Shown here in pieces: positions 1-46,160 of a stretch of DNA of 46,160 bases (positions are counted from its first letter, which is position 1; each line of letters begins with the position of its first letter). The notes under the pieces were generated by a model. It was not told the origin of the DNA, did not search any database, and saw nothing but the letters and a program-made list of their open reading frames with translations. A program made the translations under genes and the position numbers. Origin of the DNA: Eubacteriales bacterium (lineage in GTDB: Bacteria > Bacillota > Clostridia > Oscillospirales > CAG-272); NCBI GenBank assembly GCA_045660565.1, contig JAZRDX010000008.1, positions 1-46,160 of the forward strand, given 5' to 3'.

Positions 1-87
1 TGTTAAAATATTTAAGTGGCCTCCGCTTTCACGAGCCTGTTTTCGTGGGGGCGGGGCTAAATAAACCAACAGAAAGGAGCAGTTTAA

Positions 88-1086
88 ATGATAAAACGAG
101 CAATACTTATAAGCCTACTGTCGGGAGTATGCATGCTTTACTCCTGCTCGGAAGCGGTAGAAGGACTTCCTGATACTTCAGTAACCGAGGGAGAGAGGGT
201 AAACGCATATTATCTTACGGTTGACGGGGAGGGAGTTGCATACATAGAAAGCCCCGAGGCGCTTGAAAAATTTAAGGAGAAGCTTATCTCCGAAAAAACC
301 GAGGAGGTTAAAAAGCTTTATCCCGATGTAAAAAGCGTTACGCTTAATAATAAGCTTGAAATTACCGAAAAGGAGTGCTATGAAAGCGAGGTTAAAGAAG
401 GGGAAAAGATAAAGGAAATTTATCTTTCGGGAGGAAAATCCTTTTCTTTTTCGGTTACCGTAAGCGAAAGCCAGTCAAAAACGGTTGAGTTTAAAACGGT
501 ATATCAGAATTCCTCAGAGCATTACGAAGGAACAAGCGTGGTGAAAAACGAGGGGGTATACGGCGAACGCACTCTTGTTTACGACGTGGTTTACGTTGAC
601 GGCGCAGAAGCGACGAGAACCCTTGTTTCCGATACCGAGGTTAAGGCGGCGCAGAACAAGGTTATACTTGTCGGTACGAAAAAATCAACCGCATCCACAG
701 GAAAATACGCGTGGCCGCTGAAAAGCGTTTACATAACCTCGGATTACGGCGGACGTACCCTTTCGGGAAAGTATGACTTTCACTTGGGGCTTGATCTGCG
801 TGCCGCAAGCGGAACGTACGTGTACGCCGCGGACGGCGGAAAGGTTATTTTTGCCGGGTATAACGGAAGCTACGGATATCTGATAAAGATACAGCACGAT
901 AACGGTGATTTAACCTATTACGCGCATCTGAGCAAGATAGAGGTAAAAAACGGAAGCCGTGTTTATAAAGGGCAGTATATAGCCAAAAGCGGAGCTACGG
1001 GTAACGTTACGGGAGCGCACCTGCATTTTGAAATCAGGAAAAACGGCAGCACCGTCAACCCGAAAAGCTATCTGCCGAAGCTGTAA
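88..1086 (+). CDS. Secreted or lipoprotein peptidoglycan hydrolase with a G5 domain and a C-terminal M23 (LytM-type) metallopeptidase domain
   Basis: AGGAG RBS about 8 nt upstream of the ATG. N-terminal signal ends in LYSC. G5-like block GERTLVYDVVYVDGAEATRTLV...VILVGTKK. M23 signature HLGLDL...YAHLS...GATGNVTGAHLHFEI. Confidence 0.85.
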   Translation: MIKRAILISLLSGVCMLYSCSEAVEGLPDTSVTEGERVNAYYLTVDGEGVAYIESPEALEKFKEKLISEKTEEVKKLYPDVKSVTLNNKLEITEKECYESEVKEGEKIKEIYLSGGKSFSFSVTVSESQSKTVEFKTVYQNSSEHYEGTSVVKNEGVYGERTLVYDVVYVDGAEATRTLVSDTEVKAAQNKVILVGTKKSTASTGKYAWPLKSVYITSDYGGRTLSGKYDFHLGLDLRAASGTYVYAADGGKVIFAGYNGSYGYLIKIQHDNGDLTYYAHLSKIEVKNGSRVYKGQYIAKSGATGNVTGAHLHFEIRKNGSTVNPKSYLPKL

Positions 1087-1150
1087 AAAGCTGAACCAAA
1101 GGGATGCGGTTATGTCTTTCGCTGAAAAACGGAGCGGCTTGCCACGTATA

Positions 1151-1358
1151 GGTATTATTCCGACTTACCGTATTTAATTACCCTGAAAGCTTCTCCTTGC
1201 GGTATTATTTCGACTTACCGTGTTTAATGCCCTGAAAGCTTCTCTTTGCGGTATTATTCCGACTTACCGTATTTAATTACCCTGAAAGCTTCTCCTTGCG
1301 GTATTATTCCGAATTACCGTATTTGATGCCCTGAAAGCTTCCTCTGCGGTATAATTCC
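1151..1358. repeat. Tandem repeat array with a 48-50 bp period and about 4.2 copies
   Basis: Read directly. Copies lie at 1151-1200, 1201-1249, 1250-1299 and 1300-1347, with a partial fifth at 1348-1358. The unit is ggtattattccgacttaccgtatttaattaccctgaaagcttctccttgc. Copies differ by point changes and 1-2 bp indels. Copy 4 encodes the last ~15 codons and the stop of the minus-strand radical SAM gene. Confidence 0.9.
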
Positions 1359-2266
1359 TTGTCTATATCGTTTTGAACAGAGAGCTTTCTTAGGCTCCAT
1401 TCGGGGGCTATAAGGGTGTCGGGGGCGCCGTCTCCCGTTACGCGTTCTATAACTGTTGACCGGGGGAGGATTTCGAGCTGATCGCAAACGGTACGCACGT
1501 AATCCTCCTTTGACATTACGTCAAAGTCTCCGAGGAGATAGCTTTTTGCTATTTCTGTGCCCTCGGTAACGTAAAGAGAATGTATTTTTACCGCTTTTAC
1601 GTTAAGCGCGGAGAGCCGACGTGCGCTCTCAAGCATCATTTCGGGTGTTTCACCGGGTAGACCGTTTATGAGATGCACGCAGACGAACAGATCCTTTACA
1701 AGATCATAGGAGTTTAGAAAATCGGCATACCCGTACCCTCTGTTTAAACCTTTAGCGGTTTCGTCGTGTACGGTTTGAAGTCCAAGCTCAAGCATAAGGA
1801 ATTTATCTTTAGCTATTTCGTGCAAAAGAGCTGAAACTTCAGGAGTGATACAGTCGGGGCGCGTTGCTATGCAGATTCCGGTGCAATCGGGGTGAGAGAG
1901 TGCCTCGTCATATTTCTTTTTAAGTACGGAAACGGGCGCATAGGTGTTGGTAAAGCTTTGAAAATAAGGGATAAAAACGGCATCGTTCCACTTTTTTTTC
2001 ATCATTTCGATGCCAGCATTTATCTGCTCGGTTATACTGTGTTTATCACCGAGAGCGAACTCACCGCTGCCCTTTGCGCTGCAAAAAGAACAGCCCCCGT
2101 ACCCCTTTGTGCCGTCGCGGTTCGGGCAGGTAAAGCCTGCGTCAATCGGCACCTTGCACGCTTTTCTTCCTCCGAACGACATGCGGAGGAAGTAGTCCAT
2201 AGTGTGATACCTTTTATTGGTATCCGAAAAAGGAAACGGGTTTTCTGTGCGCTGTGTTTTTTTCAT
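1304..2266 (-). CDS. Radical SAM protein, TIGR01212 (YtqA/YhcC-like) family
   Basis: Motif FTCPNRDGTKGYGGCSFCS, a CxxxxxxxxxxCxxC-type cluster typical of TIGR01212. The track start at 2278 is a TTG sitting inside a GGAGAA RBS, so the start was moved to the ATG at 2266 (MKKTQ...). Confidence 0.8.
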   Translation of the reverse strand: MKKTQRTENPFPFSDTNKRYHTMDYFLRMSFGGRKACKVPIDAGFTCPNRDGTKGYGGCSFCSAKGSGEFALGDKHSITEQINAGIEMMKKKWNDAVFIPYFQSFTNTYAPVSVLKKKYDEALSHPDCTGICIATRPDCITPEVSALLHEIAKDKFLMLELGLQTVHDETAKGLNRGYGYADFLNSYDLVKDLFVCVHLINGLPGETPEMMLESARRLSALNVKAVKIHSLYVTEGTEIAKSYLLGDFDVMSKEDYVRTVCDQLEILPRSTVIERVTGDGAPDTLIAPEWSLRKLSVQNDIDKELYRRGSFQGIKYGNSE

Positions 2267-2315
2267 ACTGTTCTCCAAAGATATTTTAATGGTGGAATAC
2301 AGGGGATAATGCTAT

Positions 2316-2354
2316 AAAGCTGGTGTGTTGTCAAAAACACACCAGCTTTTTGTT
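2316..2354. terminator. Stem-loop terminator downstream of the 1053-aa membrane protein gene
   Basis: Perfect 12-bp stem agctggtgtgtt/aacacaccagct (2318-2329 and 2336-2347) with a 6-nt loop. There is an A-run before it and a T-run after it. The T tract is better on the + strand, so the strand assignment is ambiguous. Confidence 0.6.
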
Positions 2355-2411
2355 CTATGCGTGGACTAAATTTTTCTGTGTGAAAAAGGGAATGTAACCG
2401 TAAGCGTGTTT

Positions 2412-5400
2412 TTACGGGGTGGGAATGGGGAACGTGGGAGCGGTCCAGCCGGTTATTCCGAGGAGCTTTGTGATGCTGTCAAGCGTTTCGGTTATCTTTT
2501 CCATTTCCTCGGGTGTCTTGTCTGTGTTCTGGCTTATGTAATTGTCGCACGCATCCTTGATAGCCTGCTCGTCGGACTCGGTAAGGCTTCCCGAAATTCC
2601 GAACGGGTCAACCGTGTTCTTGTCCTTTGCTGTGGAAACTATCGTGTCGCAAACTGCGGAGCTTGACATGATGTTGTTAACCATATCGTCAGCCGTACAG
2701 CCGAGCGAGCCTTCTTCAACTGGGGTGCTGTCGCTACCCGTACCGTCGCCTTCTTCGCTGCCTTCACCGCTACCGTCGCCGCTGCCGCCCTCGTCCTTGT
2801 TTACTGTGGGGGTAAAGAGGTTTTTCTTCGGAGGCTCGGGCGTGCCTTCGCCACTTCCTTCACCGCTGCCTTCGCCGCTGCCTTCGCCGCTGCCGCTTCC
2901 GCCGTTATTTCCCATCAAAGCGTCCTTTGCGGCAATACCGAGGTTAATTATGTTTTCAACAGCCTTGGCTTCCTGCTCGTAGGTCTCGGGATCCTCAATC
3001 TTTCCGAGGTTGTCAATAAGGTCTCCCATAAGCTCGGTTGTCGTTTCCGCGTTTTCCTTAGGTATACCCATATCCTCCATACGTTCAACCGTTATAACCT
3101 CTTTGATGATTTCGGAGGTTTCGGGGGTAAGGTTGCCTATAAGTCCCTGAATGGATTCGGTGGTTACTTCGCTGTTCTGCATCGAGGTAATGACGTCAAC
3201 GGTGCTGGTTAAAACGTTCATAAGAGAACCGAAGGAAACCTTGTCTGCGTTTGCGCGGTGCTTACTGGTAAGCTTGATCGTTTCGGGTACGGTTATCTTA
3301 GTGGTGTCTCTTAACGTCTTTGACTGAAGTATAGCTGTGAAAAGCGTGAAGGTTTTGTCAGAGCCGTACATTTCGGTTTTTGAAAGACTGTCAAGCGCTC
3401 CGCCGAGACGCGAGGAGAAGTTTTTGACTATCTCTATTCCGTTTCCGCCGGGAGCCTTCAGAGCGTCCATTATAGAAACAACCTCTTTGACTATTGCTTC
3501 AAGAGCCGCGCTTTCCGCTTCGGGGTTGGTTATAACGCAGTTGGATGCAACAAGGAAATCCTTTATCGTTGCTCTGTTTATCGTTGCGGTCGCGCTTGAA
3601 CGCATACCTGCAAGCAGAGCGTCGGATGCTTTGAACGCTTCAAGCTTTTCGGGGGATGCGCCACTTATTAAGGCAAGGCTCTTATTTGCGGCATTTACCG
3701 CTCCCGTTGTGATATGAAGTGTGGTGCTTGAGTATTTCGGGAAGGTGTATTCCTTTTCCTCGGTGGTGCCGAGAGGAAGCACTGACGAGGTGCCGCCCGA
3801 GGTTTGTACGGTGCCGGAAAGCACTGCGTTGCTGTAAACGTCAAAGAATTCAGCGATAAATTCGGGGGTTATCTCGCCGTCGAAGGACCCGAAGTCCTCT
3901 ATAAGTGCGGGGGTGAGAATGTCAAGGTATTCCGGCTCAATGGTTACGCCGATGTTTTCAAATTCAGTTTTTAAAAGCGGCTTTAACGCATATATTCTCT
4001 TAGCTACGTCTGTTTCGCCATTCGTGCTGTTAATGTGGGTTACAATGTTACTGAGCGTTTCGGTGTAGATTTCTGTGGTGTTTTCGGCAATTCCGAGAGA
4101 GTTTGCAAGAGTTTTAAGACCGAGGTTGGTTATTTCGGGAACGAGAGTGCTCATTCTTGCGTTGGTATTTAACGTAAGGGTTATTTCAGAGATAACCCCG
4201 TCCTTCGCAATGCAGTCGAAAAGAGCGTTCGGGTTGGTTTCAAGCTGTGTCGATGCCGAGAAAATTCCGTTCTTTGCAAAGACTGCAATCAGGTTAGCTG
4301 TGGTTATTACGTCCTCATTAAAGGTTACCGTTGATTTAGTGCTTTCGTTAAAGGTTTCGATAAGCTTTGTTACAAGGGGATCCATGTCCGCTCCGAGGCT
4401 TGGCTTTGCCATACCTGCAAAGGCGTTGCCGTTTTTCCAGCTTTCGGTTGCGCTGTGAAGCAGCTCTGCGCCCGCAAGCGAGAGGACTCTTGAATCGGTG
4501 AACGATTTACCGAGCTTCTGTATTAAAACGGCTTCCGCTTCTCCGTATTCCGCAACGGGAGACGCGGTGAGGTCCATAAACGTAAAAACAAGGTCCGCGA
4601 TAGAGGAGATTTCCTTCGTCATACCGATTTTTAAGGTTTCGGTTTCAAGCTTTACCTCGTAATCCATAAGAGCGTGAGCCGCAAGGTCAAGACCGCATTT
4701 TCTGTATACCGAGACGAGAGCGGAGTTGTTTGCTTCATTTACGGTTTTAGTTAACTCCGTAACTGTTCCGCGCTGAGATTCGTTAAGCGACTCGGCGCTT
4801 TCAAGCTTCGGTGCGATCTCGGGTACTATTAAGGTGTAGCTGATAATTGTCAGAACGAGAGCGGCGGTAACGATAATTCCCTGGGCAAATCCAAGTAAAA
4901 GAGCAAAAATTCCGCTAAGGCAGCCGCTTCTTTCCTCTTCTCCGTCTGTCGCTTCCGTAACTGTTTCGGTTTTTTCGACACCTTCCTCAGCGCTTTTTTC
5001 GACACCCTCCTCGGCGCTTTTTTCGGTGCTTTCAGCGCTGGTTTTTTCTGCCGTTTTGGCTTCAGCCGAGGTGCTTTCTTTAGTTTCGTTGTTTTCTTCT
5101 GAGCTTTTTTCCGCGGCGTTTTCCTTCTCGGAGCCTTCCGCAGGAGCCTCCTCACAGATTTCCTTATTCTTAGCGGATTTATGCTTTTTGCATATTCCGA
5201 ATATAAGGGTGATTATAAAATAGAGAATATAGGTGAATAAAGAGCAGACCATAAATACCGCAAAGAAAATGATCGGCGCGACCATGCCGCCTACCGTTTT
5301 CAGTATAACCTCTTCGAGAAGAGGAGACGCGGCTGCAATATCGAGAATTTTCTGAAGTCCGTTTTGCGCGAGAGCCTCGTTGATTTTTGCCGTAACAGCT

Positions 5401-5573
5401 TCTCCTCCAAGCAGGTTTTTGAATATAACCACCGCTACGAACGCAAGGATTGCGGAAAGCGCTACTGTGATAAATCTGAAAAGCGCTTTTTTTCCGCCTC
5501 TCACAAAGCCAACGAAGGCACTTACAATAAGAAACGTGATTATTCCTACCGTAAGAATTGTTGCAAGAGCCAT
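2412..5573 (-). CDS. Large membrane protein: N-terminal CvpA-like multi-TM domain, acidic low-complexity linker, one further TM, and a ~800-aa domain of unknown function with G/S/E/D linkers
   Basis: The track start at 5594 reads through the GGAGG RBS, so the ATG at 5573 (MALATILTVGIITFLIVSAFVGFVRGGKK...) was chosen. The N-terminus resembles CvpA-family proteins. No other motif was recognised. Confidence 0.6.
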   Translation of the reverse strand: MALATILTVGIITFLIVSAFVGFVRGGKKALFRFITVALSAILAFVAVVIFKNLLGGEAVTAKINEALAQNGLQKILDIAAASPLLEEVILKTVGGMVAPIIFFAVFMVCSLFTYILYFIITLIFGICKKHKSAKNKEICEEAPAEGSEKENAAEKSSEENNETKESTSAEAKTAEKTSAESTEKSAEEGVEKSAEEGVEKTETVTEATDGEEERSGCLSGIFALLLGFAQGIIVTAALVLTIISYTLIVPEIAPKLESAESLNESQRGTVTELTKTVNEANNSALVSVYRKCGLDLAAHALMDYEVKLETETLKIGMTKEISSIADLVFTFMDLTASPVAEYGEAEAVLIQKLGKSFTDSRVLSLAGAELLHSATESWKNGNAFAGMAKPSLGADMDPLVTKLIETFNESTKSTVTFNEDVITTANLIAVFAKNGIFSASTQLETNPNALFDCIAKDGVISEITLTLNTNARMSTLVPEITNLGLKTLANSLGIAENTTEIYTETLSNIVTHINSTNGETDVAKRIYALKPLLKTEFENIGVTIEPEYLDILTPALIEDFGSFDGEITPEFIAEFFDVYSNAVLSGTVQTSGGTSSVLPLGTTEEKEYTFPKYSSTTLHITTGAVNAANKSLALISGASPEKLEAFKASDALLAGMRSSATATINRATIKDFLVASNCVITNPEAESAALEAIVKEVVSIMDALKAPGGNGIEIVKNFSSRLGGALDSLSKTEMYGSDKTFTLFTAILQSKTLRDTTKITVPETIKLTSKHRANADKVSFGSLMNVLTSTVDVITSMQNSEVTTESIQGLIGNLTPETSEIIKEVITVERMEDMGIPKENAETTTELMGDLIDNLGKIEDPETYEQEAKAVENIINLGIAAKDALMGNNGGSGSGEGSGEGSGEGSGEGTPEPPKKNLFTPTVNKDEGGSGDGSGEGSEEGDGTGSDSTPVEEGSLGCTADDMVNNIMSSSAVCDTIVSTAKDKNTVDPFGISGSLTESDEQAIKDACDNYISQNTDKTPEEMEKITETLDSITKLLGITGWTAPTFPIPTP
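2845..2904. repeat. In-frame 12-bp tandem repeat of about 5 units encoding (GSGE)n
   Basis: Units are ccttcgccactt, ccttcaccgctg, ccttcgccgctg, ccttcgccgctg and ccgcttccgccg. On the minus strand they encode GSGEGSGEGSGEGSGEG. Confidence 0.85.
4970..5041. repeat. In-frame 24-bp tandem repeat, 2 near-identical units plus 1 degenerate unit
   Basis: ttttttcgacaccttcctcagcgc, ttttttcgacaccctcctcggcgc and ttttttcggtgctttcagcgctgg. They encode KSAEEGVEKSAEEGVEK in the acidic linker of the 2412-5573 protein. Confidence 0.85.
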
Positions 5574-5639
5574 TTTGATTCCTCCAAAAGACAAGCTTTT
5601 TTGATTGTGATTTAATATGTATTTTATTTGATATTATAC

Positions 5640-5668
5640 ATTATATCACCAAGCAGGCTTTTTGTCAA
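5640..5668 (-). promoter_or_regulatory. SigA-type promoter for the CvpA-like gene
   Basis: The minus strand reads TTGACA-17 nt-TATAAT exactly. It lies about 70 nt upstream of the ATG at 5573. Confidence 0.65.
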
Positions 5669-5830
5669 TATATATTACTTTTTCTTATGGATAAGTTTAA
5701 AATATAAATAGGTTCAAAAACGAACAATGTGTTTTTTGCTTTGGCAAAGGAATGTTTCTTAAAATTTATTTATGAATGTACTGCTTTGATTTCTGTATAT
5801 TTCCTGTATACGGTGTGATTATTTTTGCCT

Positions 5831-5863
5831 AAAATAAAAACCCGCAAGGCATTTGCGGGTTTT
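5831..5863 (-). terminator. Rho-independent terminator of the oxidoreductase gene
   Basis: The minus strand reads cccgcaa-atgcc-ttgcggg followed by tttttatttt. It starts 16 nt after the stop codon. Confidence 0.75.
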
Positions 5864-5878
5864 ATACAAGTTTTTTAA

Positions 5879-6922
5879 TTACTCAAAATCAACGGGAGCT
5901 CCAAGCTCTGCCGACTTAAAGCAGGCCTCCATTACAGAAAGAACTCTTCTGATCTGCGCATGGGTTATGAGCTGCTGCTCGGTTCCGTCAATAGCCTTTA
6001 CAAGGTTACGGTAGAAATCGTGAACGTCGGAAACGGGACGGTCCGCCTCGTAGGTTTTAAGAGTTATCTCGTCTCTCGGAGCCATTGTTTTGGTTATACC
6101 TGCGGCGGTCTGTACAGGAACGACGTCGCTTTCGTGCCATGCAAGACACTTTGCAACCTCTGCGTTCTTTCTCCAGTCCTCGATTTTTGCACTTCCGTTT
6201 TTGCACTGCATATAGAATCTCGGCATCGCGATAAAGTTGAAGGTTCCAACCTCAACGAGAGCGCTCTTTCCGCTTTCGAAGTACAGGTTAAGACGGAATC
6301 CGTCGTCAACCTCGTCGGTGGTTATATTGGTTATATCGCAGGATATTTTCTTTATTTTTTCGGGAATAAGCTGAAGCATCTGGTCGATAAGATGTACACC
6401 CCAGTCGAGTATCATTCCGCCGCCGTACTGCTTGTGGCAACGCCAGTCGGAGGGAATACCGCGCGAGCCGTGTATTCTGGATTCGATACGGATAACCTCG
6501 CCTATATCGCCTTCCGCTATAATGTTTTTCATAGCGAGGAAGTCAACGTCCCAACGTCTGTTCTGATGAACGGTGAACAGCTTTCCGCTTTTCTTTGCCG
6601 CGTCCAGCATCTCGTCAAGCACGTCAACGCTCATGGCAACGGGCTTTTCGCAAACTACGTTCTTGCCCGCAAGAAGCGCTTTAACAACTATGTCTTTATG
6701 TACGTCGTTAGGTGTTGCAACAACAACTATGTCGCATTTCGGATCCGCAATAGCCTCGTCGAGAGATGAGTAGGCGTGTATGCCCTTCTGTCTTGCAAGC
6801 TCGCTTTTCTTTTCGTCTATATCGTATATTCCGAGCAGGGAAACGACGTCGCTGCTAAGCGCGTGATTTGCGTGCCAGCCGCCCTGACCTCCGAAGCCTA
6901 TAACGGTTACGTTCTTTTTCAT
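5879..6922 (-). CDS. Gfo/Idh/MocA family NAD(P)-dependent oxidoreductase
   Basis: Rossmann N-terminus VTVIGFGGQGGWH and the EKP motif (VVCEKPVAMS). The track start at 6937 is a TTG overlapping the GGAGG RBS, so the ATG at 6922 was used. Confidence 0.85.
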   Translation of the reverse strand: MKKNVTVIGFGGQGGWHANHALSSDVVSLLGIYDIDEKKSELARQKGIHAYSSLDEAIADPKCDIVVVATPNDVHKDIVVKALLAGKNVVCEKPVAMSVDVLDEMLDAAKKSGKLFTVHQNRRWDVDFLAMKNIIAEGDIGEVIRIESRIHGSRGIPSDWRCHKQYGGGMILDWGVHLIDQMLQLIPEKIKKISCDITNITTDEVDDGFRLNLYFESGKSALVEVGTFNFIAMPRFYMQCKNGSAKIEDWRKNAEVAKCLAWHESDVVPVQTAAGITKTMAPRDEITLKTYEADRPVSDVHDFYRNLVKAIDGTEQQLITHAQIRRVLSVMEACFKSAELGAPVDFE

Positions 6923-7031
6923 GTTTTTTGCCTCCAACTGTTAAACTGTGGTAAATTTTCAAGAATAAACTGTATTTTGCATCTGCAAAAGCAACGGTTT
7001 AATCTAAATGTATTTTAAATTTATTATATAT

Positions 7032-7060
7032 ATAATAGCACTCTTTTCGCCGTTTGTCAA
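7032..7060 (-). promoter_or_regulatory. Candidate SigA-type promoter for the oxidoreductase gene
   Basis: The minus strand reads TTGACA-17 nt-TATTAT, about 110 nt upstream of the start codon. Confidence 0.5.
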
Positions 7061-7088
7061 GCCATAAAGGGAAAAAAGTCAGACGTTT

Positions 7089-9476
7089 TTAATTCAAACG
7101 CTTTATTTTGGCGTATGTTCCCATCATTTTCTTTGTTCCGACGCTGTCAAACGAAATTTCGTAAAGTATATCGGGACCTACCGACTTTGCCGAAATAACC
7201 ATACCGCTTCCGAATACCGCATGTGTAACCGCATCTCCGGGCGCAAATCGCTCCGACGCGCCCTCGCGTTTTGCTGTATTTGAATAAATGGTTGGCTTTT
7301 TTGACATCTCTCCCGAAACGGTCGGCTTCTTCTTTTCGGGACGGAAAACCGTTTTGGTAACGTCTTTTTTCTGCGGCACCGCCGTCTGTTCAAGATCAAG
7401 CAGCTCCTTGGGGATTTCCGCAAGGAAGCGCGACGGTCTGTTGTACTGCGTTTTACCGTAGAGAAGTCTCTCGTGAGTGTGGGTGAGGAAAAGCTGTTCC
7501 TTTGCGCGGGTTACCGCAACGTATGCGAGCCGTCTTTCCTCCTCGAGCTCAAAGTCATTGAGGAAGGACTGCTGAGAGGGGAATATTCCTTCCTCCAGCG
7601 CGGGAAGGAATACAATGGGAAATTCAAGTCCCTTTGCGCTGTGTACAGTCATAAGAACCACTGCTTCGGCTTCCGGGTCGTAGTTGTCGATGTCGGCAAC
7701 GAGCGCGACCTCCTCGAGGAACGCGTTAAGCGAGGTGTCCTCTCTGGTTGCCATAAACTCAACGGCGTTAGAGATAAGCTCGTTTACGTTTTCAAGTCTG
7801 GTTTCGCCGTCCTCCTCGGCTTCTTCCTTAAGCATTACGCGGTAGCCGGTAAGGTCAAGCACCTTGTCGATAAGCACGTCGAGCGGCTCGGATTTGGCTA
7901 TTTCGCGAAGCCCCATAATAAGAGACGCAAATTCGGAAAGCTTCGGCGCCGATTTGGAAAGCGCGGGGTATAGGTGAACGTTCTGCATTATGCTGAACAT
8001 AGATTCGTTGTAGATTCCCGCAAGCTCGGATACGGCGTTCACGGTGGTCGCGCCTATCTTTCTGGACGGAACGTTTATAATTCTCTGAAGTCTTACGTTG
8101 TCCGCGGGGTTGTTTATAACGCAAAGGTAGGCAAGAATGTCCTTGATTTCCTTTCTCTCGTAGAAGCGAAGACCGCCAAGAACACGGTAGGGGATACCGC
8201 TTCTCGCGAAAAGACTTTCAATGTTGTTTGAAAGCGCGTTAAGTCTGTATAAAACCGCGAAATCATTAAGTGAGCGCCCTGCCTTTCGAAGCTCAATCAC
8301 CTTGTCAACGATATATTTTGCCTCGTCGTTCTGGGTTTCAAGCCGACGGAGCGAAACGGGAGAGCCGCCGTCCTTTGCCGTCCATAAGCTCTTACCGTGT
8401 CTTGTTTTGTTGTTTGCGATTATCGCATTGGCGGCGTCGAGTATTGACTTTGTCGAACGGTAGTTCTGCTCAAGCTTTATTACCCTTGCGTCGCTCATTT
8501 CTCTGTCAAAATTAAGTATGTTTTCTATATCCGCTCCTCTGAAACGGTATATACTCTGGTCGTCGTCTCCGACAACCATCAGGTTTCCGTATTTTCCGGA
8601 AATAAGAGAGGTGAGAACGAACTGCGCGTGGTTGGTGTCCTGGTACTCGTCAACGCATACGTACTTAAAGCGATTCTGACAGTAGTCGAGCGCCTCCTCA
8701 TCCTTCTGTAAAAGCAGTACGGTCTGCATTATTATGTCGTCAAAGTCAAGGGCGTTTGAGGTGCGCAGACGCTTCTGGTACTCTCTGTAAAGCTCTGCCA
8801 TCTTGCTTTCCCTGAAATCCGCCGCCTCCCGCGAGCAGTCGTCGGGAGACATAAGCTTATCCTTTGCCGAGCTTACGTAGTTCATTACCGCCTTCGGGTT
8901 AAACATCTTGTCGTCGGTATTCGTATCCTTGATAACCGAAAGCATAACCTTTTTCTGGTCATCTGTGTCGTAGATAGTAAATCCATCGGCATACCCTACC
9001 CGCTGTCCGTACATTCTCAAAATACGTACGCAGATGGAGTGGAACGTTCCCGCCCAGATTTTAGAGGCTTCCTCGCCCACCTTTTTTTCAAGACGGGTTT
9101 TCATTTCGTTTGCCGCCTTGTTGGTAAAGGTGATGCTTAGAATATTCCACGGCTTTACCTTGTCTATCGCGTATCTGTCGAGAAGCGCTTCAAGCTGTTC
9201 TTTTGGAAGGTCGGGGCAGTTTAGTACGTTTTCAAGTCCCGAAATTTCAGCCTCGGTTATGTTTTCGGGTACGTAATTTGACGCATAGGCATTTCCGTAT
9301 CTTATCATGTAACCGATACGGTTTACAAGAACGGTGGTTTTACCGCTTCCCGCACCGGCAAGTATTAAAAGAGGGCCTTTTACGGAAAACACCGCTTCCC
9401 TCTGTTTTTCGTTCAAGTTGTCGAACAGCCTATCGAAAAGCTTTCGCTTTACGGCTGTAAATATCTCGTTTCGCAT
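7089..9476 (-). CDS. pcrA: ATP-dependent DNA helicase PcrA (UvrD/Rep superfamily 1)
   Basis: Helicase motifs GAGSGKTTVL, DEYQDTN, VGDDDQSIYRFRGA, QNYRS, TVHSAKGLEF and VAVTRAK. The C-terminal tail is typical of PcrA. Confidence 0.9.
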   Translation of the reverse strand: MRNEIFTAVKRKLFDRLFDNLNEKQREAVFSVKGPLLILAGAGSGKTTVLVNRIGYMIRYGNAYASNYVPENITEAEISGLENVLNCPDLPKEQLEALLDRYAIDKVKPWNILSITFTNKAANEMKTRLEKKVGEEASKIWAGTFHSICVRILRMYGQRVGYADGFTIYDTDDQKKVMLSVIKDTNTDDKMFNPKAVMNYVSSAKDKLMSPDDCSREAADFRESKMAELYREYQKRLRTSNALDFDDIIMQTVLLLQKDEEALDYCQNRFKYVCVDEYQDTNHAQFVLTSLISGKYGNLMVVGDDDQSIYRFRGADIENILNFDREMSDARVIKLEQNYRSTKSILDAANAIIANNKTRHGKSLWTAKDGGSPVSLRRLETQNDEAKYIVDKVIELRKAGRSLNDFAVLYRLNALSNNIESLFARSGIPYRVLGGLRFYERKEIKDILAYLCVINNPADNVRLQRIINVPSRKIGATTVNAVSELAGIYNESMFSIMQNVHLYPALSKSAPKLSEFASLIMGLREIAKSEPLDVLIDKVLDLTGYRVMLKEEAEEDGETRLENVNELISNAVEFMATREDTSLNAFLEEVALVADIDNYDPEAEAVVLMTVHSAKGLEFPIVFLPALEEGIFPSQQSFLNDFELEEERRLAYVAVTRAKEQLFLTHTHERLLYGKTQYNRPSRFLAEIPKELLDLEQTAVPQKKDVTKTVFRPEKKKPTVSGEMSKKPTIYSNTAKREGASERFAPGDAVTHAVFGSGMVISAKSVGPDILYEISFDSVGTKKMMGTYAKIKRLN

Positions 9477-9525
9477 TTTTGTCGTCCTTTTTTCAGTTGC
9501 CTTTTACGGTTAAAACAGTAACCTT

Positions 9526-10125
9526 TTAAAACTCTCTTCGTCCTTCGATTGCCCTCAGCAGGGTGAGCTTGTCCGCGTATTCAAGATCGGCGCCGACGGG
9601 GATACCGTAAGCAAGACGGGTTATTTTAACACCCGTGGGCTTAATAATTCTGCTGATATACATGGCGGTAGCCTCTCCCTCAACGGTAGCGTTGGTGGAA
9701 ATCATAACCTCCTCCGCTCCGTTTTCGCGTATGCGGTCGATTATCGTTGAGAGGTTTATATCGTCGGGGCCTATACCTGCACGGGGGTTAATAACACCTC
9801 CGAGCACGTGATAAACTCCTCGAAACTCCTTTATTTTTTCAAAGGTGAGAACCGCCTTTGAGTCCTCGACGACACAGATTATCTTTTTGTCTCTCGTGTC
9901 GTCCTCGCATATGGGGCAAAGCTCGGATGCAGATATGTTTCCGCAGCACGAGCAGGGGCGTATGCTTGATTTTCCGTCGCTTATAGCGGTGAGAAAATCG
10001 CTTATTTCGGTATCGGACATGCCGAGAACACCGAAAGCCATACGCTCCGCGCTTTTTCTGCCGACTCCGGGGAGACGGCGAAAAGCCTCAACCATTTTTT
10101 CAAGAGGAAGGATAAATTCGTTCAT
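9526..10125 (-). CDS. recR: Recombination protein RecR
   Basis: Cys4 zinc finger CSCCGNISASELCPIC and a Toprim block ICVVED...G. It follows ybaB in the conserved dnaX-ybaB-recR order. Confidence 0.95.
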   Translation of the reverse strand: MNEFILPLEKMVEAFRRLPGVGRKSAERMAFGVLGMSDTEISDFLTAISDGKSSIRPCSCCGNISASELCPICEDDTRDKKIICVVEDSKAVLTFEKIKEFRGVYHVLGGVINPRAGIGPDDINLSTIIDRIRENGAEEVMISTNATVEGEATAMYISRIIKPTGVKITRLAYGIPVGADLEYADKLTLLRAIEGRREF

Positions 10126-10128
10126 CTA

Positions 10129-10494
10129 TCAGAATAACCCCGGCATCATTCCGCCGCCAAAGCCACCCATGCCGCCTGTGATTTTGGACATTTCGGCATT
10201 TGCGTCGTTTTCAGCGGTTTTTATCGCCTCGTTTACTCCGGCGATGATTATATCGGAGAGCGTTTCGATGTCGTCGGGATCAACTATCTCGGGCTGTATG
10301 TCGAGAGAGACTATTTCCTTTTTACCGTTTATCTTAACGGTAACGGCTCCGCCGCCCGCCTTTACCTCGTACTCCTTAGCTTCAAGCATTGACTGAGTCT
10401 CTGCCATCTGCTCCTGCATTTTCTGAGCCTGCTTTATCATTCCCTGCATGTTGGAGGGACCTGCGGAAAATTCTCTCGGTATTCTTGCTTTCAT
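10129..10494 (-). CDS. ybaB: Nucleoid-associated protein YbaB/EbfC
   Basis: The N-terminal NMQGMIKQAQKMQEQM block is typical of the family. Size and synteny between dnaX and recR also fit. Confidence 0.9.
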   Translation of the reverse strand: MKARIPREFSAGPSNMQGMIKQAQKMQEQMAETQSMLEAKEYEVKAGGGAVTVKINGKKEIVSLDIQPEIVDPDDIETLSDIIIAGVNEAIKTAENDANAEMSKITGGMGGFGGGMMPGLF

Positions 10495-10588
10495 AATATA
10501 AACCTCGCTTTATGATTTTGGATTTTATTTCTAAGTGATTTCTGATTTTAAAAAATGTATTCGGTATAAAAATGTATTCGGTAGTTTT

Positions 10589-12199
10589 TTAACCGTCAAG
10601 CTCGTCTAAAGGAGACGACTTTGCTTCGGGCGGAACCTCGGTAAACTCAAGCTGCGCGGGAGAATAAGCTCTATCCGCGATGCTTGGAGTAAGGGAAGAA
10701 AGAGTGTTTTTCATTTCGGGGGTGTTAAGCATAAGCATAGCGATACTGCCCTCTACGCGTATCAGAATTTTGTCTCCGCTTTCGTAGGCTCTCGACGACT
10801 TCATAAACGGAGCCATAGACGGATCCTTTTCGCCTATCTTTTTTGCAGCCTCTATCCACCACGTTACCGGCTTTAAGCCCTGTCTTACGTTTCCGTTTTC
10901 CTTCGGACTTGACTTTATTTCGGGAAGCTTATCCGGAACGACCGATTTCTTGAACATCATTTCCTCTGTCTTTTTCGGTTTTGCGTCCCCGTCTTTTTTA
11001 TCGGACGTATCCGCCTTGTTTTCGGCAATAACGGGTGTGTTACCCGCTAAAACGCTCGCAAGCTTTTCTTCAAGAGCGGAAACTCTCGCGCTCAGTCCCT
11101 CGGGGTAGGTGTCAAGCCGCTCGTCTCTCATCTTAAGCAGCGTGATTTCAGCGTTTAAACGCTTTGCCGCACCCGCTCTTTGCATACTGATAAAGGTTTC
11201 TTCAAGCAGTGAGCAATGACGGAGCAGCTGCGGGAGACTGTACCGCGAGGATATGTCGCGTATTGTCTCCTCCTCGTCGGGAGTGAGGTCAAGGTATTTT
11301 TCGGGTGATTTAGTTGTTTTGAAAACTAAAAGGTCGCGGTAGAAGTCTATAAGCTCCTGCCAGAAAACGGTAAGCTCCTTTGATGCGGAAACTATTTCGT
11401 CGACCACCTTGAACAGTCTGTCGGCGTCCTTTTTTAAAACCGCATCGGCGATCTCCATCGACTGCTCGCGTCCCGCGGAGCCGGTAAGCGCCTTTACGGA
11501 CGCGGCGGTTATTTCCTTACCCTCGCCTGCCGAAAGCTCAAGAAGGCTTATGGCGTCTCTCATTCCGCCTTGCGCCATTTTCGCGATAAGCTTTGCCGCT
11601 TCGCGTGTTATACTGATGTTTTCCTGCTCGGAAATGTACATAAGCCTGTCGGCTATGACGTCGGACTGTATTCTTCGGAATTCAAATTTCTGACATCTTG
11701 AAAGAATTGTGGTCGGTATCTTCTGCTGTTCGGTGGTTGCGAGAATAAAGATAACCTCGGACGGAGGCTCCTCAAGGGTTTTAAGCAGAGCGTTGAACGC
11801 GCTCTGAGAAAGCATGTGGACCTCGTCGATGATGTATACTCTGTTTTTGAGCATCGACGGTGCGTACATAACCGCGTCCCTTATGTCTCTGATGTAATCG
11901 ACTCCGGTGTTGGATGCCGCGTCCATTTCCGCGACGTCGGAGGTGGTTTCGCTTTCGATAGCCTTACACGCTTCACACACTCCGCAGGGGTTACCGTTTA
12001 TCGGAGAAAGACAGTTGACTGCCTTGGCAAGCAGCTTTGCGCATGTCGTTTTACCCGTTCCTCGGGAGCCACAGAAAAGATACGCGTGGCTGTAACGGTT
12101 ATTCTGCACCTCGTAACGAAGCACCGAGGTGATGTGCTCCTGACCGTATACGTCGTCAAAGGTTTTCGGCCGCCATTTGCGGTAAAGCGCCTGATGCAT
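10589..12199 (-). CDS. dnaX: DNA polymerase III subunit gamma/tau
   Basis: MHQALYRKWRPKTFDDVYGQEH start, Walker A GSRGTGKTT, Walker B DEVHML and a Zn module CGVCEACK. Confidence 0.95.
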   Translation of the reverse strand: MHQALYRKWRPKTFDDVYGQEHITSVLRYEVQNNRYSHAYLFCGSRGTGKTTCAKLLAKAVNCLSPINGNPCGVCEACKAIESETTSDVAEMDAASNTGVDYIRDIRDAVMYAPSMLKNRVYIIDEVHMLSQSAFNALLKTLEEPPSEVIFILATTEQQKIPTTILSRCQKFEFRRIQSDVIADRLMYISEQENISITREAAKLIAKMAQGGMRDAISLLELSAGEGKEITAASVKALTGSAGREQSMEIADAVLKKDADRLFKVVDEIVSASKELTVFWQELIDFYRDLLVFKTTKSPEKYLDLTPDEEETIRDISSRYSLPQLLRHCSLLEETFISMQRAGAAKRLNAEITLLKMRDERLDTYPEGLSARVSALEEKLASVLAGNTPVIAENKADTSDKKDGDAKPKKTEEMMFKKSVVPDKLPEIKSSPKENGNVRQGLKPVTWWIEAAKKIGEKDPSMAPFMKSSRAYESGDKILIRVEGSIAMLMLNTPEMKNTLSSLTPSIADRAYSPAQLEFTEVPPEAKSSPLDELDG

Positions 12200-12261
12200 A
12201 GTTTTTCCCTTTCTGTGTTTGAAAAATAATTAACTCCGCAAAAAAAGACAAGGTACAAAAT

Positions 12262-12538
12262 AAGATCATACACCGCACTCTGAACAAAACGGTATATGCG
12301 TTAACCGCGGCTCTCGCTCGGAACAGGCACCCTTGTGGCACATCAACTCTACCACTTAATGCTGCTCGGTGCGCCCGCCTGACATGGTTCACGGTCGTTG
12401 ATTGCACAAGACCCGTCCGTCAACACGATTACACACGGCGCAGACCATACATCGTCAGCCCTCGGATTGGAAACCACCCCTGCTGTAGCGGATTGCAGGT
12501 TACAGGATACCGCTAGCTCCCCGGCCGGTATGATCTTA
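12262..12538 (-). ncRNA. ffs: Signal recognition particle RNA, large Bacillus/Clostridium type with an Alu domain
   Basis: The minus-strand 5' end AAGAUCAUACC pairs with the 3' end GGUGUAUGAUCUU, which is followed by a U-run. The Alu-like 5' domain is GGCCGGGGAGCUAGCGGUAUCCUGUAACCUGCAAUCCGCUAC. The helix-8 core ACCAUGUCAGG...AGCAGC...AAGUGGUAGAGUUGAUGUGCC parallels E. coli 4.5S ACCAGGUCAGG..AGCAGCCAAGGCAGAUGA..GUGCC. It lies directly upstream of dnaX, as in Bacillus. End coordinates are good to about 5 nt. Confidence 0.85.
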
Positions 12539-12560
12539 TTTTATATCTTGCCTCTCCTAT

Positions 12561-12589
12561 ATTATATCAAAGTCAAATTATAATTTCAA
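12561..12589 (-). promoter_or_regulatory. Candidate SigA-type promoter for the SRP RNA
   Basis: The minus strand reads TTGAAA-17 nt-TATAAT, ending about 22 nt upstream of the 5' stem of the RNA. Confidence 0.55.
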
Positions 12590-12789
12590 GTCATTTTTAT
12601 AAAATTTAAAAAAAATTAAAAATAAGGCTTTTGTAAGTGATTGAACGCTCTTTATGTGAGTGAGGAAAACGTATCCGTTTCATTCTTCCGAGGGAGACTG
12701 TTTATCTATTGAGGGGAACCTCTTTTTCTGTTTTCGAATATACTTTGATTGAACCCAAAACACAGAGAGAAGAAAGGAAAATTTGTTTT

Positions 12790-13176
12790 ATGGAAGAAAA
12801 CGGATACATAACCGTAAACGTCAGAACCGCCGGGGGAGCTCTTCCGGTGGAAAACGCAGTCGTTACGGTTAAAGACAGCGGCGGCGCTATCCTCGCCGTC
12901 TTTTTTACCGACCGCGACGGAAAAACTCCGCGCCTTAAGGTTCTCGCTCCGCCCCGCGCCAACTCGGAAAGTCCCGGAGCCGCCTCTCCGCCATTTTTTA
13001 ATTACAATATTGACACCGATAAGGAGGGGTATATCAGCATAAGAAACGTTGACGTTCCCGTATACCCCGGGATAACCTCGATACAGACGGTTGAGCTGGT
13101 GCCTGTTTCCGAGGGCTCGTCGAGGCTCCCCGGCGACACGGTAACGTACACCGAGGGTACTCCACCGAATCTTTGA
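12790..13176 (+). CDS. Small protein resembling the N-terminal pre/pro region of the spore cortex-lytic enzyme SleC (carboxypeptidase-regulatory-like fold)
   Basis: MEENGYITVNVRTAGGALPVENAVVTVKD... resembles my recollection of the SleC N-terminus. The ATG at 12790 was preferred over the TTG at 12709 on that basis. It stops 20 nt before the next gene, in a different frame. Confidence 0.55.
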   Translation: MEENGYITVNVRTAGGALPVENAVVTVKDSGGAILAVFFTDRDGKTPRLKVLAPPRANSESPGAASPPFFNYNIDTDKEGYISIRNVDVPVYPGITSIQTVELVPVSEGSSRLPGDTVTYTEGTPPNL

Positions 13177-13196
13177 TGCAGGGGAGGAAAAGATAA

Positions 13197-14603
13197 ATGA
13201 ATAACAACGTAATAAGGCCTGTGATACCCGAGACGGTTACCGTGCATCTCGGTCCGCCGAGCGAGCCTTCGCCCAACGTAACGGTCAGCTTTCCAGACTA
13301 TATTAAAAACGTAGCGTCAAGTGAAATCTACCCGACCTGGCCGGAAAGCGCGATAAGGGCAAACGTTTATGCGCAGATTTCATTTGTGCTTAACAGGATA
13401 TTTACCGAGTTCTACCCGTCGAGAGGGTTTGATTTCGACATAACCAACTCAACGGCGACAGACCAGTTCTTCGTTCCCGACAGAGACGTTTTTGAAAACG
13501 TAAGTCAGATAGTCGACGAAATTTTTAACAGCTACGTGGTGAGAGAGGGAAGCGTTGAACCGCTGTTCACACAGTACTGTAACGGAACGACAAGCACCTG
13601 CGAGGGGCTTTCGCAGTGGGGAACGGTAACTCTTGCGAATAACGGTCTTACTCCGCTTCAGATTTTACAGAACTACTACGGTAGCGACATTGGTATAGTG
13701 AGCGGTGTTCCCGTTGAGGCTATAACGGCGAGTGTTCCGTCGAGAGCGCTTCAGCTCGGAAGCAGCGGAAACGACGTTCAGTCGATACAGGTGCGGCTTA
13801 ACAGGATTTCGGCAAACTACCCGGCGATACCGAAAATCAATCCCGTGAACGGTGTGTTTGCACAAAGCACCGAGGATGCGGTACGAAAATTTCAGGAAAT
13901 TTTTAATCTTACGCAGGACGGAATAGTAGGTCCCGCCACGTGGTACAGAATACAGTTTATCTATAACGGAGTAAAACGCCTTTCCGAGCTTGATTCCGAG
14001 GGGCTTACCGTAGAGGAGCTTTCGAGGCAGTTTCCGGAGACGCTTTCCGAGGGAAGCCGAGGGGACGGGGTGCGTATAGTTCAGTATTTCCTTTCCTATA
14101 TCGCTATCTACAACAGCGCAGTTCCTCCGATTTCGATAGACGGAATATACGGTCCCGCTACAAGAGACGCGGTTTCAGCCTTTCAGCGTGAGTACGGGCT
14201 ACCGGTTACGGGAGTGGTTAACGAGGAGACATATTCTGCGCTTTACGATGCGTACAGAGGTATAATTCTTTCGCTGCCCGATCAGCAGTTTGTCGGCACC
14301 GCAAGACCGTTCCCCGGATTTGATTTAACCGTTGGTCAGTCGGGTGAGTACGTAAGACTTTTGCAGGGTTACCTGAACGTTATCTCGGAGACATACCCTG
14401 AAATCCCTGCACTTAGCGTAGACGGTGTATTCGGTCCCGCAACAGAAAACGCGGTAAGAGCGTTCCAGAGAACCTTTGCTCTGCCCGAGACGGGTATAGT
14501 CGGAATCAATACCTGGGAGGCGATAGGCGACCTTTATGAGGACCTTGTGAAGGGCAGTACCGTCAGCGAAGGACAGTTTCCCTCGGGAGAGGCGTTTAAC
14601 TGA
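13197..14603 (+). CDS. SleC-like spore cortex-lytic enzyme core with three PG_binding_1 repeats
   Basis: GGGGAGG RBS. The conserved block YIKNVASSEIYPTWPESAIRANVYAQISFVLNRIFTEFY...LFTQYCNG is SleC/SpoIID-like. There are three copies of the G..G..V..LQ..L....P....DG.FGP.T..AV..FQ motif. Confidence 0.65.
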   Translation: MNNNVIRPVIPETVTVHLGPPSEPSPNVTVSFPDYIKNVASSEIYPTWPESAIRANVYAQISFVLNRIFTEFYPSRGFDFDITNSTATDQFFVPDRDVFENVSQIVDEIFNSYVVREGSVEPLFTQYCNGTTSTCEGLSQWGTVTLANNGLTPLQILQNYYGSDIGIVSGVPVEAITASVPSRALQLGSSGNDVQSIQVRLNRISANYPAIPKINPVNGVFAQSTEDAVRKFQEIFNLTQDGIVGPATWYRIQFIYNGVKRLSELDSEGLTVEELSRQFPETLSEGSRGDGVRIVQYFLSYIAIYNSAVPPISIDGIYGPATRDAVSAFQREYGLPVTGVVNEETYSALYDAYRGIILSLPDQQFVGTARPFPGFDLTVGQSGEYVRLLQGYLNVISETYPEIPALSVDGVFGPATENAVRAFQRTFALPETGIVGINTWEAIGDLYEDLVKGSTVSEGQFPSGEAFN

Positions 14604-14679
14604 AATCGGAAAACAAGCCGAAAACAGAAAATAAACTGAAAAACGGAGAATTGGCTGAGAACGGAAAGGAATAATTCAC

Positions 14680-15216
14680 ATGAACAGAGAAAACGGGTTT
14701 CATTTTTTAGAGGACACCGAAGCGCCGGTCAGAAATCTTCAGAGGTGGCTTCGCGCTCTTTTTAAAGAAAACGGCACCCCCTCCGAGGTTTTTATAGACG
14801 GTATTTACGGAAGTGAAACGAGAGAGGCGGTAAGAGAGTTCCAAAGAGAAAACGGACTTACGCCGACGGGGGAGGGGGATCTCCCTACCTTTAACGCGAT
14901 CTACGAGGCATACGCGAGACTGTTAAGAGACAAGGAAACGCTTGGATACGCCCCCGACTTTGACAGCTTTCGAGACAAAAGAATTACCCTCGGAGACGAG
15001 TTTGACGACGTTTTCGTGCTTCAGGCTCTGCTGAACACAGTTGCACTTGACGACGAAAGATATTACGTAAAGCCGAGTGGAAAATTTGATAGCGAAACAC
15101 AAAATTCGGTGAATCTTTTTCGCCGCGCCACCGGACGGCAGGACGGAGACTACGTAGACAGAGAGATCTGGAATGACCTTGTACGTGTAACGCGTAAGCC
15201 GCAGTATTACACTTAA
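14680..15216 (+). CDS. Peptidoglycan-binding domain protein (one PG_binding_1 repeat)
   Basis: VRNLQRWLRALF...IDGIYGSETREAVREFQRENGLTPTGEGD matches the PG_binding_1 pattern. An AAAGGA RBS is present. Confidence 0.6.
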   Translation: MNRENGFHFLEDTEAPVRNLQRWLRALFKENGTPSEVFIDGIYGSETREAVREFQRENGLTPTGEGDLPTFNAIYEAYARLLRDKETLGYAPDFDSFRDKRITLGDEFDDVFVLQALLNTVALDDERYYVKPSGKFDSETQNSVNLFRRATGRQDGDYVDREIWNDLVRVTRKPQYYT

Positions 15217-15226
15217 AAAGAAACGA

Positions 15227-15254
15227 AAAGCGACGCCGCGCGGCGTCGCTTTTC
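15227..15254. terminator. Bidirectional terminator between convergent genes
   Basis: aaaagcgacgccg-cg-cggcgtcgctttt forms a perfect GC-rich stem flanked by A-runs and T-runs. Confidence 0.8.
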
Positions 15255-15260
15255 GTTATA

Positions 15261-16037
15261 TTACTTAAATACACATGCGGTTTTTGAAACGGATTTGACC
15301 TCTATGCAGGCATACGTATGCTCACCCTCCGTATAGTAAGAGAAAACACCGGTTATCTCAACGGGGTTAACGACGTTTCCTGTCGGCATCGGAAGAATAG
15401 TGTCCTCGCTCGGCACTGTAAGCTCTATATTCCAGGTAACCTTTCCGCTGCCGTCAAGACCTGCGAGAAATTTGTAGTCCCCGTTTATCGAGTGGTGTCC
15501 GATTATCCTTACCGTTTTTCCGTTAAGCTCGCTTGTTTTATAGGCTGTTTTATAGTTATCTATTTTCGATTTAAGCTCGCTCGCAGTCATTGTTATCGCA
15601 TCGAAATCATAAGTCGGCGCGCTGTCGGTATAACGGATTATCTCGGTAACATCGATATACCCACCCGCATTAAACGTTCCGATAAAGCTCGCGGTTTCGC
15701 CAAGCTCGGGGTATATTCCGTCAGCGGTTCGTATCTCGTAGTAAGCATCACAGCAGTTGGTGGGATCAAGCGCAATTATTATGGGCGTCTGACAGCGGTT
15801 CTCCGAAAAATTGTAAACGGTTGAGTACTGCGCTGTTATCGCGACGCTTTTTCCCGCGTAGTCATCGGGGTTGTTCATTATAGCCGCTACCGTTCCGTAA
15901 ATCTCGTTTGCCGAAAGACCGGTGAAATTGCAGTCTACGTCAACGTCAAGCTTTGGTAGCGTTCCGCCGTCTCCGCAGGAGGGGAGTGCGCATAAAACGG
16001 TACACAGAATTAAAAGGAAAGAGAGTATCTTTTTCAT
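15261..16037 (-). CDS. Lipoprotein of unknown function with an apparent internal two-domain duplication
   Basis: Signal plus lipobox MKKILSFLLILCTVLCALPSCG. It lies 66 bp downstream of znuB on the same strand and ends at the bidirectional terminator. Confidence 0.6.
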   Translation of the reverse strand: MKKILSFLLILCTVLCALPSCGDGGTLPKLDVDVDCNFTGLSANEIYGTVAAIMNNPDDYAGKSVAITAQYSTVYNFSENRCQTPIIIALDPTNCCDAYYEIRTADGIYPELGETASFIGTFNAGGYIDVTEIIRYTDSAPTYDFDAITMTASELKSKIDNYKTAYKTSELNGKTVRIIGHHSINGDYKFLAGLDGSGKVTWNIELTVPSEDTILPMPTGNVVNPVEITGVFSYYTEGEHTYACIEVKSVSKTACVFK

Positions 16038-16103
16038 AGCCTTTCCTTCCCGCCGTCAGGCGATAATCGGTAGGAGTATTTTTAGCTGAAAAGAGGGGGT
16101 AAG

Positions 16104-16946
16104 TTATGCTTTTCCGGCTTTTATAAGTCCGATAACGTAGAAAACACCGAATGCAGCGATGTTGGTAAGCGCAATAGTAGAGCCTACGGGGGTGGATGCC
16201 AAAATACATATAACCGTTCCGATAAGAGCGCAGGTAACCGCGAGCAGTGCGGAGCAGATGACTACCTTTTTGAAGGTTTTAAAAACTCTCATTGCCGAGA
16301 GAGCGGGGAAGGTAATAAGCGCTGAAATGAGAAGCGCCCCTACCATATTCATCGCCATTACGATAACTACACCGGTTATTACCGCGATAAGCGTGTTGTA
16401 TATCTCCGCCTTTGTTCCCGTTGCCGAGGCGAAGCTTTCGTCAAAGGTAACGGCAAAGATTTTGTGGTAGAAAAAGATAAACACGAATAAAACGACCAGA
16501 GCCAGAGTCGCGCAGAGAATAACGTCGGATTTTTTAATTCCTATTATACTTGCCGAGCCGAAAAGCGTTGAACACGCGTCTCCGCTTATGCTTGACGATT
16601 TTGACGGAAAAAGATTAAGCATCATATAACCGAATGCAAGAGCGCCTGCGGAAATCATTGCTATTGCAGCGTCTCCCTGTATCTTTGTGTTTGAACGTAT
16701 GCGCAGAAGCAGTACTGCCGCCACAACGGTAAAAGGGAGCGCGATATAAACGGGAGTAAAGCTTGCCGCGGTGGCTATCGAGGTTGCTCCGAACGCAACG
16801 TGAGAAAGACCGTCGCCTATCATTGAAAAGCGCTTTAGAACGAGGCTTACTCCGAGCAGTGCCGCGCAAAGTGAGACGAGAGCTAAAACGAGAGTTGAGT
16901 ATCTGACCGTCGGGTAGGTCTTAAAATAAAATATCAGGGTGTCCAT
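16104..16946 (-). CDS. znuB: Metal (zinc-type) ABC transporter permease, ABC-3 family
   Basis: Polytopic membrane protein of 280 aa. Its start overlaps the znuC stop (TAATG). Operon context includes a His-rich SBP and a Fur-family regulator. Confidence 0.75.
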   Translation of the reverse strand: MDTLIFYFKTYPTVRYSTLVLALVSLCAALLGVSLVLKRFSMIGDGLSHVAFGATSIATAASFTPVYIALPFTVVAAVLLLRIRSNTKIQGDAAIAMISAGALAFGYMMLNLFPSKSSSISGDACSTLFGSASIIGIKKSDVILCATLALVVLFVFIFFYHKIFAVTFDESFASATGTKAEIYNTLIAVITGVVIVMAMNMVGALLISALITFPALSAMRVFKTFKKVVICSALLAVTCALIGTVICILASTPVGSTIALTNIAAFGVFYVIGLIKAGKA

Positions 16947-17728
16947 TACTGCTCTCCTTTTGTTTCGGCTTTTTCGGTTTCTGAGTTCGGGGTAAGGTCC
17001 TGCGGGGTGTTTTCGGTAATACCCGTGTGGGCGTTTTTACCTAAAAAAGATTTAAAGACTTCGCTTTCAAGGTAATCTTCCTTCGTCCCGAAGAAAAGCG
17101 GCTCGTGGCTTATGTGAAGAATGTGAGATGCGTATTTTACAGCCGCGTCCATGTCGTGCGAAACCATAACGACGGTTACGCCGCAGGAGTTAAGATGCTC
17201 TATTATCGAATACATCTCCTGGGTAACCTTCGGATCGAGTCCCGAAACGGGCTCGTCAAGTATAAGCAGCTTTGACGAGGCACATAGTGCGCGGGCAAGT
17301 AAAACCCTTTGCTGCTGACCGCCCGAAAGCTCTCTGTAACAGCGGCCTGAAAGCTCTGTTATTCCGAGAAGACTCATATTGTACCTTGCCGTTTCCTTTT
17401 GAAGCGAGGTATAAAACGGACGCAGTCCCGAGCGGTTAAGACAGCCCGAAATTACCACCTCAAAGGCAGATGCGGGGAAGTCTTTCTGTGTTAACGTCTG
17501 CTGCGGAAGGTAGCCTATCTGATTTTTCTTAAGTCCGTCTCCGAAGATGAGCGAGCCGCCCATTTTTGATTTAAGACCGAGCAGCGTTTTCATAAGAGTA
17601 CTTTTGCCGGAGCCGTTTTCTCCGATTATGCAAAGGTAGTCCCCCTCGTTAATTTCAAAATTCAGGTTTTCGACGATTATATGCCCCTCGTAGCCGAGGG
17701 CAAGATTTTCCGATTTTATAAGTGCCAT
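16946..17728 (-). CDS. znuC: Metal ABC transporter ATP-binding protein
   Basis: Walker A GENGSGKST, signature LSGGQQQR and Walker B LLILDEP. The second ATG at 17728 has a GGAG RBS 8 nt upstream. The track start at 17752 remains possible. Confidence 0.8.
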   Translation of the reverse strand: MALIKSENLALGYEGHIIVENLNFEINEGDYLCIIGENGSGKSTLMKTLLGLKSKMGGSLIFGDGLKKNQIGYLPQQTLTQKDFPASAFEVVISGCLNRSGLRPFYTSLQKETARYNMSLLGITELSGRCYRELSGGQQQRVLLARALCASSKLLILDEPVSGLDPKVTQEMYSIIEHLNSCGVTVVMVSHDMDAAVKYASHILHISHEPLFFGTKEDYLESEVFKSFLGKNAHTGITENTPQDLTPNSETEKAETKGEQ

Positions 17729-17863
17729 TGTTTTTCTCCGTTTTTTTTGCATTTTTCCGTGTTTTATGGAGCTGTAAATGAATTTTGTCGGGTCCGGGTG
17801 CGTTTCACGACCGTTTTAAGCCGTGTACGGTGGATGAAAATGCCCGGCCGCAGTGAAAGAGCA

Positions 17864-18841
17864 TTACTTAATAGCCTCTCTTAGTGCCTCAAGGTTTTTT
17901 GTCATAAAGTCAAGGTAATTTGCCCCTGCCTGTATCTCGGCACGGGTTACCGACTGCATTGAGTTTAATACCACCTTTTTGCACCCCGTCTCGGCGCATA
18001 TGTTGTCCGCGAGAGCCTTGTTTCCGCCCTCGGTTACTATTACCGCCGAAAGGGAGTGCTCCTTCACCGCGTTAATAAGCTTAACCTGCGTCGCGAAATC
18101 CGAGTTGACCTCGGTGGAGCAGCCGCTGAATGCGGCATAGTAGCAGAGGCCGTAATCGTTTGTCATATAAATGAACGGAAAACGGTCGGCAACCACAACG
18201 GTTTTTGTTTTAGCCCCGTTAACCGCGGCGCGGTATTCTCCGTCAAGCGCGTTTATTTTTGTCTTGAACGCATCCGCCTGGGCCGTGTAATACGCCGCGT
18301 TAGCCGAGTCCTTTTCGATAAATGCTGAAGAAATTTTGTCGGTTATGGTTATAGCGTTTTTGAGCGAGAGCCATATATGCTCGTCGCCGCCGTGGTCGAG
18401 TGCTTCGTTTTCGCTGTGATCTTCTTCGTGGTTATGACCTTCAAGCTCGGCGTGCATAAGCTCTATTCCGTCGGTGAGATACAGTACCTTTAAATCCGGG
18501 TTTTCGGCAGAGCTTATCGCATCGTCCACCCATTTTTTGTCCGTCTCTCCGCCAACGCATATAAATACGTCCGCTTCGCTGAGTGCCTTAAGTGTTTTTG
18601 CCGTAGGGGAGTAATTATGAAGGTCCGCTCCGTTGTCCTGTAAAACGGTAACCGTGATTTTTTCGCCGCCTATCTGTCTTGCGAAATCAAACGGCGGAAA
18701 GCTTGTACATACGACCTTGAGCGCGCCGTCTCCCTCGCTGTAAAGCGCCGCTGACGAGCAAGCGGGTAAAACGCTTAAGCAGAACGTTAAAATTAACGTC
18801 AGAATCAGTGTTTTTGCCAGGCAGTATTTTTTGTTTTTCAT
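17864..18841 (-). CDS. znuA: Metal ABC transporter substrate-binding lipoprotein with a His/Asp/Glu-rich loop (zinc-specific type)
   Basis: Lipobox LPACSS. The cluster A-1 SBP layout carries the loop HAELEGHNHEEDHSENEALDHGGDEH, which is typical of ZnuA/AdcA. Confidence 0.75.
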   Translation of the reverse strand: MKNKKYCLAKTLILTLILTFCLSVLPACSSAALYSEGDGALKVVCTSFPPFDFARQIGGEKITVTVLQDNGADLHNYSPTAKTLKALSEADVFICVGGETDKKWVDDAISSAENPDLKVLYLTDGIELMHAELEGHNHEEDHSENEALDHGGDEHIWLSLKNAITITDKISSAFIEKDSANAAYYTAQADAFKTKINALDGEYRAAVNGAKTKTVVVADRFPFIYMTNDYGLCYYAAFSGCSTEVNSDFATQVKLINAVKEHSLSAVIVTEGGNKALADNICAETGCKKVVLNSMQSVTRAEIQAGANYLDFMTKNLEALREAIK

Positions 18842-19034
18842 GTTAAAATCGTTACCTCGAATATGTTTTATTTATCCTTACTTTTTTCACTGTGGTGCAG
18901 CCGTGGTTCTATAAATAATGTAGTTTTGTAAACGTAAAAACGCTTTTTAAGCTTCCTTTTTGCCTTGAAAATTCAGGTGATCGGAGGGTGCTTTTTGTAT
19001 GCGCTTTTACCGTGTCGGCAGATGCCTCGACGGC

Positions 19035-19424
19035 TTATCTGCAATCGGAGCATACACCGTAAAAAACCGTTTGAGATTTACTGAGACCGAAGCCGTGATG
19101 CGCCATAAAATGCTCTTCCATCCGCTTTATAAATCCGCAGTCTGCGCATACTGTTTTTCCGCAGTTTGTGCATTTAAGATGGAAATGTCCGCTATGGCTT
19201 TTGTTGTATCTGTAAACCGCGCTTTCGCCTACGTCTCCCGAAAAACGAAGAACGCTTCCTTCGTTTACGAATCGCTCAAGGCTTCGGTATGCGGTAGCCT
19301 TTGATGCTCCGAGAGCGGTTATTATCTCGTCAGCGCTTACGCAGCGGTTTTCTGTTTTCAGATATTCGAGAATCGCTTCTCTTTGACGTGTTTTGTATCC
19401 GTTTTCTCTGTTGATGTCGCTCAA
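19035..19424 (-). CDS. zur: Fur-family transcriptional repressor, probably Zur
   Basis: An N-terminal winged helix (TRQREAILEYL) and C-terminal CxxC...CxxC pairs (CTNCGKTVCADC, CSDC). The only in-frame start is the TTG at 19424, which directly abuts AAGGAG with zero spacing, so the start is uncertain. Confidence 0.7.
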   Translation of the reverse strand: MSDINRENGYKTRQREAILEYLKTENRCVSADEIITALGASKATAYRSLERFVNEGSVLRFSGDVGESAVYRYNKSHSGHFHLKCTNCGKTVCADCGFIKRMEEHFMAHHGFGLSKSQTVFYGVCSDCR

Positions 19425-19445
19425 CTCCTTTTTGGATCATTTTGC

Positions 19446-19470
19446 GAAAATGAAACTCGGTTTCAATTTC
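19446..19470. promoter_or_regulatory. Candidate operator palindrome upstream of zur
   Basis: gaaaaTGAAACtcgGTTTCAatttc has perfect 6-3-6 inverted-repeat arms, extendable with mismatches. It lies 22-46 bp upstream of the zur start. Confidence 0.4.
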
Positions 19471-19695
19471 AACTGCAATTTTAGCATAATACTTTGAATT
19501 TGACGGTTTGAAAATGTTAATTTAGTGTGAATTTTTGTTGCAGGCGTATTCTTCCAAGTGAAAAGATTGCTTTGGAGAGTATAAACGTAGCGCTAGTTTG
19601 GGCAGTTTGCTATAAAATATAAATATGCCTTTGGTTATATTGCGAGGAATAATGAAATGGGTTGAAAAAATACATTTCGAAATCGAAAAAATACA

Positions 19696-19724
19696 TTGAT
19701 AAAACAGACGTTGGATGCTATAAT
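19696..19724 (+). promoter_or_regulatory. SigA-type promoter for the Cys-rich lipoprotein gene
   Basis: TTGATA-17 nt-TATAAT, 38 nt upstream of the ATG at 19762. Confidence 0.6.
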
Positions 19725-19761
19725 TGTACTTGCTAAAATATTCTATTTAAGGAGAGCAATT

Positions 19762-22700
19762 ATGAAAAAAATACGGATACTCGCACTTCTTCTTGCGGTT
19801 CTGATGATTCCTTTTTCACTGCTTGTCGCTTGTAAAAAAGACAGTGATGAGGATGACGTGTGCTCCGTCAACGGACACGAGTGGAACAAAAAAGAAGTAA
19901 CGCTTGAGAAAAGGACCTGTACCACACCGGGTTTGAAGGAAAGAACCTGTAAGGTGTGTAAGATAGTCGAAGAGTACGAATGGAAGCCCGAAGGACATAC
20001 CATAGCCAAGGCTGAATGGGTATATAACGAGGACGCTACCTGTACTGAGGACGGACACGAGACAAGATCCTGCGCTCTTTGTAGCTATTTTGAAACGAGG
20101 GTAAAGAAGAATACCGCACTCGGTCATATCTTCCTTCATTACACCCTTTCCGAGGACGGTTACAGCGAAACGGCTGCATGTAATATTTGCTCGGTTGTTA
20201 CCGATACCAGACTTGTCGGAATCAATATTGACTTTGAGGGAGAAAAGAACACACTCAGCTACGGCGCGCTCACCGTATACACTCCCGAAGGTGTAACCGA
20301 CTACTACAAGACCGAGGGCGAGGATGAGACCTTTAACTCCTATTTGCAGATAGACAGAACCACCGATATTAACATCGGAGATCACGGTTACGGCGCGATA
20401 TTCGCTCCCGGTTATAACAGACTTAAGGAGAACAGCTACGTAGCGGAATTTGATGTTAAAATCAGCAAGGACAACACGAAGGACCTCGTTCTCCTTCAGG
20501 GAAACAAGGAGTTTACTTCCGTTGATTTCCTTACCTACGACGCAGATGCTCACACCATTAACATCACGTACGGTCCCATCTATACTCTCACAGAGAATGA
20601 CTACGACAGATGGATGAAGCTCTCTGTTGTTCTTAACGACATCGAGCGTAAATACGAGTTCTACATGGATAACAAGCTTGTAATTTCCGGTGTTGAATAT
20701 CAGAACGACGATTACTTTGCCGGAATGGACCTTGAGAACTTCAAGATTGCTATGACGCACGAGGTTGGAGTAGCTTCAACGTTTGCGCTTGATAACATTG
20801 ATATTTACATTGCGTTCTCGCCTAAGGGATACGAAGGAGCGACACTTGATCCCGATTACGCGGTATTCCAGACGGAGTACAATAAGAATAAAATAATGTA
20901 TAAGAAGCTTACCGACGGTTGTACGCATGATTTAAGCGCTCAGTCCGTAGAGGCAGATTGCTACAACGACGGATACAGCTACAAGCTCTGCTCCGTATGT
21001 AATGGTAAGACCGAGTTTGCGACTGTCTCGGAAAAGCTTACGCACAACATGGAGAACATCCCCCCGGAGCAGGGCGGCTATAAAGAGTCTACCTGTACCG
21101 AATACGGCGCTATCTACAAAAAATGTTCTCTTTGCGGATACAAGGATAAAGAAGTGGTTGCGATGAAGAACCACGTAATAGATACCGATGCGGCATCTTA
21201 CCGCAACATTCCCGCAACCTGTCTCGCTGACGGTTATATTACCGGTGAATGTAAGGTCTGCCACTGTGAAATGAATTTGTTCAACGGTGAATATAAGAGC
21301 GGACACAACGCAGTTGATATTGAGGTTGTACAGGAGGCTAACTGTGTAAGAGACGGTTACAGCAAGGGAAGATGTGCAAATCCCGGCTGCGGAATTACCG
21401 TTACCAAAAACGAAGTTCCCGCCTACGGACATCTTATGAAGTCTGTAATCAAGGACAGCAGAGACGGAAAGGTAATTGAAAACTTCTGTCTCAGATGTAA
21501 CCTTGACGAATACAAGACCACCCAGCCTCTCGCTACTGCCGGAGACTTCCCGACCTTTGATGAAATGAAGGCGCTTCTCGGAGACCGTTTCTACGGCGGA
21601 ACCGACGGCGCGGGCTTCTCTAACGGAACGTTCAGCACCGGAACCAATAAATCCAGTATGCGTTTCACAAACGATGGAAGTAGCAGTACAGCGGCTAAGG
21701 TAACCGAGGGACAGAATACCTTCCTCAGAGTAAAGCATACCGCGACCGGATACATTAACTACCTTGATGATTTAAAGCAGAAGGATAAAGACGTAGTTCT
21801 TGAAATCTCGCTCAGACTTCCCGCAAACGGCAAATCCGTAACAGGATATATGACCGCGGGACACAGAGATAAGCCCGGACATAACGTTGTAATGAGAGTA
21901 TTCACGCTTGACGAAAGCGGAAATATCATCTTCGACCCGAACACCGATAAAAAGGTTACCATAGGAAAGCTTACCAGCACCGAGTTCTCAAAAATCGCAT
22001 TTGTATTCCATCAGAGCGACGCAACCGTTGACGCTTACTTTAACGGTGCGCTTATAGTTCAGAACCACCTTATATCAAAAGGAGATACAGCCTACAAGCT
22101 TCCCGAGGGCGGACTTCTTTACGAGTACCGTTTCATGTTTGATAACGTATCCAGCGGAGAAAAGGGACTTGACGTTGACGATATGTTCTTATATCAGGCG
22201 TCTGCTCCGGCTTACATAACCAATCCTTTCCTTCCCAATAGCGCGGGAACGGTTTACGACGTAAGCAATAACATAGCCGGCGATACCGGTGAAACTCCTT
22301 ATATCCCGAATAACATGAGCGGTGTGCTTGGAGCCAATATGCAGATTTCCAGCAACAAGGGCTTCCGTGCATACGTTGAAGAAATTGAGGGCGCAGCGGG
22401 CGAAATGATTTCCGCTCTCCACTGTATCAAGGGCGACAGCGTTACAAGTATTCCGACCGCAAACGTAAGTAAAGCGGATTCCGAAATTTCAACCATTCCG
22501 ACCATTATGAACAGCACAGCCGCGGTTATCGGTAATAAAGTTAAATTTAACGCGGGCAGCTTCAGCGGCGGAAATATGAATACCGGAAAGATAGTACTTG
22601 CCCAGGGAAGAAAGGTAACGGACGCCGGAACTCAGTTCTATGATTTCCTTTACGTTGAAAACGGAATACTTAAATCCGGAGACAAAAACCCTCTTTACGC

Positions 22701-23988
22701 GATTAAGCAGGACGAGTGGATTACCTTTGAGATTGTTGTAAATGAAGTACTTGGAAGCTATGACGTATATATTAACGGAATTTGTCAGGCTGCGGGTATA
22801 AAATGCACACCGGAATATGCTGTTCCTAAGTATACTCAGCTTGAATATAAGTTGCTGACCATCAGCGAAGGTACGTTTGATTTCTATATGGCGGACACCG
22901 CGCTTTATGCAGGTGCGATAGCTCCCGTATCCGATGTTGTTGTCGGAAAGATTGAAAAGGTTATCGTAAAAACCGAGCTTGAGCAGAAGTTTAGCGCAGT
23001 AACCTTCTATGAAAATCATAGTGTTTCTTCCTATTATGACTACGTAGGAAAGATTGTTACTTCTACCGACGGATTATCTCTTCTTACTCTTAGCGACGCG
23101 GCGCTCTATGCGAAGAAGGAAGCTGTAAGCATCGCTAAGATTGACGGTAAAACCGTTCTCAGAACCACAGATTATAAGATAAATAACCTTAAGGCTTTGG
23201 AGTTTAAGTATCTTGAAAATACTAAGCTTAAAGGCAGCACCCCTGGAGTATACGATTTGTCCGGATACAAGTACCTTACCGTAAATCTTAACGTTGAGGC
23301 AACCACCGGATACAACATTATATTTAAGCTTATGACGGAAAACGGCTACTATCAGATGCGTATATACTTACTCAGCACCGGATGGCAGACCATAACAATG
23401 CCCCTTTTCTCAGAGGGTGATTATCCTTACTTCAAGAGTGTAGGCACCACGAGCGGAAGGATGGACGACGTCATATCTCTCAGAATTGAATTTGAGGGCG
23501 GAATCGCAGGAAACGGTAACGGAAAGCTTATGGACGGAACCACGATCTCCTTTGAAAGAATAAGCTTTGAAAACGATACGTTCAGACACAGCGAGTACAT
23601 TGGCGAGAACCTTGATACCAGAGAGTTCTGTAAGACTCATACCTACGGTGAGGGTGATAGCGTAACCGTTGCGCCCACCTGTAAAAAGTCGGGCTATACC
23701 AAGCGTGTTTGCAGCGAGTGCGGACATATCTCGGTTACAAACGTTAAGCCGCCTCTTAAGCTTGCTGACATCACGGTAGATGCCGACAAGAATGTTACAC
23801 CGGTAAACTTCTGTGTAAATGCCGGTATTACCGTTAACCACTTCGTATGTAACTGCGGCGGAGATTCAGACACGGAATGCGTCGGCGATTACTATGCGAT
23901 AACAGAGTATATTCCCGCGAGAGACCACGTTATAGCTGACGGTAGCTGTACGACGGGATGCGGAAAAGAGCTTCAGCCCGCCGCATAA
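19762..23988 (+). CDS. 1408-aa surface lipoprotein with about 9 Cys/His-rich repeats in three clusters, separated by LamG/concanavalin-like beta-sandwich regions
   Basis: AAGGAGAG RBS and signal plus lipobox MKKIRILALLLAVLMIPFSLLVAC. The track start at 19696 is upstream of the RBS. The repeat pattern is [GTN]H-x(10-17)-C-x2-[DPY]G-x(4-5)-C-x2-C. No catalytic motif was recognised. Confidence 0.6.
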   Translation: MKKIRILALLLAVLMIPFSLLVACKKDSDEDDVCSVNGHEWNKKEVTLEKRTCTTPGLKERTCKVCKIVEEYEWKPEGHTIAKAEWVYNEDATCTEDGHETRSCALCSYFETRVKKNTALGHIFLHYTLSEDGYSETAACNICSVVTDTRLVGINIDFEGEKNTLSYGALTVYTPEGVTDYYKTEGEDETFNSYLQIDRTTDINIGDHGYGAIFAPGYNRLKENSYVAEFDVKISKDNTKDLVLLQGNKEFTSVDFLTYDADAHTINITYGPIYTLTENDYDRWMKLSVVLNDIERKYEFYMDNKLVISGVEYQNDDYFAGMDLENFKIAMTHEVGVASTFALDNIDIYIAFSPKGYEGATLDPDYAVFQTEYNKNKIMYKKLTDGCTHDLSAQSVEADCYNDGYSYKLCSVCNGKTEFATVSEKLTHNMENIPPEQGGYKESTCTEYGAIYKKCSLCGYKDKEVVAMKNHVIDTDAASYRNIPATCLADGYITGECKVCHCEMNLFNGEYKSGHNAVDIEVVQEANCVRDGYSKGRCANPGCGITVTKNEVPAYGHLMKSVIKDSRDGKVIENFCLRCNLDEYKTTQPLATAGDFPTFDEMKALLGDRFYGGTDGAGFSNGTFSTGTNKSSMRFTNDGSSSTAAKVTEGQNTFLRVKHTATGYINYLDDLKQKDKDVVLEISLRLPANGKSVTGYMTAGHRDKPGHNVVMRVFTLDESGNIIFDPNTDKKVTIGKLTSTEFSKIAFVFHQSDATVDAYFNGALIVQNHLISKGDTAYKLPEGGLLYEYRFMFDNVSSGEKGLDVDDMFLYQASAPAYITNPFLPNSAGTVYDVSNNIAGDTGETPYIPNNMSGVLGANMQISSNKGFRAYVEEIEGAAGEMISALHCIKGDSVTSIPTANVSKADSEISTIPTIMNSTAAVIGNKVKFNAGSFSGGNMNTGKIVLAQGRKVTDAGTQFYDFLYVENGILKSGDKNPLYAIKQDEWITFEIVVNEVLGSYDVYINGICQAAGIKCTPEYAVPKYTQLEYKLLTISEGTFDFYMADTALYAGAIAPVSDVVVGKIEKVIVKTELEQKFSAVTFYENHSVSSYYDYVGKIVTSTDGLSLLTLSDAALYAKKEAVSIAKIDGKTVLRTTDYKINNLKALEFKYLENTKLKGSTPGVYDLSGYKYLTVNLNVEATTGYNIIFKLMTENGYYQMRIYLLSTGWQTITMPLFSEGDYPYFKSVGTTSGRMDDVISLRIEFEGGIAGNGNGKLMDGTTISFERISFENDTFRHSEYIGENLDTREFCKTHTYGEGDSVTVAPTCKKSGYTKRVCSECGHISVTNVKPPLKLADITVDADKNVTPVNFCVNAGITVNHFVCNCGGDSDTECVGDYYAITEYIPARDHVIADGSCTTGCGKELQPAA

Positions 23989-24083
23989 GCTTAAGCTTTG
24001 GGTGAGTTTAACCTTTGAGTTGAGCCAAGCTCTTGACTGAACTTAAGCCTTGCGTGAGATTAACCCTTCGTTAAAGCAAAATT

Positions 24084-24120
24084 AAAGACCGAAAACGTGA
24101 AAGCGTTTTCGGTCTTTTCT
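24084..24120 (+). terminator. Rho-independent terminator of the lipoprotein gene
   Basis: Stem gaccgaaaacg/cgttttcggtc (11 bp) followed by ttttct. Confidence 0.75.
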
Positions 24121-24233
24121 GCTTTTAAAAAGCTTGGCAAAAACTTCTGTATAGCCGTAATGCATACCTTCGTTAACGGCTAAACCGCCCGACTCCGCGC
24201 GGCTTTTGGCAGATATGTAGTGGCGTGTTAAGT

Positions 24234-24270
24234 ATAAAAAACGTCGGCATGTGTACACACGCCGACGTAG
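24234..24270 (-). terminator. Rho-independent terminator of thyX
   Basis: The minus strand reads acgtcggcgtgtgtacacatgccgacgt followed by tttttt. Confidence 0.75.
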
Positions 24271-24295
24271 GTTGTTTTGACGACCAAGGGTGGGC

Positions 24296-25054
24296 TTAAA
24301 TCTTAGAAAAATACTCCCTTACCTCTTTAATTTTTCCGCAGGTGAAGGCGCCCTCGGCGCACTTGCCTTTTACGCAGGCAGGGCCGGCGTACTTAAAGAG
24401 AAGCGGGCAAGCTTCCTTACAAAGACGGAGCATCTCGGTAGCAAGCTCGCGGATTTCCCACTGAGCTCGGGTGCAACAGCGAAGCCTAAAGAAGTTCCAG
24501 AGAGAACGGACGTTCATAGTCATTATCATTCTCGTGTCGCAGGCGTTGGGAAGCACGAATCTCGCGTCCTCGTTAGCCGCCTTTTCAGCCGCTTTCTTAG
24601 CGTCCGCTTCGCTTTTTCCCTCGGCGAGCAGTCGCTCGTAATTTGCTTTGGTGAGTATGGCTTTGAGCTTTGCGTAATGCTCGGCATCCTCTTTCATAGC
24701 GGCGGTGTATTCCTCTAACGCCTCGGGAACTCTCGCTATTTCCGGCGGAACAATGTATTCAAAGCTGCTTTTATCAACGTATCTCTGACTTTGTACCGAG
24801 AATGAAGCTATTCTGTGGCGGGTTATCTGCGCAAGGAGCGCTCTTGAAACACCCTCTATACCGAATGTGAAAACCGCATGCTCAACGGGGCTTTCGTGTC
24901 CGAGGTCGGAGAGCATTTCAAGAAAATCCTCAACCTTTTCAGGGGTGAGCTTGTCCATAAGTGTGGAAATATCGCTCTTTGCATAGCAGAGCTTTGCGGC
25001 GGCGGCGATTATTTTATCTGCGTCGGGGGTGTGCGCAATTAATTCAACCTTCAT
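24296..25054 (-). CDS. thyX: FAD-dependent thymidylate synthase ThyX
   Basis: ThyX signature RHRIASFSVQSQR (RHRxxSxxxxSxR). The size of about 250 aa fits. Confidence 0.9.
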   Translation of the reverse strand: MKVELIAHTPDADKIIAAAAKLCYAKSDISTLMDKLTPEKVEDFLEMLSDLGHESPVEHAVFTFGIEGVSRALLAQITRHRIASFSVQSQRYVDKSSFEYIVPPEIARVPEALEEYTAAMKEDAEHYAKLKAILTKANYERLLAEGKSEADAKKAAEKAANEDARFVLPNACDTRMIMTMNVRSLWNFFRLRCCTRAQWEIRELATEMLRLCKEACPLLFKYAGPACVKGKCAEGAFTCGKIKEVREYFSKI

Positions 25055-25095
25055 TTTTAAAACCGTTCCTTTCAGCCGTTAAAATCACTTATATA

Positions 25096-25124
25096 CATTT
25101 TATCATTTTTTGATTACCTTGTCA
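25096..25124 (-). promoter_or_regulatory. SigA-type promoter for thyX
   Basis: The minus strand reads TTGACA-17 nt-TAAAAT, about 40 nt upstream of the start. Confidence 0.6.
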
Positions 25125-25230
25125 ATAAGGAAACAGAAAAAAGAATTTCGGTATTTGTTAATTATATTTACGGAGAACCACGGAGGATTTTCGGGGACGA
25201 TTAAAATATTTATGAAAAAGAGTTTTATTA

Positions 25231-25259
25231 TTGACAACGCGGTATTTAAGTGTTATAAT
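25231..25259 (+). promoter_or_regulatory. SigA-type promoter for the yfbR-like gene
   Basis: TTGACA-17 nt-TATAAT is an exact consensus, with TGT just upstream of the -10 element. Confidence 0.7.
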
Positions 25260-25302
25260 TAGATGTAGAGAATATAGAATTTCGAAGAGGAGAAAATGAC
25301 GG

Positions 25303-25899
25303 ATGGATAAAAAAGAAAGTCCCTTTTTTGCGTTGGTTTTTCGCCAGAAATATATTCAGCGTTGGGGGCTTATGAGAAATGCGCTTCCCGAAACTCTCGC
25401 GCAGCATTCGTCTGAATGTGCCCTTATCACACACGCTCTTGCGGTTATCGGTAACAAGGTTTTCGGCAAAAGTTATGATACCGGAAAGGCGGTAACGCTT
25501 GCGCTTTATCACGACGTTCCCGAGGTTTTTACGGGGGATATGCCGACGCCTATCAAATACGCTAACCCCATTATAAGAAGCGAGTTTGGTATGATTGAGG
25601 AGCAGAGCGCAAAAAATCTGCTTGAAAAGCTTCCGAGCGAGCTCAGGGACGAATATAAATCTCTTTTCTGCGAGGAAGAAGAGGATGCGGAGCTTCATAA
25701 GCTGGTAAAGGGCGCTGATAGAATTTGCGCGTATATAAAATGCGTTGAGGAAGAAAAGTTCCACAATACCGAGTTTTCGCATGCGAAAATCGGCATTGAA
25801 AAGAAACTTAACGAAACCGAGCTTCCTGAAATTAAGTATTTTATGGATTACTTTTTGCCCGCGTTTACCATGACGCTTGACGAGCAGCAAGGGTTTTGA
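25303..25899 (+). CDS. yfbR: HD-domain 5'-deoxynucleotidase, YfbR-like
   Basis: Collinear with my recollection of E. coli YfbR: IQRWGLMRN, QHS..CALI.HAL, LYHDVPEVFTGDMPTPIKY, ADRICAYIKCVEE. Confidence 0.85.
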   Translation: MDKKESPFFALVFRQKYIQRWGLMRNALPETLAQHSSECALITHALAVIGNKVFGKSYDTGKAVTLALYHDVPEVFTGDMPTPIKYANPIIRSEFGMIEEQSAKNLLEKLPSELRDEYKSLFCEEEEDAELHKLVKGADRICAYIKCVEEEKFHNTEFSHAKIGIEKKLNETELPEIKYFMDYFLPAFTMTLDEQQGF

Positions 25900-25988
25900 T
25901 GTTTTTCAGATGTGAGTTAACTGCTTTTATGACATTTTAAAAGGAAAATTACTTGGAATTATAAGACTAAGAAAGGTAAAATGACAAA

Positions 25989-27035
25989 ATGACAAAGGAT
26001 AATAAGATAGGATACGCGGTTGCGGGACTCGGTGTCGGAAAAACACACGTAGAGTCCGCGCTTCAGTACGAAAAATGCAGACTTGTCGCGGTTTGCGACC
26101 TTATTCCGGAGAAAATTAAGAGCGTTACCGATAAAAACCCGGACGTTATCGGTTATACCGATTTCGATGAGATGCTGAAGAATCCCGAAATAGACGTAAT
26201 AAGCATTTGTCTTCCGAGCGGAATACACGCGGAGTATGCGGTTAAAGCTCTGAACGCGGGTAAAAACGTGCTCGTTGAGAAGCCTATCGACATTACGGTC
26301 GAGGCGGCGATGAAGATCGAAGAGGCGAGAAAACTTACAGGTAAAAAGGTTGGCTGTATTTATCAGAACAGAAATCATGCTGTTATGAAGCCGCTTAAAG
26401 CCGCTATTGACAGCGGAAAGCTCGGCAAGGTGTTCCTCGGAACGTTTGCTGTAAAGTGGTACAGAGCGCAGAGCTACTATGACGGTGAAACCTGTTGGCA
26501 CGGCACGTGGGAAATGGACGGCGGCGGCTCGCTCATCAATCAGGCTATCCACACGCTTGACATTATGCAGTGGCTTATGGGTGAACCGGAGAGCGTAACC
26601 TCGACGATGTCGATAAACGCCCACAATATAGACACCGAGGACCTTACGGCGTCCATAGTAAAGTTTAAAAGCGGAGCCACAGCGACGTTTTTATCCACTA
26701 CCTGCTGCTATCCCGGTCTTTCCACCGATATTCAAATTTACGGAACCAAAGGCTCGGTTGAGCTTGACGCAGACGTTCTTAAGCTCTGGAAGATAGAGGG
26801 TGAGGACGAGCGCGACGAGGAGGATATGCTTGACAGATACGGCAGAGGAAACAGAGTTGCCTGCGCATACGAGGAAGGTCTTAAGTACGGACACGTAACA
26901 CAGATAGAGGATATGGTTGACGCAGTTATCGAGGACAGAGATCCCCAGATCACCCCTATGGAAGCGATCAAAGCCGTTAAGCTGATCGAAGCAATTTACA
27001 GCTCCGCGCGTACCGGAGAGACGGTGTATTTCTAA
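25989..27035 (+). CDS. Gfo/Idh/MocA family oxidoreductase
   Basis: IGYAVAGLGVGKTH Rossmann N-terminus and the EKP motif (VLVEKPIDIT). Confidence 0.85.
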   Translation: MTKDNKIGYAVAGLGVGKTHVESALQYEKCRLVAVCDLIPEKIKSVTDKNPDVIGYTDFDEMLKNPEIDVISICLPSGIHAEYAVKALNAGKNVLVEKPIDITVEAAMKIEEARKLTGKKVGCIYQNRNHAVMKPLKAAIDSGKLGKVFLGTFAVKWYRAQSYYDGETCWHGTWEMDGGGSLINQAIHTLDIMQWLMGEPESVTSTMSINAHNIDTEDLTASIVKFKSGATATFLSTTCCYPGLSTDIQIYGTKGSVELDADVLKLWKIEGEDERDEEDMLDRYGRGNRVACAYEEGLKYGHVTQIEDMVDAVIEDRDPQITPMEAIKAVKLIEAIYSSARTGETVYF

Positions 27036-27088
27036 AAACAAATCACCTTAATCTAAGGTGATAGGGTGAGATTTAATTAAATGTTGAT

Positions 27089-27138
27089 AAGGCTTTTGCA
27101 CAGAGAGACTCGTTGTCTCGGCAAAAGCCTTATTTTTA
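27089..27138 (+). terminator. Rho-independent terminator of the oxidoreductase gene
   Basis: Outer stem aaggcttttgc/gcaaaagcctt and inner stem gagac/gtctc, followed by attttta. Confidence 0.7.
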
Positions 27139-27218
27139 TGGGTAAAACCTGTGTTTAATTGTAAATATATTGTTAAAAACTACCTTTTTGTGCAAGTTGT
27201 ACACAAGTAGAAAAAATC

Positions 27219-27253
27219 GCCTTGTTTTTGTTTATAATGCACAAAAACAAGGC
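27219..27253. terminator. Orphan terminator-like hairpin in a long AT-rich spacer
   Basis: Perfect 13-bp stem gccttgtttttgt/acaaaaacaaggc with a 9-nt loop. aaaaaatc lies upstream and tggtttt downstream. No annotated gene ends here. Confidence 0.45.
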
Positions 27254-27491
27254 TGGTTTTGATTTATTTCAACCAAACGCAAATTTAACTTCTTTTTGAT
27301 AGAATGTGAATGTGTTTTTAACAAAGTGCCAAAAAATCAGGGTGAAAATAAAGCTAAAACCTTTGAAATTTCGGCAAAATGTCAAAAAAACAACCGTGGT
27401 CAAAAAAATGACTCCGAGCACGGTTTTTTCTTTTAAGAACGCCGTCGCCCGCTATATATAAAGGTGGACGAAAAAGTCTTCGAAAATTCGC

Positions 27492-27520
27492 TTGACTTTT
27501 TTATATTATTATGTTATAAT
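27492..27520 (+). promoter_or_regulatory. SigA-type promoter of the 13-kb ABC-associated operon
   Basis: TTGACT-17 nt-TATAAT with TGT upstream of the -10 element. It is about 185 nt upstream of the SBP start. Confidence 0.7.
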
Positions 27521-27593
27521 TTGAGAGTAAAAAACTTTTGCGACGATGTAGGTATTATCTGAGGTGCGGAATGGTACCGAGGAGGGTGCTTAA

Positions 27594-27710
27594 ATGTCGA
27601 ATCGGAAGCGGTGGTGGCTGCCGGCTCAGAGGAGCAAATTACAGCCAATCGGTTTACGCGCGAAGGCGCGAGCCAAACATAACAATTCTTTATGGAGGAA
27701 CCCTAAATGA
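27594..27710 (+). CDS. Possible 38-aa very basic upstream ORF (MSNRKRWWLPAQRSKLQPIGLRAKARAKHNNSLWRNPK)
   Basis: Not in the ORF track because it is under 60 aa. GAGGAGGG lies 7 nt upstream of the ATG. The stop TGA (27708-27710) overlaps the SBP ATG (27707-27709) as ATGA. Codon choice is GC-rich like neighbouring genes. No homology was recognised. Confidence 0.35.
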   Translation: MSNRKRWWLPAQRSKLQPIGLRAKARAKHNNSLWRNPK

Positions 27711-30700
27711 AACAATGGCGAAAACACAGACTTGTTGCTGTACTTTTGTTGGTCTGTACTTTTGTCGGTATGTTGCCCTTTACGGCTGCTTATGCCGCAA
27801 ATGACGACGTGCTTACCGGCGGAAGTGCGCTTGAGGATGACGAGACACTGTACGGCGGCAAAACTCTTGAGGAAATACTGAAGCTTACGAGCGGTATGAA
27901 CTACGACGTTTATAGTAGCAAGTGGGTTGGTAAAACTCAGGTTGATAAGAGCTCGGATAGAAAATGGCATGCATCTGATATAGTCGTTCCGAAGAACGAG
28001 AAGAGTCCTGTATCCGGAGAGTTTCTTACCACGTCCGACTATCAGATTGCCGATTTTACGGCGAAAAAGGCTGACGGAACACTTGATACTCGCGAAGGTG
28101 TTTATATGCCCGCAAGCGGTAAAACAACCTTTAAAATAACTGTTCCGCAGAGCGGTCTTTACGCTATCGACCTTGATTACTTCACTGTATCTCAGTTTGA
28201 TGAGGACGGAGACGGTGTTGCTGAAACGGTCGGTACGAAGACGATCATAGAGCGTATGTTCTATCTCGACGAGCAGCTTCCGTTCAACGAGTGCCGTTAC
28301 CTCTACATTCCGAGATGCTGGGAGTACGTCGGTACCGACGGAACGAGCATTCTTTATAAAGAGGACGAGCCGAAGCGCTCTGATTTCCAGAACGACCTTG
28401 ATTTCGACAAGGCGTATACAGAGTGGCTTAAGACCTCCGGCGGCGCGGGCGGAAACTACATGTGGGATACCGATATCGAGGATAACGATATCCGTCCCGA
28501 CCGTGTAGAGGCTCCTACGTGGCGTACATACTTCCTTAGAGACTGGCTCGGCTATACTGTTGAACCCTTCCAGTTCTATCTTACCGAGGGTGAGCACTAC
28601 TTCACCTTTGAGGCGACCAGAGAGCCTATCGTTGTTTCCGACATAAAGATCTACGGATATAACTCGGAAAACAGCTACGAGGTTGTTCTTGACAGATGGC
28701 TCGGTTCCGGTCTTCAGATTTACACCGGTGAGAGCGTATATGTGGTAGAGGCGGAAAGCCCGTACAGAGTATCTGATCAGGTTCTTTTCCCCGGTACCGA
28801 CCGTACCTCTTGCCTTAACTCTCCTTCCCATCCTTCCAACCTTGTTTATAATATTTCCAACTCCAGCGTCGTTGGTCAGTATATGACTTACAGGGTTTAC
28901 GTTCAGGAAGAGGGACTTTATAACATAATGGCGAGATTCCGTCAGAACACTATGGCGGGAATGTTTACGTCAAGACGTATCAGAGTAAACGGAGAAATAC
29001 CGTTTAAAGAGGCAAGCTACCTTAAATTTAATTATGATACTTCCTTCCAAAACATTCTTCTCGGCAACGGTAAAGAAGGCAAAGAGAAGCAGGATTACCT
29101 CTTCTACTTTGAGGCAGGCTGGAACGAAATAGAGGTAGAGGTCGTTCTCGGTGATATGTCCGCGTACATTTATGATATAGCGGCGCTTATCAGTACGCTT
29201 AACAGCGACTATCAGAAGATACTTATGGTAACCGGAACAAACCCCGATACCTACCGTGACTACGGATTTTCAAGACTTCTTCCCGGAGTTATGTCCGACC
29301 TTGCTAACGCAGCGATAAAGCTTGACGAGATTTATAACGGCCTCGTTGAGATAACGGGAGCGACCGGACAGCATATAGCAACGCTTGATACGATACGTAC
29401 TCTTGTTTCGAAGATGGCGCTTGATGAATATGAGATCGCACCTAACTTCCTTTCCTTTAAAAACTATTTAACAGCGCTCAGTAACTGGCTTTACACCTCG
29501 CTTTCTCAGCCGCTGAAGCTTGACTACTTACGTATTCAGGGCGAGGAGACCAAGGTTCCGAAGGCTAAGGCAGGCTTCTTCTACGCTATGGGTTACGAGG
29601 CAAAGGCGTTCGTAGCCAGCTTCTTCAAGGACTATAACGTTATAGGATTTAAGAGCGATAAGGATGCCAAGGATTACAAGGGCACCATTCTTATGTGGAA
29701 CACCACCAGCCGTGAGGATGCGCTTATACTCCGTACGATGATTGATTCATCGTTTACACCGGGCACCAATATAGCTGTTAACATCAGATATGTTGCGCAG
29801 GGACTTCAGGAATCAATTCTTGCGGGAGTTGGACCTGACGTTGCGATGATGGCGTCGGGTACGGCGGTTTCTTGGGGACTTCGTCATGCGGTTGAGGACC
29901 TCAGTGCTAAGTACACCGAGGCAGACCTTGAAAAAGGAAAGATACCCGAGGGCAAGAACGTAGGCGATGACGTTTACCCCGGATTCAGCGAGCTTTGTCC
30001 GAAGACCGCCCTTGACGACGACGGACTTGTAAACGATTTCGTTGTTCCCGATCCTAAGGTTTACGAGGAAACCGGTAAGTTTAACGTAAAATTCTCGCAT
30101 GCGGCTCTTGAAGCTGTATCGCTTGAAGGTAAGACCTACCTTATTCCCTGCACCATGAACTACGAAATGGCGTTCTACCGTGTCGACGTGTTTGCTCAGT
30201 ACGACCTGAAGCCTCCGAGAACATGGCAGGAGCTTCTTACAGTTCTTCCTAAGCTTACGAATAACCACATGACGATGGGTATGCAGACCTCTCTTGCCGG
30301 TTACCAGATGCTTCTTTACCAGATGGGCGAGAAGATGTATGCTGACGAGTATAAGAGATTCAATAACAGCGTAACCTGTCTTGAGGCATTTGATACGCTT
30401 TGCTCACTCTTTAACGACTATTCGCTTCCTGTTAACTACGACCTTACCCGTTTCCGTACCGGTGAGATTCCGATCGTTGTTGCTAACTGGACTACCTACA
30501 ATACCTTCATGAGCTACTATGAGCTTCGTGGAATGTGGACGATAGAGCCTCTTATCGGTTGGGACAAGGGCGACGGAACGGTTGACCGTTCTTCCATACT
30601 TAACGTTGAAGGTATCGTAATTCCTAAGGGAAGCGACAATCCCCAGCACGTATGGGAATACATCAAATGGTATTCCGATGATGAGGCACAGGCAAGACTT

Positions 30701-31036
30701 GCAAGACAGCAGCTTGCTGTATCCTCCAACACTACCGTAAAGTACAACACCGCGAACCTCAACGCTCTTCTTGAGCAGGCATGGACCGATGCAGAGAGAG
30801 AAGCGATGTTTGAGCAGATCCCTCACCTTAAAGGTATTCCGTACAACCCCGGTGATTATAACATCGGTCGTTACGTAAACTTTGCGTTCCTTGCTGTTTA
30901 TAACACCAAGGCAAACGCGGTTGACCAGATCCTTGACTACGTCGTTGATATAGACAAGGAGCTTTCGCGTAAGCGCAAGGAATATCACCTTTCATACATT
31001 GATTATTATACCGACGAGATAGTACCCGCCAAGTAA
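27707..31036 (+). CDS. 1109-aa extracellular solute-binding protein: two CBM-like beta-sandwich modules fused to a family-1 sugar SBP domain
   Basis: GGAGG RBS and signal MKQWRKHRLVAVLLLVCTFVGMLPFTAAYA, which has no canonical lipobox. The N-terminal ~600 aa contains two CBM6/35-like patterns (GLYAIDLDYF...YFTFEATREPIVVSDIKIYG and GLYNIMARFRQN...RIRVNGE...GWNEIEVEVVLG). The C-terminal ~500 aa is SBP-like. Confidence 0.7.
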   Translation: MKQWRKHRLVAVLLLVCTFVGMLPFTAAYAANDDVLTGGSALEDDETLYGGKTLEEILKLTSGMNYDVYSSKWVGKTQVDKSSDRKWHASDIVVPKNEKSPVSGEFLTTSDYQIADFTAKKADGTLDTREGVYMPASGKTTFKITVPQSGLYAIDLDYFTVSQFDEDGDGVAETVGTKTIIERMFYLDEQLPFNECRYLYIPRCWEYVGTDGTSILYKEDEPKRSDFQNDLDFDKAYTEWLKTSGGAGGNYMWDTDIEDNDIRPDRVEAPTWRTYFLRDWLGYTVEPFQFYLTEGEHYFTFEATREPIVVSDIKIYGYNSENSYEVVLDRWLGSGLQIYTGESVYVVEAESPYRVSDQVLFPGTDRTSCLNSPSHPSNLVYNISNSSVVGQYMTYRVYVQEEGLYNIMARFRQNTMAGMFTSRRIRVNGEIPFKEASYLKFNYDTSFQNILLGNGKEGKEKQDYLFYFEAGWNEIEVEVVLGDMSAYIYDIAALISTLNSDYQKILMVTGTNPDTYRDYGFSRLLPGVMSDLANAAIKLDEIYNGLVEITGATGQHIATLDTIRTLVSKMALDEYEIAPNFLSFKNYLTALSNWLYTSLSQPLKLDYLRIQGEETKVPKAKAGFFYAMGYEAKAFVASFFKDYNVIGFKSDKDAKDYKGTILMWNTTSREDALILRTMIDSSFTPGTNIAVNIRYVAQGLQESILAGVGPDVAMMASGTAVSWGLRHAVEDLSAKYTEADLEKGKIPEGKNVGDDVYPGFSELCPKTALDDDGLVNDFVVPDPKVYEETGKFNVKFSHAALEAVSLEGKTYLIPCTMNYEMAFYRVDVFAQYDLKPPRTWQELLTVLPKLTNNHMTMGMQTSLAGYQMLLYQMGEKMYADEYKRFNNSVTCLEAFDTLCSLFNDYSLPVNYDLTRFRTGEIPIVVANWTTYNTFMSYYELRGMWTIEPLIGWDKGDGTVDRSSILNVEGIVIPKGSDNPQHVWEYIKWYSDDEAQARLARQQLAVSSNTTVKYNTANLNALLEQAWTDAEREAMFEQIPHLKGIPYNPGDYNIGRYVNFAFLAVYNTKANAVDQILDYVVDIDKELSRKRKEYHLSYIDYYTDEIVPAK

Positions 31037-31066
31037 ATAATAATTAAGAAGATTTAAAAACACTGT

Positions 31067-31100
31067 CCCGACGTAAGCCGCTTAGTGCGGCCTACGTGGG
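31067..31100 (+). promoter_or_regulatory. Intercistronic stem-loop between the SBP and permease genes
   Basis: cccgacgtaagccgc-ttagt-gcggcctacgtggg is an imperfect ~13-bp stem with no U-run after it. Confidence 0.45.
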
Positions 31101-31137
31101 AACGAATATTATACAATTAAGATAGGAGATAGCGACT

Positions 31138-32109
31138 ATGTCTGATAATTCAACGGTTGTACAGGACGAAGTAGCGACTGAAGAAGTACCGTACGTCAAC
31201 AAAACTATCAGCAGATGGGAATACACTAGACGCGAAATGAAGCGTAAGTGGTCCGGATATGTTATGGTTGGCCCGTTCCTTCTTATGTTTGCAACCTTTA
31301 CCATCGTTCCGGTTGTTATGTCGTTCATTTTAAGCTTTACCAACTTTAATATGTTCGAATTTCCGGAATTTTGTTTCATGGATAACTACATTCGTCTTTT
31401 CCTGGAAGATGACCTCTTCCTCACAGCGTTCCAGAACACGCTTATATTTGCGTTAACAACAGGACCGCTTTCGTATATTCTTTCCTTCCTTCTTGCATGG
31501 TTCATAAACGAGCTTGCTCCGAAGGTAAGAGCATTCGCAACGTTTATATTCTACGGACCTTCCATTTCAGGCTCCGCTTACCTCGTCTGGAAGCTTATAT
31601 TCCAGGGAGATATATACGGACTTGCAAACGGAGTTCTGATGAAATTCGGTTTGATATCAAAGCCGATAGTATTCTTACAGAACGTAACTTACATAGTTCC
31701 CGTATGTATAGTAGTTTCTATTTGGACGTCTCTCGGAACTGCGTTCCTTTCATTTATCGCAGGTCTTCAGGGCGTTGACAGAAGCCTTTATGAAGCGGGA
31801 GCGGTTGACGGTGTTAAAAACCGTTGGCAGGAGCTTTGGTACATAACCCTTCCCTCAATGAAATCCATTCTTATGTTCGGTGCGGTTCTTGCTATTACCG
31901 GTGCGTTCGGATTCGGAGGAATAGTTGACGCGCTCTGCGGAAACCCCTCTACCGACTACTGCGCATGGACGCTTCAGCATCATATGGCAGACTACCTGAA
32001 CGCAAGATATGAGGTTGGATACGCTTCCTGTATATCAATCGTGCTCTTTATACTTATGTTCGGATCGAACATATTTATTAAAAATGCTTTGTCGAAGGTA
32101 GGTAACTGA
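31138..32109 (+). CDS. Sugar ABC transporter permease, MalF-like (pair 1)
   Basis: Six-TM layout and EAA loop YEAGAVDGVKNRWQELWYITLP. Confidence 0.85.
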   Translation: MSDNSTVVQDEVATEEVPYVNKTISRWEYTRREMKRKWSGYVMVGPFLLMFATFTIVPVVMSFILSFTNFNMFEFPEFCFMDNYIRLFLEDDLFLTAFQNTLIFALTTGPLSYILSFLLAWFINELAPKVRAFATFIFYGPSISGSAYLVWKLIFQGDIYGLANGVLMKFGLISKPIVFLQNVTYIVPVCIVVSIWTSLGTAFLSFIAGLQGVDRSLYEAGAVDGVKNRWQELWYITLPSMKSILMFGAVLAITGAFGFGGIVDALCGNPSTDYCAWTLQHHMADYLNARYEVGYASCISIVLFILMFGSNIFIKNALSKVGN

Positions 32110-32111
32110 GT

Positions 32112-32981
32112 ATGAAAAAACTGAGAACAAGAAAGCACGCCGTCGTTCTTAACCGAAGCGTCGGCGGAGATACGACCATTACCCTTATACTTTCGATATT
32201 CGGTATATTTATGTTTCTTCCTACTTATTATCTTATAATAACGGCATTCAAGCCGATAGGAGAAATGTTCCTTACACCGCCTAACTTCTACGTTATAAAA
32301 CCGACGTTCCAGAACTTTATCGACCTTTTCGCGTCAATGACTTCAACGTGGGTTCCGATTTCGAGATACATATTCAATACGATATTTATTTCGCTCGGCG
32401 CTACCGTCGGATGTCTTATTATAGGTTCTATGGCGGCGTATTCGATTTCCAAGGTTCGCTTCCCCGGAGCAAACGGAATATTCCAGCTTATAGTTTATTC
32501 GCTTATGATTTCCTCTACGGTTACGGGAATTGCGCACTTTATCATCTTCGTTTCGCTTAACTGGCTTAACACGTATACGATTTCTATAGTTCCGATCTGG
32601 GCATCTACCCTCGGTCTGTACCTTATGAAAAACTTTATAGACTCTTCAATTCCCGACTCAATGATCGAGGCGGCGCGAATTGAGGGTTGCTCGGAATTCA
32701 GAATATACCTTACGCTCGTTATGCCTCTGGTTAAGCCCGCGTGGCTTACACTTATGATCACCGTTTTCCAGCAGGTTTGGAACGTCGGTGCATCGAGCTA
32801 CGTTTACAGTGAAAACTTAAAAACATTCGATAATGCTATTAACAGCATCATCTCCGCATCGGGAACACAGGGTGCGGGAGCTGCTGCGGCCGTTATAATG
32901 ATGAGCGTACCGATCACGGTATTTATTATAACTCAGAGTAAGATGGTTGAAACGATGGCATCTTCCGGAATGAAGGATTAA
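32112..32981 (+). CDS. Sugar ABC transporter permease, MalG-like (pair 1)
   Basis: EAA loop IEAARIEGCSEFRIYLTLVMP. There is a 2-bp gap to the preceding gene. Confidence 0.85.
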   Translation: MKKLRTRKHAVVLNRSVGGDTTITLILSIFGIFMFLPTYYLIITAFKPIGEMFLTPPNFYVIKPTFQNFIDLFASMTSTWVPISRYIFNTIFISLGATVGCLIIGSMAAYSISKVRFPGANGIFQLIVYSLMISSTVTGIAHFIIFVSLNWLNTYTISIVPIWASTLGLYLMKNFIDSSIPDSMIEAARIEGCSEFRIYLTLVMPLVKPAWLTLMITVFQQVWNVGASSYVYSENLKTFDNAINSIISASGTQGAGAAAAVIMMSVPITVFIITQSKMVETMASSGMKD

Positions 32982-32998
32982 AGAAAGGGGAGCGAGTA

Positions 32999-35227
32999 AT
33001 GAATATAAGAAAAAGAAAAGTATTGTTCGGATTTGTTATATGTGCGCTTACCCTGGTTATAACTCTCCTTCCGATATACGCATCTGCGTATTCCACGTAT
33101 ACCTATTCGATAGACGGAACACAGCTTTCGTCTCCCAACGCTTACGAGCCTCAGAGAGTTTACGACTCCGTTTCAACCGGAATAACGGCACTCTCGGGAA
33201 AGAGACTTTACGAGCCTAAGGACCTTGTTGTTGACCCCGACGGTAACATTTATATATGTGATGGCGGTACGGAGTTCGTCAGCTCCGGAACGACGGGCAG
33301 CACGGAAATGATCGAAATCAAGCACGACAGAATAGTTGTTCTTGACAGATATTTTAACTATCTCTATGAAATCTCAGGGTTTACCAACTCGATGGGTGCA
33401 AACGACGTCCTTAACTCTCCCGGCGGACTTTGTGTTACAGAGACCAAAATCTATATCGCGGATACTAAGAACGCCAGAATAGTTGTATTCAACAGAGAAA
33501 ACGGCGGCCGTACACAGCCCACCTTCCATAGCATAATAGGTGCGCCTGAGGCTGAGGTTTTCCCGGCAGGTTCTTCCTACACTCCCGTAGCGGTTGCATC
33601 TAACGATAGCCACGTATACGTAGTTTCATCTTCTACGTACATGGGAATTATCTCGATGGATCTTAAAGGCGAGTTCCAGGGATTTGTCGGAGCTCAGAAG
33701 GTTGCTGCTAACCTGCTTGATATTTTCTGGAGAACCTTCCAGACAGCAGAGCAGAGAGCGCAGTCCGCGACCTACGTTTCTACCGAGTATAACAACATAG
33801 CCATTGATGAAAGCGGATTCATCTACGCTACCACATCTAATATCAACGAAGCTAAACAGCAGCAGGCTATTGAGTCTCGCTCAACCTCGTCTAACTACGC
33901 TCCGGTTAAAAAGCTTAACACAGCGGGTGAGGACGTTATGAACCGTACCGGTTTCTATCCTCCGTCCGGAGAGGTTAAGGTTGCTAATGTTTCCTTTGAC
34001 GGAAGCCCGACGGGACCGTCCAAGATAATCGACGTTGCTATGGGACCTGAAAGAACATGGTCTATTATCGACCGTCAGCGTCAGAGAATATTTACCTATG
34101 ATAAGAACGGTAACCTTCTCTTTGCTTTCGGTGATAAGGGAAAGCAGCTCGGAAACCTTGAGAGCATCAAGGCGATAGCGTATCAGGATGACAACCTGCT
34201 TATCCTCGATATTTACAGTAAAAACCCGACGGTAGCGATGTATACCAGAACGGACTACGGCGACCTTCTTATAAAGGCTCTCCGCAACGATAATAACCGT
34301 GAATACGAAAAAGCGGTTGACGATTACAGCGAGATACTTCAGCGTAACATCAACTTCGACGCGGCTTACATCGGAATAGCTAAATCTCTTTACCGTAGCG
34401 GTGATTACAACGGCGCTATGGAGCAGTACTCCTACGCATATAACACGGCGGGATACTCTCAGGCGTTTAAGATGTTCAGAAAAGACTGGGTATCTAAGTA
34501 TATTATTGTAATCCCGATAGTAGTTGTAGCTGTTGTATTTGCTCTTTCGTGGTTCTTTAAGTTTGCCGCGAAGGTTAACGCTAAGACGGCAGTTTCCGGA
34601 GGTAAGAGAACCTTTGGACAGGAGCTTCTCTTTGCCATCCATCTTATATTCCATCCGTTTGACGGCTTCTGGGATCTTAAGCATGAAAAGAGAGGTTCGT
34701 TTAAAGGAGCCCTCTTCTACACGGGACTTGCGGTTCTTGTATTTACGTATCAGAGCGTAGGACGTTCTTATATGTATAACCCGAGAGGAGTTTACTCCAG
34801 TATCGGAGCACAGTGCCTTGCAGTATGTATACCGCTTCTGCTTTGGGTTGTATCCAACTGGTGTCTTACCACACTGTTTGACGGTGAGGGAAGCGCAAAG
34901 GACATCTTTATTGCAACCGGTTATTCGCTTGCACCGCTTCCGTTCCTTATAATTCCCGCAACGCTTCTTACCCACATCCTTTCCTCCGCTGAATCCGGAA
35001 TTATAACCCTCTTAACAACCTTTGCGTTTGTTTGGGTAGGACTTCTTATATTCTTCGGAGAGATGATAACTCACGACTATTCGATAGTCAAAAATATAGC
35101 GACGAGCCTTGGTACCATAGGCGGTATGGCAGTTATAATGTTCATATTCATACTGTTTGCGTCGCTTGTTTCCGATATGCTCGGTCTCGTTACCAACATA
35201 ATTACGGAAATTACTTATAGATTGTAA
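32999..35227 (+). CDS. Membrane protein: signal, six-bladed NHL-type beta-propeller, TPR-like segment, C-terminal Yip1-family multi-TM domain
   Basis: NHL-like blades include PKDLVVDPDGNIYICD, LNSPGGLCVTETKIYIADTKNARIVVFN and IDESGFIYATT. The TPR-like segment is YEKAVDDYSEILQRNINFDAAYIGIAKSLYRSGDYNGAMEQY. After that come a TM and then HPFDGFWDLK plus about 5 TMs typical of Yip1-domain proteins. Confidence 0.65.
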   Translation: MNIRKRKVLFGFVICALTLVITLLPIYASAYSTYTYSIDGTQLSSPNAYEPQRVYDSVSTGITALSGKRLYEPKDLVVDPDGNIYICDGGTEFVSSGTTGSTEMIEIKHDRIVVLDRYFNYLYEISGFTNSMGANDVLNSPGGLCVTETKIYIADTKNARIVVFNRENGGRTQPTFHSIIGAPEAEVFPAGSSYTPVAVASNDSHVYVVSSSTYMGIISMDLKGEFQGFVGAQKVAANLLDIFWRTFQTAEQRAQSATYVSTEYNNIAIDESGFIYATTSNINEAKQQQAIESRSTSSNYAPVKKLNTAGEDVMNRTGFYPPSGEVKVANVSFDGSPTGPSKIIDVAMGPERTWSIIDRQRQRIFTYDKNGNLLFAFGDKGKQLGNLESIKAIAYQDDNLLILDIYSKNPTVAMYTRTDYGDLLIKALRNDNNREYEKAVDDYSEILQRNINFDAAYIGIAKSLYRSGDYNGAMEQYSYAYNTAGYSQAFKMFRKDWVSKYIIVIPIVVVAVVFALSWFFKFAAKVNAKTAVSGGKRTFGQELLFAIHLIFHPFDGFWDLKHEKRGSFKGALFYTGLAVLVFTYQSVGRSYMYNPRGVYSSIGAQCLAVCIPLLLWVVSNWCLTTLFDGEGSAKDIFIATGYSLAPLPFLIIPATLLTHILSSAESGIITLLTTFAFVWVGLLIFFGEMITHDYSIVKNIATSLGTIGGMAVIMFIFILFASLVSDMLGLVTNIITEITYRL

Positions 35228-35243
35228 AAGGAGGACGGCAAAA

Positions 35244-38200
35244 ATGAGAAACAGCACTAAAAGAATATTTCACAGAACATTGTCAGGCTTCCTTGCAATC
35301 TTAACTGTAATCACTATGCTTGCAACTTTATCAATGCTTCCCGTAATGGCGGCAGAGGGTGAGGTTAACGAAAGCTCGCTGAAGTTCAATGCTACGTATT
35401 ATCAGAACTACTATACGCAGGCTAAAAACAAGGACAGAAAGACAAAGTTCCTTACCGAAGAGGCAAGACTTTCCGCAATGAAGCTTCATAACTCGAAGGG
35501 AGACTTTGAACTTTACGTTGACGAGATTACCGGAGAGGTAGCTCTTAAGGACAAGAGTACAGGAAACGTACTTTTCACAACTCCTTACGATACCGCGGAG
35601 GATACCCGTATATCCTACGACAGAAAGGTAGAGCTTCTCAGCCAGGTAATTATAAACTATTCCAGCATCAGCGGTTCTACCGGAACCTACAACTCCTTTA
35701 CGCATTCCGCTCTTCTTAACCAGATCAGCATAAGAAAGCTTAAGGGTGGAGTTCGTATAGAATACTCCATAGGACAGGAAGAATCCCGTATTCTCGTTCC
35801 GATGGCAATAACCGCAACGAGATTCAAGGCAATGATCGAGGCACCTCTTCTTGAGCTCTTCCCCGATATTGACGACGTTACCACGCCTTATTCAAAGCTT
35901 ACCGCTTTCTACGGACTGTATAACGAATACAGTAGCAAGGTAGAAAAGTACCCCGTTCTTAAAGAGAAGCAGTTATACCTTCTCCACGAGAATACCAACG
36001 GACGTGAAAAGAAACAGATTGAGTCTATAATCAGACGTTACTGCCCCGACTACACCTTCGAAGAGCTTGATAAGGACCACAAGGAAGCAGGCTACGAGGG
36101 AAGCGCGGTAGCACCGGCTAACTTCAAGATGGCTCTTGAGTACTACATTACAGACGTTGGAGTTGAAGTAAGATTCCCCGCAAACGGACTTACATTTGAC
36201 GAAAGTAACTATCAGCTCACCGACATAACCCTTCTTAAGTATATGGGCGCGGGCGCAAGCAACTACAAAGGCTACACCTTCTTCCCCGACGGATCCGGTG
36301 CGCTTGTAAGATTCGAAGACCTCTCCAGCTACTACAACAGAGGTGGAGCGGTTTACGGACAGGACTACGCGTATCAGGAGATAGGTAACGCAAACCAAGA
36401 GGTATTCAGAATGCCTGTATTCGGTGTTGTTACCACCAATGAGAAGAGAAGTGAAGTAGCAACTATTCCCGGAACTGTTGACAAGAAGTATTCCACAGGA
36501 TACCTTGCGATAGTTACTGAGGGAGATGCTCTTGCAAGTATATTCACTAACCACGAGGGCGACAGCAAGTTTATGTACAATTCAGCGTACTGTAAGCTTG
36601 CACCGAGACCTCAGGATAAGTATAACCTTGCCGAAGCAATTTCAATTAGCGGAAGCGATACGTTTACCGTTGTTTCTGACCGTAAGTATACTGATTCCTT
36701 CAGAATTAACTACATTATGCTTACCGACGCGGAAAACCCGGGTAAAAACCCTGAAAGAACGTATTACGACGCAAGCTACGTCGGAATGTCAAAGGCATAC
36801 AGAGACTTCCTTGAAAACAAGGGAGACATCAAGCGCATAGAGGACGCTAAGGAGGATATACCGCTTTACATCGAAGCGTTCGGTGTAACCGAAACCGATG
36901 AAACGGTTCTCAGTATCCCCGTAACCGTTAAAAAAGCTCTTACATCCTTTGATGATCTCAGAGCAATGACCACGGAGCTTGAAACCGCTAAGTCTCCGAT
37001 CACAAACGTAAATTACAGACTTACCGGATATACCAACGGCGGTATGAAGGCAACCATCCCTTCGAAGGTTAAGTTTGAAAGAGAAGCAGGCGGAAACGCA
37101 GGCTTCAGAGAGTTCCTTACGTATGCGGCTGAAAAGGGAATCGGTGTATATCCCGACTTCGACTTTGTTTATATGAGTGAGACTGCAGCGTTTGACGGTT
37201 TCTCATATAAGACCGACGCGGTAAAGACTATCGACGACCGTTATACCACAAAGAGAACCTACGACGCTGTTCTTCAGACCTTTACCACCACGGGAAAGAT
37301 TTGTATTTCGTCCAGCGTATTCAGAAGCCTTTTCGATAGATTCAATAAGTCCTTCGACGCTCTCCTTGAGGATAAGATCACGTTTGTTTCCGCAGGAACG
37401 CTCGGTTCTGAGCTTAACTCCGACTTTGACGGAGACGACCCGTACAACCGTGAGGATGCTAAGAAGTACACCATTGAAACTCTTGAAAGACTTAAAAAAG
37501 AATATGGCGCAGTTATGGTAGACTCCGGAAACGCATATACCATTCCTTACGCGTCCGTTGTACTTAATGCTCCTCTTGATTCCAGCCGTTACCTCGGCGC
37601 CAGTGAGGCTATCCCGTTCTTCGGAATGACCTTCCACGGCTACGTTGTATTCGCAGGAAAGCCTACCAATATGGCGGGCGATATGAACTACGAGCTTCTT
37701 AAGATTATCGAAAACGGAGCAACGCTTTACATGATGCTCTCCTACGATAACGTTGAGATACTTAAGGAGGACGAAGAGCTTTCCAAGTATTACGCTATAA
37801 GATATGAGATCTGGAAGGAGAAGCTCCTTACCACCTACGACGAGGCCGGTAATGTAGTTTCTGTAGGACTTTACGATAAGCTTAATAACGCTCTTAAGGA
37901 CGTTCAGCAGTCGCTTATAAACGACCATCTCTTTGTAACCTGTAAGCGTAAGCTCACAGATACCGAGAGCGCGAACATCGAAGCGGATGCTAAGAGACAG
38001 CAGGCTGAAAAGCTCGCTGAGTATGAGGCAAAGCTTAACGACGCAAAAGAGAAGAAGGCTGTTTACGACAGAATAGTTGAGGATTACCCCGATGTAGCTG
38101 AGCGTAATCAGATTTTAGAGAACTACGGAATTGATATTGACGCTATAAACGCTGATATTCAGAACTATACCGAGCTTTACAATACCGAGAAAAATGACGC

Positions 38201-38618
38201 AAAGCTTGAGGAGTACAAGAACATACTCCTTTCCGGAATCAACCTTGACATAAATGACGGAAGCGTTGTTTACGTTGAGTACGTTAACGATAACGGCGAT
38301 AAGCATTGGTTCCTCCTTAACTACAACAACTACGACGTTGAAGTAAACACCTACAAGCTTGATGCTAACGGCGAGCGTATAACGATCGACGAAATGAATG
38401 CTTCGAACCTTGTTATCACTGTTGATGGCAAACAAATCGTTGTTGAAAAGAACGCCGCAGGAAACTGGACAGTAGACTCGTTTGGAAATATCGTTGTAGG
38501 AAACGGAACCAACCTTGTAGTTGACTCCGACGGTTACGTAAAAGCAAAGCTTGAAGTTCAGTCGAAGGACTTCTTCGATTCAAATTCCGAAACCGGTAAA
38601 ACGGTATCTTATAAATAA
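35244..38618 (+). CDS. 1124-aa secreted protein of unknown function, recognised from memory only as DUF5696-like, with a coiled-coil segment near the C-terminus
   Basis: AAGGAGG RBS and signal ...LATLSMLPVMA/AEG. There is no LPXTG, no lipobox and no catalytic motif that I can name. A coiled-coil-like stretch reads ESANIEADAKRQQAEKLAEYEAKLNDAKEKKAVYD. Confidence 0.5.
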   Translation: MRNSTKRIFHRTLSGFLAILTVITMLATLSMLPVMAAEGEVNESSLKFNATYYQNYYTQAKNKDRKTKFLTEEARLSAMKLHNSKGDFELYVDEITGEVALKDKSTGNVLFTTPYDTAEDTRISYDRKVELLSQVIINYSSISGSTGTYNSFTHSALLNQISIRKLKGGVRIEYSIGQEESRILVPMAITATRFKAMIEAPLLELFPDIDDVTTPYSKLTAFYGLYNEYSSKVEKYPVLKEKQLYLLHENTNGREKKQIESIIRRYCPDYTFEELDKDHKEAGYEGSAVAPANFKMALEYYITDVGVEVRFPANGLTFDESNYQLTDITLLKYMGAGASNYKGYTFFPDGSGALVRFEDLSSYYNRGGAVYGQDYAYQEIGNANQEVFRMPVFGVVTTNEKRSEVATIPGTVDKKYSTGYLAIVTEGDALASIFTNHEGDSKFMYNSAYCKLAPRPQDKYNLAEAISISGSDTFTVVSDRKYTDSFRINYIMLTDAENPGKNPERTYYDASYVGMSKAYRDFLENKGDIKRIEDAKEDIPLYIEAFGVTETDETVLSIPVTVKKALTSFDDLRAMTTELETAKSPITNVNYRLTGYTNGGMKATIPSKVKFEREAGGNAGFREFLTYAAEKGIGVYPDFDFVYMSETAAFDGFSYKTDAVKTIDDRYTTKRTYDAVLQTFTTTGKICISSSVFRSLFDRFNKSFDALLEDKITFVSAGTLGSELNSDFDGDDPYNREDAKKYTIETLERLKKEYGAVMVDSGNAYTIPYASVVLNAPLDSSRYLGASEAIPFFGMTFHGYVVFAGKPTNMAGDMNYELLKIIENGATLYMMLSYDNVEILKEDEELSKYYAIRYEIWKEKLLTTYDEAGNVVSVGLYDKLNNALKDVQQSLINDHLFVTCKRKLTDTESANIEADAKRQQAEKLAEYEAKLNDAKEKKAVYDRIVEDYPDVAERNQILENYGIDIDAINADIQNYTELYNTEKNDAKLEEYKNILLSGINLDINDGSVVYVEYVNDNGDKHWFLLNYNNYDVEVNTYKLDANGERITIDEMNASNLVITVDGKQIVVEKNAAGNWTVDSFGNIVVGNGTNLVVDSDGYVKAKLEVQSKDFFDSNSETGKTVSYK

Positions 38619-38632
38619 AGGGAGGCAGTAAA

Positions 38633-39631
38633 ATGGATAATGAAGCAAAACTTCAGCCTGAAGTAATACAGGCACCCGCGGCACCGCGTCCGAAAAACAC
38701 CAAAAAGCGCCGCAAAAAAGCAGCCTCTCTTGATAAGAGAAAGGCAAAAAGCGGATGGATATTCGTTCTTCCGTTTATTCTCGGTCTTGTAATTATATAC
38801 CTTCCCGTTATAGTAGAATCATTTAGATACTCGCTTTCCTCAATGAAGCCTCAGGCAGGTGGATACCTTTTTGAGTTCATAGGAGTTGAGAACTACCAAA
38901 AGGCACTCTTCGAGGACGCAAGCTTTACTAAGACGCTTGTGTCGGGTATAAGGGGAATGGTAATTGACATTCCGGTTATAGTTATATTCTCGCTCTTCGT
39001 AGCGGTAATACTTAACCAGAAGGTTCTCGGAAGAGCGGCATTCAGAGCTATATTCTTTATACCTGTTATCTGTTCTACCGGGCTTATGGGACACATAGCA
39101 TCCAACACAGCTTCGTTTAACGACTACATGGCTGACCAGAGCCAGGGTATTAATACCGGTGCTGCAAGCGGAGGCTTTGGAATAAGCGCGCAAAGCATAG
39201 AAAAGATGTTCGCGAATATGAAGGTCGGTAACGAGATAGCGGTTTACGTTATCGGAGCTGTTAACAGTATAGCCGGTATCATAGAACGCTGCGGTGTACA
39301 GATGCTCGTATTCCTTGCGGCACTCCAGTCAATCTCGCCCGCTATATACGAGTCCTGCTCGATAGACGGCGCTACAACCTGGGAGACGTTCTGGAAGATA
39401 ACCCTTCCTATGATAAGCCCGATGATACTTGTTAATGCGATATATACGGTTATCGACTCGTTCACCTCGGAAAGCAACGCGGTCATGAAGTATATCAGTA
39501 ATAAATATCTTGAAGACCAACCGGTTTCCGCGGCAATGGCGTGGCTGTACTTCGCAGTTATAGTTGCAATGGTTGCAGTTGTTGCGATATTGCTAAAGAC
39601 TTACGTATTCTACCAGAAGAGAGATTCTTAA
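38633..39631 (+). CDS. Sugar ABC transporter permease, MalF-like (pair 2)
   Basis: Basic N-terminal tail and EAA loop YESCSIDGATTWETFWKITLP. Confidence 0.85.
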   Translation: MDNEAKLQPEVIQAPAAPRPKNTKKRRKKAASLDKRKAKSGWIFVLPFILGLVIIYLPVIVESFRYSLSSMKPQAGGYLFEFIGVENYQKALFEDASFTKTLVSGIRGMVIDIPVIVIFSLFVAVILNQKVLGRAAFRAIFFIPVICSTGLMGHIASNTASFNDYMADQSQGINTGAASGGFGISAQSIEKMFANMKVGNEIAVYVIGAVNSIAGIIERCGVQMLVFLAALQSISPAIYESCSIDGATTWETFWKITLPMISPMILVNAIYTVIDSFTSESNAVMKYISNKYLEDQPVSAAMAWLYFAVIVAMVAVVAILLKTYVFYQKRDS

Positions 39632-39649
39632 GAAAGGAGGTTTTGAAAA

Positions 39650-40708
39650 ATGGATAATAACGTTAATACCGCTCCCAAGATACTTAAGGAGAGCAAAAAT
39701 AAAATTACTGTTGATTTTGAAAGAACCTCCAGACTTGAGAGAATGAAGATCAAGTACCTGAACATATCATATGTCGGTGTTCTGCTTTGGCGTATGCTTC
39801 GCTTCCTTCTTCTCCTTGGAATTTCTTACATCATACTTTACCCCTTCTTCTCGAAGATAATGGCTTCGTTCATGGGCGAAAAGGACTTCGTTGACGTTAC
39901 TGTTAAGCTTATTCCTAAATATCCGACGCTTGATACGTATAAGGCTATTATAGTAGACCTTCAGTATTTCCAGGCACTTCTTAACACCTTCCTGCTTTCG
40001 CTTGTAACCGCATTGGTTCAGACGTTTGTTTGTAGTGTTATCGGATACGGATTTGCTAAGTTTAAGTTCCCGGGTTCAAAGCTCCTCTTTATGCTTGTTA
40101 TTTTTACCATGATAGTACCTCACTCAACGATACAGCTTGCGCTTTTCGTTAAGTTCAAGTATTTTGATATCTACGGTTTACTTAACTTGCTCGGAGGCGG
40201 AGTAACAGAGTCGTTTGATGTTCTCGGTGGAATAACTTCTGTCGACCTTACGGGTTCACTCTGGCCGCTTATAATCCTTTCATTCGGTGGACTTGCGTTT
40301 AAGAACGGACTTTATATCTTCCTTATGCGTCAGTTCTTCAGAGGCGTTCCCGACGAGCTTGAAGAGTCAGCATACATAGACGGTTCGGGTGTTTTCAGAA
40401 CCTTCATCAAGATAGTTCTTCCCCTTTCGGTACCTATGATGATTACCATCTTCCTGTTCTCGTTCTCCTGGCAGTGGACGGATAAATTCTATACCGACCT
40501 TCTGTACAGCAACAATAAGATGTATCTGCTTCCTCACCTTATCGGTAAAACCATTCCGTCTCTTAACACAGAGCACGCGAAGGAGATCGCTGAGGCTGCG
40601 GCTCAGAACACCATCGGTCTTATGATAATCGCTCCGTTGATTATAGTATACCTCTTCTGTCAGAGATATCTGGTTGAGGGTATTGAGCGTTCCGGTATAA
40701 CCGGTTAA
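39650..40708 (+). CDS. Sugar ABC transporter permease, MalG-like (pair 2)
   Basis: EAA loop EESAYIDGSGVFRTFIKIVLP and an AAAGGAGG RBS. Confidence 0.85.
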   Translation: MDNNVNTAPKILKESKNKITVDFERTSRLERMKIKYLNISYVGVLLWRMLRFLLLLGISYIILYPFFSKIMASFMGEKDFVDVTVKLIPKYPTLDTYKAIIVDLQYFQALLNTFLLSLVTALVQTFVCSVIGYGFAKFKFPGSKLLFMLVIFTMIVPHSTIQLALFVKFKYFDIYGLLNLLGGGVTESFDVLGGITSVDLTGSLWPLIILSFGGLAFKNGLYIFLMRQFFRGVPDELEESAYIDGSGVFRTFIKIVLPLSVPMMITIFLFSFSWQWTDKFYTDLLYSNNKMYLLPHLIGKTIPSLNTEHAKEIAEAAAQNTIGLMIIAPLIIVYLFCQRYLVEGIERSGITG

Positions 40709-40755
40709 GGCTGACAGTACATCCGATACTGAAAAACGGAAAAAAGAACAATAAA

Positions 40756-40792
40756 ATCGAGGTGTCGGTTTATAACCGATGCCTCGTTTTTA
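40756..40792 (+). terminator. Rho-independent terminator of the 13-kb operon
   Basis: cgaggtgtcggtt-tat-aaccgatgcctcg has a stem with one 2-nt internal mismatch and is followed by tttttattt. Confidence 0.7.
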
Positions 40793-41059
40793 TTTAATCG
40801 AAAGCAGTGCTGAATGATACGTTTTTACGTTTTTGTATGACGTGTGGATAAAAAGAAATTTACGGAAAAGATTACAAACGCGTATAATTTATCGAAAAAA
40901 AGCCAAAACTTTATTTGAATAATCAGATTTAACTCCCAAGGCCTCCTAAAAAACAGCGTAGCTTTGGTTATCGGTAACGTATTTAGATAGAATTTTAGTT
41001 AATAACATATTGCATATCAAACTCTTTTGCGGTTACATAGTATATATAAAGGAGAAGAT

Positions 41060-41143
41060 ATGCTTGGATTTGTTTTAGGTACAGCTTTCGGTGGTACGGT
41101 AGTGGTTTTTATAATGGCTCTTTTTATGGGAAGCAAAGGTTAA
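41060..41143 (+). CDS. 27-aa hydrophobic small protein (MLGFVLGTAFGGTVVVFIMALFMGSKG), one predicted TM helix
   Basis: Not in the ORF track. AAGGAGA lies 6-7 nt upstream of the ATG. It is Gly-zipper-like and ends with SKG and TAA. Confidence 0.5.
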   Translation: MLGFVLGTAFGGTVVVFIMALFMGSKG

Positions 41144-41162
41144 ATAATATCGTAGCCTAAGC

Positions 41163-41320
41163 TTGTAAAGCGGCACACAGCCTGTAAAATCAGTGTGAGC
41201 TGTTTGGAAATTCGCTTATTACACGTAGGTAAAGCACAAAAAATCAGCGCGCAATTCTTGTGAGATTTGCTTATTACAGTTGATAAAGCACGGAAAAATC
41301 AGCACCGTCAAAAATAAAGA
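41163..41320 (+). repeat. Degenerate direct repeats of about 55-60 bp, about 2.5 copies, downstream of the small ORF
   Basis: The units share (g)taaagc.cac, aaaatcag, gtgag and ttgcttattaca / ttcgcttattaca. The core gtaaag/ataaag occurs at 41165, 41229 and 41283, and again at 41362 inside the terminator arm. Confidence 0.55.
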
Positions 41321-41343
41321 AGCAATACGTCAATAAAAAACGG

Positions 41344-41409
41344 AAAAAACGCCATAATAAGGTAAAGGCTTTCGGTTTTGTATCGAAAGTAGCCTTAATG
41401 GCGTTTTTT
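41344..41409 (+). terminator. Long terminator or attenuator hairpin immediately upstream of the 935-aa gene
   Basis: Outer stem aaaaaacgccat/atggcgtttttt and inner stem aaggctttcg/cgaaag(ta)gcctt. The T-run ends 34 nt before the ATG at 41444. Confidence 0.65.
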
Positions 41410-41443
41410 CTATGTATTAATGTTGGCGTGAAAGGTGCGAAAA

Positions 41444-44251
41444 ATGAAAAAAATAGCGGTTGCCGTATTTACAAAGATAAATAGAAATGTAACCTTATGC
41501 ATTGAAAAAGCGGTTCATAAAGCCGTTTTTTTGCATCTGTCGAACTATTTTGAAGACGCTGTATACGGAACCGTTATTGATCTTCCCGGTTCTCCGTGTT
41601 ATAAATCTCACGGAGACCGTGAGATAATCGAAGCTGTGTCGAGATGCTACGGAGCGCTCCCCAAAAAATATAAGGAAAGCTTTTTTGTTGTGGTAAGAGC
41701 GCGACGGTATAACGTAAATCGATCAAAAAGTGAGGCTTTTTGCTGTGAAAACGGAGCATACGGTGCGCTTAACGATCTTATAGCTGGAAATATGGCAGAT
41801 TACTATACACTGGGAAATGTTCCTGATAAATATGAATATCTGTTTTTTTCGGGTTCTGACAAAGTGATTGAGGCGGGGGGAATCAATGCGCTGTTAAAGA
41901 TTGCCGCCGCAACAGGGAAAAACGTGTTTCCGTATATTAAAAACGCGCCGTACTCTGATTATGTTGCAAATTCATTAAGCGACATATCGGATAATAGCGG
42001 AAAGAGGGGCTTTAATATAAAAAAGAGAGCGCTAAATTCCGGAAAAAGAGAAAAAACGTTTTCCTTTCTTGAAGGTCTTTATATAAGAGAAAAAGCACGT
42101 AGTATTAAGCTAGAAAGAATAGGTGTAACGGAAAAAAGCTTTACACCGAAAGGAGACTGTATTCTCTTAAAAAGCGTTTACGTTTTAAATAATCCTCTGA
42201 ATAAGGTGTTAGCTCCGAACAAGGAGCCTTTCTCCACGGGAGCGCCGTTTAAACGAAGAAAGGATTTTTCACGCTTTTCTTACCGCGCAGCGCTTGCGGC
42301 AAGCCGTGTTTTTAACGGTAAAATAGAGAAGAACTGTATATCGGTAGCAGATGAAACAGAAGCGGCGGAGTGTTTGGTTGCGCTTATAGCAATGAGGGGC
42401 TTTGGCTTTTTAGGAGACGCAGAGCTAATTGAAAGCTCTGAAACACTGCTTGATATAATAGAGGAAGAAACGCTGTGTGAGGATAAGAATACTGATAAAG
42501 GAAAGCTGTTGTTTTTAATTACTGCGGTAACCGCGGTGTATTCAAGGATTGCCTTTTTGAATTCCTTGTATTGGCCTATCGGGTTACGTGTAAAGGAATT
42601 ACGTTTAAGGTTAGAAAAGCAAATTACGACAAGAATTGTTAATAATGATAATGTATATGTTGCAATGTGTTGTAATAAGGCTGTTTTGAATATCAACAAA
42701 AATTATGCGTTGCCAAAGCTTATGGAAATGATACTATCTGAAAATGAAGCCGATATATCCTTTGGAGCGAGGGGTTTTGAAGACGTGGAAAATGCTTTAT
42801 GCGTGCTGGCGGTAGCAAGCAACGTTTGTTTTCACGGTAATATCAGGGATTATCTTTTATGCGATCCCGTGTTCGGGGCAAGAAGCTCTTATTTATCAAG
42901 AATGACAGCAGAGAAAACCGATTTTACGACACCAAAAGAAAGAAAATCGGAGAAAAAGAAAAGGCAAGCGTTGCTGTTAGGCAAGGGGCTTTTACCGGTG
43001 AAGACGCGCTTTTCCGAGCGCGGTGTGGATACGCAAGTTATTCCTTTTGTTGCATACTTTCAAAGGATAACAAGACAAATACCTATTAATAACAATCTAA
43101 CAGTAGTCAAAATATGTTATATTGTTGACAGTGATTTTTCGCTCCTTACCGCTCTTGTGAAAGCAACCTCGATGGCTACGCAAATCTCCGTATGCTTAAT
43201 TTTCAGTAATTTTCGCGCCTTTGCTAAAGCCGAAAAAATGTTTGGCGAAAAGGTAAGCCTCTTTTTGTCTGATGATAAGGAAAAATGCGAGGAGGTGAAG
43301 CGTTCGTCAGTGCTTGTACGAAGGCTTACCTCGGAAACCACGCTTTCAGAGCTTATGGAGGAAGCGAAGAGATACGGAAGGTTTAAAGCAAACGTTAGCT
43401 CAAAGCCGGAAATGTTTTCCCACTGCCTTTGCGCAGGCGGTGGACTGAAAAACGGTTTTTGTACCTTTTTACAAAACGGAAGAAACGTAAGCTACGGAGA
43501 GTTTATAAAAAATCCGTTTACCGAGGTAAAGTCGGTAGTAACTACCTTTGTACCGAGGCTTCGCGCAAAGCTTATAAGGGTTACGCTTGCGGACGCAAAA
43601 TACAGAAGTGCAACGCAGATTTTTGTTTTAAACGAAAAGGGAAAGGCTTTAGAGGTTGGGGACGTAACGGAGCTTTCGGGGCTCGACTGCTTCAGCAGAA
43701 CCTTAGGCAGAGATAAGCTTACGGTTTTAAAGCAAAGTGTTGATGACGGTGTGATTTTCGCTGTGCAGATTTTTAAAAATGAAAGAGAAAGAGAATATCT
43801 TCAGGCAAAGCTAAAGGAAGAAAGCTTCTTTGAGAGCTGTGAGAGCGCTATAAAAACAGAGCTGGAGGTGGAGCGGCGCCACGCGGAGATACTTTCCGGT
43901 TTTATCGGTGCTGAATTGTCCGATACGGGAGACGGAAGCTTCATTTCCGATCTGAGAGCAGCTATGGGAAGGCAGGTTCCGCGCTCCTTCTTTTCTAAAA
44001 TGATTTTCCTTGCTAAGGTGGGAGAGCTTAAAGGAGAAAAGCTGCCACTTGCGGCGAAAGCTTACGCCGAGCAGTTTTCGGACAGAAAAATATTTGATGT
44101 TTGCCTCCCTGCCGCATATACAAAGAACGGCGAGAGAAGCGATGAGGACGGTAAAGAGACAAAAAATGAATATCGCTATCCTTTTTATATTCACTGCCTT
44201 GACAGAATGAAGGAAGCAGACAGGGGATTTCTTGAAATTAACGGGAGGTAA
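41444..44251 (+). CDS. 935-aa cytoplasmic orphan protein. The N-terminal ~180 aa resembles a GT-A (GT2/GT84-like) glycosyltransferase fold with substituted signature residues
   Basis: An AAAGGTG RBS precedes the ATG at 41444; the track GTG at 41435 overlaps that RBS. The N-terminal IAVAVFTKIN.. strand, RARRYNVNRSKSEAFCCENGAYGALNDLIAG and YEYLFFSGSD align in order with the GT2 pattern R..N...KAGNLN.AL....y..ifDaD, but the K/DxD positions are changed. The remainder is unrecognised. Confidence 0.45.
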   Translation: MKKIAVAVFTKINRNVTLCIEKAVHKAVFLHLSNYFEDAVYGTVIDLPGSPCYKSHGDREIIEAVSRCYGALPKKYKESFFVVVRARRYNVNRSKSEAFCCENGAYGALNDLIAGNMADYYTLGNVPDKYEYLFFSGSDKVIEAGGINALLKIAAATGKNVFPYIKNAPYSDYVANSLSDISDNSGKRGFNIKKRALNSGKREKTFSFLEGLYIREKARSIKLERIGVTEKSFTPKGDCILLKSVYVLNNPLNKVLAPNKEPFSTGAPFKRRKDFSRFSYRAALAASRVFNGKIEKNCISVADETEAAECLVALIAMRGFGFLGDAELIESSETLLDIIEEETLCEDKNTDKGKLLFLITAVTAVYSRIAFLNSLYWPIGLRVKELRLRLEKQITTRIVNNDNVYVAMCCNKAVLNINKNYALPKLMEMILSENEADISFGARGFEDVENALCVLAVASNVCFHGNIRDYLLCDPVFGARSSYLSRMTAEKTDFTTPKERKSEKKKRQALLLGKGLLPVKTRFSERGVDTQVIPFVAYFQRITRQIPINNNLTVVKICYIVDSDFSLLTALVKATSMATQISVCLIFSNFRAFAKAEKMFGEKVSLFLSDDKEKCEEVKRSSVLVRRLTSETTLSELMEEAKRYGRFKANVSSKPEMFSHCLCAGGGLKNGFCTFLQNGRNVSYGEFIKNPFTEVKSVVTTFVPRLRAKLIRVTLADAKYRSATQIFVLNEKGKALEVGDVTELSGLDCFSRTLGRDKLTVLKQSVDDGVIFAVQIFKNEREREYLQAKLKEESFFESCESAIKTELEVERRHAEILSGFIGAELSDTGDGSFISDLRAAMGRQVPRSFFSKMIFLAKVGELKGEKLPLAAKAYAEQFSDRKIFDVCLPAAYTKNGERSDEDGKETKNEYRYPFYIHCLDRMKEADRGFLEINGR

Positions 44252-44473
44252 AAGGCTTTGCCGAAACGTGCAGACGTTGTTTTTCCGAAGGGCGGCTTCG
44301 GTGAACGAGCGGACGAAGGAATGTCGTTTTAAAAATATACCTGTTGAAACGAAGGGAAAGATGTTCCCGAAAAATAAAAAAGTAATAGTTATTATTTAAA
44401 ATGTTCTTAAATTATACATTATTGTATGTTAGAATATAATACGAAATATTATACGTTTGTGGAAGGCTGACTT

Positions 44474-45760
44474 ATGAAGGTTGAAAACAGAGCGCTCGGT
44501 AAAGGCGCGTCTCTCGGTATAATTAACACCGATAAATTTAAAAACAATTATTTTGCGGTGAATTTTTTGCTGCCGCTCAGCGATGAGAATATCTCGGAGT
44601 GCAGTGTTCTTGCAAGCGTTCTTCTCCGTGGAACGAAAAAGCACCCGAGTGTTTCCGCTATTTCAAAGCATATAGGTATGATATACGATCCGAGCATCGA
44701 GGTCTCGGCTACCAAAACGTCGTCCGCGCTCGTTTTTAAGGTCGGTGCGTATTTCCTTTGTAACGACTATCTTCCGAAAAACGAAAAGCTTGACGTTTTC
44801 GGAGAGGTAAGCGCTCTTATGACCGAGCTTCTCACCGAGCCGGTTACAGAAAACGGAGTCCTTTCCGCTTCCTTTACGGAGAGCGAGAAAAAGCGTCAGA
44901 TTGATAAGATAAGAGCGCGTATAAACAATAAGGATACCTATGCGCTTTCGAGATGTAACACCCTTATGCTCGGTGATATTCCCGCCGCGTGCGATGCTCT
45001 CGGAACCGAGGCGGCGGTTTCCGCCGTTACCCCGAGGTCTCTTTATGAAAAGCTTGATTTTATACTGAAAAAATGCCCTATCGAGGCTGTTTTTGCGGGA
45101 AAGCTTACGGCGAGCGCCGAGAAAACGGCTATCGATTTCATTACCTCGCTCACTAGGGACAGAGACGAGGCGGAGATGCTTCCCCGTCCTACCGTTATAA
45201 AGCCGTCCTTTGACGGTGAGCTTAAATGTATAACCGAGGACATATCGGCGACACAGGGAAGAATGGTTATGGGCTTTTCCATGCCCGACTTAGGAGAGAA
45301 AACGGGAGCTATCGAGGTTTTTAACGAGATATTCGGAGGTTCTCCCGTAAGCCGTCTCTTTACCAATGTAAGAGAAAGGCTTCAGCTTTGCTACTACTGC
45401 GCCTCGGCACAAAATATCGGACTTAACGTTATGTACGTGCGTAGCGGAATCAACCGTGAAAACCTTGACCAAGCAAGGACCGAGATAATGCGTCAGCTTG
45501 AGCTTCTCAGAAATCCGGAAAATATTTCGGACGAGGAGCTTAACGCGGCAAGGCTCGGTATAGTAAGCGGTTATAATTCAACCTGCGACAGTCCTCTCCG
45601 CTATGCTTCGTGGTATATTAACAGACGTATCGCGGGAAGGCATACCGATATTGAGCGGTGCAAGGCAGATGTTGAAAACACCGATGCGCGTGCGGTTTCC
45701 GATGTGGCAAAGGCTGTGCGTCCTGTTATAAATTATTTCCTTAACGGTATCGAAGGGTAG
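44474..45760 (+). CDS. M16 (pitrilysin/insulinase) family protein, non-catalytic type lacking HxxEH
   Basis: Its length and layout are typical of M16B partner subunits. It sits directly upstream of an HxxEH-containing paralog. A GGAAGG RBS is present. Confidence 0.65.
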   Translation: MKVENRALGKGASLGIINTDKFKNNYFAVNFLLPLSDENISECSVLASVLLRGTKKHPSVSAISKHIGMIYDPSIEVSATKTSSALVFKVGAYFLCNDYLPKNEKLDVFGEVSALMTELLTEPVTENGVLSASFTESEKKRQIDKIRARINNKDTYALSRCNTLMLGDIPAACDALGTEAAVSAVTPRSLYEKLDFILKKCPIEAVFAGKLTASAEKTAIDFITSLTRDRDEAEMLPRPTVIKPSFDGELKCITEDISATQGRMVMGFSMPDLGEKTGAIEVFNEIFGGSPVSRLFTNVRERLQLCYYCASAQNIGLNVMYVRSGINRENLDQARTEIMRQLELLRNPENISDEELNAARLGIVSGYNSTCDSPLRYASWYINRRIAGRHTDIERCKADVENTDARAVSDVAKAVRPVINYFLNGIEG

Positions 45761-45769
45761 GGTGTGCTT

Positions 45770-46160
45770 ATGAACTGCAATGAAATGAAGCAGCTTAAAA
45801 GTGAGGTAATCGGTGAAAGCTGCCTGAAAATAAATCATAAAAGCGGTCTTACGGTATACATTTCAAAAAAGCCGTTTTCAACCGCTTATGCCGTTTTCGG
45901 TACGCGCTACGGCTCTTTCGATAACGTTTTCATGCTTAAGGGAGACGGTGGTTTCAGCGTTGTCCCCGAGGGAATAGCTCATTTTCTTGAACATAAAATG
46001 TTTGAATCCGAGGACGGACACGACAGCTTTGAGGATTTTGCCGAGGCGGGGGCTGATGCCAACGCCTATACCTCGACCGACCGTACGGCGTATCTCTTTT
46101 CCTGTACCGACGGCTTTTACCGTTGCCTTGAAATACTGCTTAAAATGGTAACCACTCCCG
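45770..46160 (+). CDS. M16 family zinc peptidase, catalytic type (3'-truncated by the window edge)
   Basis: My own translation MNCNEMKQLKSEVIGES...PEGIAHFLEHKMFESEDGHDSF... contains the inverted zinc motif HFLEH. The reading frame stays open to the end of the window. Confidence 0.75.
   Translation, partial: MNCNEMKQLKSEVIGESCLKINHKSGLTVYISKKPFSTAYAVFGTRYGSFDNVFMLKGDGGFSVVPEGIAHFLEHKMFESEDGHDSFEDFAEAGADANAYTSTDRTAYLFSCTDGFYRCLEILLKMVTTP

Follow-up and report, generated by a model that had tools for sequence, protein, structure and literature searches.

The operon described here proves to be a genuine gene cassette, conserved widely among Gram-positive bacteria and as yet unstudied, in which two sugar-type channels are joined to three large surface proteins. 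It lies in a window of 46,160 nucleotides, the whole stretch of DNA that was analysed. The cassette is probably, though by no means certainly, a conserved module for carbohydrate capture and import in monoderm bacteria, with a shared ATPase encoded elsewhere and the NHL-Yip1 protein as a membrane scaffold. A literature search found no paper on a dual-permease NHL-Yip1/DUF5696 cassette, in agreement with the earlier note on this DNA, whose author knew of no characterised example.

Seven same-strand (+) ORFs were called across the 13-kb operon (Table 1). They are closely packed, with intergenic gaps of 101, 2, 17, 16, 14 and 18 bp in gene order. The same promoter box is found upstream of the cassette in related loci L001, L002, L004, L005, L006, L008, L014 and L015. 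A scan returned 24 promoter-like sites against 23.2 expected; because this number is at chance level, the real support for the promoter call is its conservation across loci. The hairpin in the 101-bp gap folds at -27.7 kcal/mol (z = -3.05, with 0/200 shuffles equally good), and is a likely stabiliser of the mRNA or partial attenuator that would set the SBP-to-permease ratio. Promoter, genes, gap hairpin and terminator all lie where the earlier note had placed them, and its domain assignments were all confirmed. Its failure to recognise a nucleotide-binding subunit, regulator, hydrolase or lyase in the operon was upheld by profile searches, as Pfam and NCBIfam revealed no ATPase, no regulator and no sequence-recognisable CAZyme there.

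Table 1. Features of the operon, with positions in the window.
Feature	Position	Strand	Basis or remarks
Promoter, sigma-70-type, TTGACT-17-TATAAT, extended -10 TG	27492..27520	+	Top-scoring site in region, 11/12
38-aa ORF, probably not a gene	27594..27710	+	Start codon and frame lost in L001, L002
Structured leader element, candidate cis-regulatory RNA	27601..27651	+	Covariance model, 10 cassette leaders
Giant solute-binding protein (SBP), 1109 aa	27707..31036	+	Pfam, predicted model, Foldseek
Stable hairpin without T run, in 101-bp gap 3′ of SBP gene	~31066..31101	+	RNA fold
P1, MalF/UgpA-type ABC permease, 323 aa	31138..32109	+	BPD_transp_1; UgpA-like; EAA loop, EAGAVDG...ITLP
P2, MalG/UgpE-type ABC permease, 289 aa	32112..32981	+	BPD_transp_1; UgpE/GlcU/MalG-like; EAA loop, EAARIEG...LVMP
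NHL propeller-TPR-Yip1 membrane protein, 742 aa	32999..35227	+	Pfam
DUF5696 protein, 1124 aa	35244..38618	+	PF18952; predicted model; Foldseek
P3, MalF-type ABC permease, 332 aa	38633..39631	+	BPD_transp_1, EAA loop; extra ~55-residue loop (~155-212)
P4, MalG-type ABC permease, 352 aa	39650..40708	+	BPD_transp_1, EAA loop; extra loop (~168-206)
Intrinsic terminator, 13-bp stem, 7 G-C pairs, then T run	40758..40796 (stem 40758-40786)	+	Sequence scan

The 5′ leader is approximately 180 nt long and contains a structured element whose outer stem is variable and whose internal loop (CCG and AAA) is conserved, with GCUC-AGAG-GAGC as the inner hairpin. This element is present in 10 cassette leaders. 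The covariance model (R1) matched only these 10 in 1.7 Mb, each upstream of an SBP gene; paired cells make up 90.6%, and 4 pairs are altered on both sides. No Rfam covariance model matched the leader at E ≤ 1. The basic peptide of 38 residues previously suggested for this position is probably not a gene product, as the ORF is not conserved in L001 and L002, the nearest relatives, where the ATG has become ACG and in-frame stops occur while the nucleotide motif is retained. The conserved structured RNA that this ORF overlaps is the sole candidate regulator of the operon, and may stand in for a protein regulator in this clade.

PF00528 scores above threshold in all four permeases and an EAA-type motif is readable in each. 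Identity is 25% between P1 and P3 and 23% between P2 and P4; judged by their sequences, P1P2 and P3P4 are ancient paralogous permease pairs of MalFG (CUT1-like) type. The best NCBIfam matches are UgpA, UgpE, MalG and GlcU, all of them far under the equivalog cut-offs. The EAA loop of a permease is the docking site for an ABC ATPase, and BPD_transp_1 permeases with EAA loops are, together with a cluster-B SBP, hallmarks of type I importers. The permease pair and the SBP of such an importer are present at the locus; its two nucleotide-binding subunits are not. Neither the operon nor the immediate neighbourhood of 89 related cassettes encodes an ABC_tran protein, and the sole ABC ATPase of the window is part of a Znu-type metal system. 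The lack of an ATPase beside the cassettes fits the shared, multitask ATPases of MsmX type, which are encoded apart from their transporters (PMC7658222, PMC5730181). It is very improbable that the MalFG-like permeases serve a non-carbohydrate system, be it export or the uptake of peptides or other solutes. The only point for such a system is that the operon has no sequence-recognisable CAZyme or ATPase, and against it stand the importer hallmarks, the sugar systems that are the top NCBIfam and structural matches, and the CAZyme neighbours found in other lineages.

The giant SBP starts with a signal peptide or anchor that has no lipobox, followed by two β-sandwiches (residues ~50-320 and 324-480) and a four-helix bundle (484-599). 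In the predicted model (pLDDT 88.4), residues 600-1109 form a CUT1-type oligosaccharide-binding SBP domain. Foldseek aligns this domain with oligosaccharide-binding proteins at TM 0.64-0.79, and the Pfam matches to SBP_bac_1/8 are confined to residues 686-1011. Sub-threshold matches to CBM_35 and Golvesin_C were seen in homologues. A lipobox is found in 3/66 giant-SBP homologues and in most of the small SBPs that adjoin the cassette elsewhere; having no lipid anchor, the giant SBPs need another tether. The carbohydrate assignment is supported by the oligosaccharide-binding fold of the SBP together with the CAZymes that flank the cassette in distant taxa.

In the 742-aa protein a signal sequence is followed by an extracytoplasmic NHL β-propeller, which a TPR-like linker joins to a multi-pass Yip1 domain at the C terminus. 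Yip1 (PF04893) matches residues 548-715 with 46.8 bits against a gathering score of 28.6, NHL (PF01436) scores 36.5 bits against a threshold of 20, and TPR_2 matches weakly; the hydrophobic segments lie between residues 502 and 724. At sequence level the propeller matches PDB entries such as the sensor propeller of PknD and the NHL domains of TRIM71. In some lineages NHL and Yip1 are fused, whereas L081, L088 and L090 encode them as two overlapping genes.

PF18952 covers residues 274-871 of the DUF5696 protein (E = 1.4e-119; 400.8 bits, cut-off 25.6), in a family with 5410 representatives at 50% identity. No other Pfam family matched at E ≤ 1, there was no sequence-level CAZy match, and neither phmmer nor a 58-sequence profile matched the GH129/GH101 chains of the PDB. 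The earlier note had recognised this protein only as DUF5696-like, which is now amended by the predicted fold. In the model (pLDDT 81.7, pTM 0.77) a signal or anchor helix precedes β-sandwich domains, and these are followed by a (β/α)8-type barrel (~540-870), a coiled-coil insert (906-997) and a C-terminal β domain. Foldseek matches were to GH129 (E 1e-22), GH101 (1e-13), then GH36 and GH31, with chains 5opq (1.2e-22), 5wzn (1e-17) and 5a59 (5e-13) among them; GH129 chains align at TM 0.62-0.67, and identity in the structural alignments is ~10%. As modelled, the protein has the GH129/GH101 fold, i.e. that of a type of sugar-cutting enzyme. GH129 and GH101 enzymes use an Asp nucleophile and an acid/base carboxylate at the C-terminal face of the barrel. 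Barrel residues D727, D729 and D779 are invariant within the window's clade. Among 30 diverse members of the family, 22 have D727 (replaced by Q in the proteins of Dictyoglomus and Caldicellulosiruptoraceae) and 13 have D779, and only D349 (PDGSG motif) and E823 are invariant. Because the candidate catalytic carboxylates are not conserved family-wide, DUF5696 may bind rather than cut.

The order giant SBP, P1, P2, NHL-TPR-Yip1, DUF5696, P3, P4 is kept in all 80 related loci wherever the contig suffices, with DUF5696 identities from 83% down to 39%. NHL-Yip1 and DUF5696 lie between both permease pairs in 8/9 distant loci; the ninth (L088) is reduced to a small lipoprotein SBP, NHL, Yip1, DUF5696 and P3- and P4-type permeases. 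Synteny of these two genes with ABC permeases, which had been set as a test beforehand, was thus observed in both groups. Further carriers of the block include Paenibacillus montaniterrae, P. baekrokdamisoli, Dictyoglomus thermophilum, Caldicellulosiruptoraceae and Lachnospiraceae, and across at least two phyla the seven genes have been passed on together. Median identity to the window's proteins is 55-61% for the permeases, 51% for NHL-Yip1, 43% for DUF5696 and 35% for the SBP.

In distant taxa the flanking genes include GH26 with LacI, GH5-CBM_X2, PL11 with AraC, GH28 with GH36 and AraC, and GH2 with AraC and GntR. These varied CAZyme neighbours argue against any one glycan as substrate. Most of these lineages also have an extra small lipoprotein SBP by the cassette, which is absent in this clade. 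Housekeeping genes, among them cysteine desulfurase/NifU, HD hydrolase, AlaRS, CarB and ThyX, flank the cassette in the 80 close loci, and no regulator, CAZyme or small SBP adjoins the cassette there or in the window. The window also encodes peptidoglycan-related proteins, namely an M23 peptidase and PG_binding_1 proteins. Since this clade has housekeeping neighbours only, a nutrient role is an extrapolation from distant relatives. The cassette might instead have a housekeeping envelope role in this clade, recycling or remodelling glycopolymers of the cell itself (capsule, wall polysaccharide or S-layer glycan) rather than foraging. Housekeeping flanks without regulator or CAZyme in 80/80 close loci, a conserved near-consensus promoter box and the several peptidoglycan-related genes of the window would all suit such a role. 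We nevertheless regard it as improbable, since in cultured degraders of plant polysaccharides the cassette has AraC/LacI-controlled genes for mannanase, cellulase, pectinase and RG-lyase around it, and the SBP domain is similar to proteins that bind dietary oligosaccharides.

A weightier alternative, though still rather unlikely, is an ordinary Gram-positive polysaccharide utilisation locus (gpPUL) with two independent CUT1 importers for two products, DUF5696 as a secreted exo- or endo-α-glycosidase of an unnamed GH family, and NHL-Yip1 as an unrelated or auxiliary part, e.g. in sensing. The earlier note would have accepted this explanation had the 1124-aa protein matched a characterised CAZy family; sequence yielded no such match, while the predicted fold is GH129/GH101-like, with likeness also to GH36 and GH31. 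Moreover, the acidic residues at the barrel strand ends are invariant within the clade, most lineages have two SBPs for two permease pairs, and CAZymes, regulators and the second, conventional SBP surround the cassette in distant taxa. However, if the parts were independent, one would not expect their seven genes to stand in the same order all the way from Clostridia to Dictyoglomota, beside GH26, GH5, PL11, GH28 and GH2, nor would one expect a substrate-specific glycosidase alongside such different enzyme sets. The variation of the barrel carboxylates across the family, the missing lipid anchor of the giant SBPs, and the better conservation of NHL-Yip1 than of SBP or DUF5696 also count against it.

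The capture-and-import module that we favour would comprise two sub-modules, the giant SBP with P1P2 and NHL-Yip1 with DUF5696 and P3P4; in most other lineages the latter would also include the small lipoprotein SBP. A shared MsmX-type ATPase, encoded elsewhere, would power both translocons. By analogy with YknW and the YknXYZ pump, the scaffold could be the Yip1 membrane domain together with its propeller-TPR ectodomain, tethering DUF5696 and the giant SBP, which is not lipidated, to the translocons. Membrane-anchored DUF5696 would trim or hold captured oligosaccharide beside the permeases. The substrate would be a glycan, with specificity residing mainly in the fast-evolving SBP. Expression in this clade would come from a strong conserved promoter, tuned perhaps by the leader RNA and not by a protein regulator. 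Of the integrated capture, processing and uptake machine proposed earlier, the carbohydrate role and the conserved linkage are supported, and its parts may form a physical complex. Its stand-alone nature, without a sequence-recognisable enzyme or a regulator gene, applies here and does not hold in distant lineages, where the cassette is a module within ordinary gpPULs with regulators and is to that extent less exotic.

Among known systems, the SusCD-type utilisomes of Bacteroidota offer a functional analogy only: both have a generic import core, found at loci that differ widely in glycan specificity, with surface binding and enzyme parts, but there is no homology, no outer membrane and transport is ABC-driven. 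In overall predicted fold, DUF5696 resembles GH129 (NagBb α-N-acetylgalactosaminidase; ZgGH129 3,6-anhydro-D-galactosidase) and GH101 (the endo-α-N-acetylgalactosaminidases SpGH101 and EngBF), sharing an N-terminal β-sandwich, a (β/α)8 barrel and a C-terminal β domain (Foldseek E 1e-22 to 1e-10). It differs from them in its low identity without Pfam or PDB-profile match, in barrel carboxylates that are not invariant family-wide, and in being membrane-anchored and always encoded beside ABC permeases. In Bacillus YknWXYZ, a Yip1-family membrane protein is likewise encoded together with an ABC transporter, and YknW is needed for assembly of YknXYZ (PMC4887032). However, YknYZ is an exporter of MacB type that has a membrane-fusion protein, whereas the partners in the cassette are MalFG-type importer permeases, Pfam found no MacB/FtsX or HlyD-type protein in the operon, and the cassette's Yip1 domain, unlike YknW, bears a 500-residue NHL propeller-TPR ectodomain.

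A gpPUL, as defined for Roseburia and E. rectale, comprises a carbohydrate transport system, at least one polysaccharide-degrading enzyme and a transcriptional regulator (PMC5320581). The cassette resembles gpPULs in its glycan-dedicated ABC system, and distant carriers with CAZymes and AraC/LacI/GntR fall within this definition. The window and 80 close relatives differ in having no regulator gene or sequence-recognisable polysaccharide-degrading enzyme; at the window's locus the transport system is present and the sole enzyme candidate would be DUF5696, by its predicted GH fold. In the gpPUL literature searched, NHL-Yip1 and DUF5696 appear in no described gpPUL. With CUT1 importers (MalEFGK2, UgpBAEC and the MsmX-driven B. 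subtilis systems) the cassette shares MalF/MalG-type permeases, EAA loops and an oligosaccharide-binding SBP fold, and as in the MsmX-dependent systems the ATPase gene lies outside it (PMC7658222, PMC5730181). Unlike these importers, its operon has two permease pairs, between which two more large proteins (extracytoplasmic or membrane) are conserved, and its SBP is ~2.5x the normal size, with two extra β-sandwiches, a helical bundle and no lipid anchor.

The earlier note had read the region at 27492-40792 as an integrated machine for the capture, processing and uptake of a glycan. The ORF map places its seven + strand genes exactly where that note had put them: a giant solute-binding protein (SBP, 1109 aa), the ABC permeases P1 (MalF-type) and P2 (MalG-type), an NHL-TPR-Yip1 protein (742 aa), a DUF5696 (PF18952) protein (1124 aa) and a second MalF/MalG-type pair, P3 and P4, with intergenic gaps of 101, 2, 17, 16, 14 and 18 bp in that order. 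Every domain call is backed by Pfam, with BPD_transp_1 in all four permeases, SBP_bac_1/8 confined to the last 40% of the giant SBP, NHL and Yip1 with a weak TPR in the 742-aa protein, and DUF5696 in the 1124-aa protein (E = 1.4e-119). As the note had also observed, no ATPase, regulator or degrading enzyme (CAZyme) is recognisable by sequence in the operon with Pfam and NCBIfam. The terminator that it proposed was recovered, as was its hairpin in the 101-bp gap (see table), which recalls the stem-loops that raise binding-protein expression over that of the permeases in other ABC operons. Its consensus promoter is the best site of the region. However, promoter-like sites occur there at chance level (24 against 23.2 expected), so stronger evidence comes from the same -35/-10 box being kept 5′ of the cassette in eight related loci (L001, L002, L004, L005, L006, L008, L014 and L015).

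The DUF5696 protein has hundreds of homologues, PF18952 being their sole annotation. A profile search of 1.84 billion cluster representatives returned 5410 members at E <= 1e-3, 2902 of them at E <= 1e-30, so that the family comprises ~5400 clusters at 50% identity. When one genome per species was scanned, within the limits of the search patterns, 443 DUF5696 matches were confirmed. The best 80 of these (close loci L001-L080) were examined; they are from Clostridia MAGs of animal guts and digesters, including Candidatus Flemingiibacterium and Oscillospiraceae. When ORFs were annotated with the window proteins, the order of all seven genes was kept wherever the contig was long enough, and the cassette is thus common. 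No pseudogenes were found in the cassettes of these 80 loci, whose DUF5696 proteins range in identity from 83% to 39%. In L010-L080 the permeases are the most similar to the window (median identity 55-61%), ahead of NHL-Yip1 (51%), DUF5696 (43%) and the SBP (35%); specificity probably resides in this fast-evolving SBP. The flanks of the 80 close loci are variable housekeeping genes (Aminotran_5/NifU, HD hydrolase, AlaRS, CarB), and clustering of the flanking genes revealed no conserved ATPase, regulator or CAZyme. One complete bacterial cassette (L038, JAGARL010000319.1) lies on a contig deposited as Methanocorpusculum sp., an archaeon, which is most likely a binning error in that MAG.

More distant carriers (L081 upward) were reached through distant SBP and DUF5696 homologues. 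The same block is found in Paenibacillus montaniterrae (L081; NHL and Yip1 split into overlapping genes, with LacI, a small SBP and GH26), Dictyoglomus thermophilum (with GH5-CBM_X2), a Caldicellulosiruptoraceae isolate (with a small SBP and two GH5-CBM_X2/CBM46 genes), P. baekrokdamisoli, a Lachnospiraceae MAG (with PL11 rhamnogalacturonan lyases, DUF624, AraC and an additional SBP) and three more MAGs (with AraC, GntR, GH2 and pectate-lyase-like proteins). A reduced Saccharofermentanales locus (L088) contains a small lipoprotein SBP, NHL, Yip1, DUF5696 and P3-/P4-type permeases, with GH28, GH36 and AraC either side. The synteny with ABC permeases on which the earlier note had staked its reading of the NHL-Yip1 and DUF5696 genes is therefore present in the 80 close loci, contig permitting, and in distant taxa. 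The parts of the cassette are co-inherited over at least two phyla. Moreover, the cassette accompanies CAZymes of many specificities (mannan, glucan, pectin and rhamnogalacturonan loci), and the presence of mannanases, cellulases, pectinases and rhamnogalacturonan lyases beside it argues for a generic import core, not a substrate-specific pathway. Elsewhere the window carries housekeeping genes (ThyX, a Znu-type ABC system, DnaX, RecR, PcrA, an M23 peptidase, PG-binding proteins and two GFO/IDH/MocA oxidoreductases), and the context of the cassette in the window's clade suggested a housekeeping role in the envelope. However, this is contradicted by its contexts in the other lineages.

Identity is 25% between P1 and P3 and 23% between P2 and P4, which points to old paralogues and not a recent duplication. 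EAA-type coupling loops are kept in all four permeases, thus each pair should dock an ABC ATPase; P3 and P4 also have extra loops. In the AlphaFold model of the giant SBP (pLDDT 88.4, pTM 0.84) the SBP domain is accompanied by two beta-sandwich domains and a four-helix bundle. Structural matches of the SBP domain are binders of long or cyclic oligosaccharides (cycloisomaltooligosaccharide, cycloalternan, sophoro-oligosaccharide, maltodextrin and manno-oligosaccharide); they dominated the whole-chain fold search, which left the N-terminal modules without assignment. The two CBM-like modules of the earlier note are matched by the two modelled beta-sandwiches, but the CBM_35 and Golvesin_C matches in both regions of SBP homologues are all sub-threshold (Pfam, E <= 1); a CBM-like nature is plausible. 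A lipobox is found in only 3/66 giant SBP homologues. Its absence is unusual for a monoderm SBP and implies some other means of retention. Normal-sized SBPs, mostly lipoproteins, adjoin the cassette in distant loci; those beside five cassettes are mutually related, as are the two longer ones (L087, L089) among themselves. The small SBP looks like an ancestral eighth component. None adjoins the cassette in the window or its 80 close relatives, leaving one permease pair of this clade without an obvious partner in cis.

The best fold matches of the DUF5696 model (pLDDT 81.7, pTM 0.77) are GH129 enzymes (5opq, E = 1e-22; NagBb 5wzn, E = 1e-17, TM 0.67), followed by GH101 (E = 1e-13 to 1e-10) and then GH36 and GH31. 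Identity is ~10%. Searches of the PDB with the single sequence and a 58-sequence profile gave only low-complexity noise from a coiled-coil insert, Pfam gave no GH family at E <= 1, and NCBIfam holds no DUF5696 model. Membership of a characterised CAZy family, which the earlier note would have counted against its reading, is therefore not seen by sequence, whereas the predicted fold is GH129/GH101-like. Ten acidic residues are invariant within the clade (D349, D374, D458, E544, D651, D664, D727, D729, D779 and E823). The secondary structure of the model places D727 and D729 after barrel strand 4, D760 at the end of strand 5 and D779 after strand 6. Among 30 members (19-59% identity) only D349, in a PDGSG motif of the beta-sandwich, and E823 are invariant; N763, H798, N809 and W857 are nearly invariant. 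D727 is present in 22/30 and D779 in 13/30; the proteins of Dictyoglomus and Caldicellulosiruptoraceae have Q in place of D727. The long coiled-coil insert is highly variable in length, with family members reaching 2545 aa, and the very long ones (2100-2545 aa) contain no additional Pfam domain. DUF5696 may represent a GH family not yet named or a binding protein derived from a GH, and any hydrolase activity may extend to some clades only.

In the 742-aa protein a signal sequence is followed by a propeller akin to the PknD sensor domain, which a TPR-like linker connects with the multi-pass Yip1 domain. The fusion of NHL and Yip1 in some lineages and their separation in others is classic evidence that propeller and Yip1 domain act together.

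The 38-aa peptide of the earlier note was rejected as a gene, as it is specific to the window contig: in the closest relatives, L001 and L002, ATG is replaced by ACG and the frame is broken. The ORF is probably a by-product of the leader RNA sequence beneath it. The outer stem of this conserved two-tier hairpin varies and shows compensating changes; the CCG and AAA bases of the internal loop are conserved, the inner hairpin is GCUC-AGAG-GAGC (GUUC/GAAC in L021, one G-U pair in L043), and the letters CCGG..CAGAGGAGCAAA are invariant. A covariance model built from three sequences found ten matches in 1.7 Mb of loci, 10/10 in cassette leaders. In the alignment 90.6% of cells pair and four pairs change on both sides, against 22-67% pairing in slid controls, figures that lean towards structure since the alignment was fitted to its own model. 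The element has no match in Rfam, and an Rfam scan of the operon gave nothing relevant; by eye, the motif is presumably unlike PyrR-binding, RAT and ANTAR elements. It is the sole candidate regulator in the window's clade, whereas distant relatives use AraC, LacI or GntR proteins, and it may be a new cis-regulatory RNA in place of these.

The GFO/IDH/MocA gene that directly precedes the cassette keeps this position in L001, L002, L004 and L005, with a homologue downstream in L062; the oxidoreductase might act on the imported sugar. Homologues of the 938-aa ORF trail the cassette in L001-L005, L008 and L009. Neither this protein nor the 1430-aa ORF has a Pfam, NCBIfam or PDB match.

Coordinates of features in the window, in close loci (L001-L080) and in distant loci (L081 upward)
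Feature	Sequence	Position	Strand	Remarks
GFO/IDH/MocA, second copy	window	5879-6937	-	
1430-aa ORF	window	19696-23988	+	N-terminal hydrophobic segment; upstream of cassette
GFO/IDH/MocA oxidoreductase	window	25989-27035	+	own terminator
Promoter TTGACT-17-TATAAT	window	27492-27520	+	TG extension; top-scoring site, 11/12
38-aa basic ORF	window	27594-27710	+	good Shine-Dalgarno
Leader element	window	27601-27651	+	5′ leader of cassette
Hairpin, SBP gene/P1 gene gap	window	~31066-31101	+	stable, no T run; z = -3.05
Coiled-coil insert, DUF5696 residues 906-997	window	37959-38234		charged; junction of barrel and C-terminal beta domain
Terminator	window	40758-40786	+	13-bp stem
938-aa protein	window	41435-44251	+	directly 3′ of operon terminator
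Leader element	L001	2378-2428		
Leader element	L002	2377-2427		
Leader element	L004	2369-2421		
Leader element	L005	2431-2482		
Leader element	L006	2374-2423		
Leader element	L007	2326-2374		
Leader element	L008	2165-2216		
Leader element	L021	2791-2844		
Leader element	L043	2796-2844		
Normal-sized SBP	L081	8553-9914		
Normal-sized SBP	L084	8525-9838		
Normal-sized SBP	L086	1814-3124		
Normal-sized SBP	L087	14754-16460		
Normal-sized SBP	L088	6029-7699		
Normal-sized SBP	L089	14390-16069		
Normal-sized SBP	L090	1783-3189		
Normal-sized SBP	L091	14695-16083		

Taken together, the cassette is a type I importer-type gene set for carbohydrates that holds two distinct permease pairs, a giant non-lipidated SBP, a GH129/GH101-fold protein and a propeller-Yip1 membrane protein. 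Its ATPase would be shared and encoded elsewhere in the manner of MsmX, which is encoded apart from its importers (PMC7658222). Two sub-modules may exist, the giant SBP with P1P2 and the small SBP with NHL-Yip1, DUF5696 and P3P4. On the analogy of YknW, a protein that modulates how the ABC pump YknXYZ is assembled (PMC4887032), the Yip1 protein could be a scaffold; DUF5696 may trim or hold substrate at the membrane. We consider it rather unlikely that the seven proteins and the shared ATPase assemble into a single stable supercomplex in the membrane, which would be the monoderm equivalent of the Bacteroidota utilisome. The Yip1 scaffold of such a complex would join two ABC translocons, the non-lipidated CBM-bearing binding protein and the GH129/GH101-like surface protein; the complex would capture and process long glycan fragments and pass them into two channels before they could diffuse off, and in the window's clade the new structured leader RNA would control the whole unit. 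In the main rival view, the parts would function independently of one another in an ordinary Gram-positive polysaccharide utilisation locus (gpPUL) with an unclassified alpha-glycosidase. A gpPUL is defined by enzyme, transporter and regulator (PMC5320581), a combination present in the distant carriers only and not in the window.

The Sus paradigm of Bacteroidota is understood far better than the uptake of large glycan fragments by Gram-positive bacteria of the gut and of plant biomass. Searchable literature contained nothing on DUF5696, PF18952 or Yip1 with polysaccharide utilisation, and only an unrelated match for Yip1 with ABC, SBP or permease. DUF5696 now gains a testable assignment in its GH129/GH101-like fold, and the cassette points to a bacterial role of Yip1 with importers and to SBP tethering without lipid anchors. 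Since P. montaniterrae, P. baekrokdamisoli and D. thermophilum are cultured, these hypotheses are directly testable. For specialists in glycan uptake the surprise would be a strictly conserved dual-translocon cassette with a putative Yip1 scaffold and a cryptic GH-fold protein.

Compared with known systems, DUF5696 is not a member of GH129/GH101 by sequence, and YknWXYZ has only its Yip1 component in common with the cassette. The cassette resembles a CUT1 ABC importer in its working, permeases and SBP, but the ATPase in cis is missing. It adds an accessory architecture, widespread and as yet uncharacterised, to ABC sugar importers; it stays within the ABC-importer and PUL paradigm, and its mechanism is one that we infer.
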